Below the pieces are notes generated by a model, which saw only the letters and a list, made by a program, of their open reading frames with translations, was not told the origin of the DNA and ran no database searches. From assembly GCA_964511375.1 (NCBI GenBank), contig CAZEEW010000004.1, positions 5,542-69,541 on the forward strand: a stretch of 64,000 nucleotides of DNA. Direction: 5' to 3'. This document shows positions 1 to 64,000 of this stretch, one piece after another. Within the stretch, counting starts at the first letter, position 1. Each line of letters opens with the position of its first letter. This DNA is from an uncultured Gammaproteobacteria bacterium (GTDB taxonomy: Bacteria; Patescibacteriota; Patescibacteriia; Magasanikbacterales; GWA2-37-8). The position numbers and the translations under genes were made by a program.

Positions 1-1
1 G

Positions 2-340
2 GTTAACTTTAGTGCTCCGCCTAGAAATACCTATGTAAAAGCGCAGGTAAAAATTACCAATAAAAGAATAATAATAGTAGCAGCTAATTTATTTAATAGG
101 CAAGGTACTGTCTGGTGGGTGTTTAACTATGCTTCTTCGTTGCCCGATGGTAGTTTGTTAGGTAATAGTTTGAAAGGCGAATATTACATAAATAAAAAGG
201 ATATTAAAATTGAACGAGATGAGGATGGTAGGGAATATCTTTGTTGTGAGGGAAAAATGAGTGAAAGGATCTACCGTTTTAAAATAAAAATGCCACTAGT
301 TAATCTGTCTCGAACAAAAGAAATAATTGGTTTAAACTAG
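2..340 (+). CDS. hypothetical protein, 5'-truncated at window edge (ORF open to position 2)
   Basis: Reading frame is open from the window start through to the stop at 338-340. No recognisable motif. Confidence 0.3.
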   Translation, partial: VNFSAPPRNTYVKAQVKITNKRIIIVAANLFNRQGTVWWVFNYASSLPDGSLLGNSLKGEYYINKKDIKIERDEDGREYLCCEGKMSERIYRFKIKMPLVNLSRTKEIIGLN

Positions 341-350
341 GGAATAAATT

Positions 351-1454
351 ATGCCCAAAGATTATTACAAAATACTTGGTGTAGAAAAAAACGCCTCAGC
401 CGATGAGATCAAGCGGGCTTTTAAGAAACTCGCTATGCAGCATCATCCGGATCGACCGGGTGGAGATGAGGCAAAATTTAAAGAAATAAATGAAGCTTAC
501 CAGGTTCTAGGTGACGCGGATAAACGGTCACGTTATGACCAGTATGGTAGCGACTTTGAACAACAAGGTGGTTTCGGTCAAGGCATGAACTGGGAAGATT
601 TTATGCGTGCAGCTCGTGGTCAGGGAGGAGGCGGGTTTTCAAGTGGTGGATTTGACTTCGGTGGTGTGGATCTTGGGGATATCTTTGGTGAGATGTTTGG
701 CTTTGGTGGTGGGCGTTCGTCTGGTCGTCGCGCCAGGCGTGGTCAGGATATACAGGTAGATATACAATTAGATTTTAAAGAAGCAGCTTTTGGTCTTGAA
801 AAAGAAATTTCTTTACGTAAACAATCTAAATGTGATGTTTGTAATGGTAGTGGCAGTGAACCAGGTAGTAAAATGGAAAAGTGTCACACTTGTCAGGGGC
901 AAGGGCAAGTAGTACAAAACCAGAGAACTATTTTAGGCACCATGCAGACAGTTGTTACTTGTCCGGATTGTCATGGTCGTGGTGAAAAACCAAACAAGAA
1001 ATGTAAACATTGTGGAGGAGATGGAATATTAGCAAAAACCGAAACTCTAAAAGTGAAGGTTCCGGCCGGTATTGACGATGGACAATCCATTCGTCTGGAG
1101 GGACGAGGGGAAACTGCTCCGCATGGTGGAATGAGTGGTGACTTGTATGTCCGTGTACATGTTAAGCCACTAAAAGGTTTTGAACGCGATGGATTTGATG
1201 TTTTCACTGAAAATGAGATTAGCTATTCTCAAGCAGTACTCGGTGGTAAAATCGAAGTGGAAACCCTGGAGGGCCCGGTCAAGTTGGTGGTACCAGAAGG
1301 AACTGAGTCTGGACAATTAATAAGACTTCGTGGTAAAGGAATACCGCATATTGGTAATGGCGGGAGGGGAGACCAATATGTTAAGGTAAAAATTCGGGTG
1401 CCTAAAAAAGTCAGCCGTGAATTAAGAAAAAAATTGGAAGATCTAGACATCTAG
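351..1454 (+). CDS. dnaJ: molecular chaperone DnaJ (Hsp40)
   Basis: J-domain with the HPD motif (KDYYKILGV...HPDR). G/F-rich linker. Four CxxCxGxG zinc-finger repeats and a C-terminal substrate-binding domain. Confidence 0.92.
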   Translation: MPKDYYKILGVEKNASADEIKRAFKKLAMQHHPDRPGGDEAKFKEINEAYQVLGDADKRSRYDQYGSDFEQQGGFGQGMNWEDFMRAARGQGGGGFSSGGFDFGGVDLGDIFGEMFGFGGGRSSGRRARRGQDIQVDIQLDFKEAAFGLEKEISLRKQSKCDVCNGSGSEPGSKMEKCHTCQGQGQVVQNQRTILGTMQTVVTCPDCHGRGEKPNKKCKHCGGDGILAKTETLKVKVPAGIDDGQSIRLEGRGETAPHGGMSGDLYVRVHVKPLKGFERDGFDVFTENEISYSQAVLGGKIEVETLEGPVKLVVPEGTESGQLIRLRGKGIPHIGNGGRGDQYVKVKIRVPKKVSRELRKKLEDLDI

Positions 1455-1503
1455 ACTGTTCACCTTGCAAGGATAATGTCTAGTAGGGTATACTTCTTTT
1501 GTT

Positions 1504-2025
1504 ATGGGAAGCCCAAAGGACAAAAAGCGTTTCCAACAGTTTTACGAGGAAAATTTTGACAAAGTTTATCGCTTTGTCTTGTTTCGTGTTAAAGGAAATA
1601 AAGAGAAAGCTGAGGATTTAGTTTCAGAAATTTTTATCAAGGCCCTGGAGCATTTTGATGATTATGACGAAACTCGTGGCAAAAGTGCTTGGCTTCTTAT
1701 GATCGCTCGTAACCACGTAATTAGTTCCTGGAGAGATGAACGAATTACGACGGTTTCTTTGGCGGTAACTGATGACGAAGGGGATCAGGTAGAAGAGGAT
1801 TTTTACCTTATTTCTAAAGCAAAAGAGGCGGTGCGAGTAGGGCAGGTGGAGCAAGAAGTGCGTGAATTAATTGCTAAATTAAGCCCAGAAGACGCGGAAA
1901 TTGTAACTTTTCATTACCTTTTTGGGTATAGTTATAAGGAAATCGCGGAAATGCAGAATATGACTGAGGGGGCTGTTAAGGTGGCCGCGCACCGAGCCAT
2001 AAAGAAACTCCGAGAACTTTTATGA
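1504..2025 (+). CDS. RNA polymerase sigma factor, sigma-70 family (ECF-like; regions 2 and 4)
   Basis: Region 2-like motif (FYEENFDKVYRFVLFRV...LMIARNHVISSWRDE). C-terminal helix-turn-helix (YKEIAEMQNMTEGAVKVAAHRAIKKLRELL). Confidence 0.7.
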   Translation: MGSPKDKKRFQQFYEENFDKVYRFVLFRVKGNKEKAEDLVSEIFIKALEHFDDYDETRGKSAWLLMIARNHVISSWRDERITTVSLAVTDDEGDQVEEDFYLISKAKEAVRVGQVEQEVRELIAKLSPEDAEIVTFHYLFGYSYKEIAEMQNMTEGAVKVAAHRAIKKLRELL

Positions 2026-3191
2026 TAAAACTTCGATATAAATTGTGGAAAACGAAACGAGGTCTTGCACCGGAAGCTCTGTTTAAAGAGAGTTTACGGA
2101 AAGAGCTAGATCGAGCCTGGGATCTGAAATATGGCTCGGTGCCTTGGTTCCAGTCGGCATGGTTCCGTTATGTCTTAGTACCTACGACGGCTGTATTTTT
2201 AGTTATTTTTGCAGGTACAGGTGCTTATGCCTATACTTCCCCAGAAGTAACTGAAGGAAATTTGTTATATCCAATTAAAACAGCAGTAGAAAAAGTGGAA
2301 GAAAAATTGAGTGTTACCCCTAAAATGAAGACTCAGTTTTATATCCGTCAGTTAGATCGTCGCTATCAAGAAGCCGCAGCTGTAGGAAAAAAGATTAAAA
2401 CTAAACCAGCTAACACTGTGATAGAAACCGTTAAGGTTCAGGCTGGATTAGTAGAGAAGATAAATCAAGTCGAGAAAAAACTGGTGGAACAAAAACAGGT
2501 AATTCCATCCAACACTTTAAATGAAGTGAAGTTAAAAGCGAAAATTCAAGATGTTCTAAAAGAGTCGGAAGTTAAAAAAAGATTAATTGTTATACCGACA
2601 ACAACGATTAAAATTCGTGAGTTGGATCCAGATAAAATGAAAGTTAATCAAAACGGAAAAGAGAAAACTGAATTAGAAAGAAAATTGGAAGAGGTGGGTA
2701 AAAAACAAACTGAGAAAAAAGAACTGAGAAAATTAGAATTAGAAAAAGTACAGGAAAAATTGTCTCCGGAAAAAATTGAGACTTCGACCAGTCTTTTGCC
2801 AAAGGTTGTAAAGCCCAGCGAGAAATTTAAGGAAATTTTAGAACGGGCCAAGAGTCTTTTACCAGTTTTGCGAAAAGATTGTAATAATTGTTACGCAGTT
2901 ACTTCCACTCCGGCTATTTTGAAAAATAGTATGCCGGTTAAAGTAGTTGTTCCGACAAGCACTAGGCGAATTTATCCTGTCCCTTCCACTACTCCAAAGC
3001 CAGTAACCTCTACCCAAAGCGTTTCCCCATATTACAAACCTGTCCCAAGTCCGATCGCCACCAGCACAATTAAGTATCCAACAACGACGATAAGAGTTTC
3101 GCCAACTACTACTCCTAAATACACTACCTCAACAATTTATCTTAAACCGATTACTACTTCAAGCACCTCCACTGTCCTTTATTCGAGATAA
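2022..3191 (+). CDS. membrane protein, putative anti-sigma-factor-like partner; K-rich coiled-coil region and S/T/P-rich C-terminal tail
   Basis: Start overlaps the sigma-factor stop (ATGA). One transmembrane helix (VPTTAVFLVIFAGTGAYAY). Low-complexity PTTT/STS-rich C-terminus. Confidence 0.4.
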   Translation: MIKLRYKLWKTKRGLAPEALFKESLRKELDRAWDLKYGSVPWFQSAWFRYVLVPTTAVFLVIFAGTGAYAYTSPEVTEGNLLYPIKTAVEKVEEKLSVTPKMKTQFYIRQLDRRYQEAAAVGKKIKTKPANTVIETVKVQAGLVEKINQVEKKLVEQKQVIPSNTLNEVKLKAKIQDVLKESEVKKRLIVIPTTTIKIRELDPDKMKVNQNGKEKTELERKLEEVGKKQTEKKELRKLELEKVQEKLSPEKIETSTSLLPKVVKPSEKFKEILERAKSLLPVLRKDCNNCYAVTSTPAILKNSMPVKVVVPTSTRRIYPVPSTTPKPVTSTQSVSPYYKPVPSPIATSTIKYPTTTIRVSPTTTPKYTTSTIYLKPITTSSTSTVLYSR

Positions 3192-3204
3192 ACAACCCTC
3201 GGTA

Positions 3205-3236
3205 TGTAAAAACTCCCTTAACGGGGAGTTTTTACG
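3205..3236. terminator. bidirectional rho-independent terminator (AAAAACTCCC-ttaa-CGGGGAGTTTTT)
   Basis: Perfect 9-10 bp stem flanked by an A-run and a T-run, sitting between convergent genes. The rnhA stop codon lies in the loop. Confidence 0.55.
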
Positions 3237-3631
3237 TTGTCTAATGTTTGGTTGACCAGTTTATCTGCTTCTTGGTTTTTGGCGCGGAGAACGTGGCGAA
3301 AATTTACTTTTTTAAATTGTTGTGACAGGTTATATGCTTTAACAAAAAGTTTTTGTAAACTCGGCTCACGGATTTTGTATACGCCATTCATTTGCTTCAT
3401 AACTAATTCACTGTCCATGACACAGTCTGCTTCTGTTGCGCCGAGCTCTCGGGCTTTTTCTAGTCCGGCAATTAAGGCGGAATATTCCGCAAAATTGTTA
3501 GTTTGTTCGCCTAAATATTCTCCAAAGGCCGCGATAGTCTCACCCTTGTCGTTTTTTATCACCACTCCAAGTGCTGCTCGACCAGGGTTTCCCCGGGATC
3601 CGCCGTCAGTATAAATAGTTAATTTTGACAT
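3218..3631 (-). CDS. rnhA: ribonuclease HI
   Basis: Motif IYTDGGSRGNPGRAALGVV...FAEYSALIAGLEKA. Start re-picked at MSKL (ATG at 3629-3631), 3 nt after the upstream stop. Confidence 0.8.
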   Translation of the reverse strand: MSKLTIYTDGGSRGNPGRAALGVVIKNDKGETIAAFGEYLGEQTNNFAEYSALIAGLEKARELGATEADCVMDSELVMKQMNGVYKIREPSLQKLFVKAYNLSQQFKKVNFRHVLRAKNQEADKLVNQTLDNVKTPR

Positions 3632-3635
3632 AAAA

Positions 3636-4979
3636 TTAGTACTCAAGTTGCCACAATCCAGTTTGTTTATTAAGTACACCGCTAAAATACAGAATACGTT
3701 TTTCGGTGTTAGCTACGGGGTTAGAAATAGTCTGTTCTAGTAAGGGCGTGTTTACTAAATAATAGGGGTGCATGATAGTGGTCTTTTCTGCCCAAACTAA
3801 TAAAAGAGCGTTGTATTCATCTAATGGTAATACTTCTTTTAAGGTTTCGCCCGATCGGGTCAAAAGCGCTGGCTCTTCACTGTAGTTAAAAGTTCGCAGT
3901 TCAGACGCAGTCCAGAATAGCCACCAGTCATTGTAGCGGGAGATCAGACTTTTATCAGCATTAAAGTTCAGACGACGACCAGAATATACAAGGGTTAGTT
4001 CAGAATTAGCTCCAGCCTTAATTAGAGCAGTATCCTTCTTTACACCGAGGATGCTTGGCTTACTACCTTCTGGTAGATCAACTTCTAGAGCTCGCTCAAA
4101 ATAACCATAGACATCGTGGACTAGTTCCCATTGCAAAGTGGTACTGCTAGGGCGGATTATCCAAAGTTCCGAATTGTCTAAATACCAATCAGCATATTGT
4201 TCAATGCTTAAAACGCGATCTTGTTTGGAAGTTAGGTTGTAGGCGTTAAGAGTATTGTTGTCTAAACTATAATATATCTCTCCGCCATTGTTGGTCCATT
4301 GGAATTTGATAATTGTGTCTCCAGGCGCACTTTGTAAGGTTTGGCGGTCAGAGGCATTTTCTGCATTGAAAATATTAACACTTTTAATGTTGTTCTTATC
4401 CTCACTTACGGCAAGCAGATTTTTATTTTTTGCCCAGACTAAATAAGGGCTCGAAGTAGAATTAAAAGTGATTAGTGTAGTATCTGAATTGTCTTCGGTA
4501 TTTCTTAGTTTAATTTCCGTGATGTTATTATTTTTTAAAGCATAAGATAGAAAACGGCCGTCATTAGACAAGGCTATTGCTTGAATATTCCCGTTTTGTA
4601 AAAGGAGGGGCTGTTTCCTGCGGATTAAATTTATTTCTTTGATATATACTGTTTGTTTGTTTTTAACTTCTACTTCTTTAAGCCAGGGCAGGTAATCATC
4701 TGCTTCTAAGCGAATAGTGTATTTTCCTGGTGTAATATTATTAAGTCTAATTGGTACTTTACTTTTTAAGCGAATATTATTTAAATAGGCGATAGCGGTT
4801 TCTGGCTCAACATCAATACTGATTGCGCCGGTCTCGCGTAGTAACCCCGCTTGCCAATCATAGCGGTAGCCAATGGAGTAGAGGATAACAATCGGGGATA
4901 TGGCGAAAAAAGCCGCTATAAACAAGCCGAGTAGAATTAGACGAAAGGGTTTGGTAAATTTGGCGCCTGGATACTCCAT
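3636..4979 (-). CDS. membrane-anchored PEGA-domain protein with a C-terminal beta-propeller-like (TolB-like) region
   Basis: N-terminal transmembrane helix. PEGA-like segment (ISIDVEPETAIAYLNN...ITPGKYTIRLEADDY). Repeated hydrophilic beta-strand-like blocks follow. Confidence 0.45.
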   Translation of the reverse strand: MEYPGAKFTKPFRLILLGLFIAAFFAISPIVILYSIGYRYDWQAGLLRETGAISIDVEPETAIAYLNNIRLKSKVPIRLNNITPGKYTIRLEADDYLPWLKEVEVKNKQTVYIKEINLIRRKQPLLLQNGNIQAIALSNDGRFLSYALKNNNITEIKLRNTEDNSDTTLITFNSTSSPYLVWAKNKNLLAVSEDKNNIKSVNIFNAENASDRQTLQSAPGDTIIKFQWTNNGGEIYYSLDNNTLNAYNLTSKQDRVLSIEQYADWYLDNSELWIIRPSSTTLQWELVHDVYGYFERALEVDLPEGSKPSILGVKKDTALIKAGANSELTLVYSGRRLNFNADKSLISRYNDWWLFWTASELRTFNYSEEPALLTRSGETLKEVLPLDEYNALLLVWAEKTTIMHPYYLVNTPLLEQTISNPVANTEKRILYFSGVLNKQTGLWQLEY

Positions 4980-5043
4980 ATTGTCAAGTAAGGCTAAAAT
5001 AGGTATACTTAATAATAATCTAAACTTCTAAAACAGTCAAAAT

Positions 5044-6348
5044 ATGACCTATTTAACCGTTGAAGGTGGGCATAAATTAAAGGGTGAAATTGAGAATCAA
5101 TCAGCGAAAAATGCCGCTCTTTACGTTTTATATGCGGCTTTAATGATTAAAGGAATAACTACTCTAGAGAATGTGCCAGAGATAGAAGAAGTTAACCGCA
5201 CTCTCGAGTTATTCAAAAGCATCGGTGTGGGGGTGAAAAAAGAGGGTAAGGGTAAGTTAACCTTGGATGTTAGTAAAAAGATTGATATAAACAATGTAAA
5301 CCGTGAGGTTTGTGAAAAAACTCGGGTCTCCTTGTTTTTGTTCGGTGCCCTAACTAAGCGCGCTAATGATTTTAAGGTGTACAAAACTGGTGGTTGTAAA
5401 TTAGGTAAAAGAACAATTAAGCCCCACGTATTTGCTTTAGAAAAATTGGGTGTGGTAATTGAATCAAAAGACGACCATTACTTTGTTCACTACAATGCCC
5501 TAAAGGGGAACAAGATTGTTATGTATGAATCGGGAGATACTGCGACTGGCAATGCTATTATGGCTGCGGTTTTGGCGAAAGGAAAAACTGTGATTAAAAT
5601 GGCGTCAGCTAATTACATGGTGCAAGACCTGTGTTTCTTTTTGCAAAAAGCCGGGGCAAAGATTAAGGGTGTTGGTACTACAACCTTAGAAATTGAGGGT
5701 GTTACTAGTTTGAAACCGGTAAAAAATTATCCAATTATGCCTGATCCAATTGTAGCCATGACATTTTTAGCCGCAGGGATTGTGACTGGGGGAGAGATTA
5801 CGGTAAAGAATTGTCCTTTAGAGTTTTTGGAACTTGAACTGGCTAAATTGGAAGTTATGGGACAGAAGTTCAGCTTACTTCGACCACGAAAATCTAAAAA
5901 TGGTAAATTTGACGTTGTAGACATTAAACTTGCACCTAGTAAGCTGCAGGCTTTGCCAGATAAAATCGAAGGTCGACCTTTTCCAGGATTGAATATCGAT
6001 AACTTACCGTTGTTCATACCGATTTTGACCCAAGCCGAAGGCCGCACCTTAGTACACGACTGGGCCTATGAAAATCGGGCGGTATATGCTCTAGACTTGC
6101 AGAAAATGGGTGCGCAAGTAACGCTATTGGATCCACATCGGGTTTGGGTAGAAGGCCCAACTAAATTAAAAGGAAAAGAATTAATTGCTCCGCCAGCTTT
6201 ACGACCAGCGGTAAATGTATTAATCTCAATGTTGGCTGCCGACGGCAAGTCGATACTTCGCAACACCTACGAAATTGATCGCGGCTATGAGAATTTATAC
6301 GAAGTGCTAAATAAGGCAGGAGCAAGAATCGAGGTAGTTAAGGAGTAA
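5044..6348 (+). CDS. murA: UDP-N-acetylglucosamine 1-carboxyvinyltransferase
   Basis: EPSP-synthase fold. Active-site Cys in KTGGCKLGKRTIKPHV. Length is typical for MurA. Confidence 0.9.
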   Translation: MTYLTVEGGHKLKGEIENQSAKNAALYVLYAALMIKGITTLENVPEIEEVNRTLELFKSIGVGVKKEGKGKLTLDVSKKIDINNVNREVCEKTRVSLFLFGALTKRANDFKVYKTGGCKLGKRTIKPHVFALEKLGVVIESKDDHYFVHYNALKGNKIVMYESGDTATGNAIMAAVLAKGKTVIKMASANYMVQDLCFFLQKAGAKIKGVGTTTLEIEGVTSLKPVKNYPIMPDPIVAMTFLAAGIVTGGEITVKNCPLEFLELELAKLEVMGQKFSLLRPRKSKNGKFDVVDIKLAPSKLQALPDKIEGRPFPGLNIDNLPLFIPILTQAEGRTLVHDWAYENRAVYALDLQKMGAQVTLLDPHRVWVEGPTKLKGKELIAPPALRPAVNVLISMLAADGKSILRNTYEIDRGYENLYEVLNKAGARIEVVKE

Positions 6349-6374
6349 TATAATAATATAGATCAATTGAAATT

Positions 6375-7622
6375 ATGGATACATCACCTGTAAAGCAAAG
6401 AGCTCATCGGTACATTGGCGTATATCTTACAATCATTGTTTTTATCGTTGCTTTTGGCTTTGGTATTTTTGTCGGCCAAGGTTGGGCGATTAAAAAACAA
6501 ATATCTAATGCCGATGGTAATGTCGAAATAAGCAAGGTCTTAGATTTAAATCGCAAGTTAAACAAGAGTGACAGCGTTGAATTCGAACAATTTTGGGATG
6601 TTTGGGACCGGGTAAAGGAAAAATACGTTAAACAACCAGTTAAAGATGTAGATTTGTTTTATGGCGCCATTCAAGGGCTGGTCATGTCTTTGGATGATCC
6701 GTATTCAGTGTATTTGCCGCCACAAGAGGCCGCAGACTTTGCCGAAAGTTTATCCGGTGAATTTACAGGTATTGGCGCAGAGATTGGTATGAAAAAGGGC
6801 CAAATTATGGTTATTGCACCTTTGGATAACACACCAGCGCAAAGAGCGGGTCTTCGACCGGGGGATGCGGTAATTAGTATCAATGACGAAGATACTTTTG
6901 GCATGAATGTTAATACCGCCGTAGAAAAAATCCGGGGTGAGGCTGGCACTGAGGTAAAATTAGTTATTTACCGGGAAGGTCAACAAGAGCCAAAAGAGTT
7001 TAAGATTAAACGAGAGAAGATTAACGTACCATCTGTTCGTTTAACCATGCGTGAAGATAATCTGGCTTACATTCGTGTCATGCAGTTTAATGCGGATACG
7101 ACTTCACAGATGGATCGGGCGATTAAAGATTTAAAAAAGAAAAATGCCAGTGGGATAATTTTAGATTTACGTAGCAATCCAGGCGGGTATTTAGATGCCG
7201 CGATTGAAATGGGTAGTGAGTGGGTAAAAGAGGGGGTAATTGTAAGTGAAAGATCAACTGGTGGTCAAAAAAGAGACCATCGTTCTAGTGGTGTGCATCG
7301 TTTAGCTGGTATACCGACCGTGGTCTTAGTTAATGGTGGTTCAGCCTCGGCTTCGGAGATCGTGGCTGGTGCGTTAAAAGACCATAAATTAGCAATGATC
7401 GTGGGCGAACAAACTTATGGTAAAGGATCGGTACAAGATTTTGAGCTCTTCCCAGATGGTTCAGCACTGAAGATAACGATTGCTGAATGGCTAACGCCGA
7501 ATGGACAAAACATAAATGATCAGGGTATTGCCCCGGATGTTGAAGTAAAAGAAGACTATGCGAATGAGGCGGTGGGAGAGGACGTTGTGGTAGATAAGGC
7601 GGTGGAGATTTTAAAGAAATAA
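6375..7622 (+). CDS. carboxyl-terminal processing protease (S41 family, PDZ domain)
   Basis: N-terminal transmembrane helix. PDZ segment (GIGAEIGMKKGQIMVIAPLDNTPAQRAGLRPGDAVISIND). S41 core (LDLRSNPGGYL, GGSASASEIVAGAL...K). Confidence 0.85.
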   Translation: MDTSPVKQRAHRYIGVYLTIIVFIVAFGFGIFVGQGWAIKKQISNADGNVEISKVLDLNRKLNKSDSVEFEQFWDVWDRVKEKYVKQPVKDVDLFYGAIQGLVMSLDDPYSVYLPPQEAADFAESLSGEFTGIGAEIGMKKGQIMVIAPLDNTPAQRAGLRPGDAVISINDEDTFGMNVNTAVEKIRGEAGTEVKLVIYREGQQEPKEFKIKREKINVPSVRLTMREDNLAYIRVMQFNADTTSQMDRAIKDLKKKNASGIILDLRSNPGGYLDAAIEMGSEWVKEGVIVSERSTGGQKRDHRSSGVHRLAGIPTVVLVNGGSASASEIVAGALKDHKLAMIVGEQTYGKGSVQDFELFPDGSALKITIAEWLTPNGQNINDQGIAPDVEVKEDYANEAVGEDVVVDKAVEILKK

Positions 7623-7637
7623 GAAATGAACAGACAA

Positions 7638-7670
7638 CAAAACCTGCCTCACGGCAGGTTTCTTGTTTTG
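7638..7670. terminator. bidirectional terminator (AAACCTGCC-tcac-GGCAGGTTT + T-run) between convergent ctp and era
   Basis: Perfect 9-bp stem seen in the sequence, followed by TCTTGTTTTGTT. Confidence 0.55.
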
Positions 7671-8582
7671 TTAGATTCTTTCTTCCCAGTGGTTGTCTGA
7701 TTCAACTTCCAGTTCCAGGAATACTTTTTTGTTTCGTGCGGTAGACAATTCTTTTCGTGCGGCAATGCCAATTTCCTTCAAAGCTCGACCACCAGCCCCG
7801 ATAATCATCTTCTTGTATCGTTTATCTGAAGTTAAAATAACGGCATGTACCACCAAGATGTCTGGTTTATCTTCAATTTCTCGTACTTCGACATGAGTGC
7901 TGTAGGGTACTTCTTGCCGTAAAGCGAGGAGAATTTTTTCACGGATTACTTCGGCCATCCAGAATTTTTGGTCAATATTCGTTAATTGTTCTGGTGGGTA
8001 AAGTGGGTCGCCCTCTGGTAAGAGTTCAAAGATTTTCTTTTTTAATGGCTCAACATGTCTTGCGTGTAAGGCAGATAATTCAAAAATAGCGGCAAAGTCA
8101 TCGGACATTTCTTTGTAGTTATCTAAGAATTCTTTTTCTCGTTCAGCGAGATCAGACTTGTTAATAACCATTATTTTTGGCACAGAAGCTTTGCGTAACA
8201 AAGACAGGATAAATCTTTCTTCAGCACCAATGGCTTTCGTCGGGTCAACAACATAGATAATTAAGTCAATATCATGTAAGGCTTCTTCAACTCGTTCGGT
8301 CAGAATACCACCGAGGTTGTCATTACTAGATTTAAAAATACCTGGGGTATCAACAAGTACAGCTTGTCCTTCTGGTGCGTTAACAACACCATGAATAATG
8401 TTTCTGGTGGTTTGCGGTTTGTGGGTTACGGCGGCCAGTTTGGTGCCGACTAAAGTGTTAAGCAAGGTTGACTTACCCACATTAGAGCGTCCGACCAAAG
8501 TAACCATTCCAGATTTTAATTGTGGAGCCTGAGCGGCTTTCTCTGGAAGGTTGCCGGTAGAGATTTTTTTAGTTTTAGGCAT
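7671..8582 (-). CDS. era: GTPase Era
   Basis: G1 motif GRSNVGKST and G3 motif DTPG. C-terminal KH domain. Start re-picked at MPKTKK (ATG at 8580-8582). Confidence 0.85.
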   Translation of the reverse strand: MPKTKKISTGNLPEKAAQAPQLKSGMVTLVGRSNVGKSTLLNTLVGTKLAAVTHKPQTTRNIIHGVVNAPEGQAVLVDTPGIFKSSNDNLGGILTERVEEALHDIDLIIYVVDPTKAIGAEERFILSLLRKASVPKIMVINKSDLAEREKEFLDNYKEMSDDFAAIFELSALHARHVEPLKKKIFELLPEGDPLYPPEQLTNIDQKFWMAEVIREKILLALRQEVPYSTHVEVREIEDKPDILVVHAVILTSDKRYKKMIIGAGGRALKEIGIAARKELSTARNKKVFLELEVESDNHWEERI

Positions 8583-8629
8583 AGAATATATAACTATTTT
8601 TTGGCTTAAAATAACCGATCTCATCTATG

Positions 8630-8658
8630 TTGCCAAGGTAGTCTAAATATACTATACT
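8630..8658 (+). promoter_or_regulatory. sigma-70-like promoter (TTGCCA-17-TATACT) upstream of rplI
   Basis: Spacing and hexamers read directly from the sequence. Confidence 0.4.
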
Positions 8659-8697
8659 AAAAAATAGGTTTTAGCAAGGAGTAGACTAGGCATCTTA

Positions 8698-9144
8698 TTG
8701 TTTATGAAAGTCATATTATTACACAAAGTACCAGGCGTCGGAGATATTGACGATGTCGTTGAGGTGGCCGAAGGTTATGCCCGCAATTTTTTGTTTCCAA
8801 ACCACTTTGCCGTACAAGCTTCTAACCAGTCAGTGCACCAAAAGGAAGAGCAAGCCAAGAAAAAGGCTCGTATAGCTGAACGGGATTTGCAAGAGCAACA
8901 ATCCCTGGCCGCAAAATTGGACGGGTTAGAAGTAGAGCTGAAAGAGAAAGCCAACGAAATCGGTTTGCTATATGCAGCGGTGGGCCCGCAAAAGATTTCC
9001 GAAGTGCTAAACAAAATGGGTTTCAAGGTAGAAAGAAAGCAAATTTTGACACCGCAGATTAAATCAATAGGAGAACACAAAGTCACGGTTAAACTACGAC
9101 ATGGTTTAGAATCTGAATTCACCATCACTGTCTCTAAACAATAG
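8698..9144 (+). CDS. rplI: 50S ribosomal protein L9
   Basis: MKVILLHKVPGVGDIDDVVEVAEGYARNFLFP. Start may instead be at 8704. Confidence 0.85.
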   Translation: MFMKVILLHKVPGVGDIDDVVEVAEGYARNFLFPNHFAVQASNQSVHQKEEQAKKKARIAERDLQEQQSLAAKLDGLEVELKEKANEIGLLYAAVGPQKISEVLNKMGFKVERKQILTPQIKSIGEHKVTVKLRHGLESEFTITVSKQ

Positions 9145-9176
9145 CCTCCTCGTCTCTACGAGGGGGTTTTTGTTTT
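9145..9176 (+). terminator. rho-independent terminator after rplI
   Basis: CCTCCTCG-loop-CGAGGGGG stem followed by TTTTTGTTTT. Confidence 0.6.
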
Positions 9177-9238
9177 AATCAAATTAGTGTATAATATTCA
9201 ATTGTTAATAACTTTTTCAAATAGCCTTTTAATTAAAT

Positions 9239-10864
9239 ATGCATACTAAGTATATCTTTGTTATTGGAGGTGTATTGTCTGGAGTAGGTAAGGGAGTAAC
9301 GGCAGCATCAATTGGAAGAATGTTTAAGAATCGGGGTTTGAAAGTTTCGGCGATGAAAATTGATCCATATATTAATGTTGACGCGGGTACAATGAATCCT
9401 GTTGAACACGGAGAAGTGTTTGTAACAGATGATGGCTATGAGACAGATCAAGATATTGGTAACTATGAAAGGTTTCTCGACACAGATATTTTGTCAGACA
9501 ATTATTTAACGACTGGTCGTGTTTACGAAAGCGTTATTCACAAAGAGCGTAGCATGTTTTACAAGGGTCGCTGTGTGCAGGTTGTGCCTCATATCCCGCT
9601 CGAAGTCGTCGATTCTATCAAACGGGCATCAGCCCAAGCTAAAGCTGATGTGATGATTATAGAAATTGGTGGTACCGTTGGCGAATACGAGAATATTCTG
9701 TTTTTAGAGGCAGCGAGAATGATGAAATTGGATAACCCGGAAGATGTAGCTTTTGTACTGGTAAGTTATATGCCAGTCCCGGGGCATATTGGTGAGATGA
9801 AAACCAAACCAACTCAGCATGCGGCTCGGGCTTTAAATAATAGCGGCATTCAACCGGATTTTATTGTGGCACGGGGTAGTACGGAATTAGATATCCCACG
9901 TCGTGAAAAGTTAGCATTTTTCTGTTGGTTAAAATCTCGTGACCATGTTATTTCCGCTCCAGATGTCGAAAGTATTTATGACATTCCCGCTGTATTTGAA
10001 AAACAACGATTTGCGGAATTATTGTCAAAAGATTTGCATTTTACTTTGCCTAAGGTAGTAGATAAAAAATGGGATAATTTTGCCAAGAAACTTAAGTCAG
10101 CTAAAAAGGTGGTTAAAATAGCTGTTGTTGGTAAATATTTTGGGACTGGGAAATACACCTTATCTGATTCATACATATCCGTAATTGAGGCAGCTAAGCA
10201 TGCGGCTACACATAATGGCGCACGCACAGAAATGACCTGGGTAGATTCTGAGGATTATGAGAAGGACCCGAAGAAAGTAAGTGAATTGGCTGATTATGAC
10301 GCCGTTATTGTACCAGGTGGATTTGGGTCACGTGGCGTAGAGGGAATAATGGTAGCAATTCGTTATGCCCGTGAAAAGCAGATTCCTTACCTTGGTCTTT
10401 GTTATGGTATGCAGTTGGCTATGGTAGAGTTCGCCCGTAATGTTTTGGGACTCGAAAAAGCGAATGCTTTTGAAATAAATCCAAAGACGCCAGACCCAAT
10501 TATACATATTAATGAAGAACAGGCAGCTAATGTCAAGAATCAACGTTATGGTGGTACATTAAGGCTCGGGGCTTACCGCTGTACACTGAAGAAAGGTAGT
10601 AGGGTGCAAAGACTGTATGGCCAAAAGGAAGTAAGTGAGCGTCACCGCCACCGTTTTGAATTTAATAATGATTATCGTAGTGTTATGGAAGAGAAGGGTG
10701 TCGAGTTTGTTGGTATTAATCCAGAAAAAAATTTAGTTGAGATAATTGAACTTAAAGATCATCCGTATTTTGTGGGTAGCCAATTCCATCCGGAATTGAA
10801 GTCTCGGCCGCTTCATCCGCATCCGTTATTCATGGGACTGGTAAAGGCGGCTTTGAAGAAATAA
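9239..10864 (+). CDS. pyrG: CTP synthase
   Basis: N-terminal synthetase domain (GGVLSGVGKGVTAAS, EHGEVFVTDDGYETDQDIGNYERF). GATase domain (GLCYGMQ). Confidence 0.93.
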   Translation: MHTKYIFVIGGVLSGVGKGVTAASIGRMFKNRGLKVSAMKIDPYINVDAGTMNPVEHGEVFVTDDGYETDQDIGNYERFLDTDILSDNYLTTGRVYESVIHKERSMFYKGRCVQVVPHIPLEVVDSIKRASAQAKADVMIIEIGGTVGEYENILFLEAARMMKLDNPEDVAFVLVSYMPVPGHIGEMKTKPTQHAARALNNSGIQPDFIVARGSTELDIPRREKLAFFCWLKSRDHVISAPDVESIYDIPAVFEKQRFAELLSKDLHFTLPKVVDKKWDNFAKKLKSAKKVVKIAVVGKYFGTGKYTLSDSYISVIEAAKHAATHNGARTEMTWVDSEDYEKDPKKVSELADYDAVIVPGGFGSRGVEGIMVAIRYAREKQIPYLGLCYGMQLAMVEFARNVLGLEKANAFEINPKTPDPIIHINEEQAANVKNQRYGGTLRLGAYRCTLKKGSRVQRLYGQKEVSERHRHRFEFNNDYRSVMEEKGVEFVGINPEKNLVEIIELKDHPYFVGSQFHPELKSRPLHPHPLFMGLVKAALKK

Positions 10865-10873
10865 ATTAACTAA

Positions 10874-10905
10874 AAAACAGAGTAGCACACTCTGTTTTTT
10901 CTTTT
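10874..10905. terminator. bidirectional terminator (AACAGAGT-agcac-ACTCTGTT, A-run/T-run flanks)
   Basis: Lies between convergent pyrG and the sugar-transferase gene. Confidence 0.6.
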
Positions 10906-10911
10906 CAAATT

Positions 10912-12273
10912 TTATCTACCCTTAAATCCAAAAATTACATTAAGGGTTCGAAGTAGAATAACAATATCTAATAACAGACTGCGGTTTTTTATGTAATATA
11001 AATCGTATTCCAGTTTCCGCAAATTTTCTTCGGTGTTGCTATAGTAGCTTTTTTGTAATTGGGCCCAGCCAGTAAGACCTGGTTTAATCATGTGTCGTAA
11101 TGGATAATACGGCATTTGGCTGGTGAGTTCTTGAACAAATTCCGGACGCTCTGGTCGAGGACCAATAATTCCCATGTCGCCTTTCAAGATGTTAATAAAT
11201 TGAGGTATTTCATCAATACGAGCCAGGCGGAGAATCTTACCAATTTTGGTGATGCGTTCGTCTTTTTCTTTGGCATAGACTGGACCAGAAGTTTCTGCAC
11301 TCCCGTCTTTACCCAAGACCTTCATGCTGCGGTATTTAATTATTTTAAATTTTTGGCCCATGCGGCCAACCCGTTCGTGGGTGAAGAAGATCGGACCAGG
11401 AGAAAAAAGTTTAATTAGAAGGGCGATGATGGGAAAAGTAGTGATAAACACTAGTCCAAGGATAATTGCAATCAGGTAGTCAGTAACAATGCGGAAGCGA
11501 TCATAAATGCGCTTGTGCTGTTCGCGGAGGTTGGACAAAAACCAGGTTTGCGAAAAAGTAAATGGAGGAATACGCTTCATTAATTCTTCATAAAATTGTT
11601 CAAGGTCCAAGATGCTAACATGTCGGAAGAGCATGTCGTAAAGACTTTTAATTAGCTGTTCACTTTTTTCGAGGTTGGGGGCAATAACAATCATTCCAGG
11701 TTGAATATTGTCAATTTCGGATGTGCCAGTAAAAACTGGTACATCTAGCTTAAGATCTGAACTGTTTACATTTAATACACCTAAAATCGAGTAACCACGC
11801 TGTGGTTGTGATTTCAAGAAATTAATAATTTCAATTGTTTCTGATGTTGCGCCGACAAATAGTACACCTACTTGCCACAGATTCTTACTAATATGCCGGT
11901 TGTGGATGTATCTCCATAATGAGATTAACGCTAGATTAGACAAGGCCATGATGAGGAGAATTGTTTTGGGTGAAATTTGTAGGGTCGGATGAAGATAAAA
12001 ATATATGATGCCCAATCCTAACCAAACACTGCAGGCCAGAATAATTTTTTGGTACGTGGCCCAGTTGTTTTTTAGTCGTCCCAAATCATAAAGACCAACA
12101 ACAAACATGATTACTACAAAAAGAAGAAACAGTTGGGTGAGAGGAGAAAGTAGAGTAATAATACTTGTTGTGTCTGGTGTTTTAAGATAACGCAAGAAAA
12201 TGGCAATATAAAAGCCAATATAGAGAAAAACAAGGTCCCCGAGCATGACAGTTAACTGGCGTAGGCGGTACAT
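10912..12273 (-). CDS. undecaprenyl-phosphate sugar phosphotransferase (bacterial sugar transferase, WbaP/EpsB-like)
   Basis: N-terminal transmembrane helices. C-terminal catalytic domain (KFKIIKYRSM...RIDEIPQFINILKGDMGIIGPRPERPEF). Confidence 0.85.
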   Translation of the reverse strand: MYRLRQLTVMLGDLVFLYIGFYIAIFLRYLKTPDTTSIITLLSPLTQLFLLFVVIMFVVGLYDLGRLKNNWATYQKIILACSVWLGLGIIYFYLHPTLQISPKTILLIMALSNLALISLWRYIHNRHISKNLWQVGVLFVGATSETIEIINFLKSQPQRGYSILGVLNVNSSDLKLDVPVFTGTSEIDNIQPGMIVIAPNLEKSEQLIKSLYDMLFRHVSILDLEQFYEELMKRIPPFTFSQTWFLSNLREQHKRIYDRFRIVTDYLIAIILGLVFITTFPIIALLIKLFSPGPIFFTHERVGRMGQKFKIIKYRSMKVLGKDGSAETSGPVYAKEKDERITKIGKILRLARIDEIPQFINILKGDMGIIGPRPERPEFVQELTSQMPYYPLRHMIKPGLTGWAQLQKSYYSNTEENLRKLEYDLYYIKNRSLLLDIVILLRTLNVIFGFKGR

Positions 12274-12316
12274 AGACTCTTTTAGAAAGGTAAAATATCG
12301 TGTATAATAAGTAAGT

Positions 12317-14272
12317 ATGGTAGGATTTTACTCTAAAATATTGAAAAAAGCAATTGCTATTATAACCTTAGCCGTTTTTCTTGTTTTGCCGGTTATGACT
12401 TTGGCCAAGGTGCCAAATGATGCCAATTACCCCCTGCAGATGTCGTTTTGGGACAATGTTAATGCCCCTTTGGCTTGGGATTACTCTACTGGCTCAAGCG
12501 ACGTAGTAGTCGCTGTAATAGACAGCGGGGCAGATATACTGAATCCGGATTTAGTGACGAATATTTGGCAAAACCCGCGCGAGATAGCCGGGAATGGTAT
12601 TGACGATGACAATAATGGCTTTGTGGATGATATTAACGGTTGGAATTTCGTTGAGAACAATTCAGATATCCGTAATGCTATTCTTAATCGGAGTTCGGAT
12701 GAAGAAGCAGTGAGCCATGGTACTTTGGTGGCTGGATTAATTGGGGCGGTCGGAAACAACGGAAGAAATGGTACGGGTATTAATTGGCAGGTTAAGATTA
12801 TGCCTTTGCGTGCAATAGATAACTTGGGCTCAGGTTCTTATACAGATATTACCAGGGCAGTGGATTATGCTGTTCGAAACGGAGCCAGGGTAATAAGTAT
12901 GAGTTTTGTTGGAGAAAATAATGACCCAGTGTTACGAGATAGCTTGCGGAGTGCTTATGAAAAAGGCATTGTGATTGTTGCAGCGGCTGGAAATAACCGT
13001 GATGACACTTCTGTTAATCCTTATTACCCACTATGTTATGATGCCTATGATTCAGAAAATTGGATTTTGGGGGTAACCTCCATTAATAGTAATAATCGTT
13101 TAAGCAGCTTTGCTAATTATGGTAGGTGTGTAGATATAGCCGCACCCGGCGAACGTATTTACAGCACAGAGCATTATCTTCCTGAACAGGGATATAACCA
13201 AGAGTTTGGTGGCATGTGGCAAGGGACTTCTTTTGCTACACCAATTGTGGCGGGAACGGCGGCTTTGCTTAAAGCAACTCGTCCAGAGTGGAAAGCGAAA
13301 GAAATTATTAATCAAATATTACAGACTGCCCAAAATATTGACAATGTCAATACTTCTTTTGTTGGACAAATAGGCAGAGGTAAACTAAACGCCGGGACAG
13401 CGGTGCAGCAAGCGGCAGAAACGCGCATTACCAAAAAGCCAGCTCTTATTACCAACCAGGAGGGAACTTTAGTTTATGTGAAAGATAACAGCCTTATGGC
13501 TTTTAACACCGCTGGTGCTGAATCATCCTTGTTGGCACGCGTGCAAGATGGAAAATTAATAGATTGGGGTAATAATGAAGATGGTGGTTGGTCGTTGCTA
13601 ATTTACCGGGCACCATATTATTTTGTGCAAATAAGGGATAACGCTGGAGAATTTGTTACTGAATTTCCAGTAGGAGATGTTGACGAACTAAAAGCAAAAA
13701 AAGTAAATATCACTAGAATCGACGGCGCTTTTCGAGAGGAAGAACAACAGATAGTTGTAGCGGAAAACAAAAAAACTGCCACCGATATAGTTGTATTTAG
13801 TTTACAAGGTGAGGAAATAAATCGTTTTACTATTAATAAGAAATTGGATAATTGGAGTGTATATGGTAATTATGTTGCGACAGCACATTTTCAAACGGCT
13901 AATTTAATTTTAAGATTATATACTTTAGATGGTGAGTTAGTCGGGGAAAAGATTATTGCAAAAGCTTACGGGTTGGATGATCTAGATATAGGTATGCTCT
14001 GGGGAGGAGATAGCCCGCAAGTTGTCGCATTAGTTCGAAAAAGCCGTGACCGATCGAAATTAGAACGCACGGTTGTTGATTTGGGAAGCAATAGCACTCT
14101 GGTGCAGGGGATAAATAACCCTGGCACTAAGACTCGCTGGTATTTGGCCCTAACCGATATAGATGGGGATGGGCTGGACGATTATTTACCCTACCGCTTA
14201 ATTGGTGGAAAACACAATCTTTACTCAGGTAAAGGGGAACTATTGGCTACCTGGCAGTTGCCTAAATTATAG
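12317..14272 (+). CDS. secreted subtilisin-like serine peptidase (S8) with a ~270-aa C-terminal domain of unknown function
   Basis: Signal peptide. Catalytic triad motifs VAVIDSGAD, SHGTLVAGLIG and GTSFATPIVAG. Confidence 0.85.
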   Translation: MVGFYSKILKKAIAIITLAVFLVLPVMTLAKVPNDANYPLQMSFWDNVNAPLAWDYSTGSSDVVVAVIDSGADILNPDLVTNIWQNPREIAGNGIDDDNNGFVDDINGWNFVENNSDIRNAILNRSSDEEAVSHGTLVAGLIGAVGNNGRNGTGINWQVKIMPLRAIDNLGSGSYTDITRAVDYAVRNGARVISMSFVGENNDPVLRDSLRSAYEKGIVIVAAAGNNRDDTSVNPYYPLCYDAYDSENWILGVTSINSNNRLSSFANYGRCVDIAAPGERIYSTEHYLPEQGYNQEFGGMWQGTSFATPIVAGTAALLKATRPEWKAKEIINQILQTAQNIDNVNTSFVGQIGRGKLNAGTAVQQAAETRITKKPALITNQEGTLVYVKDNSLMAFNTAGAESSLLARVQDGKLIDWGNNEDGGWSLLIYRAPYYFVQIRDNAGEFVTEFPVGDVDELKAKKVNITRIDGAFREEEQQIVVAENKKTATDIVVFSLQGEEINRFTINKKLDNWSVYGNYVATAHFQTANLILRLYTLDGELVGEKIIAKAYGLDDLDIGMLWGGDSPQVVALVRKSRDRSKLERTVVDLGSNSTLVQGINNPGTKTRWYLALTDIDGDGLDDYLPYRLIGGKHNLYSGKGELLATWQLPKL

Positions 14273-14343
14273 CATTGCTAACCTGAAAGAAGAGTGGTAT
14301 AATAGTGGTATGAAAACCACTATTTTTTAGCCTATTTTTTACT

Positions 14344-15366
14344 ATGGATACGCCAATTTTTGAAAAGAAAAATGTCTTGGTGACAGGAGGTGCAGGATTT
14401 ATTGGCTCGCACTTGTGTGAGCGTTTGCTAAAAGAAGCCAAAGTTATTTGTCTTGATGATTTTTCTAATTCTAATCCTGAGAATATTAGTCATCTTTTAC
14501 AATATCCAGATTTTGAGTTTATTAAATACGATGTCAATAAACCAATAGATCTAGACCAGTTTGAAGAGTTAAATAAATTTAAAGTAAAATTTCAGGGAAT
14601 CCAGGAGGTTTATCACCTGGCGTGTCCGACGAGCCCAAAAGATTTTGAAAAATTAAAGCTGAAATCCCTGTGGGCTAATTCTCAGGCCATGATTAATACT
14701 TTGGACTTAGCGGTAAAATATAAGGCAAAATATGTCTTTACTTCTAGCTCTGTAGTATATGGTGAAGCCACAGAAGGGAAAGAGATATTTAAAGAAACTG
14801 ATGAGGGGATCGTTAATCATTTGTCGCCCCGAGCTTGTTATGACGAAGGGAAGAGATTTGCAGAGACTTGTGTAGAAACTTACCGACAAGTATATGGCGT
14901 GGATGCTAAAATTGCCCGCGTCTTTACCACTTACGGTCCGCGAATGAAATTATTTGAAGGTCAGTTAATTCCTGATTTTGTAATTAATGCTTTGGAAGGG
15001 AAGGACTTGGTAATCTATGGGGACAAAGATTTTTCTTATGCACTTTGTTATGTCTCAGATTTGGTTGATGGCTTAGTTAGACTAATGAATACAGGCCCAG
15101 AGGTTAAATTAGTAAACATGGGTAATGATGATATTGTTAAAATGTCTGAAGTAGCGGAAAAGATAATCGAAATGACCGGATCGAGCTCTAAGATTAATTA
15201 TGAAGATCCATTATTATTCTTAACTAAGAAAGGCGCGCCCGATCTACATTATGCGAAAGATGTTTTAGGTTGGCTGCCATTAGTTCGTCTGGAAGATGGA
15301 TTGAGAAAAACGATTGATTATGTAATTGCCAATAAGGAAGCTTTGCTATTCAACAATCATAATTAA
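14344..15366 (+). CDS. NAD-dependent sugar-nucleotide epimerase/dehydratase (UDP-glucuronate decarboxylase-like)
   Basis: Rossmann motif VLVTGGAGFIGSHL and YDEGKR (YxxxK) motif. Confidence 0.8.
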   Translation: MDTPIFEKKNVLVTGGAGFIGSHLCERLLKEAKVICLDDFSNSNPENISHLLQYPDFEFIKYDVNKPIDLDQFEELNKFKVKFQGIQEVYHLACPTSPKDFEKLKLKSLWANSQAMINTLDLAVKYKAKYVFTSSSVVYGEATEGKEIFKETDEGIVNHLSPRACYDEGKRFAETCVETYRQVYGVDAKIARVFTTYGPRMKLFEGQLIPDFVINALEGKDLVIYGDKDFSYALCYVSDLVDGLVRLMNTGPEVKLVNMGNDDIVKMSEVAEKIIEMTGSSSKINYEDPLLFLTKKGAPDLHYAKDVLGWLPLVRLEDGLRKTIDYVIANKEALLFNNHN

Positions 15367-15367
15367 C

Positions 15368-16030
15368 ATGTTGTTTGTTATTGTTCCGGCATATAATGAA
15401 GAAAAAAGAATTGGCCGCGTTATTAGCGGCCTTTTTGAACATGGTTACAACAATGTTGTCGTTGTTGATGATGGTTCAGTAGATAACACTAGTAAAGAGG
15501 CGAGGTTGCTAGGGGCAACGGTTTTAACTCACCCAGTAAATCGTGGGCAGGGTGCGGCTTTGCAAACTGGACACGAATTTGTTTTTGCGCGAGGAGCGGA
15601 AGTGGTGGTACATTTTGATGGCGATGGTCAATTTAACCCCGAGGACATTGCCCCAGCCGTCGAATTAGTAAGAAGTGGGGAATGTGACGTAATATTGGGG
15701 TCAAAGTTAATGGATGACCGTTCGAAGATCCCGTGGACAAAGCGCCACATCATAATTCCCATTGCTCGTTTTCTTAACCGTCTGTTCACTGGAGCAAAAC
15801 TATCTGATGTGCATAATGGTTTTCGTGTCTTAAACCGCAAGGCGGTGGAAAAAATTGAAATAAGGAATAGTGGTATGGCGCATAATACTGAAATAGTACG
15901 GAAAATACGGGAAAGCGGGTTAAAATTTAAAGAATTACCGGTTGAAGTAACTTACCATGAATATGGCTTGGGACCGCGTGGTGGAATACAGATTGTCTAT
16001 GATTTGTTCGTGTCCAAAATATTTAAATAG
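15368..16030 (+). CDS. family 2 glycosyltransferase (polyprenyl-phosphate/dolichyl-phosphate glycosyltransferase-like)
   Basis: FVIVPAYNEEKRI and VVVVDDGSVDNT motifs. Start re-picked at the ATG (15368) immediately after the upstream stop. Confidence 0.75.
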   Translation: MLFVIVPAYNEEKRIGRVISGLFEHGYNNVVVVDDGSVDNTSKEARLLGATVLTHPVNRGQGAALQTGHEFVFARGAEVVVHFDGDGQFNPEDIAPAVELVRSGECDVILGSKLMDDRSKIPWTKRHIIIPIARFLNRLFTGAKLSDVHNGFRVLNRKAVEKIEIRNSGMAHNTEIVRKIRESGLKFKELPVEVTYHEYGLGPRGGIQIVYDLFVSKIFK

Positions 16031-16035
16031 TTTTT

Positions 16036-16365
16036 ATGCTTATTCAATACCTTTTGGTTTTAGTTTTCATCTACGGGTTAGCCAGATCAATCGTAAAATT
16101 TCGAAACAAAGAACTGTCTAAAATTAATTTACTAGTTTGGATCTTTTTGTGGTTGGTAGGTATTGTTACAGTCCTAGTTCCAGATACCACCTTCTCTGTC
16201 GCGCATTTTTTTGGTGTGGGTCGGGGTGCGGATTTAGTAATATATTTATCCCTGACTTTTTTGTTTTTAGTAGTATTCCGACTCGTCTCGAAGACTGAAA
16301 AAATGGAGCGAGATATTACCAAGTTAACAAGAAATATTGCTCTAGACAAAGTAAATAAAGAATAA
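16036..16365 (+). CDS. small 2-3 TM membrane protein (DUF2304-like, commonly paired with GT2)
   Basis: Hydrophobic segments and position directly downstream of the GT2 gene. Family assignment is from memory. Confidence 0.4.
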   Translation: MLIQYLLVLVFIYGLARSIVKFRNKELSKINLLVWIFLWLVGIVTVLVPDTTFSVAHFFGVGRGADLVIYLSLTFLFLVVFRLVSKTEKMERDITKLTRNIALDKVNKE

Positions 16366-16367
16366 TT

Positions 16368-17480
16368 GTGAAAATTGCCCATGTTGTTGGTACATTCCCG
16401 CCACATTTAGGGGGGATGGGGAGTGTGGCCTTTGAAGAAGCACAAAGATTAAGCGAGTTAGGCCATGAGGTGGAGGTATATACAATGCAGTACCCAAATT
16501 TTGTTTACGAGAAATACAACTGGTCTTTTGTTATAAGAAGAACGAAGCCCTTTGTTAAACTCGGTGATGCTGGATTAATGCCTGGTTTAGTTAAATCCAT
16601 AAAAGGTTTTGATTTAGTACATCTGCATTATCCCTTTTTTGGGGGAGCAGAAATGGTGTGGTTTGCCAAGATGTTTAACAAACAAAAATATGTGGTGACT
16701 TACCACATGGATGCTAAACCAGATACTTTTTTAAAGAAAGTAATACAGGCCAAGTATAATCTATTCTTGAGTTCGCATATTTTAAATAACGCCGAAAAAA
16801 TTATTGTAGTAGATGATAATTTTTTCAATAGTTCTAAACTAAAAAAACGCGTTAAAAAGCCGGTGATTGAATTGTGGAATGGAGTAGATGAGCGAGTATT
16901 TCGTCCATTGATAGGGGCAAAAAATTTTGAACAAAAAACAAAAAAACTTCTTTTTGTCGGTAATTTATTAAAAGTTAAACGTTTGGATTTGTTATTAGAA
17001 ACACTTAAAAATCTATCTTCAGAATATGAATTGTTGGTAGTGGGCAGTGGCTATGCTGAGGCCGAGTACAGAAAACATGTGCAGGAGTTAAACTTGGGCG
17101 ATCAAGTAAGGTTTATTGGGGCGATTCAGGACAAGGAAACCTTGAATGATTATTATAATTCGGTTGATTGTACGGTAATACCAGCTAGTGACACCGAATC
17201 GTTTTCCCTTGTGGCTTTGGAGTCATTAGCGGCTGGTACGCCAGTAATAACTAGTGATTTGCCTGGCACGAAAGGAAGGATAGTTGATGGACAGGACGGT
17301 CTGTTGTTTAAGGCCGGAGATAGTACAGACCTAAAAGAAAAAATAGAAATATTCTTTGCCCGAACCAGCGAGGAAAGGAAAAAAATGGGGGAGGCGGGTA
17401 GAAGTAAGATTATTAATAGCTATACCTGGGATCAACATGTGCAAAAGCTGATTGAAATATATGGTCAGGCTTTACAGTAA
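16368..17480 (+). CDS. family 4 glycosyltransferase (GT-B)
   Basis: N-terminal domain (IAHVVGTFPPHLGGMGS). C-terminal motif (ESFSLVALESLAAGTPVITSDLPG). Confidence 0.8.
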   Translation: MKIAHVVGTFPPHLGGMGSVAFEEAQRLSELGHEVEVYTMQYPNFVYEKYNWSFVIRRTKPFVKLGDAGLMPGLVKSIKGFDLVHLHYPFFGGAEMVWFAKMFNKQKYVVTYHMDAKPDTFLKKVIQAKYNLFLSSHILNNAEKIIVVDDNFFNSSKLKKRVKKPVIELWNGVDERVFRPLIGAKNFEQKTKKLLFVGNLLKVKRLDLLLETLKNLSSEYELLVVGSGYAEAEYRKHVQELNLGDQVRFIGAIQDKETLNDYYNSVDCTVIPASDTESFSLVALESLAAGTPVITSDLPGTKGRIVDGQDGLLFKAGDSTDLKEKIEIFFARTSEERKKMGEAGRSKIINSYTWDQHVQKLIEIYGQALQ

Positions 17481-17491
17481 TATATAAATAT

Positions 17492-18070
17492 ATGGTTAAG
17501 GCCTTGCATGTTATTCCGGGTGCTTTTGATTATTTCGATGATATACGTAAAAGCGCGCTTCAATTAACAGATGCTTTGTCTGAGGTACAAGGATTAGAAG
17601 TAGAATATATTGTTTTGGAATATGGTATGCCAAAAGCTGGCCATGGTTCGTTTGAAGAAAGAATGACTGGCCGTGTACATCAAGGGTACGGCAAAGTTGA
17701 AGAAACTGTTGCCTCATTGGGGGAGTATGATATAGTGCATTTACATGCTCCGTTTTTAGGAGGAGCAAAGCAGATCATTAAATATTACAACGAAACAAGT
17801 AGCCCACCTGCACTAGTTATTACTTATTATCATGATCTCAAAATTACTGACCTTTTAAGTTACTATGTCCGTTGGTATAATCGGAAGTATTTGGGACAAT
17901 TATTTGAAAAAGCCTCTGCGATTTTGGTTGCGGGGAAAAAAGGGGAATGGAAAGAACTAACAACTCAGCAAACCATAGTGGATAAGTATGATTTTTTAGG
18001 GGATATTTCGCTAAATCAAGAGCAAGTTGTCGAAAAGAACATTATAATGTATAATAATTTAGCTAATTAA
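17492..18070 (+). CDS. GT4 N-terminal-domain-only paralog (truncated or split glycosyltransferase; possible pseudogene)
   Basis: Resembles the N-domain of the preceding GT4 (IVHLHAPFLGGAKQ...ITYYHD versus LVHLHYPFFGGAEM...VTYHMD). Lacks the C-terminal catalytic EX7E domain. Confidence 0.45.
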   Translation: MVKALHVIPGAFDYFDDIRKSALQLTDALSEVQGLEVEYIVLEYGMPKAGHGSFEERMTGRVHQGYGKVEETVASLGEYDIVHLHAPFLGGAKQIIKYYNETSSPPALVITYYHDLKITDLLSYYVRWYNRKYLGQLFEKASAILVAGKKGEWKELTTQQTIVDKYDFLGDISLNQEQVVEKNIIMYNNLAN

Positions 18071-18096
18071 TTTGTTTAATTTATCTCATACACATT

Positions 18097-18939
18097 ATGT
18101 CAGATAAAAAGACTTTCTTTGAAAGCCTTGAGCCAAAAAGCGCGTTAATCGTGGGGGTAGTTGCGGGTTTTTTGGTACTCGGAACAATTGGTTTTCTGGT
18201 TACACTCGGTATTTTACTCGGGGGAAACAATAATGCCGATTTAGCTTCAGACGACAACACGACTACGGTCAATGCTAATGTCACTAATAACACTCCACCG
18301 GTAATTCCAACTGTTCCAAAAGCCAAAAAGCCAAAAGTGGAACTTTTTGTAATGAGTTACTGCCCGTATGGTTTGCAGATGGAGAAAGCTTATTTACCCG
18401 CTTGGAATCTCTTAAAGGACAAGGCCGATATCAGTCTGAAGTTCGTTTCCTACGCCATGCATGGTTTGAAGGAAGTCGAAGAAAATACTCGTCAATATTG
18501 TATTGCTAAAGAACAAGAAGATAAATTTATCGCTTACCTTACTTGTTTTGCTGCCAAAGATGATACTCCTGGTTGTTTGAAAGAAGCAAAGATTAATGAA
18601 AGTAAAATGAATAGCTGTGTTACGAAAGCTAATAAAGATTTTGGCGTGATGGATAAATACAACGATCAAGCTTCTTGGTTGTCTGGTCGTTACCCAATCT
18701 ACCCAATTCATCAGGCTGAGAACGATCAGTACGGTGTACAGGGATCACCAACCTTAGTTATTAACGGACAAGAGGCGAGTGTTTCTCGTACGCCAGAAGC
18801 TGTAAAGCTTGCAATTTGCGCTGGGTTCGAAAATGCTCCTAAGGAATGCGAAACAGTTTTGAGTAATGCTTCACCGCAACCAGGCTTTGGTAGCGGTACA
18901 GCCGCTGCAGCGGTTGACCCGGCAGCTTGCGGAACATAA
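18097..18939 (+). CDS. membrane-anchored DsbA-like thioredoxin-fold protein with a degenerate CPYG active site
   Basis: Transmembrane helix. FVMSYCPYG in place of the canonical CPYC. cis-Pro loop GVQGSPTLVINGQ. Confidence 0.5.
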   Translation: MSDKKTFFESLEPKSALIVGVVAGFLVLGTIGFLVTLGILLGGNNNADLASDDNTTTVNANVTNNTPPVIPTVPKAKKPKVELFVMSYCPYGLQMEKAYLPAWNLLKDKADISLKFVSYAMHGLKEVEENTRQYCIAKEQEDKFIAYLTCFAAKDDTPGCLKEAKINESKMNSCVTKANKDFGVMDKYNDQASWLSGRYPIYPIHQAENDQYGVQGSPTLVINGQEASVSRTPEAVKLAICAGFENAPKECETVLSNASPQPGFGSGTAAAAVDPAACGT

Positions 18940-18957
18940 CAAAAGTGTGATAGAATA

Positions 18958-18993
18958 AGGTTAGTGTAGTAAAACACTAACCTTATTTATTTT
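18958..18993 (+). terminator. rho-independent terminator (AAGGTTAGTG-loop-CACTAACCTT + T-rich tail)
   Basis: Perfect 10-bp stem. Confidence 0.6.
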
Positions 18994-18995
18994 AT

Positions 18996-19304
18996 ATGGG
19001 TAATTTTAAAAAAGGATTATTTGTTGGTGGTTTGTTGGGTGCTGCTTTAATGTGGTTGAATGCTACTCCTAAAGGTAAGGAAATGCGCGCAAAATTGCGC
19101 GAGCACTTGGATCCATTGTTTAATGAGCTTAAAGAGAGTTTGGTGAAGCTCGAGGGCCCAACCAAAGATATGTATGATGCTCTAGTTGACAGAGCGGTTG
19201 AAGAGTACGCGGTTAAAAAAGAATTAGCGCAAGATTTTAAAATGCACCTAGTTCGAGAATTAAAAAAGAAGTGGAAAGATATTGAGGGCAATTTAAGAAA
19301 GTAA
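18996..19304 (+). CDS. YtxH-like small membrane-associated protein
   Basis: GLFVGGLLGAALMWLNATPKGKEMR followed by a charged coiled region. Confidence 0.45.
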   Translation: MGNFKKGLFVGGLLGAALMWLNATPKGKEMRAKLREHLDPLFNELKESLVKLEGPTKDMYDALVDRAVEEYAVKKELAQDFKMHLVRELKKKWKDIEGNLRK

Positions 19305-19308
19305 TAGA

Positions 19309-19337
19309 AAAGCCTCGAGTTAACTCGAGGCTTTTTT
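19309..19337. terminator. bidirectional terminator (AAGCCTCGAG-ttaa-CTCGAGGCTT + T-run)
   Basis: Perfect palindrome between convergent genes. The recJ stop codon lies in the loop. Confidence 0.65.
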
Positions 19338-21110
19338 AATATCTACGACTGTTAATTGTAGTTCTCGATTTCCGTTCCACTCGTTGACATCCACCGAAAA
19401 TACCATGTCTATCTTGTCTCCGATATGAAGAGTGTTTTTCCAATCGCTCGGGTGACGCTCTTTATCTCCAAAACCAAAGGCAATCGTTTTCTTAATTGTG
19501 TGCGAGTTGTGTTTGACCATCAGGCGTAAGTGTTTACCGTCCTGGCCGACTGGATCAATGCTCGCGACAGTTAAATTTTTAGCTAAATATTTTGGCTCTT
19601 CATTGCATTGGCCAAAAGGCTCGAATTTTTGTAAGAGGTCGTAAAGTTTCCAGTTAACATCTTCTAGATCTACTTCTGCATCGATCGCGATTGTTAGTTG
19701 GAGTTTTTTGATATCGAATTGTTCCTCAGCTTTTTTTAACAATTCAGATTTAAATTCTTCTAAAACATTTGGTGACTTTAGGGAAAAACCACAGGCTTGT
19801 GGGTGACCACCAAACTTGTCAAAAAAGTCAGGAATGGCCTGTAGGTTTTTTATCATGTTAAATTCAGGAATGCTTCGACCGGAACCAGTTATCTCATCGT
19901 TGTTTAAGCCCATTACGACTACCGGACGATAAAGCTCTTCCTTAAGTTTACCGGCGATCAGACCTAAAATTCCGGTTGACCACCCTTCGCCAAGGATGAA
20001 TATAATGGAATTATTTTCTTGTTTAGTTTTTTTGATCTGGTCCCGAGCTTGATTAACGAGGCTTTCGGTTAGTTTTTGGCGATCCAGATTGTTTTGGTTT
20101 AACTGGAGAGCGAGCGTGTCAGCTTCTTTCGGATTCTCGGCCATTAGTAACATGTAAGCCGTGTTAGCATGGTCCATTCGGCCAGCAGCATTAATCCGCG
20201 GCGCAATTTGGAAACTAATTGTTTCGGTCGTAAACTGACCACGTTTAGATTTACCGAATTCATCGATTAACCCGGCTGTTTGCATTAGCTTCCGTAAGCC
20301 TAAGTTACGAGATTTGTTTAAAACCGTTAAACCGTAACGAGTTAATGTCCTTGATTCACCAAGTAGGGGCACCATATCGCCGACAGTGGCGATGGCGACT
20401 AAATCCAAAAGCCACTTTTCGTAACTTTCATGTGGTTGTCCGTCTGGTAAAAATTCATTTTTTTGAGCGTGTTTCTTTAAAAGAGCCTGCACCAGCTTAA
20501 AAGCGACACCGGCACCAGCTAAACCCTTGTCTGGGTATTTTTCTTGCAGCACAAGTGGGTGAATGATGGCGTCAGCTGGCGGCAAAGTCGCGGGCACGGA
20601 ATGGTGATCTGTAATAACTACCAGCATACCATACTCTTTTGCTTTTACTATTTCTTCACGGTTACTAATGCCACAATCGCAGGTAATTATTAGATCAGTT
20701 TTTTGTTCGTGTAGTAATTTAACCGTGTTTAAATTTAGGCCATAACCGTCGATTTCACGGTGGGGGATAAAGACGTTGACGTGCTCAGCGCCAAATTTCC
20801 GCAGCGTCGATACTAAAATAGTGGAGGCAGATACGCCGTCCGCGTCATAATCGCCGTGCACCACAATATTTTTTTGCTCCTTTATGGCAGTGAAGATAAC
20901 CTCCACGGCTTTTTCCATATCATTAAAAAGATACGGATCGTGGAGATCGGTTGAATAGTCAGGGTTTAAGAATTCATCGATTGCTTCTTGGGTACGGATG
21001 TTGCGTGTCCAGAGTAGCCGCGCAACAATTGGGGGAAGTTCGGGATGAGAATTTAAAAAATCTTGGTTTGGTGCCTCCAATACGTGCCACTTTTTTTCTT
21101 GGGTATTCAT
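19320..21110 (-). CDS. recJ: single-stranded-DNA-specific exonuclease RecJ
   Basis: DHH motifs (VHGDYDADGVSAS, ITDHH) and DHHA1 domain. Start picked at MNTQEKKW (ATG at 21108-21110). The ORF track extends 18 codons further. Confidence 0.85.
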   Translation of the reverse strand: MNTQEKKWHVLEAPNQDFLNSHPELPPIVARLLWTRNIRTQEAIDEFLNPDYSTDLHDPYLFNDMEKAVEVIFTAIKEQKNIVVHGDYDADGVSASTILVSTLRKFGAEHVNVFIPHREIDGYGLNLNTVKLLHEQKTDLIITCDCGISNREEIVKAKEYGMLVVITDHHSVPATLPPADAIIHPLVLQEKYPDKGLAGAGVAFKLVQALLKKHAQKNEFLPDGQPHESYEKWLLDLVAIATVGDMVPLLGESRTLTRYGLTVLNKSRNLGLRKLMQTAGLIDEFGKSKRGQFTTETISFQIAPRINAAGRMDHANTAYMLLMAENPKEADTLALQLNQNNLDRQKLTESLVNQARDQIKKTKQENNSIIFILGEGWSTGILGLIAGKLKEELYRPVVVMGLNNDEITGSGRSIPEFNMIKNLQAIPDFFDKFGGHPQACGFSLKSPNVLEEFKSELLKKAEEQFDIKKLQLTIAIDAEVDLEDVNWKLYDLLQKFEPFGQCNEEPKYLAKNLTVASIDPVGQDGKHLRLMVKHNSHTIKKTIAFGFGDKERHPSDWKNTLHIGDKIDMVFSVDVNEWNGNRELQLTVVDIKKASS

Positions 21111-21226
21111 TTTATTATTGGAAAATCGGCATGATGGTAAAGAAAAGCATCGCAACAATGCCAATGAGAGCGATAACCGTCCAAAGTTTTTTTGCCGTTT
21201 TATGATTCATAATTTACTAAATAGAG

Positions 21227-23032
21227 TTATCTTTTTAAGACCGCGAGGTAGGCTTCGGTCGGAATTTCGACTGTACCGCGACCACGTTCCATCATCTTCT
21301 TTTTGCCTTTCTTTTGCTTCTCTAGAAGTTTATTTTTGCGTGTTACATCACCACCGTATAGTTTGGCTGTAACATCCTTACGAAGAGCGGATAGGCGATC
21401 AGCGGCAATAATTTTCCCGCCGACAGCTGCTTGAATTTTCAATTCAAACTGTTGACGGGGGAGTGTCTCTTTTAGAGAACCAACGATTTTTTTGCCAATC
21501 TTAAAGGCTTCGTCATCGCGAACTAAGGTCGCTAATTCTTCAATTTTATCCTCTGCCACTAGTATATCTAGGCGCACAATATCTACTTTTTGGTAGTCTT
21601 TGTATTCATAGTTCATGGAGGCATAGCCAGAAGTAACGGTCTTCAGTTTATCATAAAAGTCCGTAATGAGAGAGGCGAGTGGTATTTCGTAGTGAAGTAA
21701 AACGCGGGTGTCGTTGCCAGTGCTTAAATATTCAGTATTCTTGTAGCTGCCATTACGTTCAGAGACAAGTGCCATCACATCGCCGACCGTGGCTTTGGTG
21801 GTAATAATGTCTAGAGTCATCCATGGTTCTTCTACTTCTGTATAATAGTTTGGATCAGGCATTTCTTGTGGGCTGTGGACAACAATATTTTCTCCATTGG
21901 TTTTTTGTACTTTGTAAGCAACACTAGGCACGGTTATTGCCACTTCTAAATTGTATTCGCGTCTCAAACGCTCTTGGAAAATATCCAAGTGCAGCATACC
22001 CAAGAAACCACAACGAAAACCAAAGCCTAAGGCTTGTGAGTTTTCTGGTTCATAGGTTAGCGAAGAATCGTTTAATTTTAATTTTTCAATAGCATCACGC
22101 AATCGTTCGTAAGCGTCGCCATCTTTGGGGAAGATGCCGGCAAAAACCATTGGTTTAATTTCGCGGTAACCAGGTAAGGGCGTTGTTTCAGTTGCGGTAT
22201 CCAAACGGGTTATAGTATCACCGACACGACAATCCTGTACATTTTTTAAACCCGTGACAACATAGCCAATCTCACCGCTCGTTAATTTTTCAGCCGATTT
22301 AAATTTTGGTGTGTAATAGCCAATCTCCAATACTTCAGCTGGAGTCCTGGTGGTCATGAGTTGAATTTTGTCACCTTTTTTTAGTTCTCCATCCACCATG
22401 CCGATCGAGGCAACTACACCTTTAAATTCATTGTACTCTGAATCAAAGATTAAAGCGCGTGGTTGTTCGTCACTGTGATCAATTGGAGGGGATACTCTTT
22501 TTATGACTGCTTCTAAAATTTCTGGAACACCTTGTCCAGTTTTACCGGATGCCAAAATAATGTCTTCTTCTTTACAACCAATAAGATGGATAATTTCCGC
22601 CATGGTTTTCGGAATGTCAGCCATGGCCATATCAACTTTGTTAATAACTGGAATAATCGCAAGATCTTGGTCTAAAGCAAGATACAAATTACCAATCGTT
22701 TGCGCTTGTACGCCTTGGGTTGCATCAACTAAAAGAATGGCGCCATCTACAGCGGCGAGCGAGCGAGAAACTTCGTAATTAAAATCCACATGCCCAGGAG
22801 TATCGATTAAGTTTAAAATATATTTTTCTTTTTCAAACTCATAACTCATGCGAACCGGCGTGAGTTTGATGGTAATCCCACGTTCGCGTTCAAGTTCCAT
22901 AGAATCAAGGAGCTGGTCCTTCATGTCTCGTTTGGAAACTGTGCCAGTAAATTCTAAAAGACGATCGGCTAAAGTAGATTTACCATGATCGATGTGGGCA
23001 ATAATACAGAAATTGCGGATATTGTTAGTCAT
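21227..23032 (-). CDS. lepA: elongation factor 4 (LepA)
   Basis: IRNFCIIAHIDHGKSTLADR G-domain motif. Typical length. Confidence 0.93.
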   Translation of the reverse strand: MTNNIRNFCIIAHIDHGKSTLADRLLEFTGTVSKRDMKDQLLDSMELERERGITIKLTPVRMSYEFEKEKYILNLIDTPGHVDFNYEVSRSLAAVDGAILLVDATQGVQAQTIGNLYLALDQDLAIIPVINKVDMAMADIPKTMAEIIHLIGCKEEDIILASGKTGQGVPEILEAVIKRVSPPIDHSDEQPRALIFDSEYNEFKGVVASIGMVDGELKKGDKIQLMTTRTPAEVLEIGYYTPKFKSAEKLTSGEIGYVVTGLKNVQDCRVGDTITRLDTATETTPLPGYREIKPMVFAGIFPKDGDAYERLRDAIEKLKLNDSSLTYEPENSQALGFGFRCGFLGMLHLDIFQERLRREYNLEVAITVPSVAYKVQKTNGENIVVHSPQEMPDPNYYTEVEEPWMTLDIITTKATVGDVMALVSERNGSYKNTEYLSTGNDTRVLLHYEIPLASLITDFYDKLKTVTSGYASMNYEYKDYQKVDIVRLDILVAEDKIEELATLVRDDEAFKIGKKIVGSLKETLPRQQFELKIQAAVGGKIIAADRLSALRKDVTAKLYGGDVTRKNKLLEKQKKGKKKMMERGRGTVEIPTEAYLAVLKR

Positions 23033-23034
23033 AA

Positions 23035-24660
23035 CTACTGTTCTTTAAGGTCAATACCCTCCTGGTCGGTCTTAATGTTTGCAATTTTAAGCCATTTTTT
23101 ACGGAAAGCCTGGGCGAATTTAAGCATTTCTGGCAGACGGAAAATATAGCACAAGAGCAGATAAATGAAAAGCCCAGTCAAGGCTGCCACAAAACCTTGG
23201 CCAAAGATGCCCCAGAAGTAGTCTTGGTTAAAGATTTTGGCTAGAGGCGTCTTAATGTATTGCATCGCAAGAGCCATAGCGATAGCAGCTATGGAGATCC
23301 GGTATAAAGAAGACAAAAGCTTTCCTTCTTCGAGGTTGTGGATGGTAGTCTTTAAATAAATGAGAAGCAAACTTAAATTAACGATTGCACCGATTGAGGC
23401 GGCCAGGGCTAAACCAGCTACCCCTAACGGTTCCATTAATACCAGTGAAGCAATAATGTTAATTAGGGCGGCAAAGACACCAATGAAAAATGGTGTTTTC
23501 GTATTAGATAAGGCATAGAAAGCCCGGGCGAGGAGTGGAATGAGACTTTGGGCAAAAAGGCCCAAAGAAAAGAAGGCTAAAGCATCGGCGGTGTTAATGG
23601 TGGCAGTCCAGTCAAATTCACCGCTACCTAAAACAACGCGGACAATTTGAGCGCGGAGAATTAGAAATATTAAGCTAACAGGGATAATTAAAAATAGTAT
23701 TTGACGCATGGTATTGCCAAGACCAGCAATAAATTTTTCCTCGTTGCCTTCTGCTACACTCGCCGATAGAAGCGGGAAAGTAGCTAAGGCAAAAGAAATG
23801 CCAATTACGCCAATCGGCACCCACTGTAAGTTATCCGCATAATTATAAACTGCAATGCTACCTGCTGGTAATAATGAGGCCAGGATTGTAGTTACAAAAG
23901 TGTTTAAATTACTAACCGCCAAGCCAAGCGTGCGCGGTATCATGAGTTTACCAATTAGACGAGTATTTTTGTCTTTCCATTTGAATATTGGTTGCCAGCG
24001 GAAGCCAACTAAGTAAGCGCCATAAAATTGAAGACTAAAGTGAATCGCCGCGCCAATTACCACACCAATACCGAGTCCAACGGGGCCAAAGAATTTAGTT
24101 AAACCTGCTGCGCCAAAAATAATGCCGAGGTTGTAGAAGATGGGCGCAAAAGAATACAAAACAAAACGGCGTAACGACTGCAAAACTCCGCCTAAGACCA
24201 TGGAGAAACCTAAAAAGATCGGCGAGAGAAACATGACTCGGGTTAAGGTGATGGTCAGATTTAGGTTTTCTTGATTAAATCCAGGCGTAAGGAGGGGTAC
24301 TAGATAGGGAGCAAAAATAATTCCTAAGCCACATAAGACAACTAGAGCAATGGCGGCAATGTTTAAAACATTGTTGGCGAGGCGCCAGGCCTGACTTTTG
24401 TCCTTACCTTCTTCTAAGAATAGTTTGGTAAAAACGGGAATAAATCCTGCGGTCAAAGCACCGACAATTAAAAGGTTGTAAATCAAGTCAGGAATTTTGA
24501 AGGCAGCATAGTAGGCGTCAGTAACAGGTCCAGCCCCATAAAAATGGGCGATTATTCTGTCACGTAAAACACCAATAACTTTGTTTAACAAAGTTGCACC
24601 GCCAATTAATAAGGCGGCGCCGGTCGTTGAATTAGATTCAGAATTCAAAATTTTAAACAT
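23035..24660 (-). CDS. murJ: lipid II flippase MurJ (MviN)
   Basis: LLIGGATLLNKVIGVLRDRIIAHFYGAG...DAYYAAFKIPD. Fourteen predicted transmembrane helices. Confidence 0.85.
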   Translation of the reverse strand: MFKILNSESNSTTGAALLIGGATLLNKVIGVLRDRIIAHFYGAGPVTDAYYAAFKIPDLIYNLLIVGALTAGFIPVFTKLFLEEGKDKSQAWRLANNVLNIAAIALVVLCGLGIIFAPYLVPLLTPGFNQENLNLTITLTRVMFLSPIFLGFSMVLGGVLQSLRRFVLYSFAPIFYNLGIIFGAAGLTKFFGPVGLGIGVVIGAAIHFSLQFYGAYLVGFRWQPIFKWKDKNTRLIGKLMIPRTLGLAVSNLNTFVTTILASLLPAGSIAVYNYADNLQWVPIGVIGISFALATFPLLSASVAEGNEEKFIAGLGNTMRQILFLIIPVSLIFLILRAQIVRVVLGSGEFDWTATINTADALAFFSLGLFAQSLIPLLARAFYALSNTKTPFFIGVFAALINIIASLVLMEPLGVAGLALAASIGAIVNLSLLLIYLKTTIHNLEEGKLLSSLYRISIAAIAMALAMQYIKTPLAKIFNQDYFWGIFGQGFVAALTGLFIYLLLCYIFRLPEMLKFAQAFRKKWLKIANIKTDQEGIDLKEQ

Positions 24661-24663
24661 GTT

Positions 24664-25338
24664 TTACTGCGAGACATTAACAATCAGTGAGGCATAGTTT
24701 GTTCCTCGGCCGTTAACCGGGCCTTCAACATACATCGATCCACTGACATTGTCAGTTTGACGTTGGAAAGAAAATTGTTTGACAACTTTGTTTACGTTTT
24801 TTCCTTCACTTTCCGCTTCAATGTTAAAATTTTTCTTTTTTAGTTCTGTCATGTAGTAGTTAATAACAAAATTTGGCTCGGCGTTCATGTCTACCCACTT
24901 TATTTGCACCGTATCGCGATGATCACCCACTGGCTGAGTCAGAACATTGACAAAATCTTTAAATATACCCTCCGAATCTTCGGAGTGTTCGTTTTCGGTA
25001 TTTTGGTTGTTCACTAAAAGGGGAGAGAGAATCAATTTGGGAAAAAGGGCGGCGATCTCCACGCCACGATTTTTGTATTGTCCAGAAATAAAAGTAATCG
25101 ACTCGATGTTATCTGCATCGTAAACCGGGATATCTTTAGGGAAGTATTCCGGAACAGATTTTAGAGTTTGGGGGCCAGGACCGACCGCAAGTTTTAGGGC
25201 AATAATGGCACCAACGATAAAAATAACAACACAACCACAGCCAGATAGGCAGGTCCGTTTAAAGCCAGAGCGTTGCTTGGTTAGTTCTTCTAGAGGCGGT
25301 TCAACAATCTCGACGTTATCGATAACCGGTCGGCGCAT
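24664..25338 (-). CDS. membrane-anchored hypothetical protein, translationally coupled to murJ (4-nt gap)
   Basis: Single transmembrane helix (CVVIFIVGAIIALKLAV). No recognised domain. Confidence 0.45.
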   Translation of the reverse strand: MRRPVIDNVEIVEPPLEELTKQRSGFKRTCLSGCGCVVIFIVGAIIALKLAVGPGPQTLKSVPEYFPKDIPVYDADNIESITFISGQYKNRGVEIAALFPKLILSPLLVNNQNTENEHSEDSEGIFKDFVNVLTQPVGDHRDTVQIKWVDMNAEPNFVINYYMTELKKKNFNIEAESEGKNVNKVVKQFSFQRQTDNVSGSMYVEGPVNGRGTNYASLIVNVSQ

Positions 25339-25444
25339 AAATTAGACAGGTTTTAATACTTGTTTTTATACATCCATTCTAGCAGATTTTTTGAATTCTG
25401 ACTAGATATCACACACTTAAAATTCGGAAACAAAAACAGCCTTT

Positions 25445-26035
25445 AAACAAAGCTGCTTTTGAGGGATCTCGATGCGCCAGGGGCGCGCGTCGAGGGCGCC
25501 CCTCCTTGTATTTAGAAAGAACAGGTGGGGGACGAGCGACTCAGTTCGTCTCGTCCTTGGCGGGGGGTTGCGGAGCGGTCGTGCAGCAGTTGCTGGCCCT
25601 GATCAGGCCGAGCCTCTCGGCTTTCTGCCGCTGCTCTTCCGCATGCTCGCGGAAGCGGTGGTTCTCGGAGCGCAGCACTTCCGTGTGCTGGAAGTGCGAC
25701 CACACCAAGGCGGCCATGATCCGTCTCAGGTTGACCAGATACCGATCGGTCGCCCTGGAGCAGGAGTGGGCCATGCACGCGAACAGCTCGTTGACCTCGG
25801 TCAGCTCGTCGCCGAGCGCCTTCGGGACCTCGGTCCAGTCACTCTCTGGAGGCTCGCGGGGTGGGAGGATGGTGGTGGATCCGCTCAGTCGCCAGGCGTC
25901 CTTCCAGGGCTCAGAGCCCCTGCGAAGAACGTTGACGCCCACTCCCCCCACGACCAGCATCGTGTGGTACCAAAAGTTGGACTTGAACACTGCCCCTCAC
26001 TTTCCGTAAACACTCCCGTCCATCGGGATTGGAAT
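25445..26035. other. anomalous high-GC (~65%) block in a ~40% GC background; foreign-origin or chimeric segment
   Basis: Abrupt composition shift on both edges. Contains a minus-strand ORF whose codon third positions are about 88% G/C. Confidence 0.7.
25541..25990 (-). CDS. gene fragment of high-GC origin (hypothetical; weak resemblance to an IS4/IS5-type transposase C-terminus); likely truncated or non-functional
   Basis: Sampled codons have GC3 of about 15/17. Protein-like composition. A hairpin plus T-run lies downstream on the minus strand (~25428-25455). Confidence 0.35.
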   Translation of the reverse strand: MFKSNFWYHTMLVVGGVGVNVLRRGSEPWKDAWRLSGSTTILPPREPPESDWTEVPKALGDELTEVNELFACMAHSCSRATDRYLVNLRRIMAALVWSHFQHTEVLRSENHRFREHAEEQRQKAERLGLIRASNCCTTAPQPPAKDETN

Positions 26036-26103
26036 AAACTTAGCAGAAAACTGGATGTTTGTCTATGCTAGACATGTGGGGATATTTTTAAGTAGAAAAA
26101 GTA

Positions 26104-26131
26104 TGACAAGATTGTTTTGGGTTGGTATAAT
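26104..26131 (+). promoter_or_regulatory. promoter candidate (ATGACA-16-TGgTATAAT, extended -10)
   Basis: Read from the sequence upstream of the RNase J-like gene. Confidence 0.4.
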
Positions 26132-26163
26132 ACCTAAACTAGATATTTGTTACATATAACGTT

Positions 26164-27537
26164 ATGAATCTTACATTTTATGGCGCAGCCCGGGAGGTGA
26201 CTGGTTCGTCGACGCTCTTGGAAACTGGAGGACAGAAAATTTTGGTAGATTGTGGCATGTTCCAAGGAGGAGAGTTTAATAGTGATAAAAATTTTGAACC
26301 ATTAATTTTTGATCCGAAAGAATTAGATGCAGTCTTGGTAACGCATGCTCATTTAGATCACGTTGGTCGTTTGCCGCTTCTAGTAAAAAATGGTTATGAG
26401 GGTCATTTCTTTGCAACTCCAGCGACGCGGGAATTGGCTGAGTTAATCATGCTAGACGCTTTGGAAATCATGGAATACAACGAACGGAAAATGGGAATAC
26501 CAACTTTATATCACGCGACAGATGTGGCGGGGGTAATGCAAAGATTTAAACCAGTTAATTACCATGAAGAGCTGATGCTTCCAACCCGTAAAAAAGAGCA
26601 ACAAGAAGTTAAAGTTACTTTTTACGATGCTGGCCACATCTTTGGCTCATCTTTTATTTTGGTTGAGTCGGAAGGAAAGCGCGTAGTATTTTCTGGTGAT
26701 GTCGGCAATGTCGAAGTTCCAATTTTAAAAGACACGGAAGTTTTACCAGAAAAAGTGGATGCCATAGTTTGCGAATCTACCTATGGTAATCGCGTGCATG
26801 AGCCGTCCAGTGAACGACAGAAAATGTTAGAGGAAGTAATCACTGAAGCGATTGGGTGTGGTGGAGTATTAATGATTCCATCCTTTTCTTTAGAAAGAAC
26901 CCAGGAACTACTTTATGCCCTCAATGATCTGATTGATCGGAAAAAACGTTTGCCTCGTTTGCCAATCTTTTTGGATAGTCCTTTGGCTATCGGCGCTACT
27001 CGGGTTTACCGAAGATATGTAGAGTATTATGATGAGGAAGCGATGAAACTTCACAATAGTGGCGATGACTTGTTTGAATTTTCAGGCTTAACAATGTGTG
27101 AGACGAGAGAAGAATCGAAAAAAATTAACCATGTTCCCGGACCAAAGATAATAATTGCTGGGGCGGGCATGATGAATGGTGGTCGTATTGTGCACCATGC
27201 TCTGAGATATTTGTCAGATGAAAGGAACACCTTGCTTATCATCGGTTACCAGGCACATGGCACTTTAGGTAGAGCAATTTTGGACGGTCAGTCACCAGTA
27301 AATATTTTAGGTGAGCAAGTCGTTGTAAAAGCACAGATTAAAGCCATTGGTGCATTTTCTGCTCATGCTGATCAAGAGAAGTTGTTAGATTGGTTAGGTG
27401 GTGGAGGGGAAGTGCCAAAAAAAGTATTTTTAAATCATGGTGAGCCAGAAGCTTCTGAAGTACTAGAAAAGAGGCTAAAAGAAGATTTGGGAATAAAAGC
27501 AACAGTAGTTAACGAAGGACTACAAGTTAAAATTTAG
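26164..27537 (+). CDS. MBL-fold beta-CASP ribonuclease (RNase J-like)
   Basis: LVTHAHLDHVGRLP (HxHxDH) motif. beta-CASP motifs. C-terminal HGEP. Confidence 0.8.
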   Translation: MNLTFYGAAREVTGSSTLLETGGQKILVDCGMFQGGEFNSDKNFEPLIFDPKELDAVLVTHAHLDHVGRLPLLVKNGYEGHFFATPATRELAELIMLDALEIMEYNERKMGIPTLYHATDVAGVMQRFKPVNYHEELMLPTRKKEQQEVKVTFYDAGHIFGSSFILVESEGKRVVFSGDVGNVEVPILKDTEVLPEKVDAIVCESTYGNRVHEPSSERQKMLEEVITEAIGCGGVLMIPSFSLERTQELLYALNDLIDRKKRLPRLPIFLDSPLAIGATRVYRRYVEYYDEEAMKLHNSGDDLFEFSGLTMCETREESKKINHVPGPKIIIAGAGMMNGGRIVHHALRYLSDERNTLLIIGYQAHGTLGRAILDGQSPVNILGEQVVVKAQIKAIGAFSAHADQEKLLDWLGGGGEVPKKVFLNHGEPEASEVLEKRLKEDLGIKATVVNEGLQVKI

Positions 27538-27563
27538 AAGATTTTGTTTTTAATTTTAATAAT

Positions 27564-27980
27564 ATGCTTGGCAGACTAGACAAAGCAGTGATACCTGCCG
27601 GTTTAATACGCAGTGCTAAGACTTATTCTTTAGTTTTAGAGACAGACGGACTATACATTATACACACTGGTCCAGCTGGACGGCATGTACGAACTAGGGA
27701 TACTTTAAGTAATGCAGTTGCTAATATGGTCCACAATAACCAAGCCTTGAAATTAGCGGAGGGAGAGAAGCGGTTGGATTCGGTGTCATTAGTTGAACTC
27801 GTCAAAGAAAAAGGTAATACTTTTATTACTAGAGGAGAAATTAAAGGTGTAGAGGTTGGTAAAAATATTTATGAAGAAACTACCATGACGATTAATACCG
27901 AGCAGAAAAAATGGAAGTTCCATTTCTTTTTTCAAGCTAGTGAGGAGCAGGTTAGAAAATTTGCCGCTCTTTTCTTTTAG
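27564..27980 (+). CDS. hypothetical protein
   Basis: ORF with protein-like composition. No recognised motif. Confidence 0.35.
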   Translation: MLGRLDKAVIPAGLIRSAKTYSLVLETDGLYIIHTGPAGRHVRTRDTLSNAVANMVHNNQALKLAEGEKRLDSVSLVELVKEKGNTFITRGEIKGVEVGKNIYEETTMTINTEQKKWKFHFFFQASEEQVRKFAALFF

Positions 27981-28047
27981 TTGAAAGAAGTTATCCACTT
28001 TTTTTGAAGTAGGAAATAAAAATATTTTGTAAAAAGAGATTATTTTA

Positions 28048-28082
28048 TCCACAGTCTGAGAGGGCGGTGGATTTTGTTTTAT
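28048..28082 (+). terminator. terminator candidate (ATCCAC-loop-GTGGAT + TTTTGTTTT)
   Basis: Hairpin plus T-run seen in the sequence. Confidence 0.4.
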
Positions 28083-28121
28083 TTAAGCCATAATTTTCGT
28101 GCATTTTTTTGGTTCAAAGTG

Positions 28122-28150
28122 TTGACCAGTGAGTCGAAGTGGAGTAAAAT
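28122..28150 (+). promoter_or_regulatory. sigma-70-like promoter (TTGACC-17-TAAAAT) for the mraZ/dcw cluster
   Basis: Canonical spacing. Sits 19 nt upstream of mraZ. Confidence 0.5.
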
Positions 28151-28168
28151 GGAATTAGGTGGGGAAAA

Positions 28169-28618
28169 ATGGGGAAATATGTAACTATGTTCATCGGTGA
28201 ATTCACGCATAATCTGGACGAAAAAGGACGACTGGCTATCCCGGTTAAGTTTAGGCGTGACTTGACTAAAGGAGCCGTTGTAACCCGCGGCTTAGATAAT
28301 TGTCTTTTTCTTTATACTAAAGGCGAATGGGAAAAGTTGGCTGAGAAATTGGCAACTTTGCCGATTAGCCAAGCAAACAGCCGAGCCTTTGCCCGTCTTA
28401 TGCTCGCGGGAGCGATGGATGTTGATGTGGACAAACAAGGAAGAATTGTTTTACCAGAATACCTTAGACAGTTTGCTGGCTTAAATAAGAACGTTATTGT
28501 CGCTGGTTTATATAATCGGGTGGAAATATGGGATGAAGCCAAGTGGCAGAGTTACAAACAACAAACTGAAACTAACAGCAATGAGATTGCTGAAAAGATG
28601 GCTGAGCTGGGGGTGTAA
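28169..28618 (+). CDS. mraZ: transcriptional regulator MraZ
   Basis: MFIGEFTHNLDEKGRLAIPVKFR, with a second SpoVT/AbrB-like repeat. Start could instead be 28187. Confidence 0.85.
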   Translation: MGKYVTMFIGEFTHNLDEKGRLAIPVKFRRDLTKGAVVTRGLDNCLFLYTKGEWEKLAEKLATLPISQANSRAFARLMLAGAMDVDVDKQGRIVLPEYLRQFAGLNKNVIVAGLYNRVEIWDEAKWQSYKQQTETNSNEIAEKMAELGV

Positions 28619-28646
28619 GTTAGGTGATTGAATTAAAGATAATGTT

Positions 28647-29564
28647 ATGACGACTAGACACACACCAGTTTTATTACACGAAGTTCTTAAAAATCTAAAT
28701 TTACCTAAAGGAGGCAGAGTTGTTGATTGTACTTTGGGCGATGGGGGACATAGCGAAGAGATTTTAAAAGCAATTGGGCCAAAGGGAAAGTTGTTGGGAA
28801 TGGACGCTGATCCTGAGTCGCTCCTGCGCGCTAAACAGTACCTTTATAACTTTACCGATCAGATTACTTTTATCCGAGATAATTTTAGTACCTTGGAAAA
28901 AACTGCTAAAGAGAATGGCTTCGAGACAGTAGACGGCATACTTATGGACCTTGGTTGGTCTAGTCCGCAGTTTGCCGAACGTAATCGTGGTTTTAGTTTT
29001 CTTTCCAACGAACCGTTAGATATGCGTTACAGTGGAGGAATGGGGGAATCTGCTTTGACAGCAGCGGAAATAGTAAATGGTTATTCTGAATCTGAATTAG
29101 AGCATATTTTAAAATTCTTTGGTGAAGAGGATTTGGCTGAAGAGGTGGCCAAAGAAATTATTGAGCAGCGAAGGTTAAAAAGAATTGAAACGAGCGGCGA
29201 ATTAACCGAAGTAATTTTAAAAGCATATCGTAAGAAATTAAAAACAGATAAGGAAGTGCCGTGGGTTGGGGGAATTCATCCCGCCACCAAAGTATTTCAG
29301 GCTTTAAGGATTGAGGTAAACCATGAGCTTGAGGTATTAAAACAAGCATTGCCTCAAGCCGTTGGTTTACTGGCTACTGGCGGGCGACTGGCGGTTATAA
29401 CCTTTCATTCTCTGGAAGACCGAATCGTGAAGCAGTTTTTTCAAAAGGAAGAAAACAAAACTATTAAATTAATAACAAAAAAACCCATCGTTGCGAGTGA
29501 GGAGGAAGCACAGATTAATCCTCGGGCTCGTAGCGCTAAACTTAGGGTCATTGAAAAAAAATAA
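28647..29564 (+). CDS. rsmH: 16S rRNA (cytosine1402-N4)-methyltransferase RsmH (MraW)
   Basis: HTPVLLHEVL and DCTLGDGGHS motifs. Confidence 0.9.
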   Translation: MTTRHTPVLLHEVLKNLNLPKGGRVVDCTLGDGGHSEEILKAIGPKGKLLGMDADPESLLRAKQYLYNFTDQITFIRDNFSTLEKTAKENGFETVDGILMDLGWSSPQFAERNRGFSFLSNEPLDMRYSGGMGESALTAAEIVNGYSESELEHILKFFGEEDLAEEVAKEIIEQRRLKRIETSGELTEVILKAYRKKLKTDKEVPWVGGIHPATKVFQALRIEVNHELEVLKQALPQAVGLLATGGRLAVITFHSLEDRIVKQFFQKEENKTIKLITKKPIVASEEEAQINPRARSAKLRVIEKK

Positions 29565-29571
29565 TTTTACT

Positions 29572-29931
29572 ATGATCACCACACGCCGTCTCGCTTTACA
29601 TTATCGTTATTTTTCCTCTGCTGTGACCTCAATCTCCATGCCAAACTGGTTGCAAATATTACCAGCCCGCATCACGATTGCTGTTCTACTTGCCGCTTTA
29701 GCTTTTGCCTATGTGGTGAAGACAAGTTCTATGGCGGAAAGTGGTTATGAATTACATAGGTTAGAGAATCAGCTGACTTCTTTACAAGGAGACATTGAAA
29801 AAACTAGTATCTTCATTGCCGAAGCTAGCGCTATCACCAAAGTGGAAGAAAGACTCAAGGAAGTGAAGATGGTTTCTGCCCCTAAGCCAAAATATTTAGC
29901 ACCAAGTGGTTCAGCGGTGGCAGTAAAGTAA
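29572..29931 (+). CDS. FtsL-like cell-division protein (TM helix plus coiled coil), dcw-cluster position
   Basis: Transmembrane helix ITIAVLLAALAFAYVV followed by a heptad-like region. Start re-picked at the ATG at 29572. Confidence 0.45.
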   Translation: MITTRRLALHYRYFSSAVTSISMPNWLQILPARITIAVLLAALAFAYVVKTSSMAESGYELHRLENQLTSLQGDIEKTSIFIAEASAITKVEERLKEVKMVSAPKPKYLAPSGSAVAVK

Positions 29932-29960
29932 AACATATTTCTTTATCTTTAATTATTTGG

Positions 29961-29988
29961 TATAATACCCACATCGCTATGTGGGTAT
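29961..29988 (+). promoter_or_regulatory. -10 box (TATAAT) fused to a perfect 10-bp palindrome (ATACCCACAT-cgct-ATGTGGGTAT) that contains the start codon of the downstream gene
   Basis: Read directly from the sequence. Operator-like or translation-occluding hairpin at a leaderless start. Confidence 0.4.
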
Positions 29989-30335
29989 TAATTTTTCAGC
30001 GTCTTTTCATTGACGCTTTAATAGATATTTTTTACTTCCCGTTGTGGTGGTACTCGGGTGGAGCAAAACATGCTCTGATTTGGTGTCTTAATCTTTTAAA
30101 GTACGGCAACCAAATGTTCGCACCAGGACTTTGGTTACAAAATATTTTTGTACCCATGTATGGTCAATACGATTGGCAGGGACGGCTGATTAGTTTTTTC
30201 ATGAGATTAGTTCAGGTCATTGTTCGTACCTTCGCATTATTTATCTGGATGTGGGTCAGCGTCGCTTTGTTTTTCCTTTGGCTTGGTTTACCGATCATTG
30301 TTATTTACGGAATCATTAAAATTTTGGTTTCCTAA
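29979..30335 (+). CDS. small polytopic membrane protein (hypothetical)
   Basis: Three to four hydrophobic helices. Confidence 0.4.
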   Translation: MWVLIFQRLFIDALIDIFYFPLWWYSGGAKHALIWCLNLLKYGNQMFAPGLWLQNIFVPMYGQYDWQGRLISFFMRLVQVIVRTFALFIWMWVSVALFFLWLGLPIIVIYGIIKILVS

Positions 30336-30337
30336 GT

Positions 30338-33136
30338 ATGTTATTCGAACCGCAAAAACCAATTAACATTCTAATTTGTCCAGTTTGTAAATCTACTGGC
30401 CAGTCTAGATTTGGTAAGTGCGAAGAATGCCGCGGAATGAGCATGGGGCATTTTGTACGGGATAGGTTTTTGTACTGGGGACATTATCTAAACAGGTATA
30501 ACCTAAGCTTATCTAAAGCCAGACGAATTTTCAACAGAGTACGTTTTCTTTCGGTTTTAATATTATGGTTGAACACTTGGTTTTGGTTAGGTTGGGCATT
30601 GAACAAACAAGAAATTGTTACCCCAGAATTGTTAATACCAACCAATTGGTTAATGTTGTTTTCGTTATTTTCTCCAGGACAGAAATTTGTGTTTTGGCTT
30701 GGTGCTTGGATGTTGTTGTACCTCTGGTACAGGGATATTGTTGAGAAACAACATATAGGTGCAGTAGAAAAGTTTTCTTATGACGATAAACAAAAAAAAC
30801 CAGAAGAGGATTTGATAGATAGTCCGGCTTGGAACAACTGGCAGGAAGTTTTAAAATTATCTACCAGTAAACGAAGAGATATTTCTAAAGCTTTTACAGA
30901 TGAAGCTTTGGGTGTTTTGGGTGAAGCTTACCGTTTGGCCGACAAGAATGGTTTTAGCACTGTTGAACCAATGCATTTGTTTTACGCTTTGTTATCTTTT
31001 AACCGTGTAGGTAATATTTTTATTCGCTTAGGTATTCCGGCCAGTGTGTTGCAAACCAGTTTGTCCAAAATAATTGTTAAAGATGAGAAGTCCATTGTCT
31101 CAAAAGACAAGCTTGCCATGCCTTTAATTTCCTCAGCTTTCCAGCAAGTACTTTTCCAAGCGTATGAAGAAGCTTACGCCGGGAAGCAAGAATATGTCAG
31201 CGTGACAGAATTATTATTTTCAACAGTAAAAGAAACGCCAGCGATACAAGAAATGTTGTACGACTTAGAAGTGGATCGTCGGAAATTAGAAAACGTTATT
31301 ACTTGGGCTCGTATCCGTGAAAAGATGTATCGTGATTACCAAAAATTTCGTTCTGCCGCTGGCCACCGCTCTACTAAAGGCATGGATAAAGCGATGACCG
31401 CCGTCCAAACACCGTTTTTAAACCAGTTTAGTGAGGATTTGACGATGCTAGCACAGTTTGGGCACTTAGAAACTTGCGTGGCAAGAGATAAAGAAATGGA
31501 AGAAATATTCCGCGTGGTAGACGGCGGAGGACAAAATGTAATTTTAGTTGGTGGTAATGGTGTAGGAAAGAAAAGTATTGTGGAGGGATTGGCCCAACGG
31601 ATGGTGGAAGACAATGTTCCTAAGCGTTTACAAGATAAACGATTTGTTAGATTGTCTGTTTCTTCGCTTTTGGCTGGGACTACTCCGGCTGGTGCAGTAG
31701 AAAGGCTGATGGGAATAATGAATGATGTGGCCAGAGCGGGAAACATAATTTTATTCATTCATAATATTCATGAATTAGTCGGTGTCTCAGCTGGAGGAGA
31801 GGGTGGTAGCTTAGACGTTGCAGATTCTTTGGCCGAATATTTGCGCGGTGGTCGTTTTTTAACGATTGCTACTTCTTCTACTCATGAGTACGGCCAGATG
31901 ATAGCCAACACCCCCTTGGGCGGTGTGTTTTCCAAGGTAGATATTCGGGAAATGGATGAGGACCAGGCCATTCAAGTTTTGGAATCTAAGGTCGGTGCGG
32001 TGGAATACAAACAACAAGTTTTCTTTTCCTATGATGCAGTAGAAAAAGCGGTGGAATTTGCCATGCGTTACATGCACGAAACAGCACTACCGGGTAGTGC
32101 ACTTGAGATTATGCGCGAGGCAGCAGTGTATGCTCATAACAAAAAAGGCGCTAATTCTTTGGTGGGAAAAGATGAAGTGGGGGCTGTGATTTCGGAAAAA
32201 ACTGGCGTGCCAGTAACGACAGTATCAGCGGACGAGTCAACAAAGTTATTACGTCTGGAAGAAGAAATGCACAAGCGAGTTATTGGCCAGGACGAAGCCG
32301 TGGGACTGGTCGCTAATGCCTTGCGTCGTGCTAGAGCCGAAATGCGCTCGCAAAACCGACCAGTGGCGAACTTTTTGTTCTTAGGACCGACTGGTGTTGG
32401 TAAAACCGAATTGGCAAAAACCATTGCTGAGGTATACTTTGGTGGAGAGAATCGCATGATTCGTTTGGATATGAGTGAATTTCAAGATAAACAGAGTGTT
32501 TATCGCCTGATCGGCACACCAAATGAAAAGGCCAGTGGTATTTTAACCGAGAGTGTTAAACATAGTCCCTTTGGGATACTGCTCTTAGATGAAATTGAAA
32601 AAGCAGATCATGATGTATTAAATATTTTCTTACAGGTCATGGACGATGGACGACTTACCGATAGCGTCGGCGAAGTTGTTGATTTTACTAATCTAATTAT
32701 CGTTGCAACTTCAAATGCCGGAACGAGCTATGTTTCCGAACAAGTCAAAGCTGGTTTGTCTAGTGAGGCGATAAAAGAAAGATTGTTACATGGTGAGTTG
32801 GCCTCGTATTTTAGACCAGAGTTTTTAAACCGTTTTGACGGGATTGTTCTCTTCAAACCATTATCAAAAGAAGATATTAAACAAGTAGCAAACCTCATGT
32901 TAAAGAAAGTGGCCAAGAACCTGGAAGAAAAAGGAGTAGAATTAAAGGTAGATGACGTGGCTTTGGAATTTTTAGCTGGTGTTGGTTATGACCCTGAGTT
33001 TGGCGCTCGCCCAATGCGCCGGGCGATTCAGGAGAGAGTTGAGAATAAACTAGCAGAATTAATTTTATCTGGTGGACTAAAACGTCGTGATGTGGTAAAA
33101 GTAGGTGAGAATGGAAATATTGAAATTGTTACCTAA
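30338..33136 (+). CDS. ClpC/ClpB-like AAA+ ATPase with two nucleotide-binding domains, fused to an N-terminal C4 zinc ribbon and two TM helices
   Basis: NBD1 Walker A LVGGNGVGKKSIVEGLAQRM. NBD2 Walker A FLFLGPTGVGKTELAKTIAE. Clp_N-like repeats. N-terminal CPVCKS...CEECRG followed by hydrophobic segments. Confidence 0.85.
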   Translation: MLFEPQKPINILICPVCKSTGQSRFGKCEECRGMSMGHFVRDRFLYWGHYLNRYNLSLSKARRIFNRVRFLSVLILWLNTWFWLGWALNKQEIVTPELLIPTNWLMLFSLFSPGQKFVFWLGAWMLLYLWYRDIVEKQHIGAVEKFSYDDKQKKPEEDLIDSPAWNNWQEVLKLSTSKRRDISKAFTDEALGVLGEAYRLADKNGFSTVEPMHLFYALLSFNRVGNIFIRLGIPASVLQTSLSKIIVKDEKSIVSKDKLAMPLISSAFQQVLFQAYEEAYAGKQEYVSVTELLFSTVKETPAIQEMLYDLEVDRRKLENVITWARIREKMYRDYQKFRSAAGHRSTKGMDKAMTAVQTPFLNQFSEDLTMLAQFGHLETCVARDKEMEEIFRVVDGGGQNVILVGGNGVGKKSIVEGLAQRMVEDNVPKRLQDKRFVRLSVSSLLAGTTPAGAVERLMGIMNDVARAGNIILFIHNIHELVGVSAGGEGGSLDVADSLAEYLRGGRFLTIATSSTHEYGQMIANTPLGGVFSKVDIREMDEDQAIQVLESKVGAVEYKQQVFFSYDAVEKAVEFAMRYMHETALPGSALEIMREAAVYAHNKKGANSLVGKDEVGAVISEKTGVPVTTVSADESTKLLRLEEEMHKRVIGQDEAVGLVANALRRARAEMRSQNRPVANFLFLGPTGVGKTELAKTIAEVYFGGENRMIRLDMSEFQDKQSVYRLIGTPNEKASGILTESVKHSPFGILLLDEIEKADHDVLNIFLQVMDDGRLTDSVGEVVDFTNLIIVATSNAGTSYVSEQVKAGLSSEAIKERLLHGELASYFRPEFLNRFDGIVLFKPLSKEDIKQVANLMLKKVAKNLEEKGVELKVDDVALEFLAGVGYDPEFGARPMRRAIQERVENKLAELILSGGLKRRDVVKVGENGNIEIVT

Positions 33137-33139
33137 ATT

Positions 33140-34198
33140 ATGTGGTGGTACTTTCTTTTTGCTCTTGGTTTAACCTTGCTTGTTACTCCCTTAGTTAAGT
33201 ATTTAGCTCTAAGAACAGGTGCAGTTGACGCCCCTGATCAGGGCAGAAAAAAACATTTAGTGCCGACACCACTTTTAGGTGGATTGGCAATTTTTTTTGT
33301 TTTTTGGTTAGTGGTTGGTTATTTAGCCATTTTTACTAATCGCTTAAGTGAAGAGATAACATCAGTCAAGTTACTTGGAATTTTTGCGACTAGTTTAATA
33401 ATGGTTTTGGTTGGTATTTGGGATGATTTTAAGAATGTTTCGGTAAAGATTAGATTGATTTTCGTATCCCTCGCGATAATGATTGCTATTTTATCTGGTT
33501 TAAAATTAGGAGCTATTACCAATCCTTTTGGTGGGGTAATACCATTAGATTGGCGAACTATTGATTTGGGTTGGCTTGGTAATCTAGTTTTGGTAGGAGA
33601 TGTTTTGGCCTTTTTTTGGTTGTTTGGTATTACATACACCGCAAAGATTTTGGATGGTTTGGATGGCTTAACAGCTGGAATCATTTTCATTGGTTCCATG
33701 ATGATATATTTTCTTACTCAGACTGACAAATTTTACCAACCTGAAGTTGGAATAATGGCCCTGGTTTTGGCCGGAACATGTTTAGGGTTTCTTTTGTTTA
33801 ATTTTTACCCAGCCAAGATATTTTTGGGAGAAAGCGGTGGTTTATTCCTCGGGTTTATGTTGGCAGTACTGGCAATCATTTCTGGTGGTAAAATTGCGAC
33901 AGCCTTGCTAGCTCTCGCCGTGCCGCTTTTAGACTTGCTTCGAGTTCTTTTTACTCGCTGGCGCAAGGGTAGAAGGATTTTTGAAGGGGACCGCGAGCAT
34001 CTACATTTTCGATTAATGGATGCTGGACTAAGTCATCGTCAGACGGTAATATTCTTTTACTTTGTCGCTAGTATTTTTGGTATCACCACTTTGTTTTTGC
34101 AAAGCGCGATGAAATTAGTTACCTTGTTATTACTTGGATTAGCCATGTTAACGGTAGGATGGTGGCTGAACAGAGTAACAAATTTACAAAGTAAGTAG
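33140..34198 (+). CDS. MraY/WecA-family polyprenyl-phosphate N-acetylhexosamine-1-phosphate transferase
   Basis: DAPDQGRKKHLVPTPLLGG and ILDGLDGLTAG motifs. Ten to eleven transmembrane helices. Confidence 0.75.
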   Translation: MWWYFLFALGLTLLVTPLVKYLALRTGAVDAPDQGRKKHLVPTPLLGGLAIFFVFWLVVGYLAIFTNRLSEEITSVKLLGIFATSLIMVLVGIWDDFKNVSVKIRLIFVSLAIMIAILSGLKLGAITNPFGGVIPLDWRTIDLGWLGNLVLVGDVLAFFWLFGITYTAKILDGLDGLTAGIIFIGSMMIYFLTQTDKFYQPEVGIMALVLAGTCLGFLLFNFYPAKIFLGESGGLFLGFMLAVLAIISGGKIATALLALAVPLLDLLRVLFTRWRKGRRIFEGDREHLHFRLMDAGLSHRQTVIFFYFVASIFGITTLFLQSAMKLVTLLLLGLAMLTVGWWLNRVTNLQSK

Positions 34199-34221
34199 CT
34201 TCAGTGGTATAATAATTAGTT

Positions 34222-34668
34222 ATGAGGATACGAAGTTATGTAAATGGGGACGCACGAAAAATTTCTAACGTAATTAGAAGGTGCCTTAAAGAAGTAAACA
34301 GCAAGGATTATTCGAAGAGAACCATTGCAAATTTATATAATTTTTTTACACCTTCTCAAATTGTTCGAAACTCAAAAGATAGAATAATTTTTGTTGCAGC
34401 GGAAGGTGATAAAATAATTGGAACCGCCAGTTTAAAAGGCAATACAATATACACCGTTTTTGTTAATCCGGATTTTCATGGGAGAGGCATCGGATCAAAA
34501 TTAATGAGTAAAGTTGAAGTTGTAGCTAGGCAAAGCGGGTATAGAAAATTACAGGTACCTTCATCCATTACTTCAGTAGAGTTTTATAAAAAATTAGGTT
34601 ATAAGAAAGTTAAAACAATTCGTTTTCTCGAGCGCGGAGATACTATTTTGATGGAAAAGAGTATTTAA
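34222..34668 (+). CDS. GNAT family N-acetyltransferase
   Basis: VFVNPDFHGRGIGSKLM acetyl-CoA-binding motif. Confidence 0.75.
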   Translation: MRIRSYVNGDARKISNVIRRCLKEVNSKDYSKRTIANLYNFFTPSQIVRNSKDRIIFVAAEGDKIIGTASLKGNTIYTVFVNPDFHGRGIGSKLMSKVEVVARQSGYRKLQVPSSITSVEFYKKLGYKKVKTIRFLERGDTILMEKSI

Positions 34669-34686
34669 CTTTTTGGGTTTTCGTAA

Positions 34687-35175
34687 ATGACGAGTATGCT
34701 TTTTAGTAGAAGAGAAAAAAGTAAATTTAATAAGTGGTACTTATTATTACTGCTCATCTTTGTTATTGCCGGCGTTGGTTTAAAAATGTATGGACTGCGC
34801 TGGCCAAAGGCCAAGGTGGTATTTGGAGACAAACAGATTGAAGTTTTGGTGGCAGATACTTTGCGCCATCGGTACACGGGACTTGGCGGACGTGAAAGTC
34901 TAGGTGAATATGACGGCATGCTTTTTGTTTATCCAGTAGAGGGCAGTCATGGTATCGTGATGCGGGATATGCAGTTTTCAATCGATATTATCTGGATTAA
35001 AGGTGGTAGAGTGATAGACATTGCTCCTAGCGTTGCCTTGGAGCCAGGGGTAGCAGAAAAGGATTTAACGGTATATTTACCGCGTGTTCCGGCTACTTTG
35101 GTTCTTGAGGTACCAGCTGGCTTTACAAGCCAAAATAACCTAAAAATAGGGGATCCAGTGAAAATTTTGGATTAA
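34687..35175 (+). CDS. DUF192-domain protein with an N-terminal TM anchor
   Basis: MLFVYP...SIDIIWI signature. Family assignment is from memory. Confidence 0.55.
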   Translation: MTSMLFSRREKSKFNKWYLLLLLIFVIAGVGLKMYGLRWPKAKVVFGDKQIEVLVADTLRHRYTGLGGRESLGEYDGMLFVYPVEGSHGIVMRDMQFSIDIIWIKGGRVIDIAPSVALEPGVAEKDLTVYLPRVPATLVLEVPAGFTSQNNLKIGDPVKILD

Positions 35176-35189
35176 TTTAATCGGGGTCC

Positions 35190-35218
35190 TTGACAAAAAA
35201 GGTAAAATGCTCTAAACT
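35190..35218 (+). promoter_or_regulatory. sigma-70-like promoter (TTGACA-17-TAAACT) upstream of rplU
   Basis: Canonical -35 and 17-bp spacer. Confidence 0.5.
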
Positions 35219-35261
35219 AAGCCCTACTTAGCCCCCGAAATATATCTAATTTTAGTAAACT

Positions 35262-35567
35262 ATGTTAGCAGTTATCGCAACCGGCGGAAAACAATATCTT
35301 GTTAAGACCGGTGACAGTTTAAAAATTGAGAAGCTTGAAGCACAGGAAGGCGATAAAATTACTTTTGACAAAGTACTTTTGACCGCCGATGATAATGGTG
35401 GAAATGTAAAACTCGGTATGCCTTTGTTAGATGGCGTAACCATTGAAGCTACTGTTGTAAAACAGGGTCGTTCTAAAAAAGTTCGTGTTGAGAAATTCAA
35501 ACGAAAAGTTCGTTACCATAAAGTATACGGACATCGCCAGGCTTTCACTGAGGTAAAGGTTGCCTAA
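35262..35567 (+). CDS. rplU: 50S ribosomal protein L21
   Basis: MLAVIATGGKQYLVKTGD. Confidence 0.9.
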   Translation: MLAVIATGGKQYLVKTGDSLKIEKLEAQEGDKITFDKVLLTADDNGGNVKLGMPLLDGVTIEATVVKQGRSKKVRVEKFKRKVRYHKVYGHRQAFTEVKVA

Positions 35568-35584
35568 ACCAAAAAATATAAATT

Positions 35585-35615
35585 AACACCAGCTTTAGAG
35601 GCTGGTGTTTTTTTA
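35585..35615. terminator. bidirectional terminator (AACACCAGC-loop-GCTGGTGTT + T7)
   Basis: Perfect 9-bp stem. Overlaps the stop codon of the convergent minus-strand ORF. Confidence 0.65.
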
Positions 35616-35870
35616 GTCGTGCGTGAGTAAACCGTAAATTCTTTTTTTAAGTTCCTCCATGACTTGGGCGTTTACATCTTCAACCCCTTGTTCTTTCATT
35701 ATTTCGTTTAGCGTCCGGTCTACCAAGTCTTGCGCTTCAATTTGAGTGCGGACCCGGTGAGTCCAAATTGCAGGGTTATGACGTCGTCTGTATACCATGT
35801 CTGCAAGATCGGCCACCTCTTGGTTGATTAATCTAGGATCAAAAGTACCTACTGGTCGTTCTCTATCCAT
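35613..35870 (-). CDS. small hypothetical protein, last gene of the dnaB-ybaB-recR operon
   Basis: ORF in an operon position. No recognised motif. Confidence 0.35.
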   Translation of the reverse strand: MDRERPVGTFDPRLINQEVADLADMVYRRRHNPAIWTHRVRTQIEAQDLVDRTLNEIMKEQGVEDVNAQVMEELKKRIYGLLTHD

Positions 35871-35880
35871 ACTATATTAA

Positions 35881-36483
35881 TTAAGTAATTAGTCGATTTT
35901 TAAAAGCACTACTCAAGGTAATTTCATCGGCATATTGCAAGTCGCTGCCCATTGGTAGGCCACGTGCTAAACGAGACACTTTAATATTGGGGTTAATGTT
36001 TTTTACTTCTCGTTCTAAGTATAGCATAGTGGTTTCACCTGGTAAATCCGGGTTTAAAGCTAGAATAATTTCTTTGGGTCTTGGTTCGTTCTGTAGTCGT
36101 AAAAAAAATTCCTTTAATTTTAAATCTTGCCAGGCATCCTCTTTGTTTGGGTCTACTAAACCACGCAGTACGTGGTAAAGTCCTTTGAACTCGCCGGTTC
36201 GTTCAATAACAGGAATAGATTGTGGATCACTCACAACACAAATTGTAGTTTTGTCACGACTGGGATTTTGACAAATTGGACAAGGATTCGTTTCCGAAAA
36301 GTCCCAGCAGGTTTCGCAGCTTTTTATCTTGTCCATGACGTCTTTTAAAGCCAAAAGCAATTCGCCAACTTCGCGCTTACCGGCTTTAAGCCAATAAAAA
36401 ACAAACCGTTCGGCGGTATGCTGGCCAACCGACGGTAGTTTTCTTAGCTCCTTGATCAGTTTGTCGATCGCAGGAGAGTACAT
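35881..36483 (-). CDS. recR: recombination protein RecR
   Basis: HhH motif. C4 zinc finger (CETC...CPIC). Toprim domain. Confidence 0.9.
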   Translation of the reverse strand: MYSPAIDKLIKELRKLPSVGQHTAERFVFYWLKAGKREVGELLLALKDVMDKIKSCETCWDFSETNPCPICQNPSRDKTTICVVSDPQSIPVIERTGEFKGLYHVLRGLVDPNKEDAWQDLKLKEFFLRLQNEPRPKEIILALNPDLPGETTMLYLEREVKNINPNIKVSRLARGLPMGSDLQYADEITLSSAFKNRLIT

Positions 36484-36487
36484 AGAG

Positions 36488-36793
36488 TTACTTTAATCCC
36501 GGTAAATTGAATTCACCAGATTGCTGCATCTTCATGGCTAGTGTGCGCTGGATCTTTTTCTTAGCATCTTCGTGGGCGTCTTTAATAGCGTTAACCAACT
36601 TATCTTTTTGGTCTTTGTTCATCATTTCATCATCAATAGCAAGGCCAGTAATTTTAAAAGTGCCATCCATAGTCATTACCACTTTGTCGCCAGCGGTGCG
36701 CACTGTCACGGATTCTTGGCTCATCATTTCTTCCATCTTCTTGCCTTGTTCACGCAAGTCTTTAAATTGTTTTAACTTAGATAACATTGACAT
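36488..36793 (-). CDS. ybaB: nucleoid-associated protein YbaB/EbfC
   Basis: Typical ~100-aa protein (MSMLSKLKQFKDLREQGKKMEE...) immediately upstream of recR. Confidence 0.8.
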   Translation of the reverse strand: MSMLSKLKQFKDLREQGKKMEEMMSQESVTVRTAGDKVVMTMDGTFKITGLAIDDEMMNKDQKDKLVNAIKDAHEDAKKKIQRTLAMKMQQSGEFNLPGLK

Positions 36794-36827
36794 AGCTCGT
36801 TTACATTATATTTTTAAAACTTTTAAA

Positions 36828-38300
36828 TTAAAATTGTGGTTCTTCATTCCCGCCTTCCGGTTTAGGCTTTTGGAAAGCAGATTTTGGTTTTAAAACTGTT
36901 GGTGTCGATATGCCCCCGCCGCTTGAGCCGGCCGTATAGTTGGTGTCCATATTGCGGAAAGAGGTGAACTGTTCATTAAAGACTAATTTTACCACACCAG
37001 TTGGACCGTTTCTGTGTTTAGCAATGTGAATTTCTGCTAAGTATCGTTCGTCCGGTGGAATTTCTTCAGGGCGGTAGTTGCGGTCAGCGGCTTTGCGGTA
37101 GATAAACATAACTATGTCCGCATCTTGCTCAATAGAACCAGATTCGCGTAAATGGGCTAGTTTTGGTATGGCTGGCTTGTTCTGCTCGACCGCACGAGCT
37201 AACTGTGACAGGGCGATAACGGGAACATTTAACTCACGAGCGAGACCTTTCAAACCACGGGTAATTTCCGCAACTTCTTGAACGCGGTTCTCTGAGTCGC
37301 CGCTCGAATCCATAAGCTGCAAGTAGTCGATCACGATCAAACCTAACCCGTGTTCTGCTTGTAATCGACGGGCTTTGGTACGAATCTGCAAGATGTTAAT
37401 GTTCGGAGTGTCGTCAATAAAAATTTTTGCTTCAGACAAAGCACCAATGGCGTGTCCGATGCGGGGGAAGTCGTCGTCTTCTGGCCGGTCAGACAAATTC
37501 CCAGTACGCATTTTCCAGAGGTCGACATTGGCCTCCGCACAAAGCAAGCGGTCAACTAGCTGTTCTTTGCTCATTTCAAGTGAAAAGAAACCAACCGGCA
37601 CTTTGGATTTTACCCCAATATTTCGAACCATGTCGAGCGCAAAGGAGGTTTTACCAACAGCTGGACGGGCAGCCAGGATAATGAGATCAGACTTTTGTAA
37701 GCCAGCTAAGATATTGTCTAATTGAGTAAAACCGGTTGGCACACCGCGTAACTGTCCTTTATTTTTGTGCAATTCATCGATGCGGTCAAAGGCGTCAGCT
37801 AGGACGTTGCGGATTGGAGTGAAAGCTTGTTTAAAGTAAATCTGTGAAACACCGAATAAATGCTGTTGTGCCTGGTCTAAAACTTTTTGGATATCGTCAG
37901 TTTCTTCTTCAAAAGAAAGTTTAGTAATTTCTTGGGAAGCGGTTAAGAGACGACGACGCGTTGCTTTACGGTGAATGATATGGGCGTAATGAACAATGTT
38001 TGACGAAGTGGCAACGGCATTGGTAAGGGCGGCCAGGTAAGTTCGTCCACCGATTCGGTCTAAGACGTTTTTTTCTTCCAGTCTGTTGCTTAAGGTGATG
38101 ATATCTATTGGGCTGTTGCCGCTATATAGATCAATAATTGTTTCGTATATTAGTTCGTGATTTTTACTATAGAAGTCATCGGGTCGAACTAAGTCGGCGA
38201 TTTTTAAGATGCCATCCTTGTCAATTAAAAGCGAGCCGAGAAGTGACATCTCAGCTTCCATACTTTGTGGTGGAATTCGTTCGACTTGAGTAATATCCAT
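36828..38300 (-). CDS. dnaB: replicative DNA helicase DnaB
   Basis: N-terminal domain. Walker A ILAARPAVGKTSFALDM. RecA-like core. Unusual ~40-aa Gly/Pro-rich C-terminal extension. Confidence 0.9.
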   Translation of the reverse strand: MDITQVERIPPQSMEAEMSLLGSLLIDKDGILKIADLVRPDDFYSKNHELIYETIIDLYSGNSPIDIITLSNRLEEKNVLDRIGGRTYLAALTNAVATSSNIVHYAHIIHRKATRRRLLTASQEITKLSFEEETDDIQKVLDQAQQHLFGVSQIYFKQAFTPIRNVLADAFDRIDELHKNKGQLRGVPTGFTQLDNILAGLQKSDLIILAARPAVGKTSFALDMVRNIGVKSKVPVGFFSLEMSKEQLVDRLLCAEANVDLWKMRTGNLSDRPEDDDFPRIGHAIGALSEAKIFIDDTPNINILQIRTKARRLQAEHGLGLIVIDYLQLMDSSGDSENRVQEVAEITRGLKGLARELNVPVIALSQLARAVEQNKPAIPKLAHLRESGSIEQDADIVMFIYRKAADRNYRPEEIPPDERYLAEIHIAKHRNGPTGVVKLVFNEQFTSFRNMDTNYTAGSSGGGISTPTVLKPKSAFQKPKPEGGNEEPQF

Positions 38301-38402
38301 AGTGGAGTATATATTAACCTATTTCAACCAGGTACCGCAATAGAGAACAAAGACTAATTTGGGTATATCCTGTGTACAGGATTGGGGATTGGGGACAGGG
38401 CT

Positions 38403-38430
38403 TTGCCTTTCTTGGAATTTGGGATATAAT
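38403..38430 (+). promoter_or_regulatory. sigma-70-like promoter (TTGCCT-16-TATAAT), followed by an AGGAGA Shine-Dalgarno
   Basis: Read from the sequence. The ATG at 38447 lies 8 nt after the SD. Confidence 0.5.
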
Positions 38431-38446
38431 ACAGGAGAATTCGCCT

Positions 38447-40546
38447 ATGGAAAGAAGAAAAATAAAAGAACTGGGAGCGATTGTTTTTTTGGCTTCCTTT
38501 GCCTATTTTTTACTGACCATATATACCAACCTGGGTTTGGCCCTGGTTTTTTTATTCCTGTATTTTGGTTTAACTGGAAGATGGTACCGGGATTACTTAA
38601 TTAGCATTTTTCGCCTTGGCCGGTTGGGTACGACTTGGGTGGTTGGTGTTTTTTTAAGTTTGTTTGTTTTTGTTTCACTATCTAGCCCCTGGGTGTTGTT
38701 TTTTCGTTACACAGCCCCCGAGATTAGTGTGGTTTTTCTTTTGAGTGGCCTTTTGGCTTGGTATCTAAGAACTTATATTGTTAAGAAAGGAATATCACTA
38801 GAAAATAATATCTCTACTGAAAGCAACTCGTGGCAATTCATGCCTGGAAAGGTAATAAGCTTCTGGGTATATATTGTGGTTTTTGCTGTTGCAACTTATA
38901 TTTTGCAAAACCGACTTGGCGATGGAGTAGTGAATAGTCCGTGGCAAATAATACAAGAGGAATATATTTACGTTTACGCGTTGGCGACTTTTGTTTTGTG
39001 TTTAAATATTTTATCTAAATTACCATCACGGCAAGTTCTTTTTCTCCTCATTCTTCATACTTTTCTAACCGTTAGCTATCTACCTTTAACTCATGTTTTA
39101 ATCTATGGCGCCGACTCCTGGCGACACATGGCGACGGAGGCGCAGATTCTCGAGTCCGGACGGATTGCGCTGAAAGATTTTGGGAGTGGCTTTAATGCGA
39201 TCGTGAACGCTTTAAATCCCGGTCGTTTCTCTTACGCCTGGTTTTGGGGGCTGGGGGTAGTAGTAGCCAAACTCACGGGTGGAACTTTAATTGAGGTAAA
39301 TAAATGGTTAGGACCATTGCTTTTCACAATTGGTTTCCCGGTTCTGCTTTTTGCTTTCTTGAAAAGTTGGTTTAAAGAAGAAAGATTGCCCTTGCTCCTA
39401 GTTTGGTTATCTCTTATTTTTTTCGCTTTTCAAGTCGGTGGGGCGTTTACTTTACCTGTCAATACTGGATTTTTATTTTTTTTGGTTTTACTGATTTTAC
39501 TCACAAAACATTTAGACAACCCGCAGCCGGGACGGAAATGGTTTTTGGGCTTGCTCGGTTTCTTTAGCCTTTTTGGATATTTGGTGTACTTTATTTTATT
39601 CTTTTTAGCTTGGGGTATAATGGTCCTTACGAAAAAGAGCTGGAACGCTGGCAAAAAAAACGTGTTAATAATAGTGGGTGCGGGTATTTTAATTCCGTTT
39701 TTTGAGTTAGTGTTTAATTACAGCGATGTTTCGAAAATCAATTTATTAGGACAGATAAAACAATTGGTTGGTAATTTTACAGCTTATTACTTGGCAACTG
39801 GTCCTCGGCAGCACGACATTTTGACTGGCAACATTCTTTTTAACCAGACACCAAGCTACGCCTATGTGGGAAATTTTTTATTAGAACACAAACCATGGTT
39901 GGTAGCGGTCGCAATACTAGTTTGGGCCGGTGTAGCTTGGGGAGTTAGAGAATATTTTAGAAAGAAAGAAAGTCGTGGGATCGGAATATTGTTTTTAGGG
40001 GTGTTTGTAAGTTTGCTGATCGGAAGATACTTTTTAGTGGGTGAGCAAATTTTGTCTCGGCGCTTAGATTTAGTATTTGCACTCGGTGCAGTGTTTTTTA
40101 TCGGGTTCACTGTGAAGAGGATTTTTTCTCGTTACCAGATTGCCGAAAAAGCAACATCGAGACTGCTTGCAATTTTAGTAGTATTTATTTTTTCTTTGGC
40201 TATTACGGCGTCATATACCCTGGGACCAGATACTAATACTGTATCCTTGACCGGGTATCGCAATATGGAAGTAGTTTGGGACCAGGAAAAGGAAAACGAG
40301 AAACACTGTGTTATAGCCGATACTTATCCTTTGCTAGCCTTAGAATTCATTTCTAAAAAAGAAATTGTGGGCGGGGGATTTCCAATGAACGCGTATTTTG
40401 CCCAGCTAGAACGCGTGGCGCTATGGCAGGAGATTAAAAACAAAGGCTATTTAACCAAAGAAGAACTAGAGAAAGCCAAGGAACTAACCGGAGCAGGAGA
40501 GTGTCATATTGTCGGTGGTTCGCTTGATCCATGGTTTGGCAAGTAG
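38447..40546 (+). CDS. large polytopic membrane protein, possibly a GT-C-type (ArnT/PMT-like) glycosyltransferase
   Basis: At least 12 hydrophobic helices and a C-terminal soluble domain. Start re-picked at MERRKIKE with promoter and SD. Family call is low confidence. Confidence 0.4.
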   Translation: MERRKIKELGAIVFLASFAYFLLTIYTNLGLALVFLFLYFGLTGRWYRDYLISIFRLGRLGTTWVVGVFLSLFVFVSLSSPWVLFFRYTAPEISVVFLLSGLLAWYLRTYIVKKGISLENNISTESNSWQFMPGKVISFWVYIVVFAVATYILQNRLGDGVVNSPWQIIQEEYIYVYALATFVLCLNILSKLPSRQVLFLLILHTFLTVSYLPLTHVLIYGADSWRHMATEAQILESGRIALKDFGSGFNAIVNALNPGRFSYAWFWGLGVVVAKLTGGTLIEVNKWLGPLLFTIGFPVLLFAFLKSWFKEERLPLLLVWLSLIFFAFQVGGAFTLPVNTGFLFFLVLLILLTKHLDNPQPGRKWFLGLLGFFSLFGYLVYFILFFLAWGIMVLTKKSWNAGKKNVLIIVGAGILIPFFELVFNYSDVSKINLLGQIKQLVGNFTAYYLATGPRQHDILTGNILFNQTPSYAYVGNFLLEHKPWLVAVAILVWAGVAWGVREYFRKKESRGIGILFLGVFVSLLIGRYFLVGEQILSRRLDLVFALGAVFFIGFTVKRIFSRYQIAEKATSRLLAILVVFIFSLAITASYTLGPDTNTVSLTGYRNMEVVWDQEKENEKHCVIADTYPLLALEFISKKEIVGGGFPMNAYFAQLERVALWQEIKNKGYLTKEELEKAKELTGAGECHIVGGSLDPWFGK

Positions 40547-40616
40547 AATTGAGGGGAGTATAATTATTTCAGTAATAAAAAATAATTAAGAGCAGTAAAA
40601 TAATTGAGAACTAAAT

Positions 40617-43043
40617 ATGTTTGGAAGAAAACTGCCAGAAAATCCAATTGGCATCAAAGGAGAAGAATTAAAACGATACGAACCAGCATTGGAAGTGCTA
40701 AAGCAGGAGCGGGCTGTGGTTAAGGAATTGGCCGAGGTGTATCCGCTTTACCAGGAACTTCTTAAGAACAACACAATAAAATTTGTTGCCGAACAGGGGA
40801 ACGAGGCGACCGAGCGGACAGTTTCGGTTTTGGGCGAGGAATGGGAAGATTGGTTGCGGGATGATTATCTTCGATTGGATGCCTGGTCTAGAAAGTATCT
40901 TTTGGAAATGGATCCCGGTTTAGATAGTGTGCCAGCCTTTAAAGAATTAGAGCGGATGTCTGTGCATCTGGAGCAATTGAAAGAACTAGCGGCAGATGAC
41001 GCTTCCAAGAAGCGCGAAGGGGTAGGTAGCCGGTTAAGAGAAAATTTGAGGAAACCGAACGGGGGCCAAGCTGGCCACGAAGTTATTGTTTATCCCACGG
41101 CAGATGAGCACTTAGAGGCTTCAAGGTGGGATGACTTTCTAGCTTTTTTATCTAGTAATAAGCAAATTAAAGACGGGAAGGATGTTGAATCAAGGCCTAT
41201 CTGGTGGAGAAGGGGACTAAGGAAGGCGGGGAAAGACTATAAAAAAGAAAGACTGCCGCAAGAACAATTGCGCCAAGCAGTAGCAGAACATATTACTAAA
41301 ATTGCCACTGAACAACGCACTGACATTGAAAGAAAAAATCTTTTAGAGCGAATCCAACAATTTCGGAAGTTGATTCGGATACTTAAGCGCTGGCAGGAGG
41401 TTTTATTCACTGATCAATTGCAAGATTCTTCGTTAAGAGGAGAAAGCCCCTATACTCCTTCACAAGTTAGTATAGTCAGAGAGTGTAACAGAGAACTAAT
41501 GGACCACTTACGAACGCGTGTTAATACTTTTGTGCGTCCGATAGAAGCTAACGAGAGAGGGCCTTTGCCGATCGATAACACTGTCGTCGAATTTGCCGAA
41601 GAGCTCGATGCAAAAGTAAGAGATAGTTTGGATATTCGAGAAAAGATTCGTGTTTTAAAACAGGACTTAGAGGAGTTAGCACATGGTTTAAATTTAGAAG
41701 TGCAAGAGTTAAAACAAACAGCTGAAGGTTTAGTTTGGACGTACCAGGGTTTAAGTGAAGGAGAGCAAGATTTGACAGAAAGAAAAGACAAATTGAAGCC
41801 TTTAGTGACTGGTATTGGCCAGGCACTGGAAAAAGTAGTTAGTGCTTATGGAGACGAGAAGAGTGGAGTGGTGGGCGTCCTGGACCGTCTTATGAAGATT
41901 TTGTCTGAAGCGGAAAAGCGTAATGGTCAAGCCTTTAGGCAAGTTGAGGCAATGGCCAGAGAATTGGAGGGAGCCAATCTCCGCTCTTTATATTTTCAAG
42001 AATTTGATATCACCCTACAGGGATTGCGTCAAGCGATTAGTGACGCACGGGAGTTTATCCGAGACAGAGAACAAAGGCGGTTAGCAGAAAAAGTGTTGCC
42101 AGCGCCAATGACCAAAGTTATAGACGCGGATATGGTTGATGTACGGCCTAATAGTCGTGAGGGCATACTAGATCCCGGAGAGGTCTATACAAATAACGAG
42201 GAATTACGTGTGGCGTTAGAAGACAGAGGTGGAGAATTTGGTTTGTACGCACCCTTAGTTGATTATGCGATGTTGCCACCGGAATTTTCCAAAGAGCATT
42301 TGCGGATTTTTAAAAATTATCTTGGTAAATTAGATGCATCCAGAGTACCACAAGTAAAAAATTGGGAACAGTATTTTGAAATGATGTACCCCCGATACCA
42401 AAGACCAGAAGACACACAAAGAAATTTAGTTGCTCATCGTCCAGACTGGTGGTATGAACAAGCAGATGGGAGTGATTTTTATGATAAAGAAACTTGGGGT
42501 GAGGCTTACAAACGGTCGATACAAGAAGAGTCTGAGAAATTGAGTGATAGGGTATTTCTTACTGAGAAAATACAAAAACCAAATTATACCGATGGGAGCA
42601 AACAGTATGGATCTAAAGACCATCAAGACGCGCCGCAAGACGTGCTTTTACCAATCATTCAAGAAGTATTAGGGCCAGACCATAATCGGTTTGGTAATAC
42701 GTGGGATGAAGTCAACTGGGTAGCGGAAAAAGTAAAAGAGAAAATCATCGCTGAATTGCGTTCGGCAGGGCTACCTGTCCCGAAGTTTGATATTGTGATA
42801 ACACCTGCGATTATTTCTAATTTAGAAATGATATCCAGAAATAGAGAAAATTCACAGACTAATACTTATGAGTGGACTTCAACTCCATTATTGAAAAAAG
42901 ATGGTGGTGATTACGGTTCTCGCCTGGTGGTTGGCCGCTCGGGGAAAGGTGGTGCCGGTTATATCGGCAACCTTCAACACAACGCTAGGTCAGACTCGTT
43001 GGGGTTCCGCCTCTCAGCGACGTTCAATAATCATAAACCTTAA
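40617..43043 (+). CDS. large (808-aa) soluble charged protein of unknown function
   Basis: Long uninterrupted ORF. No transmembrane or signal segment. No recognisable catalytic motif. Confidence 0.6.
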   Translation: MFGRKLPENPIGIKGEELKRYEPALEVLKQERAVVKELAEVYPLYQELLKNNTIKFVAEQGNEATERTVSVLGEEWEDWLRDDYLRLDAWSRKYLLEMDPGLDSVPAFKELERMSVHLEQLKELAADDASKKREGVGSRLRENLRKPNGGQAGHEVIVYPTADEHLEASRWDDFLAFLSSNKQIKDGKDVESRPIWWRRGLRKAGKDYKKERLPQEQLRQAVAEHITKIATEQRTDIERKNLLERIQQFRKLIRILKRWQEVLFTDQLQDSSLRGESPYTPSQVSIVRECNRELMDHLRTRVNTFVRPIEANERGPLPIDNTVVEFAEELDAKVRDSLDIREKIRVLKQDLEELAHGLNLEVQELKQTAEGLVWTYQGLSEGEQDLTERKDKLKPLVTGIGQALEKVVSAYGDEKSGVVGVLDRLMKILSEAEKRNGQAFRQVEAMARELEGANLRSLYFQEFDITLQGLRQAISDAREFIRDREQRRLAEKVLPAPMTKVIDADMVDVRPNSREGILDPGEVYTNNEELRVALEDRGGEFGLYAPLVDYAMLPPEFSKEHLRIFKNYLGKLDASRVPQVKNWEQYFEMMYPRYQRPEDTQRNLVAHRPDWWYEQADGSDFYDKETWGEAYKRSIQEESEKLSDRVFLTEKIQKPNYTDGSKQYGSKDHQDAPQDVLLPIIQEVLGPDHNRFGNTWDEVNWVAEKVKEKIIAELRSAGLPVPKFDIVITPAIISNLEMISRNRENSQTNTYEWTSTPLLKKDGGDYGSRLVVGRSGKGGAGYIGNLQHNARSDSLGFRLSATFNNHKP

Positions 43044-43071
43044 TTTTTATCTCTTGTTTCCCCCTTTACAT

Positions 43072-43476
43072 ATGTCAGACTGTATTTTTTGTAAAATTAT
43101 CGCCAAGGAGATTCCGAACTACGCGGTGTATGAAGACGAACATGTTTTGGCCTTTTTAGACATTCATCCACATGCTAAAGGGCATACGGTTATCATCCCC
43201 AAAACGCATGTAGATAATTTTGCGGCGTTGGAAGAACAGGAATATACTTTTATTTTAAAAGCAGTTAAAATTGTGATGAATAAGTTGGACAAAGCCTTGC
43301 AGCCAGCTGGATATAATGTGGGTTGGAACGAAAAACCAGCCGGCGGCCAAGTGGTTCCTCATTTACATGTTCATGTAATGCCCCGTTATGAAAACGATGG
43401 TGGCCGTAGTATGCACGCGATAGTTAACAATCCAGGAGACAAGAGCGTGGAGGAAGTTTTTAAACTTATCGTCTAA
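43072..43476 (+). CDS. HIT-family (histidine triad) nucleotide hydrolase
   Basis: MSDCIFCKII start and HLHVHVMP triad. The ORF-track extension upstream was rejected. Confidence 0.85.
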   Translation: MSDCIFCKIIAKEIPNYAVYEDEHVLAFLDIHPHAKGHTVIIPKTHVDNFAALEEQEYTFILKAVKIVMNKLDKALQPAGYNVGWNEKPAGGQVVPHLHVHVMPRYENDGGRSMHAIVNNPGDKSVEEVFKLIV

Positions 43477-43479
43477 TCT

Positions 43480-44037
43480 ATGCCCCGATATATCAAAAAA
43501 AAATCTGAAGAAGTATTGTCAGAAAATCCGTGGTGGAAATATAAACATGATAAATACACTTTTCCCGACGGAAGTGAAGGCGATTATTATTACGGCGAAA
43601 ACAATGGTAGCGCAATGGTCATTCCGATTTTGGATGATGGGCGACTTGTATTAGTTTCTTTGCACCGTTACCTAAGCGATAAGCCAAGTATCGAATTTCC
43701 TTGTGGCGGTATAGAGAAAGATGAGGTGCCACAAGCTGCGGCTTTCCGCGAGTTGAGAGAAGAAACCGGCTGGCAGTCTGACGGCTTATCTAAGGTAGGC
43801 AGTTTTATAGCTTTAAACGGATTGTTCAAAGATGAAACCCATTTATTCGTGGCCAATAATTTGGAACAAATAAGTGGGCCATCAAGTGAACCGGGGGAAG
43901 TCACAGAAGTAATGTATCGCCGGCCGGATGAATTAGAAGATATGATTAAGCGTGGGGAAATTTGGGATGGGCAGACATTGGCAGCGTGGTCACTAGCAAG
44001 AGAATTTATTCGATCTAACACTTTTAGAAATTCGTAG
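43480..44037 (+). CDS. NUDIX hydrolase
   Basis: Nudix box GGIEKDEVPQAAAFRELREETGW. Confidence 0.8.
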   Translation: MPRYIKKKSEEVLSENPWWKYKHDKYTFPDGSEGDYYYGENNGSAMVIPILDDGRLVLVSLHRYLSDKPSIEFPCGGIEKDEVPQAAAFRELREETGWQSDGLSKVGSFIALNGLFKDETHLFVANNLEQISGPSSEPGEVTEVMYRRPDELEDMIKRGEIWDGQTLAAWSLAREFIRSNTFRNS

Positions 44038-44038
44038 T

Positions 44039-45772
44039 ATGTTTAAAAAGATCGTGTTTTTTATAGCAGCAAGTGTTTTACTGTTGCCACTTTTAGCGCA
44101 AGCACAAGTTGAGGATAATACAGAAAAAATTAGGTCGTATGATGTTAAAATACAGATTAACCAGGACGCGACTTTTGATGTTGAAGAACAGATTGTTTAC
44201 GATTTTGCCAATACGCCAGATCGGCATGGAATATATCGTGATATTCCAATTAAATATGGTAAAAGTTTCACTGATCCAAAAATAAAAATTACTGATATAC
44301 AGGTGGTAGATGAAAATAGTATTCCTTATAGATTTTCAAAAGATGTTTCTGGAGGCACATTGGATATTAAGATTGGAGATCCTGACGTCATTATTTCTGG
44401 AGTAAAAACCTATATTATAAAGTATAAGGTTAAAGGGGCAATCTCATTTTATGATCAATTTGATGAATTGTATTGGAACGCAATTGGACACGGTTGGGAC
44501 GTGCAGATTTTTAATCCCAAAGTGGTGTTGACCTTACCGGACAAGGTTAGCCAAGACGATGTAGACATTTCTTGTTATGCTGGGGGGTTTGGTAGTTCAG
44601 ACAGCTGCGAACGGGACTTTGATTTAGAACAAGGGGCATATATTAGAACTATCAAATTTACTGGTCCAGAGGTGCTTGATCCCTATGAAGGAATGACTGT
44701 GGCGGTCGGTTGGCCAAAGAATCTAATAGCTTATCCAAGCCAGAGTGAAAAGATCATTGATCTGATATACGCCTATGGATATTTAATAATACCAATTTTA
44801 GTATTTATCATAATGTTCCGTTTGTGGTGGAGACGCGGGAGAGACCCCAAAGGACGAGGGGTAATTGTGGCAGAGTTTGGTCCACCAAATAATTTTACTC
44901 CCGCCCAGACTAGTACGTTGCTTAAAGATTATTGTGGTTTAAATGGTATTAGTGCGGAGATTATACAGCTAGCAGTGCTGGGTTATCTGAAAATTAAACA
45001 GGTAGAAAAGGCTAAACTAATCGGGAAAGATTTTACTTTTGTATTACAAAAAATACAAAAAGTACCAGCTAATTTGAAACCACACCAAGAGAAGATTTTA
45101 GAGGCTTTGTTTAAAGGCGGAGATACACGTGAATTGGGTAAAAAAAATCGGGATTCTGAATTTTACGATGCACTGACTACGGTAAAGGAAGATATCCTTA
45201 AATCTCTGGTCAAGGATAAATACTTGAGAAAGAATCCAACCACTGTGAAGGTCGTGTATTTTGTTATCGCGGCTGTACTTATGTTTGGTTTCATCGCATT
45301 TACTGCTTTTATTGGGGTCGTGGGCGTCTTGTCTTTTGTTTTTGCTGGTTTAATCGTTGCAATCTTCGGTTTTTTTATGCCAGCGAAGACACAGGCAGGA
45401 GCTTATGCGAAGGAGCACATTCTAGGTTTTAAGAAATATTTAGAGGTGGCCGAAAAAGACCGTCTAGAATTTCACAATGCACCAGAAAAAAGTCCGGCTA
45501 TCTTTGAAAAATTTTTACCATTCGCTATTGCTTTGGGGGTAGAAGAAAAATGGGCAAAACAATTTACTGGATTATACACTATCCCGCCCGGTTGGTACGA
45601 TGACGGAAATTTCTCTGCTGGCTTCAACGCGGTTTTGTTTGCAAATAGTATGAAGAGCTTCACTTCGGAAACTAGTGCCGCCTATAGCGCCAGCGCGCCA
45701 CGAAGCAGCGGATCATCAGGCGGCGGATTCTCCGGTGGTGGGTTTGGGGGCGGCGGTGGAGGTAGTTGGTAG
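44039..45772 (+). CDS. DUF2207-family membrane protein with a Gly-rich C-terminal tail
   Basis: Signal peptide, internal transmembrane helices and a C-terminal GGGFSGGGFGGGGGGSW tail. Confidence 0.55.
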   Translation: MFKKIVFFIAASVLLLPLLAQAQVEDNTEKIRSYDVKIQINQDATFDVEEQIVYDFANTPDRHGIYRDIPIKYGKSFTDPKIKITDIQVVDENSIPYRFSKDVSGGTLDIKIGDPDVIISGVKTYIIKYKVKGAISFYDQFDELYWNAIGHGWDVQIFNPKVVLTLPDKVSQDDVDISCYAGGFGSSDSCERDFDLEQGAYIRTIKFTGPEVLDPYEGMTVAVGWPKNLIAYPSQSEKIIDLIYAYGYLIIPILVFIIMFRLWWRRGRDPKGRGVIVAEFGPPNNFTPAQTSTLLKDYCGLNGISAEIIQLAVLGYLKIKQVEKAKLIGKDFTFVLQKIQKVPANLKPHQEKILEALFKGGDTRELGKKNRDSEFYDALTTVKEDILKSLVKDKYLRKNPTTVKVVYFVIAAVLMFGFIAFTAFIGVVGVLSFVFAGLIVAIFGFFMPAKTQAGAYAKEHILGFKKYLEVAEKDRLEFHNAPEKSPAIFEKFLPFAIALGVEEKWAKQFTGLYTIPPGWYDDGNFSAGFNAVLFANSMKSFTSETSAAYSASAPRSSGSSGGGFSGGGFGGGGGGSW

Positions 45773-45773
45773 T

Positions 45774-46331
45774 ATGTTTACTAAACAGGAACAAGAATAT
45801 TTGTTACGGCTGGCTCATGAGGCGATTGAGCACTATTTAGGCACAGGTAAAGAATTAATTGTAGGTAAAGCAAACATATCTTCATTTCTTCAGGAAAACA
45901 GGGCTTGCTTTGTCACACTAACTTTAAATAAAGAGTTGCGTGGTTGTATTGGGCACTTGCAGGCGATTCAGCCGCTGTATAAAGATGTTGTCGAAAACGC
46001 GATGGGGGCGGCTTTCCAGGATCCTCGTTTTCCGCCTTTAAAGCATGACGAGTTGGATAATATCGAAATAGAAGTTTCGGTCTTGTCGGAAGCTCGCCAA
46101 TTGTCTTACCAAAACCGCGAGGAGTTGGTTCAGGGCTTACGCCCGCAAATTGACGGAGTGATTATTGAGAAAGGTGAATGTGGTGCTACTTATTTACCTC
46201 AAGTGTGGGAAGAATTATCTAGCCCAGAAGAATTTCTTTCCTCGTTATGCTTAAAGGCCGGGCTGCCGGAAAATGAGTGGACAAAAGGTGACTTAAGGGT
46301 TTCGACATATACTGTCGAGATAATTAAATAA
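45774..46331 (+). CDS. AMMECR1-domain protein
   Basis: CFVTLT...LRGCIGHL...PRFPPL motif. Start re-picked at the ATG at 45774. Confidence 0.8.
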   Translation: MFTKQEQEYLLRLAHEAIEHYLGTGKELIVGKANISSFLQENRACFVTLTLNKELRGCIGHLQAIQPLYKDVVENAMGAAFQDPRFPPLKHDELDNIEIEVSVLSEARQLSYQNREELVQGLRPQIDGVIIEKGECGATYLPQVWEELSSPEEFLSSLCLKAGLPENEWTKGDLRVSTYTVEIIK

Positions 46332-46341
46332 TTAAACATTT

Positions 46342-46977
46342 ATGGGACAAAACACCGTAATCGTCGTAGCAGGCGGAACGGCATCTGGTAAAACTACTCT
46401 GGCGAATATTTTAAAAAAGCTTTTGGGCGAGAATGAGTGTGTTTTGATTTCTGAGGATTGGTACTACCATGATCGTCCAGAATTGACCATGGAGGAAAGG
46501 CAAAAATTAAATTACGATCATCCGACTGCTTTGGATTTTGAGCTCATGGTAAATCATATAAGTGCTTTGCAGCGCGGTGAACCGGTTAAAACACCTCGGT
46601 ATGACTTCAAAACTCACAGTCGTATTACCAATGGTTGGATTGAAATCGCACCAAAGCCAATTATTATTGTGGAAGGTATATTGGTATTGTGGGAAGAAAG
46701 TATTCGGGGTACGGCCGAATTTAAATTTTTTGTGGATACAGCCGATGATGTTAGATTGTTACGAAGGATGAGTAGGGATATGAAAGAACGTGGTCGGACC
46801 TTTGAAGGAGTTAAAGAACAGTGGCAGAAAACTGTTCAACCCATGTATTATGAATTTTGTTTACCTTCTAAACGTTACGCTGACATGATCATCCCAGAGG
46901 GGGGAGAAAATCCGGCCGTACATACTATTTTGGAAAGAGGGTTGAAACGTTTGTCTGTTGGAGAAGAAAGTAGATAA
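46342..46977 (+). CDS. udk: uridine kinase
   Basis: P-loop VVAGGTASGKTTLA. Uridine kinase/PRK family length. Confidence 0.8.
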   Translation: MGQNTVIVVAGGTASGKTTLANILKKLLGENECVLISEDWYYHDRPELTMEERQKLNYDHPTALDFELMVNHISALQRGEPVKTPRYDFKTHSRITNGWIEIAPKPIIIVEGILVLWEESIRGTAEFKFFVDTADDVRLLRRMSRDMKERGRTFEGVKEQWQKTVQPMYYEFCLPSKRYADMIIPEGGENPAVHTILERGLKRLSVGEESR

Positions 46978-46990
46978 TGTTCAATTAGGT

Positions 46991-47018
46991 TTAAATATTT
47001 AGGATTTTTGTGTATAAT
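46991..47018 (+). promoter_or_regulatory. promoter candidate (TTAAAT-16-TgTATAAT) implying a leaderless or near-leaderless start at 47026
   Basis: The -10 ends 7 nt before the ATG at 47026. Confidence 0.35.
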
Positions 47019-47025
47019 ATATACC

Positions 47026-49041
47026 ATGGTAGATAATAACGAGGAACAAAAACCAGTGGACTCTTTTAAAACTGATCCCAACGTCAATTTTTTTGGTTTA
47101 ACAAATTTTCGGAATCAGTATCGGAAATTTGGCATTAAACTAGATGATCGTCGCCGGCACATGTACATTGTGGGTAAAACGGGCATGGGAAAAACTACCA
47201 TGCTTGAGAACATGGTTTTAAACGATATCTATGCCGGACATGGTGTTGGGTATATTGATCCGCATGGTGATACAGCAGAGAAGATCATTGACTTTATTCC
47301 GTCTTGGCGGATGAATGACGTGGTGTACTTTAATCCGGCGGATTTAGATTATCCGATTGGTTTTAATATTTTAGAAACCATTAATGCTTCGCAAAAACAC
47401 CTTGTAGCGTCGGGTCTGATGGGTGTGTTTAAAAAGATTTGGCCAGATGTTTGGAGCTCAAGAATGGAGTATATCTTAAACAATACCATTTTAGCTTTGT
47501 TAGATTTTCCGGGTACGACTTTATTAGGCATTAATCGAATGTTGGCAGATGAAGATTACCGGCGTCGAGTAGTAAAAGCAGTTAAAGATCCGGTGGTTAA
47601 ATCTTTCTGGCAAACGGAGTTTGCATCCTATAGTGAAAAGTACCAACAAGAAGCAGTCGCACCTATCCAGAATAAAATTGGTCAGTTCTTGTCTGCTTCA
47701 GTTATACGTAACATTGTGGCTCAGGTAAAGTCCCGTATTAATATACGGGAGATAATGGATAACAAGAAAATTTTTATCATGAACTTGTCAAAAGGTAGAA
47801 TCGGTGAAGACAATTCTCGTCTTTTGGGAGGCATGCTCATCACTAAACTCCAACTATCTGCTATGGAACGTGTCGATATGCCAGAACTAGATCGCAAAGA
47901 TTTCTTCCTGTATGTTGATGAGTTTCAAAATTTTGCAACCGAAAGTTTTGCTAATATCTTGTCCGAAGCGCGAAAGTACCGTTTAGGATTGGTCTTGGCT
48001 CACCAGTACATGGAACAGTTAGATGAAAAAGTACTGGCGGCGGTTATCGGTAACGTTGGTACCATGATTACATTCCGTGTTGGTTCAACGGATGCGGAAA
48101 TACTGGCCAAGGAATTTGCACCGATTTTTGTGGAAGAGAATTTAGTAAATTTACCGAAGTTTAACGTTTATTTAAAACTCATGATTGATGGTGTAGCCTC
48201 GCGACCGTTTAGTGCTCTGGCGATGCCACCAATTAAATTGTCTACCACTGGCAGCGCTGATAAAGTCATTCGTGTTTCGAGAGAACGTTATGCTGTGACC
48301 AGAGACAAGATTGAAGACAAGATTGCACGCTGGAGTGGAATGGTTATTCTAGATGAAGAGGGAAATCCGACTACCGATGATCCGGATGAGGAATTTGATG
48401 ATGGACCAAAGAAAGAAGAAACCGTTCCAACTAAGAGCCCGCCAGTAGCTAAAAAGAACGAGTCTAAAAAAGAAGAAACGTTCAAGCCGATTGTAGTTGA
48501 GTCGGCTAAAGAAGAGAGTAGCTTACCGGTAGCGGAAGAAATATTTAACATACTAATGGCAGAAGATAAGCCAGTACAGTTGCCTAACTTAGAAAGGGCA
48601 ATGATTGATAAACCGAAAGATGATCAAGCAAAGCCACCACGGAGGATAAATAATCCTGTACAGCAACCATCTCTAACTAGTAATCCAGATATTGTTAAGA
48701 AACGTAAGAGAAAAAGAAAAAAGAAAAGTGGGGGAGGGGGCGGGCAAGGCTTTACTAATTCAGAGCCGGTTTTACTGGTAAAACCAGAAACCAAAGGTAT
48801 TTCTTTGAACGATCTTAAGCCTCTGCCTAAAAACGAAGAAAAACCACAGCATGTTACTCGAGAGGAAGATTTAAATAGTACAGCAAAACAAGAGGAAACA
48901 CTAGGATTTTTGAAGTCTAGTCAAGACAGCAAATTTGAACCGCTAAAATTGAGCGAGCAAAACGATCCAAATATTCATGATAATAGTGGTCCAAAGACCG
49001 TACCTAAGGGTAAAATTGAAGCAATCAATGATGATAAATAG
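47026..49041 (+). CDS. VirD4/TraD-like (type IV coupling-protein-type) P-loop ATPase with a ~250-aa K/E-rich disordered C-terminal tail
   Basis: Walker A VGKTGMGKTT. Walker B FFLYVDEFQNF. No N-terminal transmembrane segment. Tail carries KKRKRKRKKKSGGGGGQG. Alternative TTG start at 47008. Confidence 0.6.
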   Translation: MVDNNEEQKPVDSFKTDPNVNFFGLTNFRNQYRKFGIKLDDRRRHMYIVGKTGMGKTTMLENMVLNDIYAGHGVGYIDPHGDTAEKIIDFIPSWRMNDVVYFNPADLDYPIGFNILETINASQKHLVASGLMGVFKKIWPDVWSSRMEYILNNTILALLDFPGTTLLGINRMLADEDYRRRVVKAVKDPVVKSFWQTEFASYSEKYQQEAVAPIQNKIGQFLSASVIRNIVAQVKSRINIREIMDNKKIFIMNLSKGRIGEDNSRLLGGMLITKLQLSAMERVDMPELDRKDFFLYVDEFQNFATESFANILSEARKYRLGLVLAHQYMEQLDEKVLAAVIGNVGTMITFRVGSTDAEILAKEFAPIFVEENLVNLPKFNVYLKLMIDGVASRPFSALAMPPIKLSTTGSADKVIRVSRERYAVTRDKIEDKIARWSGMVILDEEGNPTTDDPDEEFDDGPKKEETVPTKSPPVAKKNESKKEETFKPIVVESAKEESSLPVAEEIFNILMAEDKPVQLPNLERAMIDKPKDDQAKPPRRINNPVQQPSLTSNPDIVKKRKRKRKKKSGGGGGQGFTNSEPVLLVKPETKGISLNDLKPLPKNEEKPQHVTREEDLNSTAKQEETLGFLKSSQDSKFEPLKLSEQNDPNIHDNSGPKTVPKGKIEAINDDK

Positions 49042-49053
49042 AGCCTGGGGCCA

Positions 49054-49082
49054 TTGACAAAATATGAAAAATAGGGTATAAT
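49054..49082 (+). promoter_or_regulatory. consensus sigma-70 promoter (TTGACA-17-TATAAT) with a ~140-nt leader before the zinc-ribbon gene
   Basis: Perfect hexamers and spacing read from the sequence. Confidence 0.6.
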
Positions 49083-49223
49083 GATACCTGTAAATTGGGC
49101 AACTAAAAAACGTCAAAAAGGCCTTTTCCAAAAGGATACAATTAGATGGTGTTAGTTCCCAGTCGGTCGATTAATTAAGTTTTTTCTCAAAAACCATTTT
49201 GGGAACAAAGTATAGGAAAATTT

Positions 49224-49535
49224 ATGCCTTTTGGAACTGATAGGCAAATGTATTCCGTAGACTTGTCTTGTGCTAAGTGTGGCGCTCACATCAGTGAACT
49301 CCCATTTCAGCCAAGTGGTGACAGGCCAGTGTATTGCTCTGATTGCAATCGCGCCTTCCGCCAGAGCCGTGCTCCAAGAAATGGTGGTGGTCGTACAAAC
49401 GGCCCTCGCCAGATGTTTCAGGTCAATTTGACCTGTGCAGACTGCGGAACTGCCATCAACGAGCTTCCTTTCCAACCAGATGGAAGCAAGCCAGTTTACT
49501 GCCGCACCTGCCTTATGGCAAAACGTGCTGCGTAA
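49224..49535 (+). CDS. tandem-duplicated C4 zinc-ribbon protein (two CxxC-x17-20-CxxC modules)
   Basis: Internal repeat VDLSCAKCGAHISELPFQPSGDRPVYCSDC / VNLTCADCGTAINELPFQPDGSKPVYCRTC. Confidence 0.6.
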   Translation: MPFGTDRQMYSVDLSCAKCGAHISELPFQPSGDRPVYCSDCNRAFRQSRAPRNGGGRTNGPRQMFQVNLTCADCGTAINELPFQPDGSKPVYCRTCLMAKRAA

Positions 49536-49549
49536 TTACTACAAGCTTA

Positions 49550-49588
49550 AAACTCCCTCTGACATCTAGTCGGAGGGTTTTTTATTTT
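49550..49588 (+). terminator. rho-independent terminator after the zinc-ribbon gene
   Basis: TCCCTCTGAC-loop-GTCGGAGGG stem followed by a T-run. Confidence 0.6.
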
Positions 49589-49645
49589 GAATTGAATACG
49601 CTTGTTTTTATCTCCTTGTTATTATATACTAGGCCATAGTCTTTT

Positions 49646-50242
49646 ATGATTAAACTTCTATCTATGGAAACATTAAATATGCCGTTAATAGGTAAGCAAT
49701 TGCCAGATTTAACTCTCAAAGCTTTTTTTAAGGAAGCCTTTTCCAGCATTTCTCTTAAAGAGGCCCGCGGTAAGTGGTTGATCTTATTTTTTTATCCAGC
49801 CGATTTTACTTTCGTTTGCCCAACAGAATTAGTAGAAATGGCCCAGTTATATGAGCAGTTTAAAGCCGAAGGGGCCGAAGTAATGAGCGTGAGTACTGAC
49901 ACTGAATTTGTTCACAAAGCCTGGCATGATAATTCTCCAGCCATTAAACAAATTAATTTTCCTATGTTAGCTGACCCAGCTGGTGAATTGTCCAGAGTAC
50001 TCGGCGTATATATTCCGGAAGAGGGGTTATCTTTGCGAGGCACCTTTATTATTGATCCAGAAGGTAAGATTAAAGCCTGTGAAATTCATGATAACTCAAT
50101 CGGTAGAAATGCGAATGAGTTATTAAGAAAATTACAGGCCGCTAAATTTGTTTACGAGCACAATGGAGAAGTATGCCCGGCGAGTTGGAAGCCCGGTGCT
50201 AGTACCTTAAAACCCGGTATTGAATTAGTTGGGAAGATCTAG
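49646..50242 (+). CDS. 2-Cys peroxiredoxin (AhpC/Prx1 type)
   Basis: FFYPADFTFVCPTE peroxidatic Cys motif. Resolving Cys near the C-terminus (VCPASW). Start may instead be 49664 or 49679. Confidence 0.9.
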   Translation: MIKLLSMETLNMPLIGKQLPDLTLKAFFKEAFSSISLKEARGKWLILFFYPADFTFVCPTELVEMAQLYEQFKAEGAEVMSVSTDTEFVHKAWHDNSPAIKQINFPMLADPAGELSRVLGVYIPEEGLSLRGTFIIDPEGKIKACEIHDNSIGRNANELLRKLQAAKFVYEHNGEVCPASWKPGASTLKPGIELVGKI

Positions 50243-50472
50243 TTGTTTTAGAGATTTAATAAAACTAAATTCAAGAAATAAGTTGAATGGTTTATATGGT
50301 CATTGATATCGAACTTACGTTAAACAGGTTTGGATTTGGAAACATTGCGGAAAATAAGTTTCAATTATTTTGTTTTAGGTTTTCCAAATGGAAGATTCAA
50401 GGCAAATATTCAATTTCCTTTGAGATAAATTGGCGAACAAAAAATTAAATTAAATTTTAAGAGAATTTAAAT

Positions 50473-50796
50473 ATGAATGAACTCCAAATTGAGATAATAC
50501 GCTCGGGCGAAGGCACAGAAGCTAAAAAAGGGGACAATGTCGTAGTGCACTACACTGGTACTTTTGAAGATGGGACCAAGTTTGATTCAAGTCTCGATCG
50601 CGATGATCCTTTTTCTTTTTCGCTTGGTGCTGGAATGGTGATAAAAGGTTGGGATGAAGGTGTGGTTGGTATGAAAGTAGGAGAGAAACGAAAGCTGATG
50701 ATTCCTTACCACTTAGCCTACGGTGAGTATGGTTACGGGCCAATACCGCCCAAGGCGACCCTAGTTTTTGAAGTGGAATTGTTGAAGATTTCTTAG
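50473..50796 (+). CDS. FKBP-type peptidyl-prolyl cis-trans isomerase
   Basis: [18 protein letters not shown]...[19 protein letters not shown]. Confidence 0.9.
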
Positions 50797-50816
50797 CCTT
50801 AATGTTGCTGCGGGCT

Positions 50817-50846
50817 AAAATCACCTTAACCAAGGTGATTTTATAA
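50817..50846 (+). terminator. rho-independent terminator (AAAATCACCTT-aacc-AAGGTGATTTT)
   Basis: Perfect 11-bp stem. Confidence 0.65.
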
Positions 50847-50917
50847 TACCTAATCACTTTATTGGTAGTCTTTGTTTAGGCTTGAAAATATCCGGTTTTT
50901 AAGATAATATAGCCACT

Positions 50918-52009
50918 ATGAACAAGAAAAAAGAAAAAGTACTAGTCGCTATGAGCGGTGGAGTTGATTCGGCTGTCGCGGCTTTGTTGCTCTTAAAAAG
51001 TGGCTATGATGTCACCGGCGCCTTTATGGTTAACTTCGAGGGGCAAAATGCTTTGGGAGAATCTTGTTGGCATGGTGATTACCAAGAAGCGCTTAGAGTG
51101 GCGGCTAAACTCGACATACCTTTAATGCGGTTGGATTTTACCAGAGAGTACCGACGAGATGTCTTAAGTTACGTAAAAAAAGAATATGAATCTGGTGGTA
51201 CGCCTAATCCGGATGTTATGTGCAATCGTCTTATTAAATTCGGTGCTTGGTTAAATAAAGCCAAGGAAATGGGTTTTGATTATTTAGCTACCGGTCATTA
51301 TGCTGCTTTAAAAAAAGAAAAAGGTAATTTTATTTTAAAGCAAGCTAAAGACCAAAACAAAGATCAAACGTACTTCTTGCATCAGCTAAACCAAGAACAA
51401 TTAAAACATGTTTTTTTTCCTTTGGGAGAATTGATCAAAGAGAAAGTTAGAAAATTGGCTAAAAAATATGAATTGCCCAACGCCGGACGTGAAGAAAGTA
51501 TGGGTATTTGTTTTATTGGTGAAGTAAGCATGAAGGATTTTTTGCAAAAAGAGTTAAAGGTCAAAGCTCATACTGGTAAAATTGTTTTAACTAGCGGCGA
51601 AACGGTAGGTAGTCATATTGGATTACCGTTTTATACTATTGGTCAACGTGAGCAACTGGGTATCAATAGCGAAGCCAAGAAAGAACTTGGTAATGGCGCG
51701 GTATATGTTTTAGAAAAAAGAGGTACGAGTAACGAATTGGTGGTCGGTCAGGAAAATAATAGCCTTTTGTTCCGAGAAAAAATCGAGGTTAAAGATATGA
51801 ATTGGATTACTGGACAGGAGCCAAGATTACCGTTAAAATGTCAGGTGAGACTACGACATCGCCAAGAATTACGTCCCTGCACTCTTTCTGTTAGTAGTAG
51901 CCGCCGTTATGTCATAAATTTTCAAATTCCTGAGCGGGCGGTTACGCCTGGTCAGTTTGCTGTCTTTTACAGCAAAAATATTTGTTTAGGCGGTGGAATA
52001 ATTCAATAA
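50918..52009 (+). CDS. mnmA: tRNA-specific 2-thiouridylase MnmA
   Basis: PP-loop VLVAMSGGVDSAVAA. Catalytic Cys region. Typical length. Confidence 0.9.
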   Translation: MNKKKEKVLVAMSGGVDSAVAALLLLKSGYDVTGAFMVNFEGQNALGESCWHGDYQEALRVAAKLDIPLMRLDFTREYRRDVLSYVKKEYESGGTPNPDVMCNRLIKFGAWLNKAKEMGFDYLATGHYAALKKEKGNFILKQAKDQNKDQTYFLHQLNQEQLKHVFFPLGELIKEKVRKLAKKYELPNAGREESMGICFIGEVSMKDFLQKELKVKAHTGKIVLTSGETVGSHIGLPFYTIGQREQLGINSEAKKELGNGAVYVLEKRGTSNELVVGQENNSLLFREKIEVKDMNWITGQEPRLPLKCQVRLRHRQELRPCTLSVSSSRRYVINFQIPERAVTPGQFAVFYSKNICLGGGIIQ

Positions 52010-52019
52010 AGTAATTAAT

Positions 52020-53954
52020 ATGAATTTTTTACCTATGTCGTCCACAACACATTTAGGAGAAAAGCGTTACGGCCGATTAGTATTAATTGGAGTTGCTTTT
52101 CTTATGGCCGTGTTTTACGAGATGTTTGCTTATAAGCACTGGGACGGTATTGGGGCGTTGGGATTTGTCCTGGCTTCTTCTGCCGTATTTTTAATGGTAG
52201 CTAAATACTACGGAATGGTTAAAAATAAGTGGGCACTATGGTTTTTGGCTTTTCCAGTGGTCCTCGGATTTGATTTATTCCTTTACAACAATGTTTTAGT
52301 TCGAGCGCTGGCCCCTGTGTTCATATTGTTGTTCTATTTGTTCTTTATCTTTGTGCTAGGGGTACATCAAGGGGAAACCAAAACAGAATTCCGTTTCCGC
52401 AAGATTCCCGTTCCGCCGCTGCTTCGAGGTATTTGGAAGGCTGTTCAGGACCTTACCGAAAGTCCTACCCAAGAAAGAAAGAGGACGATAATCAAAGTTT
52501 TAATAGGCATCATAGTCGCTGTTCCTCTGGTTTTAATTTTTGGCAGCTTATTTGCTGATGCTGACCGTCAATTTGCAGATTTTATACGCGATATCTTTAA
52601 TTTCGATATCAACGAGCAGTTGTTGTTTCGTGTGTTACGTTTGGCTTTTATTACGATCTTTATGTCAGCGGTTTATTATGCCTTACTTGATTCGCGTTTT
52701 GTTTTAAAAAGCAAAGAAGATAAGGCCGCTCGAAAGTTTGATCAGACAATTATCTTAACAGTAATGGTACTCCTAAACATTTTGTTTTTGACTTTTGTTT
52801 TTATACAATTTAAACATTTGTTTTTTTCTTACCAAAATGTAGTAGACAGTGGATTAGTGTTTTCTGCTTACGCGCGCCAAGGTTTTTTCCAATTGCTATG
52901 GGCATCTGGTTTAGCGTTGGCACTTTTCCTAGTTGTGTTTCGCTCCTTCTCCCATCATGGTATGGATGTATGGATAAAAAGTTCTTTAGGACTATTTTTG
53001 ATTTCAACTGGTGTCGTAGCTTATTCGGCATTGCACCGTACAAACTTGTATCAAGATGCCTATGGTCTTACTGCCGACAGATTTTATGCCGAGATTATTA
53101 TATATTATATAATGTTTGGCTTAGCGCTTGGGATTGCGTGGTTAATTATGAATGGCAAGTTCGCCAAGTTGTTTTATGCTGGTTTAACCGCCGCGGCAAT
53201 TACATTTATGATAGCCATGTCAATTAATGTCGATGCAGTTATTGCTAAGAAGAATATCTATTTAGCCTTAAATGGCAATAAGCCCTTAGACACCGACTAC
53301 TTGAATTGGCTTTCCGTAGATGTTACGCCGATTGTAGTTGAAGTAATGAAATCTGGAGAAGTGGATAAACTCTCCTATACCGCGAAGTTAACTTTAACTG
53401 ACTTTTTAGTGAGAGCACAGAATAAAAGCACAAATAATGCTTACCTAGATTTTAATTTAGGTAAATATTTAGCCAAGAGATCTCTGGCAGATTGGAAAGA
53501 GAATCCGGCTGCTTTTCAACAATTGAGGAATAGGTTGACTAAGTTTAAAGAAGATTTGAACTACGCAAATCGTTTAAAAGCCGCAGGATATTTTGGGGCT
53601 TTGCAGTATGGGAAGGAAACAATTAATTACCAAATTATCCCAAAGTTTAATATTAAACCGTGGAAAGAAAATGAAGGTTGGACTTGGCCACCACATATTA
53701 CTATTCTTCGTGCCGACCAAACTAAGCCGGCTTCACTAAATTATAAGTATTCCAATGATATTATTCTGTATACTGATGCGGAATATACAGAGATGCGTAG
53801 AGTACATTCTAGAGATAACAATTTGGATGGAACTTATCCCTATACATTTTTGCTTAGTAACGGCAGAATCTGGAAAATGGACCCGAAAAATTTAACCAAG
53901 GAAGAATTTGAACTAAGATATAACGGAAGTAAATTTGTTTTACAGAAAGTTTAA
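52020..53954 (+). CDS. polytopic membrane protein (DUF4153/DUF4173-like) with a C-terminal soluble domain
   Basis: Ten to twelve hydrophobic helices. Family guess is from memory. Confidence 0.4.
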   Translation: MNFLPMSSTTHLGEKRYGRLVLIGVAFLMAVFYEMFAYKHWDGIGALGFVLASSAVFLMVAKYYGMVKNKWALWFLAFPVVLGFDLFLYNNVLVRALAPVFILLFYLFFIFVLGVHQGETKTEFRFRKIPVPPLLRGIWKAVQDLTESPTQERKRTIIKVLIGIIVAVPLVLIFGSLFADADRQFADFIRDIFNFDINEQLLFRVLRLAFITIFMSAVYYALLDSRFVLKSKEDKAARKFDQTIILTVMVLLNILFLTFVFIQFKHLFFSYQNVVDSGLVFSAYARQGFFQLLWASGLALALFLVVFRSFSHHGMDVWIKSSLGLFLISTGVVAYSALHRTNLYQDAYGLTADRFYAEIIIYYIMFGLALGIAWLIMNGKFAKLFYAGLTAAAITFMIAMSINVDAVIAKKNIYLALNGNKPLDTDYLNWLSVDVTPIVVEVMKSGEVDKLSYTAKLTLTDFLVRAQNKSTNNAYLDFNLGKYLAKRSLADWKENPAAFQQLRNRLTKFKEDLNYANRLKAAGYFGALQYGKETINYQIIPKFNIKPWKENEGWTWPPHITILRADQTKPASLNYKYSNDIILYTDAEYTEMRRVHSRDNNLDGTYPYTFLLSNGRIWKMDPKNLTKEEFELRYNGSKFVLQKV

Positions 53955-53957
53955 GAT

Positions 53958-54254
53958 ATGGATAATAAACCTAGCTTAAGAGAAATTATTAAGATAATCT
54001 GGGAGAACCGGGAGAAAATTAAACAAGCCCAACCAATGAAAAAACCGACGATCAAGCAGACCTTGTCTTTGCTTGCATTTTTAATTATCATGGTTGGTTT
54101 GGTAGCGTTTGCGTTTTGGCAGAAAGCTGGTTTTTTTACAATCGTTCACTGGTATGTATTTGTTATCACTGCTTGCCTATTTTTTCTTTTAGGACTTGCA
54201 GTTTTAATTTGGTATATTTATTTACTTATTCGAAAAGATAGTAGCAAGTTGTAA
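53958..54254 (+). CDS. small two-TM membrane protein (hypothetical)
   Basis: Two hydrophobic helices. Confidence 0.4.
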   Translation: MDNKPSLREIIKIIWENREKIKQAQPMKKPTIKQTLSLLAFLIIMVGLVAFAFWQKAGFFTIVHWYVFVITACLFFLLGLAVLIWYIYLLIRKDSSKL

Positions 54255-54255
54255 T

Positions 54256-56106
54256 ATGTTAAGCTCTCAAGAATTACGTCAAAAATATTTAGATTTTTTT
54301 AAGAGTAAGGGACATACCATAATCCCTTCGGCTTCTTTAATCCCAGAAAATGACCCAACAGTATTGTTTACTACCGCTGGCATGCATCCACTGGTGCCGT
54401 ATTTGCTTGGTGAAAAACATGCCGGAGGTACAAGACTCGCCAATGTCCAGAAATGCGTTCGCACACAAGACATTGATGAGGTGGGAGATAACCGGCATCA
54501 AACCTTTTTTGAAATGCTAGGTAACTGGTCACTTGGGGATTACTTTAAGAAAGAAGCGATTGAGTGGAGTTACGAATTTTTAACTTCAAAAGAATGGCTA
54601 GGTTTAGACGCGAAGAAATTGGCGGTATCCGTGTTCGTTGGAGATGATGATGCACCGCGCGACGAAGAATCGGCTAATATTTGGAAATCCTTGGGTATGC
54701 CGGAAGAGAGGATCGCGTATTTGCCTAAGAAAAATAACTGGTGGGGTCCAGCTGGACAAACCGGACCGTGTGGACCAGATACAGAGATGTTTTACTGGAA
54801 AGGAGATACTGAATTTCCACCTGATGGTAGTAACCCGGGTAACGATGAAGATCATTGGCTGGAAATCTGGAACGATGTATTCATGCAATATTTTAAAAAA
54901 GAAGACGGTACTTACGAGCCTTTGAAACAACAAAATGTCGATACAGGCATGGGTTTAGAGAGAACGCTTATGGTTTTGAATGGTTTCGCTGATACTTTTC
55001 AAGTAGATACTTTCTGGCCGCTAATATTAAAATTACAAAGCATTAGCGGTCACGAATATGTTGAGGGTGGTGAAGTAACTACTTCCATGAGAATTATCGC
55101 TGACCATATTCGCACTGCGACTATGATCATGGGGGATGATCGTGGTGTGGCACCGTCTAATGTTGATCAAGGCTACATTGTCCGTCGTTTAATCCGTCGG
55201 GCAGTTCGCCACGGACGACTATTGGGAATTCAGGAAAATTTTTGTTCGGAAATTTCTCGTACCGTAATTAATATTTTTAAAGATGTTTATCCTGAAGTGG
55301 GTCGGAACGAAGAGTTCATGCTACGCGAGATGGCTGCTGAAGAAAGTAAGTTTAGAAATACTATTGAGCAAGGATTGAAAGAATTCGAAAAATTAATTAA
55401 TGGTTACAGAATCGCCTTTGAGAAAACTGGTAATAATATTACCGAGATTCCTGGTAAGCAGTCTTTTAAATTGTATGACACCTTTGGTTTCCCCTTAGAA
55501 ATGACCCAAGAATTGGCTCGGGAAAACGGATTGACTGTTGACGTCAATGGTTTTGAAGAGGCATTTAAAGCTCACCAAGATTTGTCTCGTGCGGGTGCTG
55601 AGCAAAAGTTTAAAGGTGGTTTAGCAGACACAAGTGAAATGTCGACTAAGTACCATACTGCGACTCATTTATTGCATGCGGCCCTGAGAAAGGTGCTCGG
55701 CACCCATGTTGAGCAGCGCGGTAGTAATATTACAGCTGAACGACTTCGTTTTGACTTTTCTCATCCTGAAAAGTTAACGGATGAACAAAAGAAACAAGTA
55801 GAAGATTTAGTTAATGCTGCAATTCAGAAAGATTATCCAGTTAGTTTTTCCGAAATGACCGTGGCCGAAGCTAAGAATGGGGGAGCGATGGGTTTGTTTG
55901 AAGATAAATATGGTGCTAAGGTGAAAGTATATAGCATTGGTGATCCGAGCCAGCTACCAGCGGCTGATCCTAATTCACCAACCTTTAGCAAAGAAATCTG
56001 TGGCGGGCCACACGTTGAACATACGGGAGTAATTGGACGCTTTAAGATTTCTAAAGAAGAGGCCTGTAGTGCTGGTATCCGACGCATTAAAGCGATTGTT
56101 GAATAA
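54256..56106 (+). CDS. alaS: alanine--tRNA ligase, short form (catalytic + editing domains; no C-Ala/DHHA1 domain)
   Basis: N-terminal class II motifs (LFTTAGM). Editing-domain HTATHLLHAAL and CGGPHV motifs. Only 616 aa. Confidence 0.9.
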   Translation: MLSSQELRQKYLDFFKSKGHTIIPSASLIPENDPTVLFTTAGMHPLVPYLLGEKHAGGTRLANVQKCVRTQDIDEVGDNRHQTFFEMLGNWSLGDYFKKEAIEWSYEFLTSKEWLGLDAKKLAVSVFVGDDDAPRDEESANIWKSLGMPEERIAYLPKKNNWWGPAGQTGPCGPDTEMFYWKGDTEFPPDGSNPGNDEDHWLEIWNDVFMQYFKKEDGTYEPLKQQNVDTGMGLERTLMVLNGFADTFQVDTFWPLILKLQSISGHEYVEGGEVTTSMRIIADHIRTATMIMGDDRGVAPSNVDQGYIVRRLIRRAVRHGRLLGIQENFCSEISRTVINIFKDVYPEVGRNEEFMLREMAAEESKFRNTIEQGLKEFEKLINGYRIAFEKTGNNITEIPGKQSFKLYDTFGFPLEMTQELARENGLTVDVNGFEEAFKAHQDLSRAGAEQKFKGGLADTSEMSTKYHTATHLLHAALRKVLGTHVEQRGSNITAERLRFDFSHPEKLTDEQKKQVEDLVNAAIQKDYPVSFSEMTVAEAKNGGAMGLFEDKYGAKVKVYSIGDPSQLPAADPNSPTFSKEICGGPHVEHTGVIGRFKISKEEACSAGIRRIKAIVE

Positions 56107-56111
56107 TTACC

Positions 56112-56555
56112 ATGCGAGAAAAAATAGCAGCTTATTATCACAGAACCAAAAAAGAGTTTTTTCGGTACTTTGTGGTCGGAATTACCGGTGTTTTATTAGA
56201 TTTGGGGCTACTTATTGTTTTAAAAGAGTACCTTGATTGGACACCGTTCTTGTCAGTGGCTATAAGTCAGATTCTTGTTATCCTTTACAACTTCCTTCTT
56301 AATAAGTACTGGTCATTTGGTAGCAGGGACATGCCACATTGGCAGTTTGTGCGGTTTATGGTTGTTGTTGGTTTTAACTATTTAGTTTCTTTGGCTGTTA
56401 TCTACATTTTTAGCCAAAAAATGAGCTTTGATTACCGGATTGTACGACTTGCAAACATTATACTTTCGGTCAGTTGGAACTTTGTTCTGTATAAATATTG
56501 GGTATATAAGGTAGAGAAAGAAGTAGGTGGAGAGTTGCATAGTGCCCGGAAATAG
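56112..56555 (+). CDS. GtrA-family membrane protein (polysaccharide synthesis/translocation associated)
   Basis: Four transmembrane helices with FRYFVVGITGVLLDLGLL...NKYWSF. Confidence 0.65.
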   Translation: MREKIAAYYHRTKKEFFRYFVVGITGVLLDLGLLIVLKEYLDWTPFLSVAISQILVILYNFLLNKYWSFGSRDMPHWQFVRFMVVVGFNYLVSLAVIYIFSQKMSFDYRIVRLANIILSVSWNFVLYKYWVYKVEKEVGGELHSARK

Positions 56556-56589
56556 GCTAAAATATGTGTATAAAGCCGGGGCACGGGCC

Positions 56590-56618
56590 TTGACTTATTT
56601 CCAAAAATCGTTTATTAT
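56590..56618 (+). promoter_or_regulatory. sigma-70-like promoter (TTGACT-17-TATTAT) upstream of the infA-rpmJ-rpsM-rpsK-rpsD-rpoA-rplQ cluster
   Basis: Read from the sequence. Confidence 0.5.
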
Positions 56619-56642
56619 ATTCACAACCTAACATTTTATTGA

Positions 56643-56861
56643 ATGGCTAATAAGGAAGACATTATCGAGGTTAGAGGCAAAATCGAAGAGCTTTTGCCAG
56701 CCGGAACCTTTCGTGTGCTCCTCGAGAGCGGCCAAAGCATTATTGCCCATTTAGCGGGTAAAATGCGGCTTAACAAGATCCGCTTAGGGATCGGCGATGA
56801 GGTGAAGGTGGAAATGACTCCCTACGATTTAATGCGTGGGAGAATCACGTTCCGCTACTAA
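56643..56861 (+). CDS. infA: translation initiation factor IF-1
   Basis: 72-aa S1-like OB-fold protein ([42 protein letters not shown]). Confidence 0.92.
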
Positions 56862-57016
56862 CAATAAAAGCAAAATTCTGAACAATTTTAGTTCAGGAAT
56901 GAATATCAACCAGTGCGGTGGAGCCTGAAGAAAGTTTGGGCGTAGATATCGCGGCAGTGGTTGGTATTTTTTCATTAAAAAATATTTTTTCAATTTAAAA
57001 AGTAACCGTATCTACT

Positions 57017-57130
57017 ATGCAAGTCAAAGCATCGGTAAAGAAAATTTGCATGAAATGCAAAGTTTTAAGGAGAAAAGGCCGAGTGGTCGTAATCTGCAGT
57101 AATCCAAAGCATAAACAACGCCAAGGATAA
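57017..57130 (+). CDS. rpmJ: 50S ribosomal protein L36
   Basis: Manual translation gives [37 protein letters not shown]. Below the ORF-track length cutoff. Confidence 0.85.
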
Positions 57131-57153
57131 TTTTTGTATATATTTTAAAGTCT

Positions 57154-57540
57154 ATGCGTATTTCTGGTATCAATATCCCAAAGGACAAAAAGATCGGAAT
57201 TTCCCTTCGCTATTTATATGGCATTGGGCCGACTTTGTCCAAGAAAGTTTTAGCAGCTGCTAAAATTGACGAAAATATTCGTACTAAAGATTTATCTCCT
57301 GAAGATCAGGATAAACTTCGTGCGATTGTTGAAAAGAGCTATAAAACTGAAGGTGACCTTCGCCGTGAAGTTATGGCGAACATCAAACGTTTAAAAGACA
57401 TTAAGGCTTTCCGTGGTATTCGCCACATGCGCCATTTGCCAGTTCGTGGTCAAAGAACTAAAACAAATTCTCGTACTGTTCGCGGCAATGTTCGCAAAAC
57501 TGCTGTATCTGGCAAGAAGCCATCGGCACAAAAGACTTAA
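57154..57540 (+). CDS. rpsM: 30S ribosomal protein S13
   Basis: MRISGINIPKDKKIGISLRYLYGIG. Confidence 0.93.
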   Translation: MRISGINIPKDKKIGISLRYLYGIGPTLSKKVLAAAKIDENIRTKDLSPEDQDKLRAIVEKSYKTEGDLRREVMANIKRLKDIKAFRGIRHMRHLPVRGQRTKTNSRTVRGNVRKTAVSGKKPSAQKT

Positions 57541-57572
57541 ACTTAACCTCCAAGTAATTTACGAAATAAAAT

Positions 57573-58028
57573 ATGTCTGAAGAACAAAATGTACAAACCG
57601 TTGCTGCTGAATCAGCTCAAAAGGATGGTAAGGCCGCTGGTAAAGCAACGGGTAAAACCAAGAAGCGTAAAGTTGTACGTCAAGTACCAAAGGGCAATGC
57701 TTATGTCCAAGCTTCCTACAATAACACCATCGTAACGGTTACTGATCCAAATGGAAATGTTTTGGGTTGGTCTTCTGCTGGTGTAAATGGTTTTAAAGGT
57801 CCTAAGAAAGCAACTCCTTATGCCGCTAGTATGGTTGTTAAAGATGTTATGAACAAAATTGGTGATGTTGGCTTGAAGGAAGTAAATGTTTTTGTAAAAG
57901 GTATTGGTGGAGGCCGTGAAAGTGCTATTCGTGCTTTACACGCTAATGGTTTAACTGTGCTGGCTATATCTGACGTTACTCCTTTGCCACACAATGGTTG
58001 CCGTCCACCAAAGAGGCGTCGCGTCTAA
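57573..58028 (+). CDS. rpsK: 30S ribosomal protein S11
   Basis: AYVQASYNNTIVTVTDPNGNVLGWSSAG. Confidence 0.93.
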   Translation: MSEEQNVQTVAAESAQKDGKAAGKATGKTKKRKVVRQVPKGNAYVQASYNNTIVTVTDPNGNVLGWSSAGVNGFKGPKKATPYAASMVVKDVMNKIGDVGLKEVNVFVKGIGGGRESAIRALHANGLTVLAISDVTPLPHNGCRPPKRRRV

Positions 58029-58051
58029 TCCTTGGATAATATTTTGAATCT

Positions 58052-58612
58052 ATGAGTACTAATCCTATTGAAACAACTAACAAGATGAAGAAACCTGCTC
58101 CAGCTGCTAAGGGTTCTGGGCAATCCAAGAATCGTAAGGTATCTGGTTATGGTAAGCAATTGGCGGAAAAACAAAAAGCCAAAGAAGTCTATGGTTTGCG
58201 CGAACGTCAGTTTGCTAACTACGTGGCTAAGGCTGCCAAGAAAACTGGTGATACCAGCAAGATTCTGTTAGCTGAACTAGAATCTCGTTTAGATAACGTG
58301 GTATTTCGTGCTGGTTTAGCAGCTACTCGAGCTGCGGCTCGTCAGATGGTCAGTCACGGCCACATTTTATTAAATGGTCGCAAATTAACTGTTCCATCTT
58401 CTGTCGTAAAAGCCGGAGATGAGATCAAGGTATCTAACCGCGCTAAGGGTCGCAAGGGTTTTGAGACCATGCCGGAAAATTTAGCCAAATTAGAAGCACC
58501 AGCTTGGTTAACTGTAAATGCCAAAGATGTGAGCGCAAAAGTATTGAATGAACCAACGGTTGACATGCCAGCTTTTGACGCTAAATTAATCATTGAGTTC
58601 TATTCTCGTTAA
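58052..58612 (+). CDS. rpsD: 30S ribosomal protein S4
   Basis: S4 RNA-binding domain LESRLDNVVFRAGLA... Confidence 0.92.
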   Translation: MSTNPIETTNKMKKPAPAAKGSGQSKNRKVSGYGKQLAEKQKAKEVYGLRERQFANYVAKAAKKTGDTSKILLAELESRLDNVVFRAGLAATRAAARQMVSHGHILLNGRKLTVPSSVVKAGDEIKVSNRAKGRKGFETMPENLAKLEAPAWLTVNAKDVSAKVLNEPTVDMPAFDAKLIIEFYSR

Positions 58613-58631
58613 TTTTAACCACATATTTAGT

Positions 58632-59450
58632 ATGGAGAACTTTTTATTACCTTCCAAGGTAGAGTTCGCTCCTCAAAAGGAGGCCAATACCGCCAGTGTT
58701 GTGATCACCCCATGTTACCATGGTTATGGTACAACTTTGGGTAATGCACTACGCCGGGTATTGCTATCTTCTTTGCCAGGTGCGGCCGTGGAGTCATTTA
58801 AGATTAAGGGTGTTAACCACGAGTTTTCGACTGTTGATGGTGTTAAAGAAGATGTGGTGGAAATGATGTTGAACTTAAAACAATTAGTGGTTAAAGTACA
58901 TTCAGATGATCCCGTTGTCTTAACTTTAAGTAAAAAAGGACCAGGTCCAGTTACGGCTGGTGACATTACTCCAAATAGTGAAGTAGATGTTATTAATAAA
59001 GATTTAGTTATTGCCAATTTGACCTCCGCTAAGTCACTAGACATGGAAATCACTGTTAGCCGCGGACGTGGTTACAAACCAGCCGAAGATAAGGATCGTC
59101 AGTCACAAGATTTAGGTACGATTGTTATTGATTCAGTGTATACTCCAGTACGTGATGTTGGCTACGTAGTTGACTTTACTCGCGTAGGAGATATTACCAA
59201 CTTTGAAAAGTTGACTTTGAATATTGAAACTAATGGTACGATTACTCCGGAAGAAGCCATGCAACAAGCAACCAAAATTTTAATGGATCACTTTACGATT
59301 ATTTCCGGTGCCGTTGCACAAGGGGGCACCAATAAGGCGGAAGTGGTGGTGGAAGAAACCGTAGCCCCGGTTGAAACCACCGAAGAGGTTGTTTCAGAAG
59401 AAGAGTCTGAAGAACCTAGGAAAGCTAAGAAAAGCAAAAAGAAAGCTTAA
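58632..59450 (+). CDS. rpoA: DNA-directed RNA polymerase alpha subunit, N-terminal-domain-only with an acidic/basic tail (no alpha-CTD)
   Basis: MENFLLPSKVEF...ITPCYHGYGTTLGNALRRVLLSS alpha-NTD motifs. 273 aa ending ...EEESEEPRKAKKSKKKA. Start re-picked at 58632. Confidence 0.85.
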   Translation: MENFLLPSKVEFAPQKEANTASVVITPCYHGYGTTLGNALRRVLLSSLPGAAVESFKIKGVNHEFSTVDGVKEDVVEMMLNLKQLVVKVHSDDPVVLTLSKKGPGPVTAGDITPNSEVDVINKDLVIANLTSAKSLDMEITVSRGRGYKPAEDKDRQSQDLGTIVIDSVYTPVRDVGYVVDFTRVGDITNFEKLTLNIETNGTITPEEAMQQATKILMDHFTIISGAVAQGGTNKAEVVVEETVAPVETTEEVVSEEESEEPRKAKKSKKKA

Positions 59451-59473
59451 CTGTAATTATTTACCATAAAGGT

Positions 59474-59827
59474 ATGCGACACCAAAAGAAAAAAGTTACC
59501 TTGGATCGAAAAGCCGCTCCTCGACGCGCCTTACTTTCTAGCTTAGTCGAAAGCCTCGTTTTATTTGAAAAAATTAAAACTACTAAGGCGAAAGCAAAAG
59601 TTACTCGTTCCTTGGTTGAAAAATTAATCACTAAAGCTAAGAAAAATACCTTAGCGGCTCGTCGAGATATTGCCAAAGATCTTCACACTGAAAACGCTGT
59701 TAAAAAGTTGATGGAAGTTCTTGGCCCACGCTATGCTGAACGCAAGGGTGGTTTCACACGCTTAACTTTGGTTTCCAATAGCCGTAAAGGTGATGGTGCT
59801 GAAGAAGCAATTGTTGAATTCGTCTAA
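59474..59827 (+). CDS. rplQ: 50S ribosomal protein L17
   Basis: MRHQKKKVTLDRKAAPRRALL. Confidence 0.92.
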   Translation: MRHQKKKVTLDRKAAPRRALLSSLVESLVLFEKIKTTKAKAKVTRSLVEKLITKAKKNTLAARRDIAKDLHTENAVKKLMEVLGPRYAERKGGFTRLTLVSNSRKGDGAEEAIVEFV

Positions 59828-59838
59828 AGAACATATAT

Positions 59839-60204
59839 TTGAACACTATGGCTATTAAAAGACACACCGTCGTATTAGATGCCGCCGGACAAGCCCCAGG
59901 CCGTCTGGCTACTCAAATTGCGACAATTTTAATGGGTAAGAACAAACCAGATTATGTTCCACATATTGACTCTGGAGATAAGGTGGAAGTAATCAATGCA
60001 AAAGACATTGTTTTTACTGGTAAAAAGCTTGACCAGAAGGTTTATCGCCATCACACCAATCATCCTGGTGGTTTAAAAGAAACCGGAGCAAAAACTTTGT
60101 TTAAAGACAAACCAGAAGAAGTGGTTCGTTTGGCGGTAATTAAAATGTTGCCAAAGAATAAACTTCGAACTGCTCGGATGAAAAGACTTAAGATTAAGAA
60201 ATAG
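59839..60204 (+). CDS. rplM: 50S ribosomal protein L13
   Basis: ...ATILMGKNKPDYVPHIDSGDKV... Start may instead be 59848. Confidence 0.9.
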   Translation: MNTMAIKRHTVVLDAAGQAPGRLATQIATILMGKNKPDYVPHIDSGDKVEVINAKDIVFTGKKLDQKVYRHHTNHPGGLKETGAKTLFKDKPEEVVRLAVIKMLPKNKLRTARMKRLKIKK

Positions 60205-60215
60205 TAATATACACT

Positions 60216-60623
60216 ATGGCTAAAATTGTTAACAAAACCGATACTAACCGCGCAGTTGGTCGCCGCAAAAGCGCTTCTGCCCGCGTTAAGATCGACAAAG
60301 GTGCCGGTAAGATTACCGTTAATGGTAAAAACTTTACTGAATATTTTCCAGGCTTTGAATTACAGGAAACTGTCTTAGCTCCTTTAAAAGCTTTAGCTAA
60401 ATTAAAGGACTATGATATCTCTGCTAAAGTGGTTGGTGGAGGTTTAAAGGGTCAAGCTCAAGCTGTGCAATTAGGTATTGCTCGCAGCTTGGTAGTTTGG
60501 AATGAGGATTTCAAGAAAACTTTAAAAACCATTGGCTTACTTACTCGTGATGCTCGCGTAAAAGAAAGAAAGAAACCGGGTTTGAAAAAAGCTCGTCGTG
60601 CACCACAGTGGAGCAAACGTTAA
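60216..60623 (+). CDS. rpsI: 30S ribosomal protein S9
   Basis: GRRKSASARVKI...RRAPQWSKR C-terminus. Confidence 0.92.
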   Translation: MAKIVNKTDTNRAVGRRKSASARVKIDKGAGKITVNGKNFTEYFPGFELQETVLAPLKALAKLKDYDISAKVVGGGLKGQAQAVQLGIARSLVVWNEDFKKTLKTIGLLTRDARVKERKKPGLKKARRAPQWSKR

Positions 60624-60650
60624 TCCGTCTTTCATTTACAACATCTATAC

Positions 60651-60680
60651 AAAGCACCTGCAAACAGGTGCTTTTTTGTA
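60651..60680 (+). terminator. rho-independent terminator after rpsI (AGCACCTG-caaa-CAGGTGCT + T6)
   Basis: Perfect 8-bp stem. Confidence 0.65.
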
Positions 60681-60741
60681 ATTGAATAATCTCCTGTGGA
60701 TAATATTATATAACGCTCAAATATACAGTGTTTATCCAGCT

Positions 60742-60770
60742 TTGACAGAGCTGTGTGCATGATATATAAT
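60742..60770 (+). promoter_or_regulatory. consensus sigma-70 promoter (TTGACA-17-TATAAT) driving a ~130-nt unit
   Basis: Perfect hexamers and spacing read from the sequence. Confidence 0.6.
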
Positions 60771-60776
60771 CTATCC

Positions 60777-60907
60777 TTAGATATCAATTGTGAAAAAGAT
60801 TTTACAACAATGAAAGGTGTTTTTCTAATAATGAGGAAACGAGTGATGTGTTTTCATTTTCATAAAAAAAGTATTTAGACCTTGGCGTTAGGCCAGGGTC
60901 TTTTTTT
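60777..60907 (+). ncRNA. candidate small transcript (promoter-to-terminator unit) containing a 22-codon ORF (60810..60878, MKGVFLIMRKRVMCFHFHKKSI) without a Shine-Dalgarno
   Basis: Bounded by the consensus promoter at 60742-60770 and a hairpin + T7 terminator at 60878-60907. No protein-coding support. Confidence 0.3.
60878..60907 (+). terminator. rho-independent terminator (GACCTTGGC-gttag-GCCAGGGTC + T7)
   Basis: 9-bp stem with one G-U pair, followed by TTTTTTT. Confidence 0.55.
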
Positions 60908-61013
60908 GACCATTTGGTATAAAGAGGTGCAAACAATTTTGTATCCAGTGGCCAACCTCTTATTCCTAGGGCCGACTTCCGGCTCGTACGGTAATAGAGG
61001 TGGGGAGGGGAAT

Positions 61014-61202
61014 ATGTGCAACATGTGCCAGAAGACTAATGGTCAGCCGGAAAACTGGCCGACCGATCCTATGGCCTTGGCTCGTAAGGGCGGTGGTGCT
61101 GCAGGGCAGCCGTGCATGCCCTACATTCCAGGCTCTCTCGACGTTGAGCCGAAGCCCCTCGTCGAAGAGGAGCCAGACAACAAGTCGGAGCCGACCAAGT
61201 GA
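61014..61202 (+). CDS. small (62-aa) Cys-containing protein encoded in a local high-GC (~58%) patch with a strong Shine-Dalgarno
   Basis: GGTGGGGAGGGGAAT immediately precedes the ATG. Peptide MCNMCQKTNGQPENWPTDPMALARKGGGAAGQPCMPYIPGSLDVEPKPLVEEEPDNKSEPTK. GC3 is enriched relative to the host background. Confidence 0.4.
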   Translation: MCNMCQKTNGQPENWPTDPMALARKGGGAAGQPCMPYIPGSLDVEPKPLVEEEPDNKSEPTK

Positions 61203-61212
61203 TCGGCAGCCT

Positions 61213-61245
61213 AAACCAGTTTTCAGGTGGTTTTCCTGGTTTTTG
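61213..61245 (+). terminator. terminator candidate (AAACCAG-loop-CTGGTTT + TTTT), with an overlapping alternative hairpin GGTGGTTTT/AAAACCACC (61227-61254)
   Basis: Two mutually exclusive stems read directly from the sequence. Confidence 0.45.
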
Positions 61246-61438
61246 AAAACCACCCTAAAGATCTATTAATAGCAGTTTTCTTCGCTAGACAAGAATGATA
61301 AAAGTGGTAAGGTAAATATGTAATTGGTGTTTGTGAACACGGCTTTGGCCGTGTCCTTTGTTTAGATAGGGAAGTTTAGAGAACAATAACTTTATTAATT
61401 AAGGGCAGAGTAGTAATCTCTGTCGTGACAATAAATAT

Positions 61439-62269
61439 ATGGCTTTAAAAATTATGCGTTCATCATCCAAGGAATTTAAACCGCGAGTAAACATGTTGGT
61501 ATATGGACATGGTGGAGTGGGTAAAACAACTTTTGCCGCTTCCGCTCCCAAACCGATCTTTGCGGATTGTGAAGGCGGCACAAATTATTTTGGCCGGCGG
61601 GGGATAGAAGTTGATGTGGCGAGAATTTTAACCTGGAAGGACATGGAAGAGTTTTATCTTATGATCAAAGACAGTGACTACGAGACTATTATTATTGATC
61701 CAGCGAATGAAGCCTTAGAGAAGTTGATTACCCACCTTAAGGAGACCGGTAATTATACTAACAAGGCCGAAGGTTTGACCCTACAGGGTTGGGGAGTGGC
61801 GAAAGATAAAATGCGTTCATTTCTAAAAGCCATGCGTGATTTAGATAAACATATTGTTATTATTGCACATGTGGAAGAAAAGCAAGATGAAGGCCAAGTA
61901 CTTAAAAAGCGTCCTAAGCTGCAAGCTAACTTATCCCAAGAATTAATCGACATGATGGATATTGTTGCTTACATGCAAGTAATTAAAACTATTGACGGGG
62001 GAGTGAAGCGAATTTTACGGGTTCAACCAGAGAGTGATGTATACGAGGCAAAAGATCGGACTGGTGTGCTCGGAACAGTTATCGAGCCGGACTTTGAGAA
62101 GATCGTTGAAGCGGTGGTGGAGAACAAACAATTTGCTTGGACAAAGGAATTAGATGTACGAACTAGAGAAAACCTTCAGGAATTTGAAAGTGGACTAGAA
62201 ATTAAGAAGTTTGGTGATGTCGAAAAACAGGAAACGAAAAAGGCGAAAGAAAAACAAAAGGCGGACTAG
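61439..62269 (+). CDS. phage-type AAA_24 family ATPase (Sak4-like recombination/annealing-associated ATPase)
   Basis: N-terminal Walker A MLVYGHGGVGKTTFA followed by KPIFADCEGG, matching the AAA_24 pattern. ~250-aa size. Lys-rich C-terminus. Start could instead be 61454. Confidence 0.65.
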   Translation: MALKIMRSSSKEFKPRVNMLVYGHGGVGKTTFAASAPKPIFADCEGGTNYFGRRGIEVDVARILTWKDMEEFYLMIKDSDYETIIIDPANEALEKLITHLKETGNYTNKAEGLTLQGWGVAKDKMRSFLKAMRDLDKHIVIIAHVEEKQDEGQVLKKRPKLQANLSQELIDMMDIVAYMQVIKTIDGGVKRILRVQPESDVYEAKDRTGVLGTVIEPDFEKIVEAVVENKQFAWTKELDVRTRENLQEFESGLEIKKFGDVEKQETKKAKEKQKAD

Positions 62270-62324
62270 TCGTCTTGTGTTATAATTGCCTTTTAAGCCA
62301 TTTTCCGGTAAAATACTTAGGATT

Positions 62325-63761
62325 ATGGCTTATACCGTTACCCAAAATACTAGCTTTTTAACTTTAGCTTCCGTATTACAAAAGATTATCTCTTTTGTAT
62401 ATTTTACGATCATCGCTCGGATTATTGGTGTAGAGAATACCGGGCAATATTTTTTCGCAATTGCTTTTACTACAATCTTTACAGTCGTGGCGGACTTTGG
62501 TTTAGGACCAGTTTTTACCCGAGAAGTAGCCCGGGCACCCGAAAAGTCAGAGAAGTATCTAAATACCGTAATTACCACTAAGATCCTGTTTGGTTTAGCC
62601 GCATACTTGTTAGTAGTTTTGTTTGCTAATCTTTTGAATTATCCAATGCTTACCAAACATTTGATCTACCTTTCCGGTATCACCATGTTTTTTGACAATC
62701 TACACGCTGGTTATTATGCTCTGTTTCGAGCCAGGAAGAACTTAGTGTACGAAGCAATTGGTTTGGTTGGTTCGCAATTCCTAACTCTGGTTATTGGCAC
62801 GGTGGCCTTGGTATTAAAATGGTCTTTAATCTGGCTCATCATTGCGTATACTATTCCGGCCTTTTTAAATTTCATATTCTCTGGTTTATCTGCCAAAAGA
62901 GTATTTAAGTTAAAATACTATTTTTCTTTGTCTAAGGATATTTTGAAATGGCTGCTGCCCATGGCATTGCCTTTTGCGATCGCTGGTCTTTTGGGTCGAT
63001 TGTACTCTTACAGCGACTCTATTCTCATGTCCAAATTTTTATCTTCTGACGCGCTCGGTTACTGGAGTGTGCCTTACAAAATTACTTTTGCTTTCCAGTT
63101 TATCCCGATTGCCTTAGCCACCAGTGTTTATCCGGTCATGAGCGGATTGCATGTCAGTGAACCGAACAAAATTGGGGAGTTATTTCAAAAGTCTTGGCGG
63201 TATCTGTTTATGATCGTTTTTCCTTTGTCGCTGGGGGTGATCACCTTGGCGGAACCAATTATTTTGCATTTATATAAACCGACATTCGCTCCTTCCATTC
63301 CGGTTCTACAGATTCTTATGGTAAGCTTAATTTTTGGTTATCTAGGATTTATTACTACTGCTTTAATTAACGCAACAAATCATCAGAAGGTGCAAACCAG
63401 TTTAGTTGCCGTTGCTTTAGTAGTTAATTTATCCTTAAATTTTTTCTTACTGCCGCGGCACGGCATTCAAGGCGCGGCCTTGGCGGCATTGGGTAGTAAT
63501 ATCACCTTATGTCTTTTAGGTTATTACTTTTCTAGTCGTTATGTGAAGTTAAATCACGGCCTGATTACGAGTTATTTATTGAGTAGCTTATTCGCCGCAC
63601 TAATCATGGCTGTGGTAGTTTGGTATCTTTCAACAACAGTTCATTACCTTTTAATCATTCCCATTGGTGCCTTAGTTTACATTATAATGTTATTCCTCGT
63701 TAAAGGTGTAACTATGGAAATGGTAAGAGAAGCTAAAAGAAAAATATTTAAAACTACCTAA
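62325..63761 (+). CDS. Wzx-type polysaccharide/oligosaccharide flippase (MOP superfamily)
   Basis: Twelve to fourteen transmembrane helices (LQKIISFVYFTIIARIIGVENTGQYF...). Start re-picked at the ATG at 62325, after TATAAT at 62281-62286. Confidence 0.75.
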   Translation: MAYTVTQNTSFLTLASVLQKIISFVYFTIIARIIGVENTGQYFFAIAFTTIFTVVADFGLGPVFTREVARAPEKSEKYLNTVITTKILFGLAAYLLVVLFANLLNYPMLTKHLIYLSGITMFFDNLHAGYYALFRARKNLVYEAIGLVGSQFLTLVIGTVALVLKWSLIWLIIAYTIPAFLNFIFSGLSAKRVFKLKYYFSLSKDILKWLLPMALPFAIAGLLGRLYSYSDSILMSKFLSSDALGYWSVPYKITFAFQFIPIALATSVYPVMSGLHVSEPNKIGELFQKSWRYLFMIVFPLSLGVITLAEPIILHLYKPTFAPSIPVLQILMVSLIFGYLGFITTALINATNHQKVQTSLVAVALVVNLSLNFFLLPRHGIQGAALAALGSNITLCLLGYYFSSRYVKLNHGLITSYLLSSLFAALIMAVVVWYLSTTVHYLLIIPIGALVYIIMLFLVKGVTMEMVREAKRKIFKTT

Positions 63762-63762
63762 T

Positions 63763-64000
63763 ATGTCTACGGTTATTGTTACCAAACATTTTCCACCCGA
63801 AGTAAGTAGTAAAAGTTTCTTTTTACGAAATTTAGCTACTCATTTAACGGGAGATAATATAATTTTAGCACCTGAAGTAAAAAATAAAACAGGATCCATG
63901 GTGGATGAGAAAAACGTAAAGCGTATTAGTTTTTCCGGATTAGTATTGCCAAGTTCGTATAAAATATATTCCGAACTTAAGAAGACTCTGAAAGGTATGC
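63763..64000 (+). CDS. glycosyltransferase (GT4-like N-terminus), 3'-truncated at window edge
   Basis: MSTVIVTKHFPPEV resembles a GT4 N-terminal start. ORF runs off the window. Confidence 0.45.
   Translation, partial: MSTVIVTKHFPPEVSSKSFFLRNLATHLTGDNIILAPEVKNKTGSMVDEKNVKRISFSGLVLPSSYKIYSELKKTLKGM

Follow-up and report, generated by a model that had tools for sequence, protein, structure and literature searches.

The window, by which we mean the whole 64-kb stretch of DNA analysed here, comes from the chromosomal core of a Magasanikbacteria-like genome of the Patescibacteria (CPR), with genes for DnaJ, a MurA-type enzyme, Era, MraZ/MraW, an MraY-type protein, MnmA and RecR, and with a ribosomal-protein cluster that terminates in rpoA-rplQ-rplM-rpsI. 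The S9 protein encoded by rpsI finds its best matches in a Patescibacteria MAG (80%) and in Magasanikbacteria MAGs (∼66-74%). In 26 relatives, rpsI is followed by a gene for a Polysacc_synt/MurJ-type flippase, across a gap that measures between 54 and 2625 nt and is shorter than 170 nt in eight of them. Set against these 26 loci, the window carries between rpsI and the flippase gene (start at 62286) a lineage-specific segment of 1.66 kb (60624..62285, plus strand), in which the rpsI terminator (60651-60674) is followed by a perfect TTGACA-17-TATAAT promoter (60742-60770), a 22-aa ORF, a second strong terminator (60877-60901), a GC-rich patch with a 62-aa orphan ORF, and the gene for a Sak4-like ssDNA-annealing ATPase (AAA_24; 61439..62269, plus strand; Pfam 1.5e-36, phrog_124 1.3e-50), which has a host-like GC content and lacks a Shine-Dalgarno (SD) sequence.

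The patch stands out by its composition. In 120-nt steps over the 64 kb, the mean GC content is 0.405 (sd 0.060), and between 60940 and 61259 it stays at 0.53 or above without a break and peaks at 0.65; the only GC-rich run of comparable length elsewhere in the window lies at 25419-26042, with a peak of 70%. The ORF within the patch (61014..61202, plus strand; MCNMCQ...SEPTK, with a TGA stop at 61200-61202) has GC contents of 0.60, 0.48 and 0.71 at the three codon positions, as compared with 0.51, 0.36 and 0.37 in the 34 longest ORFs of the host. Upstream of it lies the SD-like sequence AGGTGGGGAGGGG (60998..61010, plus strand), whose GGAGG core at 61004-61008 sits 5 nt, an ideal spacing, ahead of the ATG at 61014, the first of its frame. 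When the 17 nt upstream of each start were scored against the SD core for the 60 long ORFs of the window, 51, ribosomal-protein genes included, matched it over at most 3 nt, and rpsK, rpsD, rplM and rpsI just upstream have plain AT-rich leaders. A sequence-only reading of this DNA, made before our analysis, had thus correctly described a GC-rich patch of ∼300 bp, a foreign composition and a ribosome-binding site that is unusually strong for this genome, and its sequence and coordinates for the ORF and the 62-aa peptide were exact. The patch also holds the internal repeats GGCCGAC and GGCTCGTA[C/A]GG, which we discarded as a signal since by our estimate their frequency is about that expected by chance.

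The length of the ORF is in itself no evidence of coding, because four frames, which overlap one another and lie on both strands, stay open for 61-107 codons within the same 320 nt. We scored codon periodicity with a 3-periodic base-composition model, for which the training set of five ORFs consisted of the 149-aa ORF in the window's other GC-rich patch and of four GC-rich ORFs that relatives carry at the equivalent locus. Over 60960-61199 the frame of the 62-aa ORF ranks first of six, scoring +1.5 bits where the others score between -8 and -33 bits; the maximum of six frames in 2000 shuffles is -9.4 ± 4.5 bits, with a 99th percentile of 3.1, which places the observed frame at about the 98th percentile (p ∼0.02). 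The periodicity signal is genuine yet modest, as it comes from 62 codons. Together with the position of the SD sequence it makes up the coding evidence for the ORF, which probably is a gene. An antisense ORF of 95 aa was rejected as the true gene, as it is without homologues and has the poorer periodicity score. An NCBI record on a contig of 85,982 bp annotates the same ORF as a hypothetical protein of 106 aa with a TTG start at 60882, and this longer version is the sole other member of the peptide's 90% cluster. We consider the extension, which crosses a terminator hairpin, unlikely to be real.

The peptide is acidic (pI 4.65) and hydrophilic (GRAVY -0.93), with 16% proline, and has one CxxC and a third cysteine but no second knuckle. 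AlphaFold2, run on the single sequence, predicted no secondary structure (mean pLDDT 57), so that the peptide is predicted to be probably disordered. A word search of 5.8 billion proteins had a single match, the peptide's own sequence on Logan contig SRR6488411_132, and exact-protein look-ups for other strains led to DNA from this same SRR6488411 contig or to no match; the identical S9 protein is also borne by a second contig. Scans of genome, metagenome and viral contigs (including IMG/VR), confirmed by tblastn, yielded no relative of the peptide; blastn against phages and tblastn against plasmids yielded no match to the patch or the peptide, and neither did the peptide match any entry in Pfam (none at E ≤ 1), NCBIfam, PHROGs or PADLOC. 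Of the two observations that, taken together, the sequence-only reading had named as speaking against a gene, one, clear homology to the interior of a longer protein, was looked for, and none was found.

An exhaustive phmmer search against 1.84 billion representatives reported 16 further proteins at E-values as low as 4.6e-20, all of them long repeat proteins and mostly of the MBG type. These E-values are low because each of them adds up as many as 20 stretches matched in one protein; once the scores were recomputed for each stretch, every repeat scored at most 15.6 bits and most scored below 10. While the peptide motif Y-x-P-G-x-L-x-V-x-P-x-P-L recalls a repeat boundary of MBG-domain surface proteins, the peptide has no Pfam MBG match at E ≤ 1, its best single stretch is the one at 15.6 bits, and P0012, a repeat protein that is not of the MBG type, scores alike. 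We therefore rejected homology to MBG-domain repeat proteins, and the resemblance seems to be a likeness of a short motif.

The limits of the foreign DNA can be placed by comparison with L082, a JGI contig that carries the same Sak4 gene (91% identity at the amino acid and 78% at the DNA level) downstream of rpsI (75% at the DNA level). Two stretches between these genes are conserved. The left one (60877..60911, plus strand; AGACCTTGGC...GGTCTTTTTTTGACC) is an intrinsic terminator, with a 10-bp stem followed by T7 and GACC, and is identical at 30 of 35 positions (86%) to L082 1454-1488 (AGACCTTGGCagtatGCCGAGGTCTTTTTTTGACC), which lies directly 3' of the rpsI stop codon and serves there as the rpsI terminator. 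The right one (61216..61262, plus strand; CCAGTTTTCNGNTGGTTTTNCTGGTTTTGAAAAC) contains the conserved hairpin motif CCAGTTTTCAGGTGGTTTTCCTGGTTTTTGAAAACCACCCTAAAGAT and matches L082 1504-1550 (CCAGTTTTCGGATGGTTTTGCTGGTTTTGAAAACTACCCAAAGAT) at 41 of 48 positions (85%), with a local alignment score of 69, where shuffles reach 47 at most. At ∼85% identity, the flanks are better conserved than the neighbouring genes, which have 75-78% DNA identity. Between them lie 15 nt in L082 (TCGGCGACGACCCGG) and 304 nt in the window (60912..61215, plus strand), so that SD sequence, ORF and stop codon behave as a clean indel between common flanks. The insert consists of an AT-rich 5' part (∼60912-60945) and a GC-rich body with the SD sequence, the ORF and its stop, and no sequence homologous to it was found among 86 loci or in any collection. 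Its foreign composition argues that the window gained these 304 nt rather than that L082 lost them, and the 80%-GC 15-mer TCGGCGACGACCCGG of L082 could be a scar.

The flanks also bear on the signals around the ORF. Downstream of the stop codon lie two hairpins that overlap, one with a perfect 10-bp stem (GGTGGTTTTC/GAAAACCACC, 61226-61235/61245-61254) and one with a weak 5-bp stem and T5 (61223-61244). The terminator with a competing stem that had been proposed at this place is thus present as a pair of structures, but it belongs to the flank common with L082 and is not the cassette's own. The conserved flank motif has no match in IMG/VR. Either the flanks are working terminators, or they may be recombination joints between variable modules, the latter being our inference. 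A promoter scan of 60912-61013 found no sigma-70-like site, and by eye we noted a weak extended -10-like sequence, TGGTATAAA, at 60915-60923. Because no promoter was found in the insert and a strong terminator lies just upstream, expression of the ORF is doubtful.

Downstream of the insert, the Sak4-like gene suggests a phage-derived context. L083/L086, a Patescibacteria contig that is also present in IMG/VR, has after rpsI first small ORFs, then Sak4 and an exonuclease (phrog_298), and then ORFs that by eye resemble HNH- and VRR-NUC-type nucleases. In L002, the closest locus by S9 identity in the genome collection, small ORFs and an AAA_24 gene follow rpsI. As these loci carry such genes there, the site downstream of rpsI is one that phage-like elements use, and we interpret the Sak4-like gene of the window as the one-gene remnant of such an element.

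GC-rich DNA is also recurrent at this site. When DNA is counted as GC-rich wherever it exceeds the mean of its locus by 13 GC points or more, such stretches account for 29% of the bases in the rpsI-flippase gap of the 26 relatives and for 3.5% of all their other bases. Several of them contain ORFs with strong GC3 periodicity: one of 110 aa on the plus strand in L007 (GC1/2/3 of 0.62/0.45/0.78), one of 138 aa on the minus strand in L006 (0.60/0.38/0.80), those of 181 and 208 aa on the minus strand in L014 and L015 (0.63/0.40/0.73), and one of 158 aa on the minus strand in L022 (0.54/0.34/0.63). The gap in L007 has, in addition, a host-type promoter and a strong SD sequence, AGAGGAGGA. In L004, a frame of ∼77 aa is discernible by eye in the GC-rich stretch, and the gap in L003 contains GC-rich DNA with no clearly periodic frame. 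The ORFs in the relatives' gaps show no similarity to one another, except for the close relatives L014 and L015, and none to the 62-aa peptide; they have no relative in Pfam, PHROGs or IMG/VR, and no Rfam family maps to these loci. L004 and L007 carry their GC-rich ORFs without any phage gene.

The other GC-rich patch of the window (25419..26042, minus strand) holds an orphan ORF of 149 aa (25541-25990, minus strand) between housekeeping genes. A common origin of the two patches, raised in the sequence-only reading, found no support, as they give no blastn or tblastx alignment and their ORFs differ in GC3 (0.71 vs 0.87); the dinucleotide distance between them is non-discriminating at 270 nt. 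The patch at 25419-26042 represents the same kind of phenomenon, with no detectable relation to the 62-aa ORF. The 9-mer CCAGTTTTC occurs five times in the window against 0.77 expected, a number reached in none of 100 shuffles, and three of its copies lie at 26046 (minus strand) at the edge of the 25.4-26.0 kb patch, at 61050 (minus strand) in the ORF, and at 61216 (plus strand) at the edge of the 61-kb patch. In the relatives' gaps the corresponding 8-mer is enriched only 3-fold, with four matches, and we set CCAGTTTTC aside as a general boundary motif, as it is enriched in the window but not convincingly in relatives. At the edge of the GC-rich stretch in L004 we observed CAGTTTTCAGG.

The reading we favour, which we hold to be about evenly balanced between right and wrong, is that the patch is a small, horizontally acquired, moron-like gene cassette. 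Its ∼300 nt would stem from a donor that has a higher GC content and uses SD sequences, and would have entered by recombination at the conserved flanking sequences, in the manner of module swaps among mosaic phage-like elements. Transcription, if any, would come from read-through of the upstream terminator or from the weak extended -10 at 60915-60923, and translation from the cassette's own SD sequence would yield a 62-residue acidic, proline-rich and probably disordered peptide. Our guess at the role of such a peptide, which is speculation, is that of a small accessory protein that binds or inhibits, and not that of an enzyme.

Short conserved linkers flank the exchangeable modules of lambdoid phages, and their mosaicism, together with hypervariable intergenic 'islets', offers a parallel for such an entry: the 35-nt and 47-nt flanks (86% and 85% identical) likewise bracket unrelated content in two loci, with the difference that only these two loci share the flanks and that exchange at them is inferred. 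Phage morons, of which HK97 gene 15 is the type, are extra, independently expressed prophage genes, recognisable as additional DNA with a GC content unlike that of its neighbours and with a promoter and a terminator of its own (PMC3594210). The insert resembles them in being extra DNA between sequences that are conserved in a related element, in differing from its neighbours in GC content, in being small, with a single ORF that has its own ribosome-binding site and is followed by a hairpin, and in adjoining a phage-type gene, the Sak4-like one. It differs from them in having no clear promoter or terminator inside; the surrounding 'prophage', moreover, consists here of one gene, the full phage-like element being found at the same site in L083/L086, and relatives that have no phage gene carry GC-rich orphan ORFs of a comparable kind. 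The suggestion of a moron in the sequence-only reading is therefore borne out for the foreign GC content, the atypical ribosome-binding site, the indel relative to L082 and the Sak4-like neighbour. As to a promoter and a terminator of its own, the scan found no site inside the insert, and the one terminator-like hairpin lies in the conserved flank; membership in the class is for this reason partial, and we speak of a moron-like cassette. Given L004, L007 and the patch at 25.4-26.0 kb, the label of phage moron may even be too narrow.

Four other explanations of the patch were weighed against the moron-like cassette. The most substantial of them, which we nonetheless consider unlikely, is that the insert is a dead fragment, namely the 5' end of a foreign GC-rich gene that retained its native ribosome-binding site, was cut short near the right junction and has no function. 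No more than 13 nt separate the TGA from the conserved right flank, and both these 13 nt and the 15-nt spacer of L082 begin with TCGGC. The peptide has the one CxxC and third cysteine described above but no second knuckle, fold or family, and the GC-rich gap DNA of L003, in which no frame is clearly periodic, suggests decay; against this, there is no homology to a longer protein, the TGA falls within GC-rich DNA and not in the AT-rich flank, and the insert just accommodates SD sequence, ORF and stop, which is improbable for a random piece. Decidedly less probable, and in our view quite improbable, is a structured non-coding RNA or cis-regulatory element, possibly encoded on the minus strand, that would be GC-rich through its helices and carry the ORF incidentally. 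Where intergenic DNA is AT-rich, a GC-rich island is a classic signature of a non-coding RNA; folded as a single sequence, the insert does somewhat better than shuffles, with z-scores of -3.55 on the minus and -2.13 on the plus strand, which become -4.53 and -2.26 when the flanks are included. The minus-strand value is unexplained, but there is no other pointer to an RNA gene: Rfam gives 0 matches at the gathering score in the 64 kb, and at E ≤ 10 over 60600-61500 only InvR (E = 9; 60986-61059, minus strand) overlaps the insert, the other weak matches falling in flanking sequence. ARAGORN finds no tRNA or tmRNA, and known RNA genes (RNase P, tmRNA, SRP, 6S etc.) were dismissed, as Rfam on the window and 14 related loci and ARAGORN were all negative. 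The insert is, furthermore, missing from L082, the closest locus with both flanks, the GC-rich stretches of relatives are unrelated, Rfam-negative and mostly GC3-periodic as coding DNA is, and it is the sense frame that has the best codon periodicity.

The two remaining explanations we hold to be very improbable. For a Cys-containing RiPP precursor, a possibility already raised in the sequence-only reading as a precursor peptide, only the size and the three cysteines can be adduced; the neighbours are rpsI, the Sak4-like gene and the flippase gene, with no cyclase, radical-SAM enzyme, protease or ABC exporter, and thus no modifying enzyme or transporter, adjacent, no RiPP enzyme is found among 20 other window ORFs that were scanned, and no Pfam or NCBIfam precursor family is matched. 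The idea thus finds no support. The least credible explanation is an assembly chimera, in which reads of a GC-rich organism were spliced into a Patescibacteria contig. It would account for the abrupt change in composition and for the lack of homologues in relatives, but the separate Logan contig SRR6488411_132, which stems from the same organism as it is 100% identical to the window over 59619-62545, crosses both junctions, both flanks align to one continuous locus in L082, and analogous GC-rich ORFs are found at the same place in independent MAGs of other studies.

Beyond the origin of this one insert, the recurrence of such inserts recalls integrons. An attC site is an imperfect palindrome of the form RYYYAAC ... 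GTTRRRY, and the moron-like cassette shares with integron cassettes and CALIN arrays the combination of a small orphan ORF that lacks a promoter with a hairpin downstream, as well as the occurrence of unrelated cassettes at one spot in different genomes. Unlike integron cassettes, the relatives' ORFs lie on either strand. We rejected an integron cassette, as there is no attC in 61203-61330, where GCCTAAAC is one base off RYYYAAC and no GTTRRRY follows downstream, and no integron integrase is encoded among the neighbours (rpsI, the Sak4-like gene and the flippase gene) or by the 20 other scanned ORFs of the window, which are housekeeping genes. A broader proposal, which we regard as improbable, is the recurrent, site-directed capture of unrelated, GC-rich, SD-bearing orphan cassettes beside conserved terminator and hairpin sequences in Magasanikbacteria-like Patescibacteria, without an integron integrase. 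It would act downstream of rpsI and elsewhere, for instance at 25.4-26.0 kb, and its sites might be marked by CCAGTTTTC; if true, this would be an uncharacterised mechanism of cassette acquisition.

In itself, the 62-aa ORF is one more foreign, orphan, hypothetical mini-gene, of a class that is already known. Its wider interest lies in the place where it is found, the gap between rpsI and the flippase gene, which emerges from the comparison of relatives as a gene-acquisition hot spot in low-GC, SD-poor Patescibacteria with very small genomes. If expressed, the cassettes in this gap would be candidate genes for accessory functions that are strain-specific or derive from phages, functions that are almost uncharted in this lineage.

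In the public record (NCBI and Logan, a contig of 85,982 bp), the 62-aa ORF at 61014-61202 is annotated as a 106-aa protein (P0018) that starts at TTG 60882 (window 60882-61202) and whose N-terminal extension runs across a terminator hairpin and AT-rich DNA. ATG 61014, which has a Shine-Dalgarno sequence upstream, is a more plausible start than TTG 60882. Over the whole 64 kb, host genes, including those for ribosomal proteins, are essentially devoid of Shine-Dalgarno sequences, with matches of at most 3 nt in 51 of 60 long ORFs; the exception is mraZ at 28169 (AGGTGGGG), and strong Shine-Dalgarno sequences are found on the foreign GC-rich ORFs of the window and of L007 and L004, two rpsI loci of related genomes.

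The other GC-rich patch of the window (25419-26042, GC peak 70%) has a membrane-protein gene on one side and a β-CASP RNase gene on the other; a hairpin terminator comes after it, in the AT-rich flank. It carries a 149-aa ORF on the minus strand (25541-25990, GC3 0.87), for which no homologue was found among 5.8 billion proteins, phage records, IMG/VR, Pfam, NCBIfam, PHROGs and PADLOC. Unrelated GC-rich stretches also occur in the interval between rpsI and the flippase gene at the related loci L003, L004, L006, L007, L008, L014, L015, L022 and L065, most of them holding orphan ORFs with GC3 periodicity on either strand; across the 26 relatives, GC-rich sequence makes up 29% of the bases in this gap, against 3.5% elsewhere. 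With 5 copies (26046, 55422, 58240 and 61050 on the minus strand, 61216 on the plus strand) where 0.77 are expected, the 9-mer CCAGTTTTC is over-represented in the window; each of the two GC-rich patches has it at one edge, and the 62-aa ORF contains it too. Outside the window, motif sites lie at L004 4573 and L082 1504, and in L004 CAGTTTTCAGG stands at the edge of the GC-rich stretch. In the relatives' gaps the enrichment is weak (3-fold, 4 hits).

Upstream of the GC-rich insert, at 60742-60907, a perfect σ70 consensus promoter (TTGACA-17-TATAAT, 60742-60770) precedes a 22-aa ORF, MKGVFLIMRKRVMCFHFHKKSI (60810-60878), which extends to 41 aa when started at GTG 60753 and whose stop codon adjoins a strong terminator at 60877-60901. 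The unit is AT-rich, about 250 nt long, and may represent a leader, a gene for a small peptide or a small transcript of its own. It is missing in L082, a related locus where the same terminator directly follows rpsI. The window's first rpsI terminator (60651-60674), with a CACCTG/CAGGTG stem and TTTACAACA just before it, is similar to that of L002 (4471-4492), and the second (60877-60901) matches that of L082. The presence of both versions in the window indicates mosaic recombination in the rpsI-flippase gap. The 64 kb of chromosome (window 1-64000) contain neither a tRNA gene nor a match to any Rfam family at gathering score.

A gene for a Sak4-like (AAA_24) phage ssDNA-annealing ATPase lies 3' of rpsI in several Patescibacteria, at window 61439-62269, L082 2995-3825, L083 5001-5969 and L002 5032-6135. 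Small Cys-rich ORFs precede it in L002 (4732-4962, 76 aa, CxxC...CxxC) and L083 (4737-4883, 48 aa, C-terminal end CCGASVRNGRCSSCKESCE); they are not GC-rich and show no similarity to the window's 62-aa peptide. In the contig of L083/L086, the Sak4-like gene is the first of a phage-like element that also comprises an exonuclease gene and ORFs of HNH-like and VRR-NUC-like type. The window has the Sak4-like gene on its own, with rpsI on one side and the flippase gene on the other; we read it either as the remnant of a prophage or as a gene that has been domesticated.

Follow-up and report, generated by a model that had tools for sequence, protein, structure and literature searches.

Results

Genes and features of the locus

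The window, by which we mean the whole 64,000-nucleotide stretch of DNA that was analyzed, carries at 61439-62269 a single AAA_24 gene set between the end of a ribosomal-protein/rpoA operon and a polysaccharide flippase gene. The genes upstream of it are, in order, mnmA, DUF4153, alaS, gtrA, infA, rpsM, rpsK, rpsD, rpoA, rplQ, rplM and rpsI, and its downstream neighbor is assigned by Pfam to Polysacc_synt, a flippase of the Wzx type. The AlaS protein of the window is 74-89% identical to MAG proteins of Patescibacteria, the Parcubacteria group and Candidatus Magasanikbacteria, and given these identities the host is a CPR (candidate-phyla-radiation) bacterium. The features to which we refer are as follows; L102, L106 and L113 are loci of related bacteria that are described below.

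60216..60623, + strand: rpsI, last gene of the ribosomal-protein/rpoA operon, ancestral left flank
60624..62310, no strand assigned: extra segment of ~1.7 kb by comparison with L113, in which the rpsI-flippase junction is empty and the spacer is 73 bp
60651..60674, + strand: terminator-like hairpin and T-run directly 3' of rpsI, resembling the rpsI terminator of L106
60742..60770, + strand: 12/12 match to the sigma-70 consensus (TTGACA-17-TATAAT), candidate promoter in the spacer
60877..60911, + strand: terminator-like hairpin and T7 run, 86% conserved with the hairpin directly 3' of rpsI in L102
60912..61215, + strand: GC-rich insert of ~304 nt, missing from L102, holding an orphan ORF
61216..61262, + strand: second hairpin, 87% conserved with L102 1504-1548
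61439..62269, + strand: Sak4-like AAA_24 RecA-core ATPase gene, intact; Walker A G23-T30, Walker B IIIDP with D87
62325..63761, + strand: Wzx-type polysaccharide flippase, ancestral right flank, 61% full-length identity to the flippase of L113

Family, motifs and predicted fold

The ORF encodes 276 aa from an ATG start on the + strand. Some automatic gene calls begin at M19 instead and give 258 aa (P0001), but the first 18 residues have counterparts at the N-termini of homologues, and we therefore regard the ATG at 61439 as the true start. The earlier note on this DNA had read the gene, from its letters alone, as a phage-type AAA_24 (Sak4-like) ATPase and had quoted two motifs, both of which are present: the Walker A stretch VYGHGGVGKTTFA occupies residues 21-33, and KPIFADCEGG residues 38-47. 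That assignment is borne out by profile searches. The Pfam comparison which the note had proposed as a check finds AAA_24 along the full length of the domain (positions 3-195 of 195 in the profile; 126.5 bits, cut-off 27, E = 1.5e-36) and neither a RecA nor a KaiC family at E <= 0.1, and PHROG_124, the ‘Sak4-like ssDNA annealing protein’, matches at E = 1.3e-50. With the narrower NCBIfam equivalog TIGR01618 (phage_P_loop) the score is 53.1 bits, below the cut-off of 138.75, and on this score the gene is related to that family without being a member of it. The protein retains 17/17 of the invariant columns of a 44-sequence alignment, and the kept residues include G23, G28, K29, T30, D43, E45, D87, E91, H144, D206 and R207. 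The ORF is a full-length AAA_24/Sak4-like RecA-core ATPase.

An AlphaFold model built on the same 44-sequence alignment (pLDDT 89.3) predicts a RecA-like core with no additional domain at either terminus. The PDB structure that it matches best, Sak4 of staphylococcal phage 52A (8rc5; E = 5e-9, target-normalized TM 0.76), is also reached by a sequence-profile search (E = 2.7e-9), and the next structural matches are RAD51 paralogues, RAD51, RadA and RecA. The likeness of the protein to RecA proper and to KaiC is structural only.

A gene standing alone

The gene had also been described as standing without SSB, nuclease or integrase partners, and this description holds: there are host genes on both sides, and tblastn finds no exonuclease or SSB homologue beside the gene or elsewhere in the window. 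Those ORFs of the window that do match phage loci in local blastp searches are host genes, namely Era, an epimerase, DnaB, a TrwB-like protein and ClpB. Scanning the entire window for tRNAs finds none, which leaves no tRNA att site, and a repeat search across the insert returns short repeats at chance level only, with no att-like flanking direct repeats. What surrounds the gene is thus not an intact prophage, as its flanks are orthologous host genes (adjacent to one another in L113) and flanking repeats are missing. PADLOC gives no significant match, the best being mad8 at E = 0.0033 without a matched stretch, and no defense genes were found near the AAA_24 gene. Elsewhere in the window, RecR, YbaB and DnaB are encoded consecutively at 35881-38300 on the - strand, and the host therefore has at least part of a RecOR-type pathway alongside the lone Sak4. 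At 38372-40546 and 40617-43043 lie two large neighboring ORFs (724 and 808 aa) with no Pfam match at E <= 0.001.

Relatives of the gene

Proteins more than 55% identical to the query make up only about six 90%-identity clusters in a collection of 5.8 billion proteins, which argues that this is not a widespread host gene. The nearest phage-borne relatives (P0004 and P0005, 65-67% identical) are found on contigs of phages, together with terminase, QueC/7-deazaguanine and TAGT genes, and a further relative (P0006, 56% identical) is encoded 1.2 kb from an integrase. Two cellular relatives are closer. One (P0002, in L001; 76% identical) is a second lone copy, surrounded by housekeeping genes, between an M23 peptidase gene and ftsQ/femAB in a different CPR-like genome. 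The other, 89-91% identical, lies downstream of rpsI in a related species represented by a JGI metagenome contig (L102), the ribosomal genes of which are 75% identical in nucleotide sequence to those of the window and 87% to those of L106. In L102 an ORF of 327 aa stands between rpsI and AAA_24, and the contig ends inside AAA_24; we considered this ORF as a possible phage gene and rejected it, as it belongs to a cellular family of Patescibacteria hypothetical proteins. The notion of a mobile cassette was also rejected, since homology of the window to the L001 or L102 copy is confined to the ORF itself.

The wider family is mostly phage-borne, with members on 152 IMG/VR contigs and in 447 GenBank phage records, and its homologues in cultured phages are ~18-31% identical and annotated as Sak4-like, phage nucleotide-binding or RecA-like. 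A phylogeny against phage and cellular proteins had been suggested earlier, and in the neighbor-joining tree that we computed the cellular copies (window, L102 and L001) form one clade that is nested among phage sequences. Family members of <=53% identity nearly all have an exonuclease and/or SSB gene immediately downstream, whereas the subclade of the window has neither adjacent to it even on phage contigs (L002, L003 and L095). Judged by this gene order, the missing partners are in part a property of the subclade, and not just of a stranded copy.

An insertion at a variable site

In a relative with 80% identical AlaS (L113), rpsI is followed 86 nt later by the orthologous flippase gene, and then by glycosyltransferases and Wzy. 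By blastn, window 60001-60623 corresponds to L113 6710-7320 and window 62311-63397 to L113 7394-8479; homology thus breaks at 60623, resumes at 62311, and leaves ~1.7 kb of extra DNA in the window. The sole conserved gene within 60624-62310 is AAA_24, and its stop codon falls ~40 nt short of the point where homology to L113 resumes.

Other Patescibacteria differ at the same junction. In L106-108, the closest relative found (AlaS 89%), rpsI is followed by a 69-aa ORF, AAA_24, Lin1244_N, DUF1064 and a ParB-methylase, a run of genes that constitutes a prophage; its AAA_24 is of a quite different subfamily that is unalignable with the window copy. In L009 and L007 the order is rpsI, AAA_24 (46% identical), a PD-(D/E)XK exonuclease and a methylase, and in L103 it is rpsI, AAA_24 (45%), exonuclease, a DnaD-like protein, HNH, deformylase and an Acb2/Tad1-like protein. 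A phage of the L009 type is also found after dinB in L006 and L008, where the gene at the boundary is again AAA_24, followed downstream by terminase and portal genes. Between rpsI and the flippase gene of L111 (AlaS 82%; 16401-21781) there is a 5 kb cargo of EamA, MazG, Pyr_excise and two FemAB genes. The junction is thus found empty (L113, 7320-7407), with cargo (L111) and with prophages (L106, 16409-21851; L007; L009; L103), and this comparison of gene orders suggests that the rpsI-wzx spacer is a variable prophage hot spot across Patescibacteria. We rejected assembly chimerism as the source of the rpsI-prophage junctions, as they recur in independent assemblies and samples and in divergent hosts (L007, L009, L103 and L106-108). 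The prophages at the rpsI site carry other AAA_24 subclades (45-47% identical, or unalignable in the case of L106), and no prophage of the window's own subclade was seen there.

Several further observations concern these contigs. A leader starting AAGGTCG is conserved ~75 nt upstream of AAA_24 in L006-L009, L072, L081 and L083, and within one phage group it is the point where phage homology begins beside the host flank. L006 has a gene order in common with a Candidatus Uhrbacteria contig (L008) at ~70% nucleotide identity, L007 and L009 have the alaS-to-rpsI arrangement in common with the window, and the ‘Gammaproteobacteria’ label of L006, L007 and L009 looks wrong on the evidence of their sequences.

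The spacer upstream of the gene

The 815 bp between rpsI and AAA_24 are a patchwork of inserted pieces. Relative to L102 there are an extra 253 nt between the rpsI stop codon and the L102-type terminator (window 60624-60905), and the hairpins at 60877-60911 and 61216-61262, which are neighbors in L102, are split in the window by the GC-rich insert of ~304 nt. A transcript running from the sigma-70 consensus at 60742-60770 to the hairpin and T7 run could be a small one of ~110-130 nt. No convincing promoter was found directly upstream of the AAA_24 gene, and the gene is without a Shine-Dalgarno motif, as is usual for this host, in which only 7% of genes have one.

The orphan ORF within the insert (61015-61202; 61 aa) has a GC content of 0.60, where the host mean is 0.415, and a strong GGGGAGGGG Shine-Dalgarno motif, although just 7% of host genes have such a motif at all. 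Neither Pfam nor PHROG matches it and no homologue exists among 1.84 billion representatives; a longer reading of 106 aa is likewise without a match in Pfam, NCBIfam or PADLOC. As a partner gene for AAA_24 it was rejected on the lack of a PHROG match and of any homologue among those representatives. The patch has an RNA fold z-score of -2.9, and its identification with a known RNA was rejected, as an Rfam scan of 56000-64000 at E <= 1 returned nothing. The insert is of foreign origin and has no relation to AAA_24. A 12-nt string, AAGTCGGAGCCG, is common to this patch (61183-61194) and the L103 junction; the match may be due to chance and is too short for interpretation.

Constraint on the gene

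Between the window and L102 the AAA_24 proteins are 89% identical and the third codon positions of their genes 48% identical, with dN at 0.068 and dS saturated. As neither YN00 nor NG86 could estimate dS under this synonymous saturation, we rely on dN and third-position identity and give no omega. For the adjacent rpsI, rplM and rplQ the same comparison yields protein identities of 82-88% at similar third-position identity, so that the AAA_24 protein is better conserved than its ribosomal neighbors. Relative-rate counts for window vs L102 are balanced with three outgroups (4 vs 8, 5 vs 6 and 6 vs 6) and are 11 vs 3 with a fourth, L002 (P0004); for window vs L001 they are 18 vs 18 and 16 vs 12.

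We also examined the 65 columns that are >=90% conserved across the wider family. The window protein deviates at 10 of these, and the identical ten deviate in L102; the phage-borne P0004 and P0005 deviate at 14 each, and P0003, which is unplaced, at 10. Given that the ten are those of L102 and that other members of the subclade deviate at 10-14, these changes are signatures of the subclade and not damage, and there are no deviations specific to the lone copies. The composition of the gene (GC 0.413, GC3 0.394) lies close to the host means (0.415 and 0.372), and in codon-usage distance it ranks 19 of 54 genes. In sum, the gene has no sign of decay and no acceleration of rate. The purifying selection that these figures reflect could have acted partly in phages, since the L102 copy may be either lone or the head of a prophage, its contig ending within the gene.

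Discussion

Characterized Sak4 proteins bind ssDNA and anneal complementary strands in an ATP-dependent manner without strand exchange (PMC5928155), and Sak4 of phage 52A forms filaments (PMC11846896). The sak4 genes usually lie near a distant ssb homologue, and the cognate SSB strongly stimulates Sak4 (PMC5928155). Like the Sak4 proteins of HK620 and 52A, the window protein is an ATPase with the RecA core alone; its length falls in their range of ~220-280 aa and its Walker A motif lies close to the N-terminus. It resembles them in fold (TM 0.76 to 8rc5) and, at profile level, in sequence. Unlike them, it is encoded in a bacterial chromosome without an adjacent cognate SSB gene, and its identity to cultured-phage proteins is no more than ~18-31%. 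Its likeness to the modules of AAA_24, PD-(D/E)XK exonuclease and SSB (L099, L101, L006-L009 and L103) lies in an AAA_24 protein of 45-53% identity and in the placement of that gene first by the host flank, several times next to rpsI, but both partner genes are missing from the window, as they are from its closest phage relatives (L002, L003 and L095).

A familiar precedent is recET of the E. coli Rac prophage, recombinase genes of a cryptic prophage that is unable to form virions. Rac is still a multi-gene remnant in which the integrase and att sites are present. In both cases the host chromosome has kept a recombination gene of phage origin; unlike Rac, the window retains a single gene between ancestral host neighbors, and its product is of the Rad51/RecA-like class and not of the RecT class. 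Sak4 has also been proposed as an analogue of mediators of the RadB and RAD51-paralogue type (PMC5928155). With archaeal RadB and the eukaryotic RAD51 paralogues the window protein shares a core-only RecA-fold ATPase, with structural matches at probability 1.0, but it has no detectable family-level sequence membership among them.

Taken together, we consider it probable, though well short of certain, that the gene is what remains of a temperate Patescibacteria phage, a single-gene relic kept by selection and a candidate annealase. Such a phage would have inserted itself immediately 3' of the rpsI terminator, AAA_24 being its outermost gene and adjoining rpsI, and the remainder of the prophage would later have been deleted to leave the ~1.7-kb insert between rpsI and the wzx flippase gene; deletion of the rest of an rpsI-site prophage would leave exactly the arrangement of the window. 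The stranded gene would then have been kept under purifying selection, its composition by now host-like. By analogy with Sak4, the protein would bind ATP, coat ssDNA as a filament and anneal complementary strands, with the host SSB standing in for the cognate phage SSB, and we infer on this analogy a retained ATP-dependent ssDNA annealase that works with host SSB. Its predicted role would be in recombinational repair or in recombination with incoming phage DNA. Of the three origins that the earlier note had offered for the gene, the remnant of a decayed prophage is favored by the empty site of L113 and the whole prophages at the rpsI site elsewhere, and a domesticated gene is in effect what a retained remnant amounts to, given the purifying selection and host-like composition; the third, an uncharacterized anti-phage function, found no backing in PADLOC beyond sub-threshold noise. 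As for the number of events, one gain followed by one loss or replacement in L106 has no advantage in parsimony over two independent captures, nor they over it.

Not all of these observations speak for retention. The rapid turnover of the site (empty in L113, cargo in L111, prophages in L106, L007, L009 and L103), the patchwork of inserted pieces in the spacer, the lack of a clear promoter upstream of AAA_24 and the great rarity of the subclade would all suit a gene without a host role, stranded by a prophage deletion so recently that there was too little time for it to decay. We think a neutral leftover of this kind unlikely, however, as an 89% identical protein occupies the same site in L102, at a distance over which the flanking ribosomal genes are synonymously saturated, and as composition and codon usage are indistinguishable from those of the host; nor are there surplus changes at conserved positions or an accelerated rate, and the insert ends ~40 nt past the stop codon of an ORF that is exactly whole. 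A host might, alternatively, keep a lone Sak4 in order to interfere with or exploit related incoming phages, for example by poisoning recombinase filaments, by serving as a decoy for factors that target recombinases, or by offering homology for integration near rpsI. Defense systems and satellites are known to target the recombinases of phages, Sak4 among them (PMC11846896; for AbiK and sak genes, PMC3177184), and several unrelated prophages have AAA_24 right at the rpsI junction. Such an interaction strikes us as improbable, given the lack of a significant PADLOC match (mad8, E = 0.0033) or of nearby defense genes; the same-site prophage AAA_24 proteins, at <=47% identity, are moreover too divergent for homologous integration.

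Last, the order of descent might be reversed, such that an ancient, vertically inherited recombination mediator of Patescibacteria was taken up by phages from their host. The single clade formed by the window, L102 and L001 copies and the host-like composition would fit such a history, but it would have to account for the absence of the gene at this locus in the close relatives L113, L111 and L106, for a family that is overwhelmingly phage-borne (the 152 IMG/VR contigs and 447 GenBank phage records cited above), and for a cellular clade that is tiny and nested inside phage sequences, phage sequences being basal on both sides in the present sampling of a handful of genomes; we give it very little credence. 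Returning to the retained relic of a temperate phage, one may go further and combine a post-rpsI integration hot spot for unrelated phages that carry AAA_24 at their edge with a true domestication of the protein by the host, as an ssDNA-annealing or RecA-mediator protein, in one Magasanikbacteria-like lineage. We regard this combination as possible but doubtful. If true, such a domestication would be a rarity, in that a Rad51/RecA-like annealase of phage origin would have become a cellular recombination factor in a bacterium of reduced genome.

A phage Sak4-like recombinase left behind in a host chromosome is in itself a well-understood object and a fairly ordinary outcome, and the recurrent prophage hot spot that appears to lie after rpsI is more notable than the gene. 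For CPR hosts little is known of the links to their phages or of the recombination machinery, and the series of states at this one site (empty, cargo, full prophages and a single gene) ties uncultured phages to such hosts. That the gene seems to have been retained for long suggests that bacteria with small genomes may keep single useful phage genes, and if the protein does work with the host SSB it may offer a compact annealase for recombineering, a use for which HK620 Sak4 has been assayed with oligonucleotides in E. coli.

Two minor observations on the related contigs may be added. In L106, a 152-aa ORF, a Virulence_RhuM gene and a 306-aa ORF lie at 4424-6878, between zf_Tbcl_2 and mnmA; these extra genes are unalignable with window ~49600-50900 and mark a second variable spot. 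The hairpin fold of Acb2/Tad1 is known from phage sponges of immune signaling nucleotides, and the L103 prophage encodes an Acb2/Tad1 hairpin-domain protein as well as a peptide deformylase (16309-16740 and 14946-15638, respectively), an enzyme that phage L099 also encodes (13380-13910).
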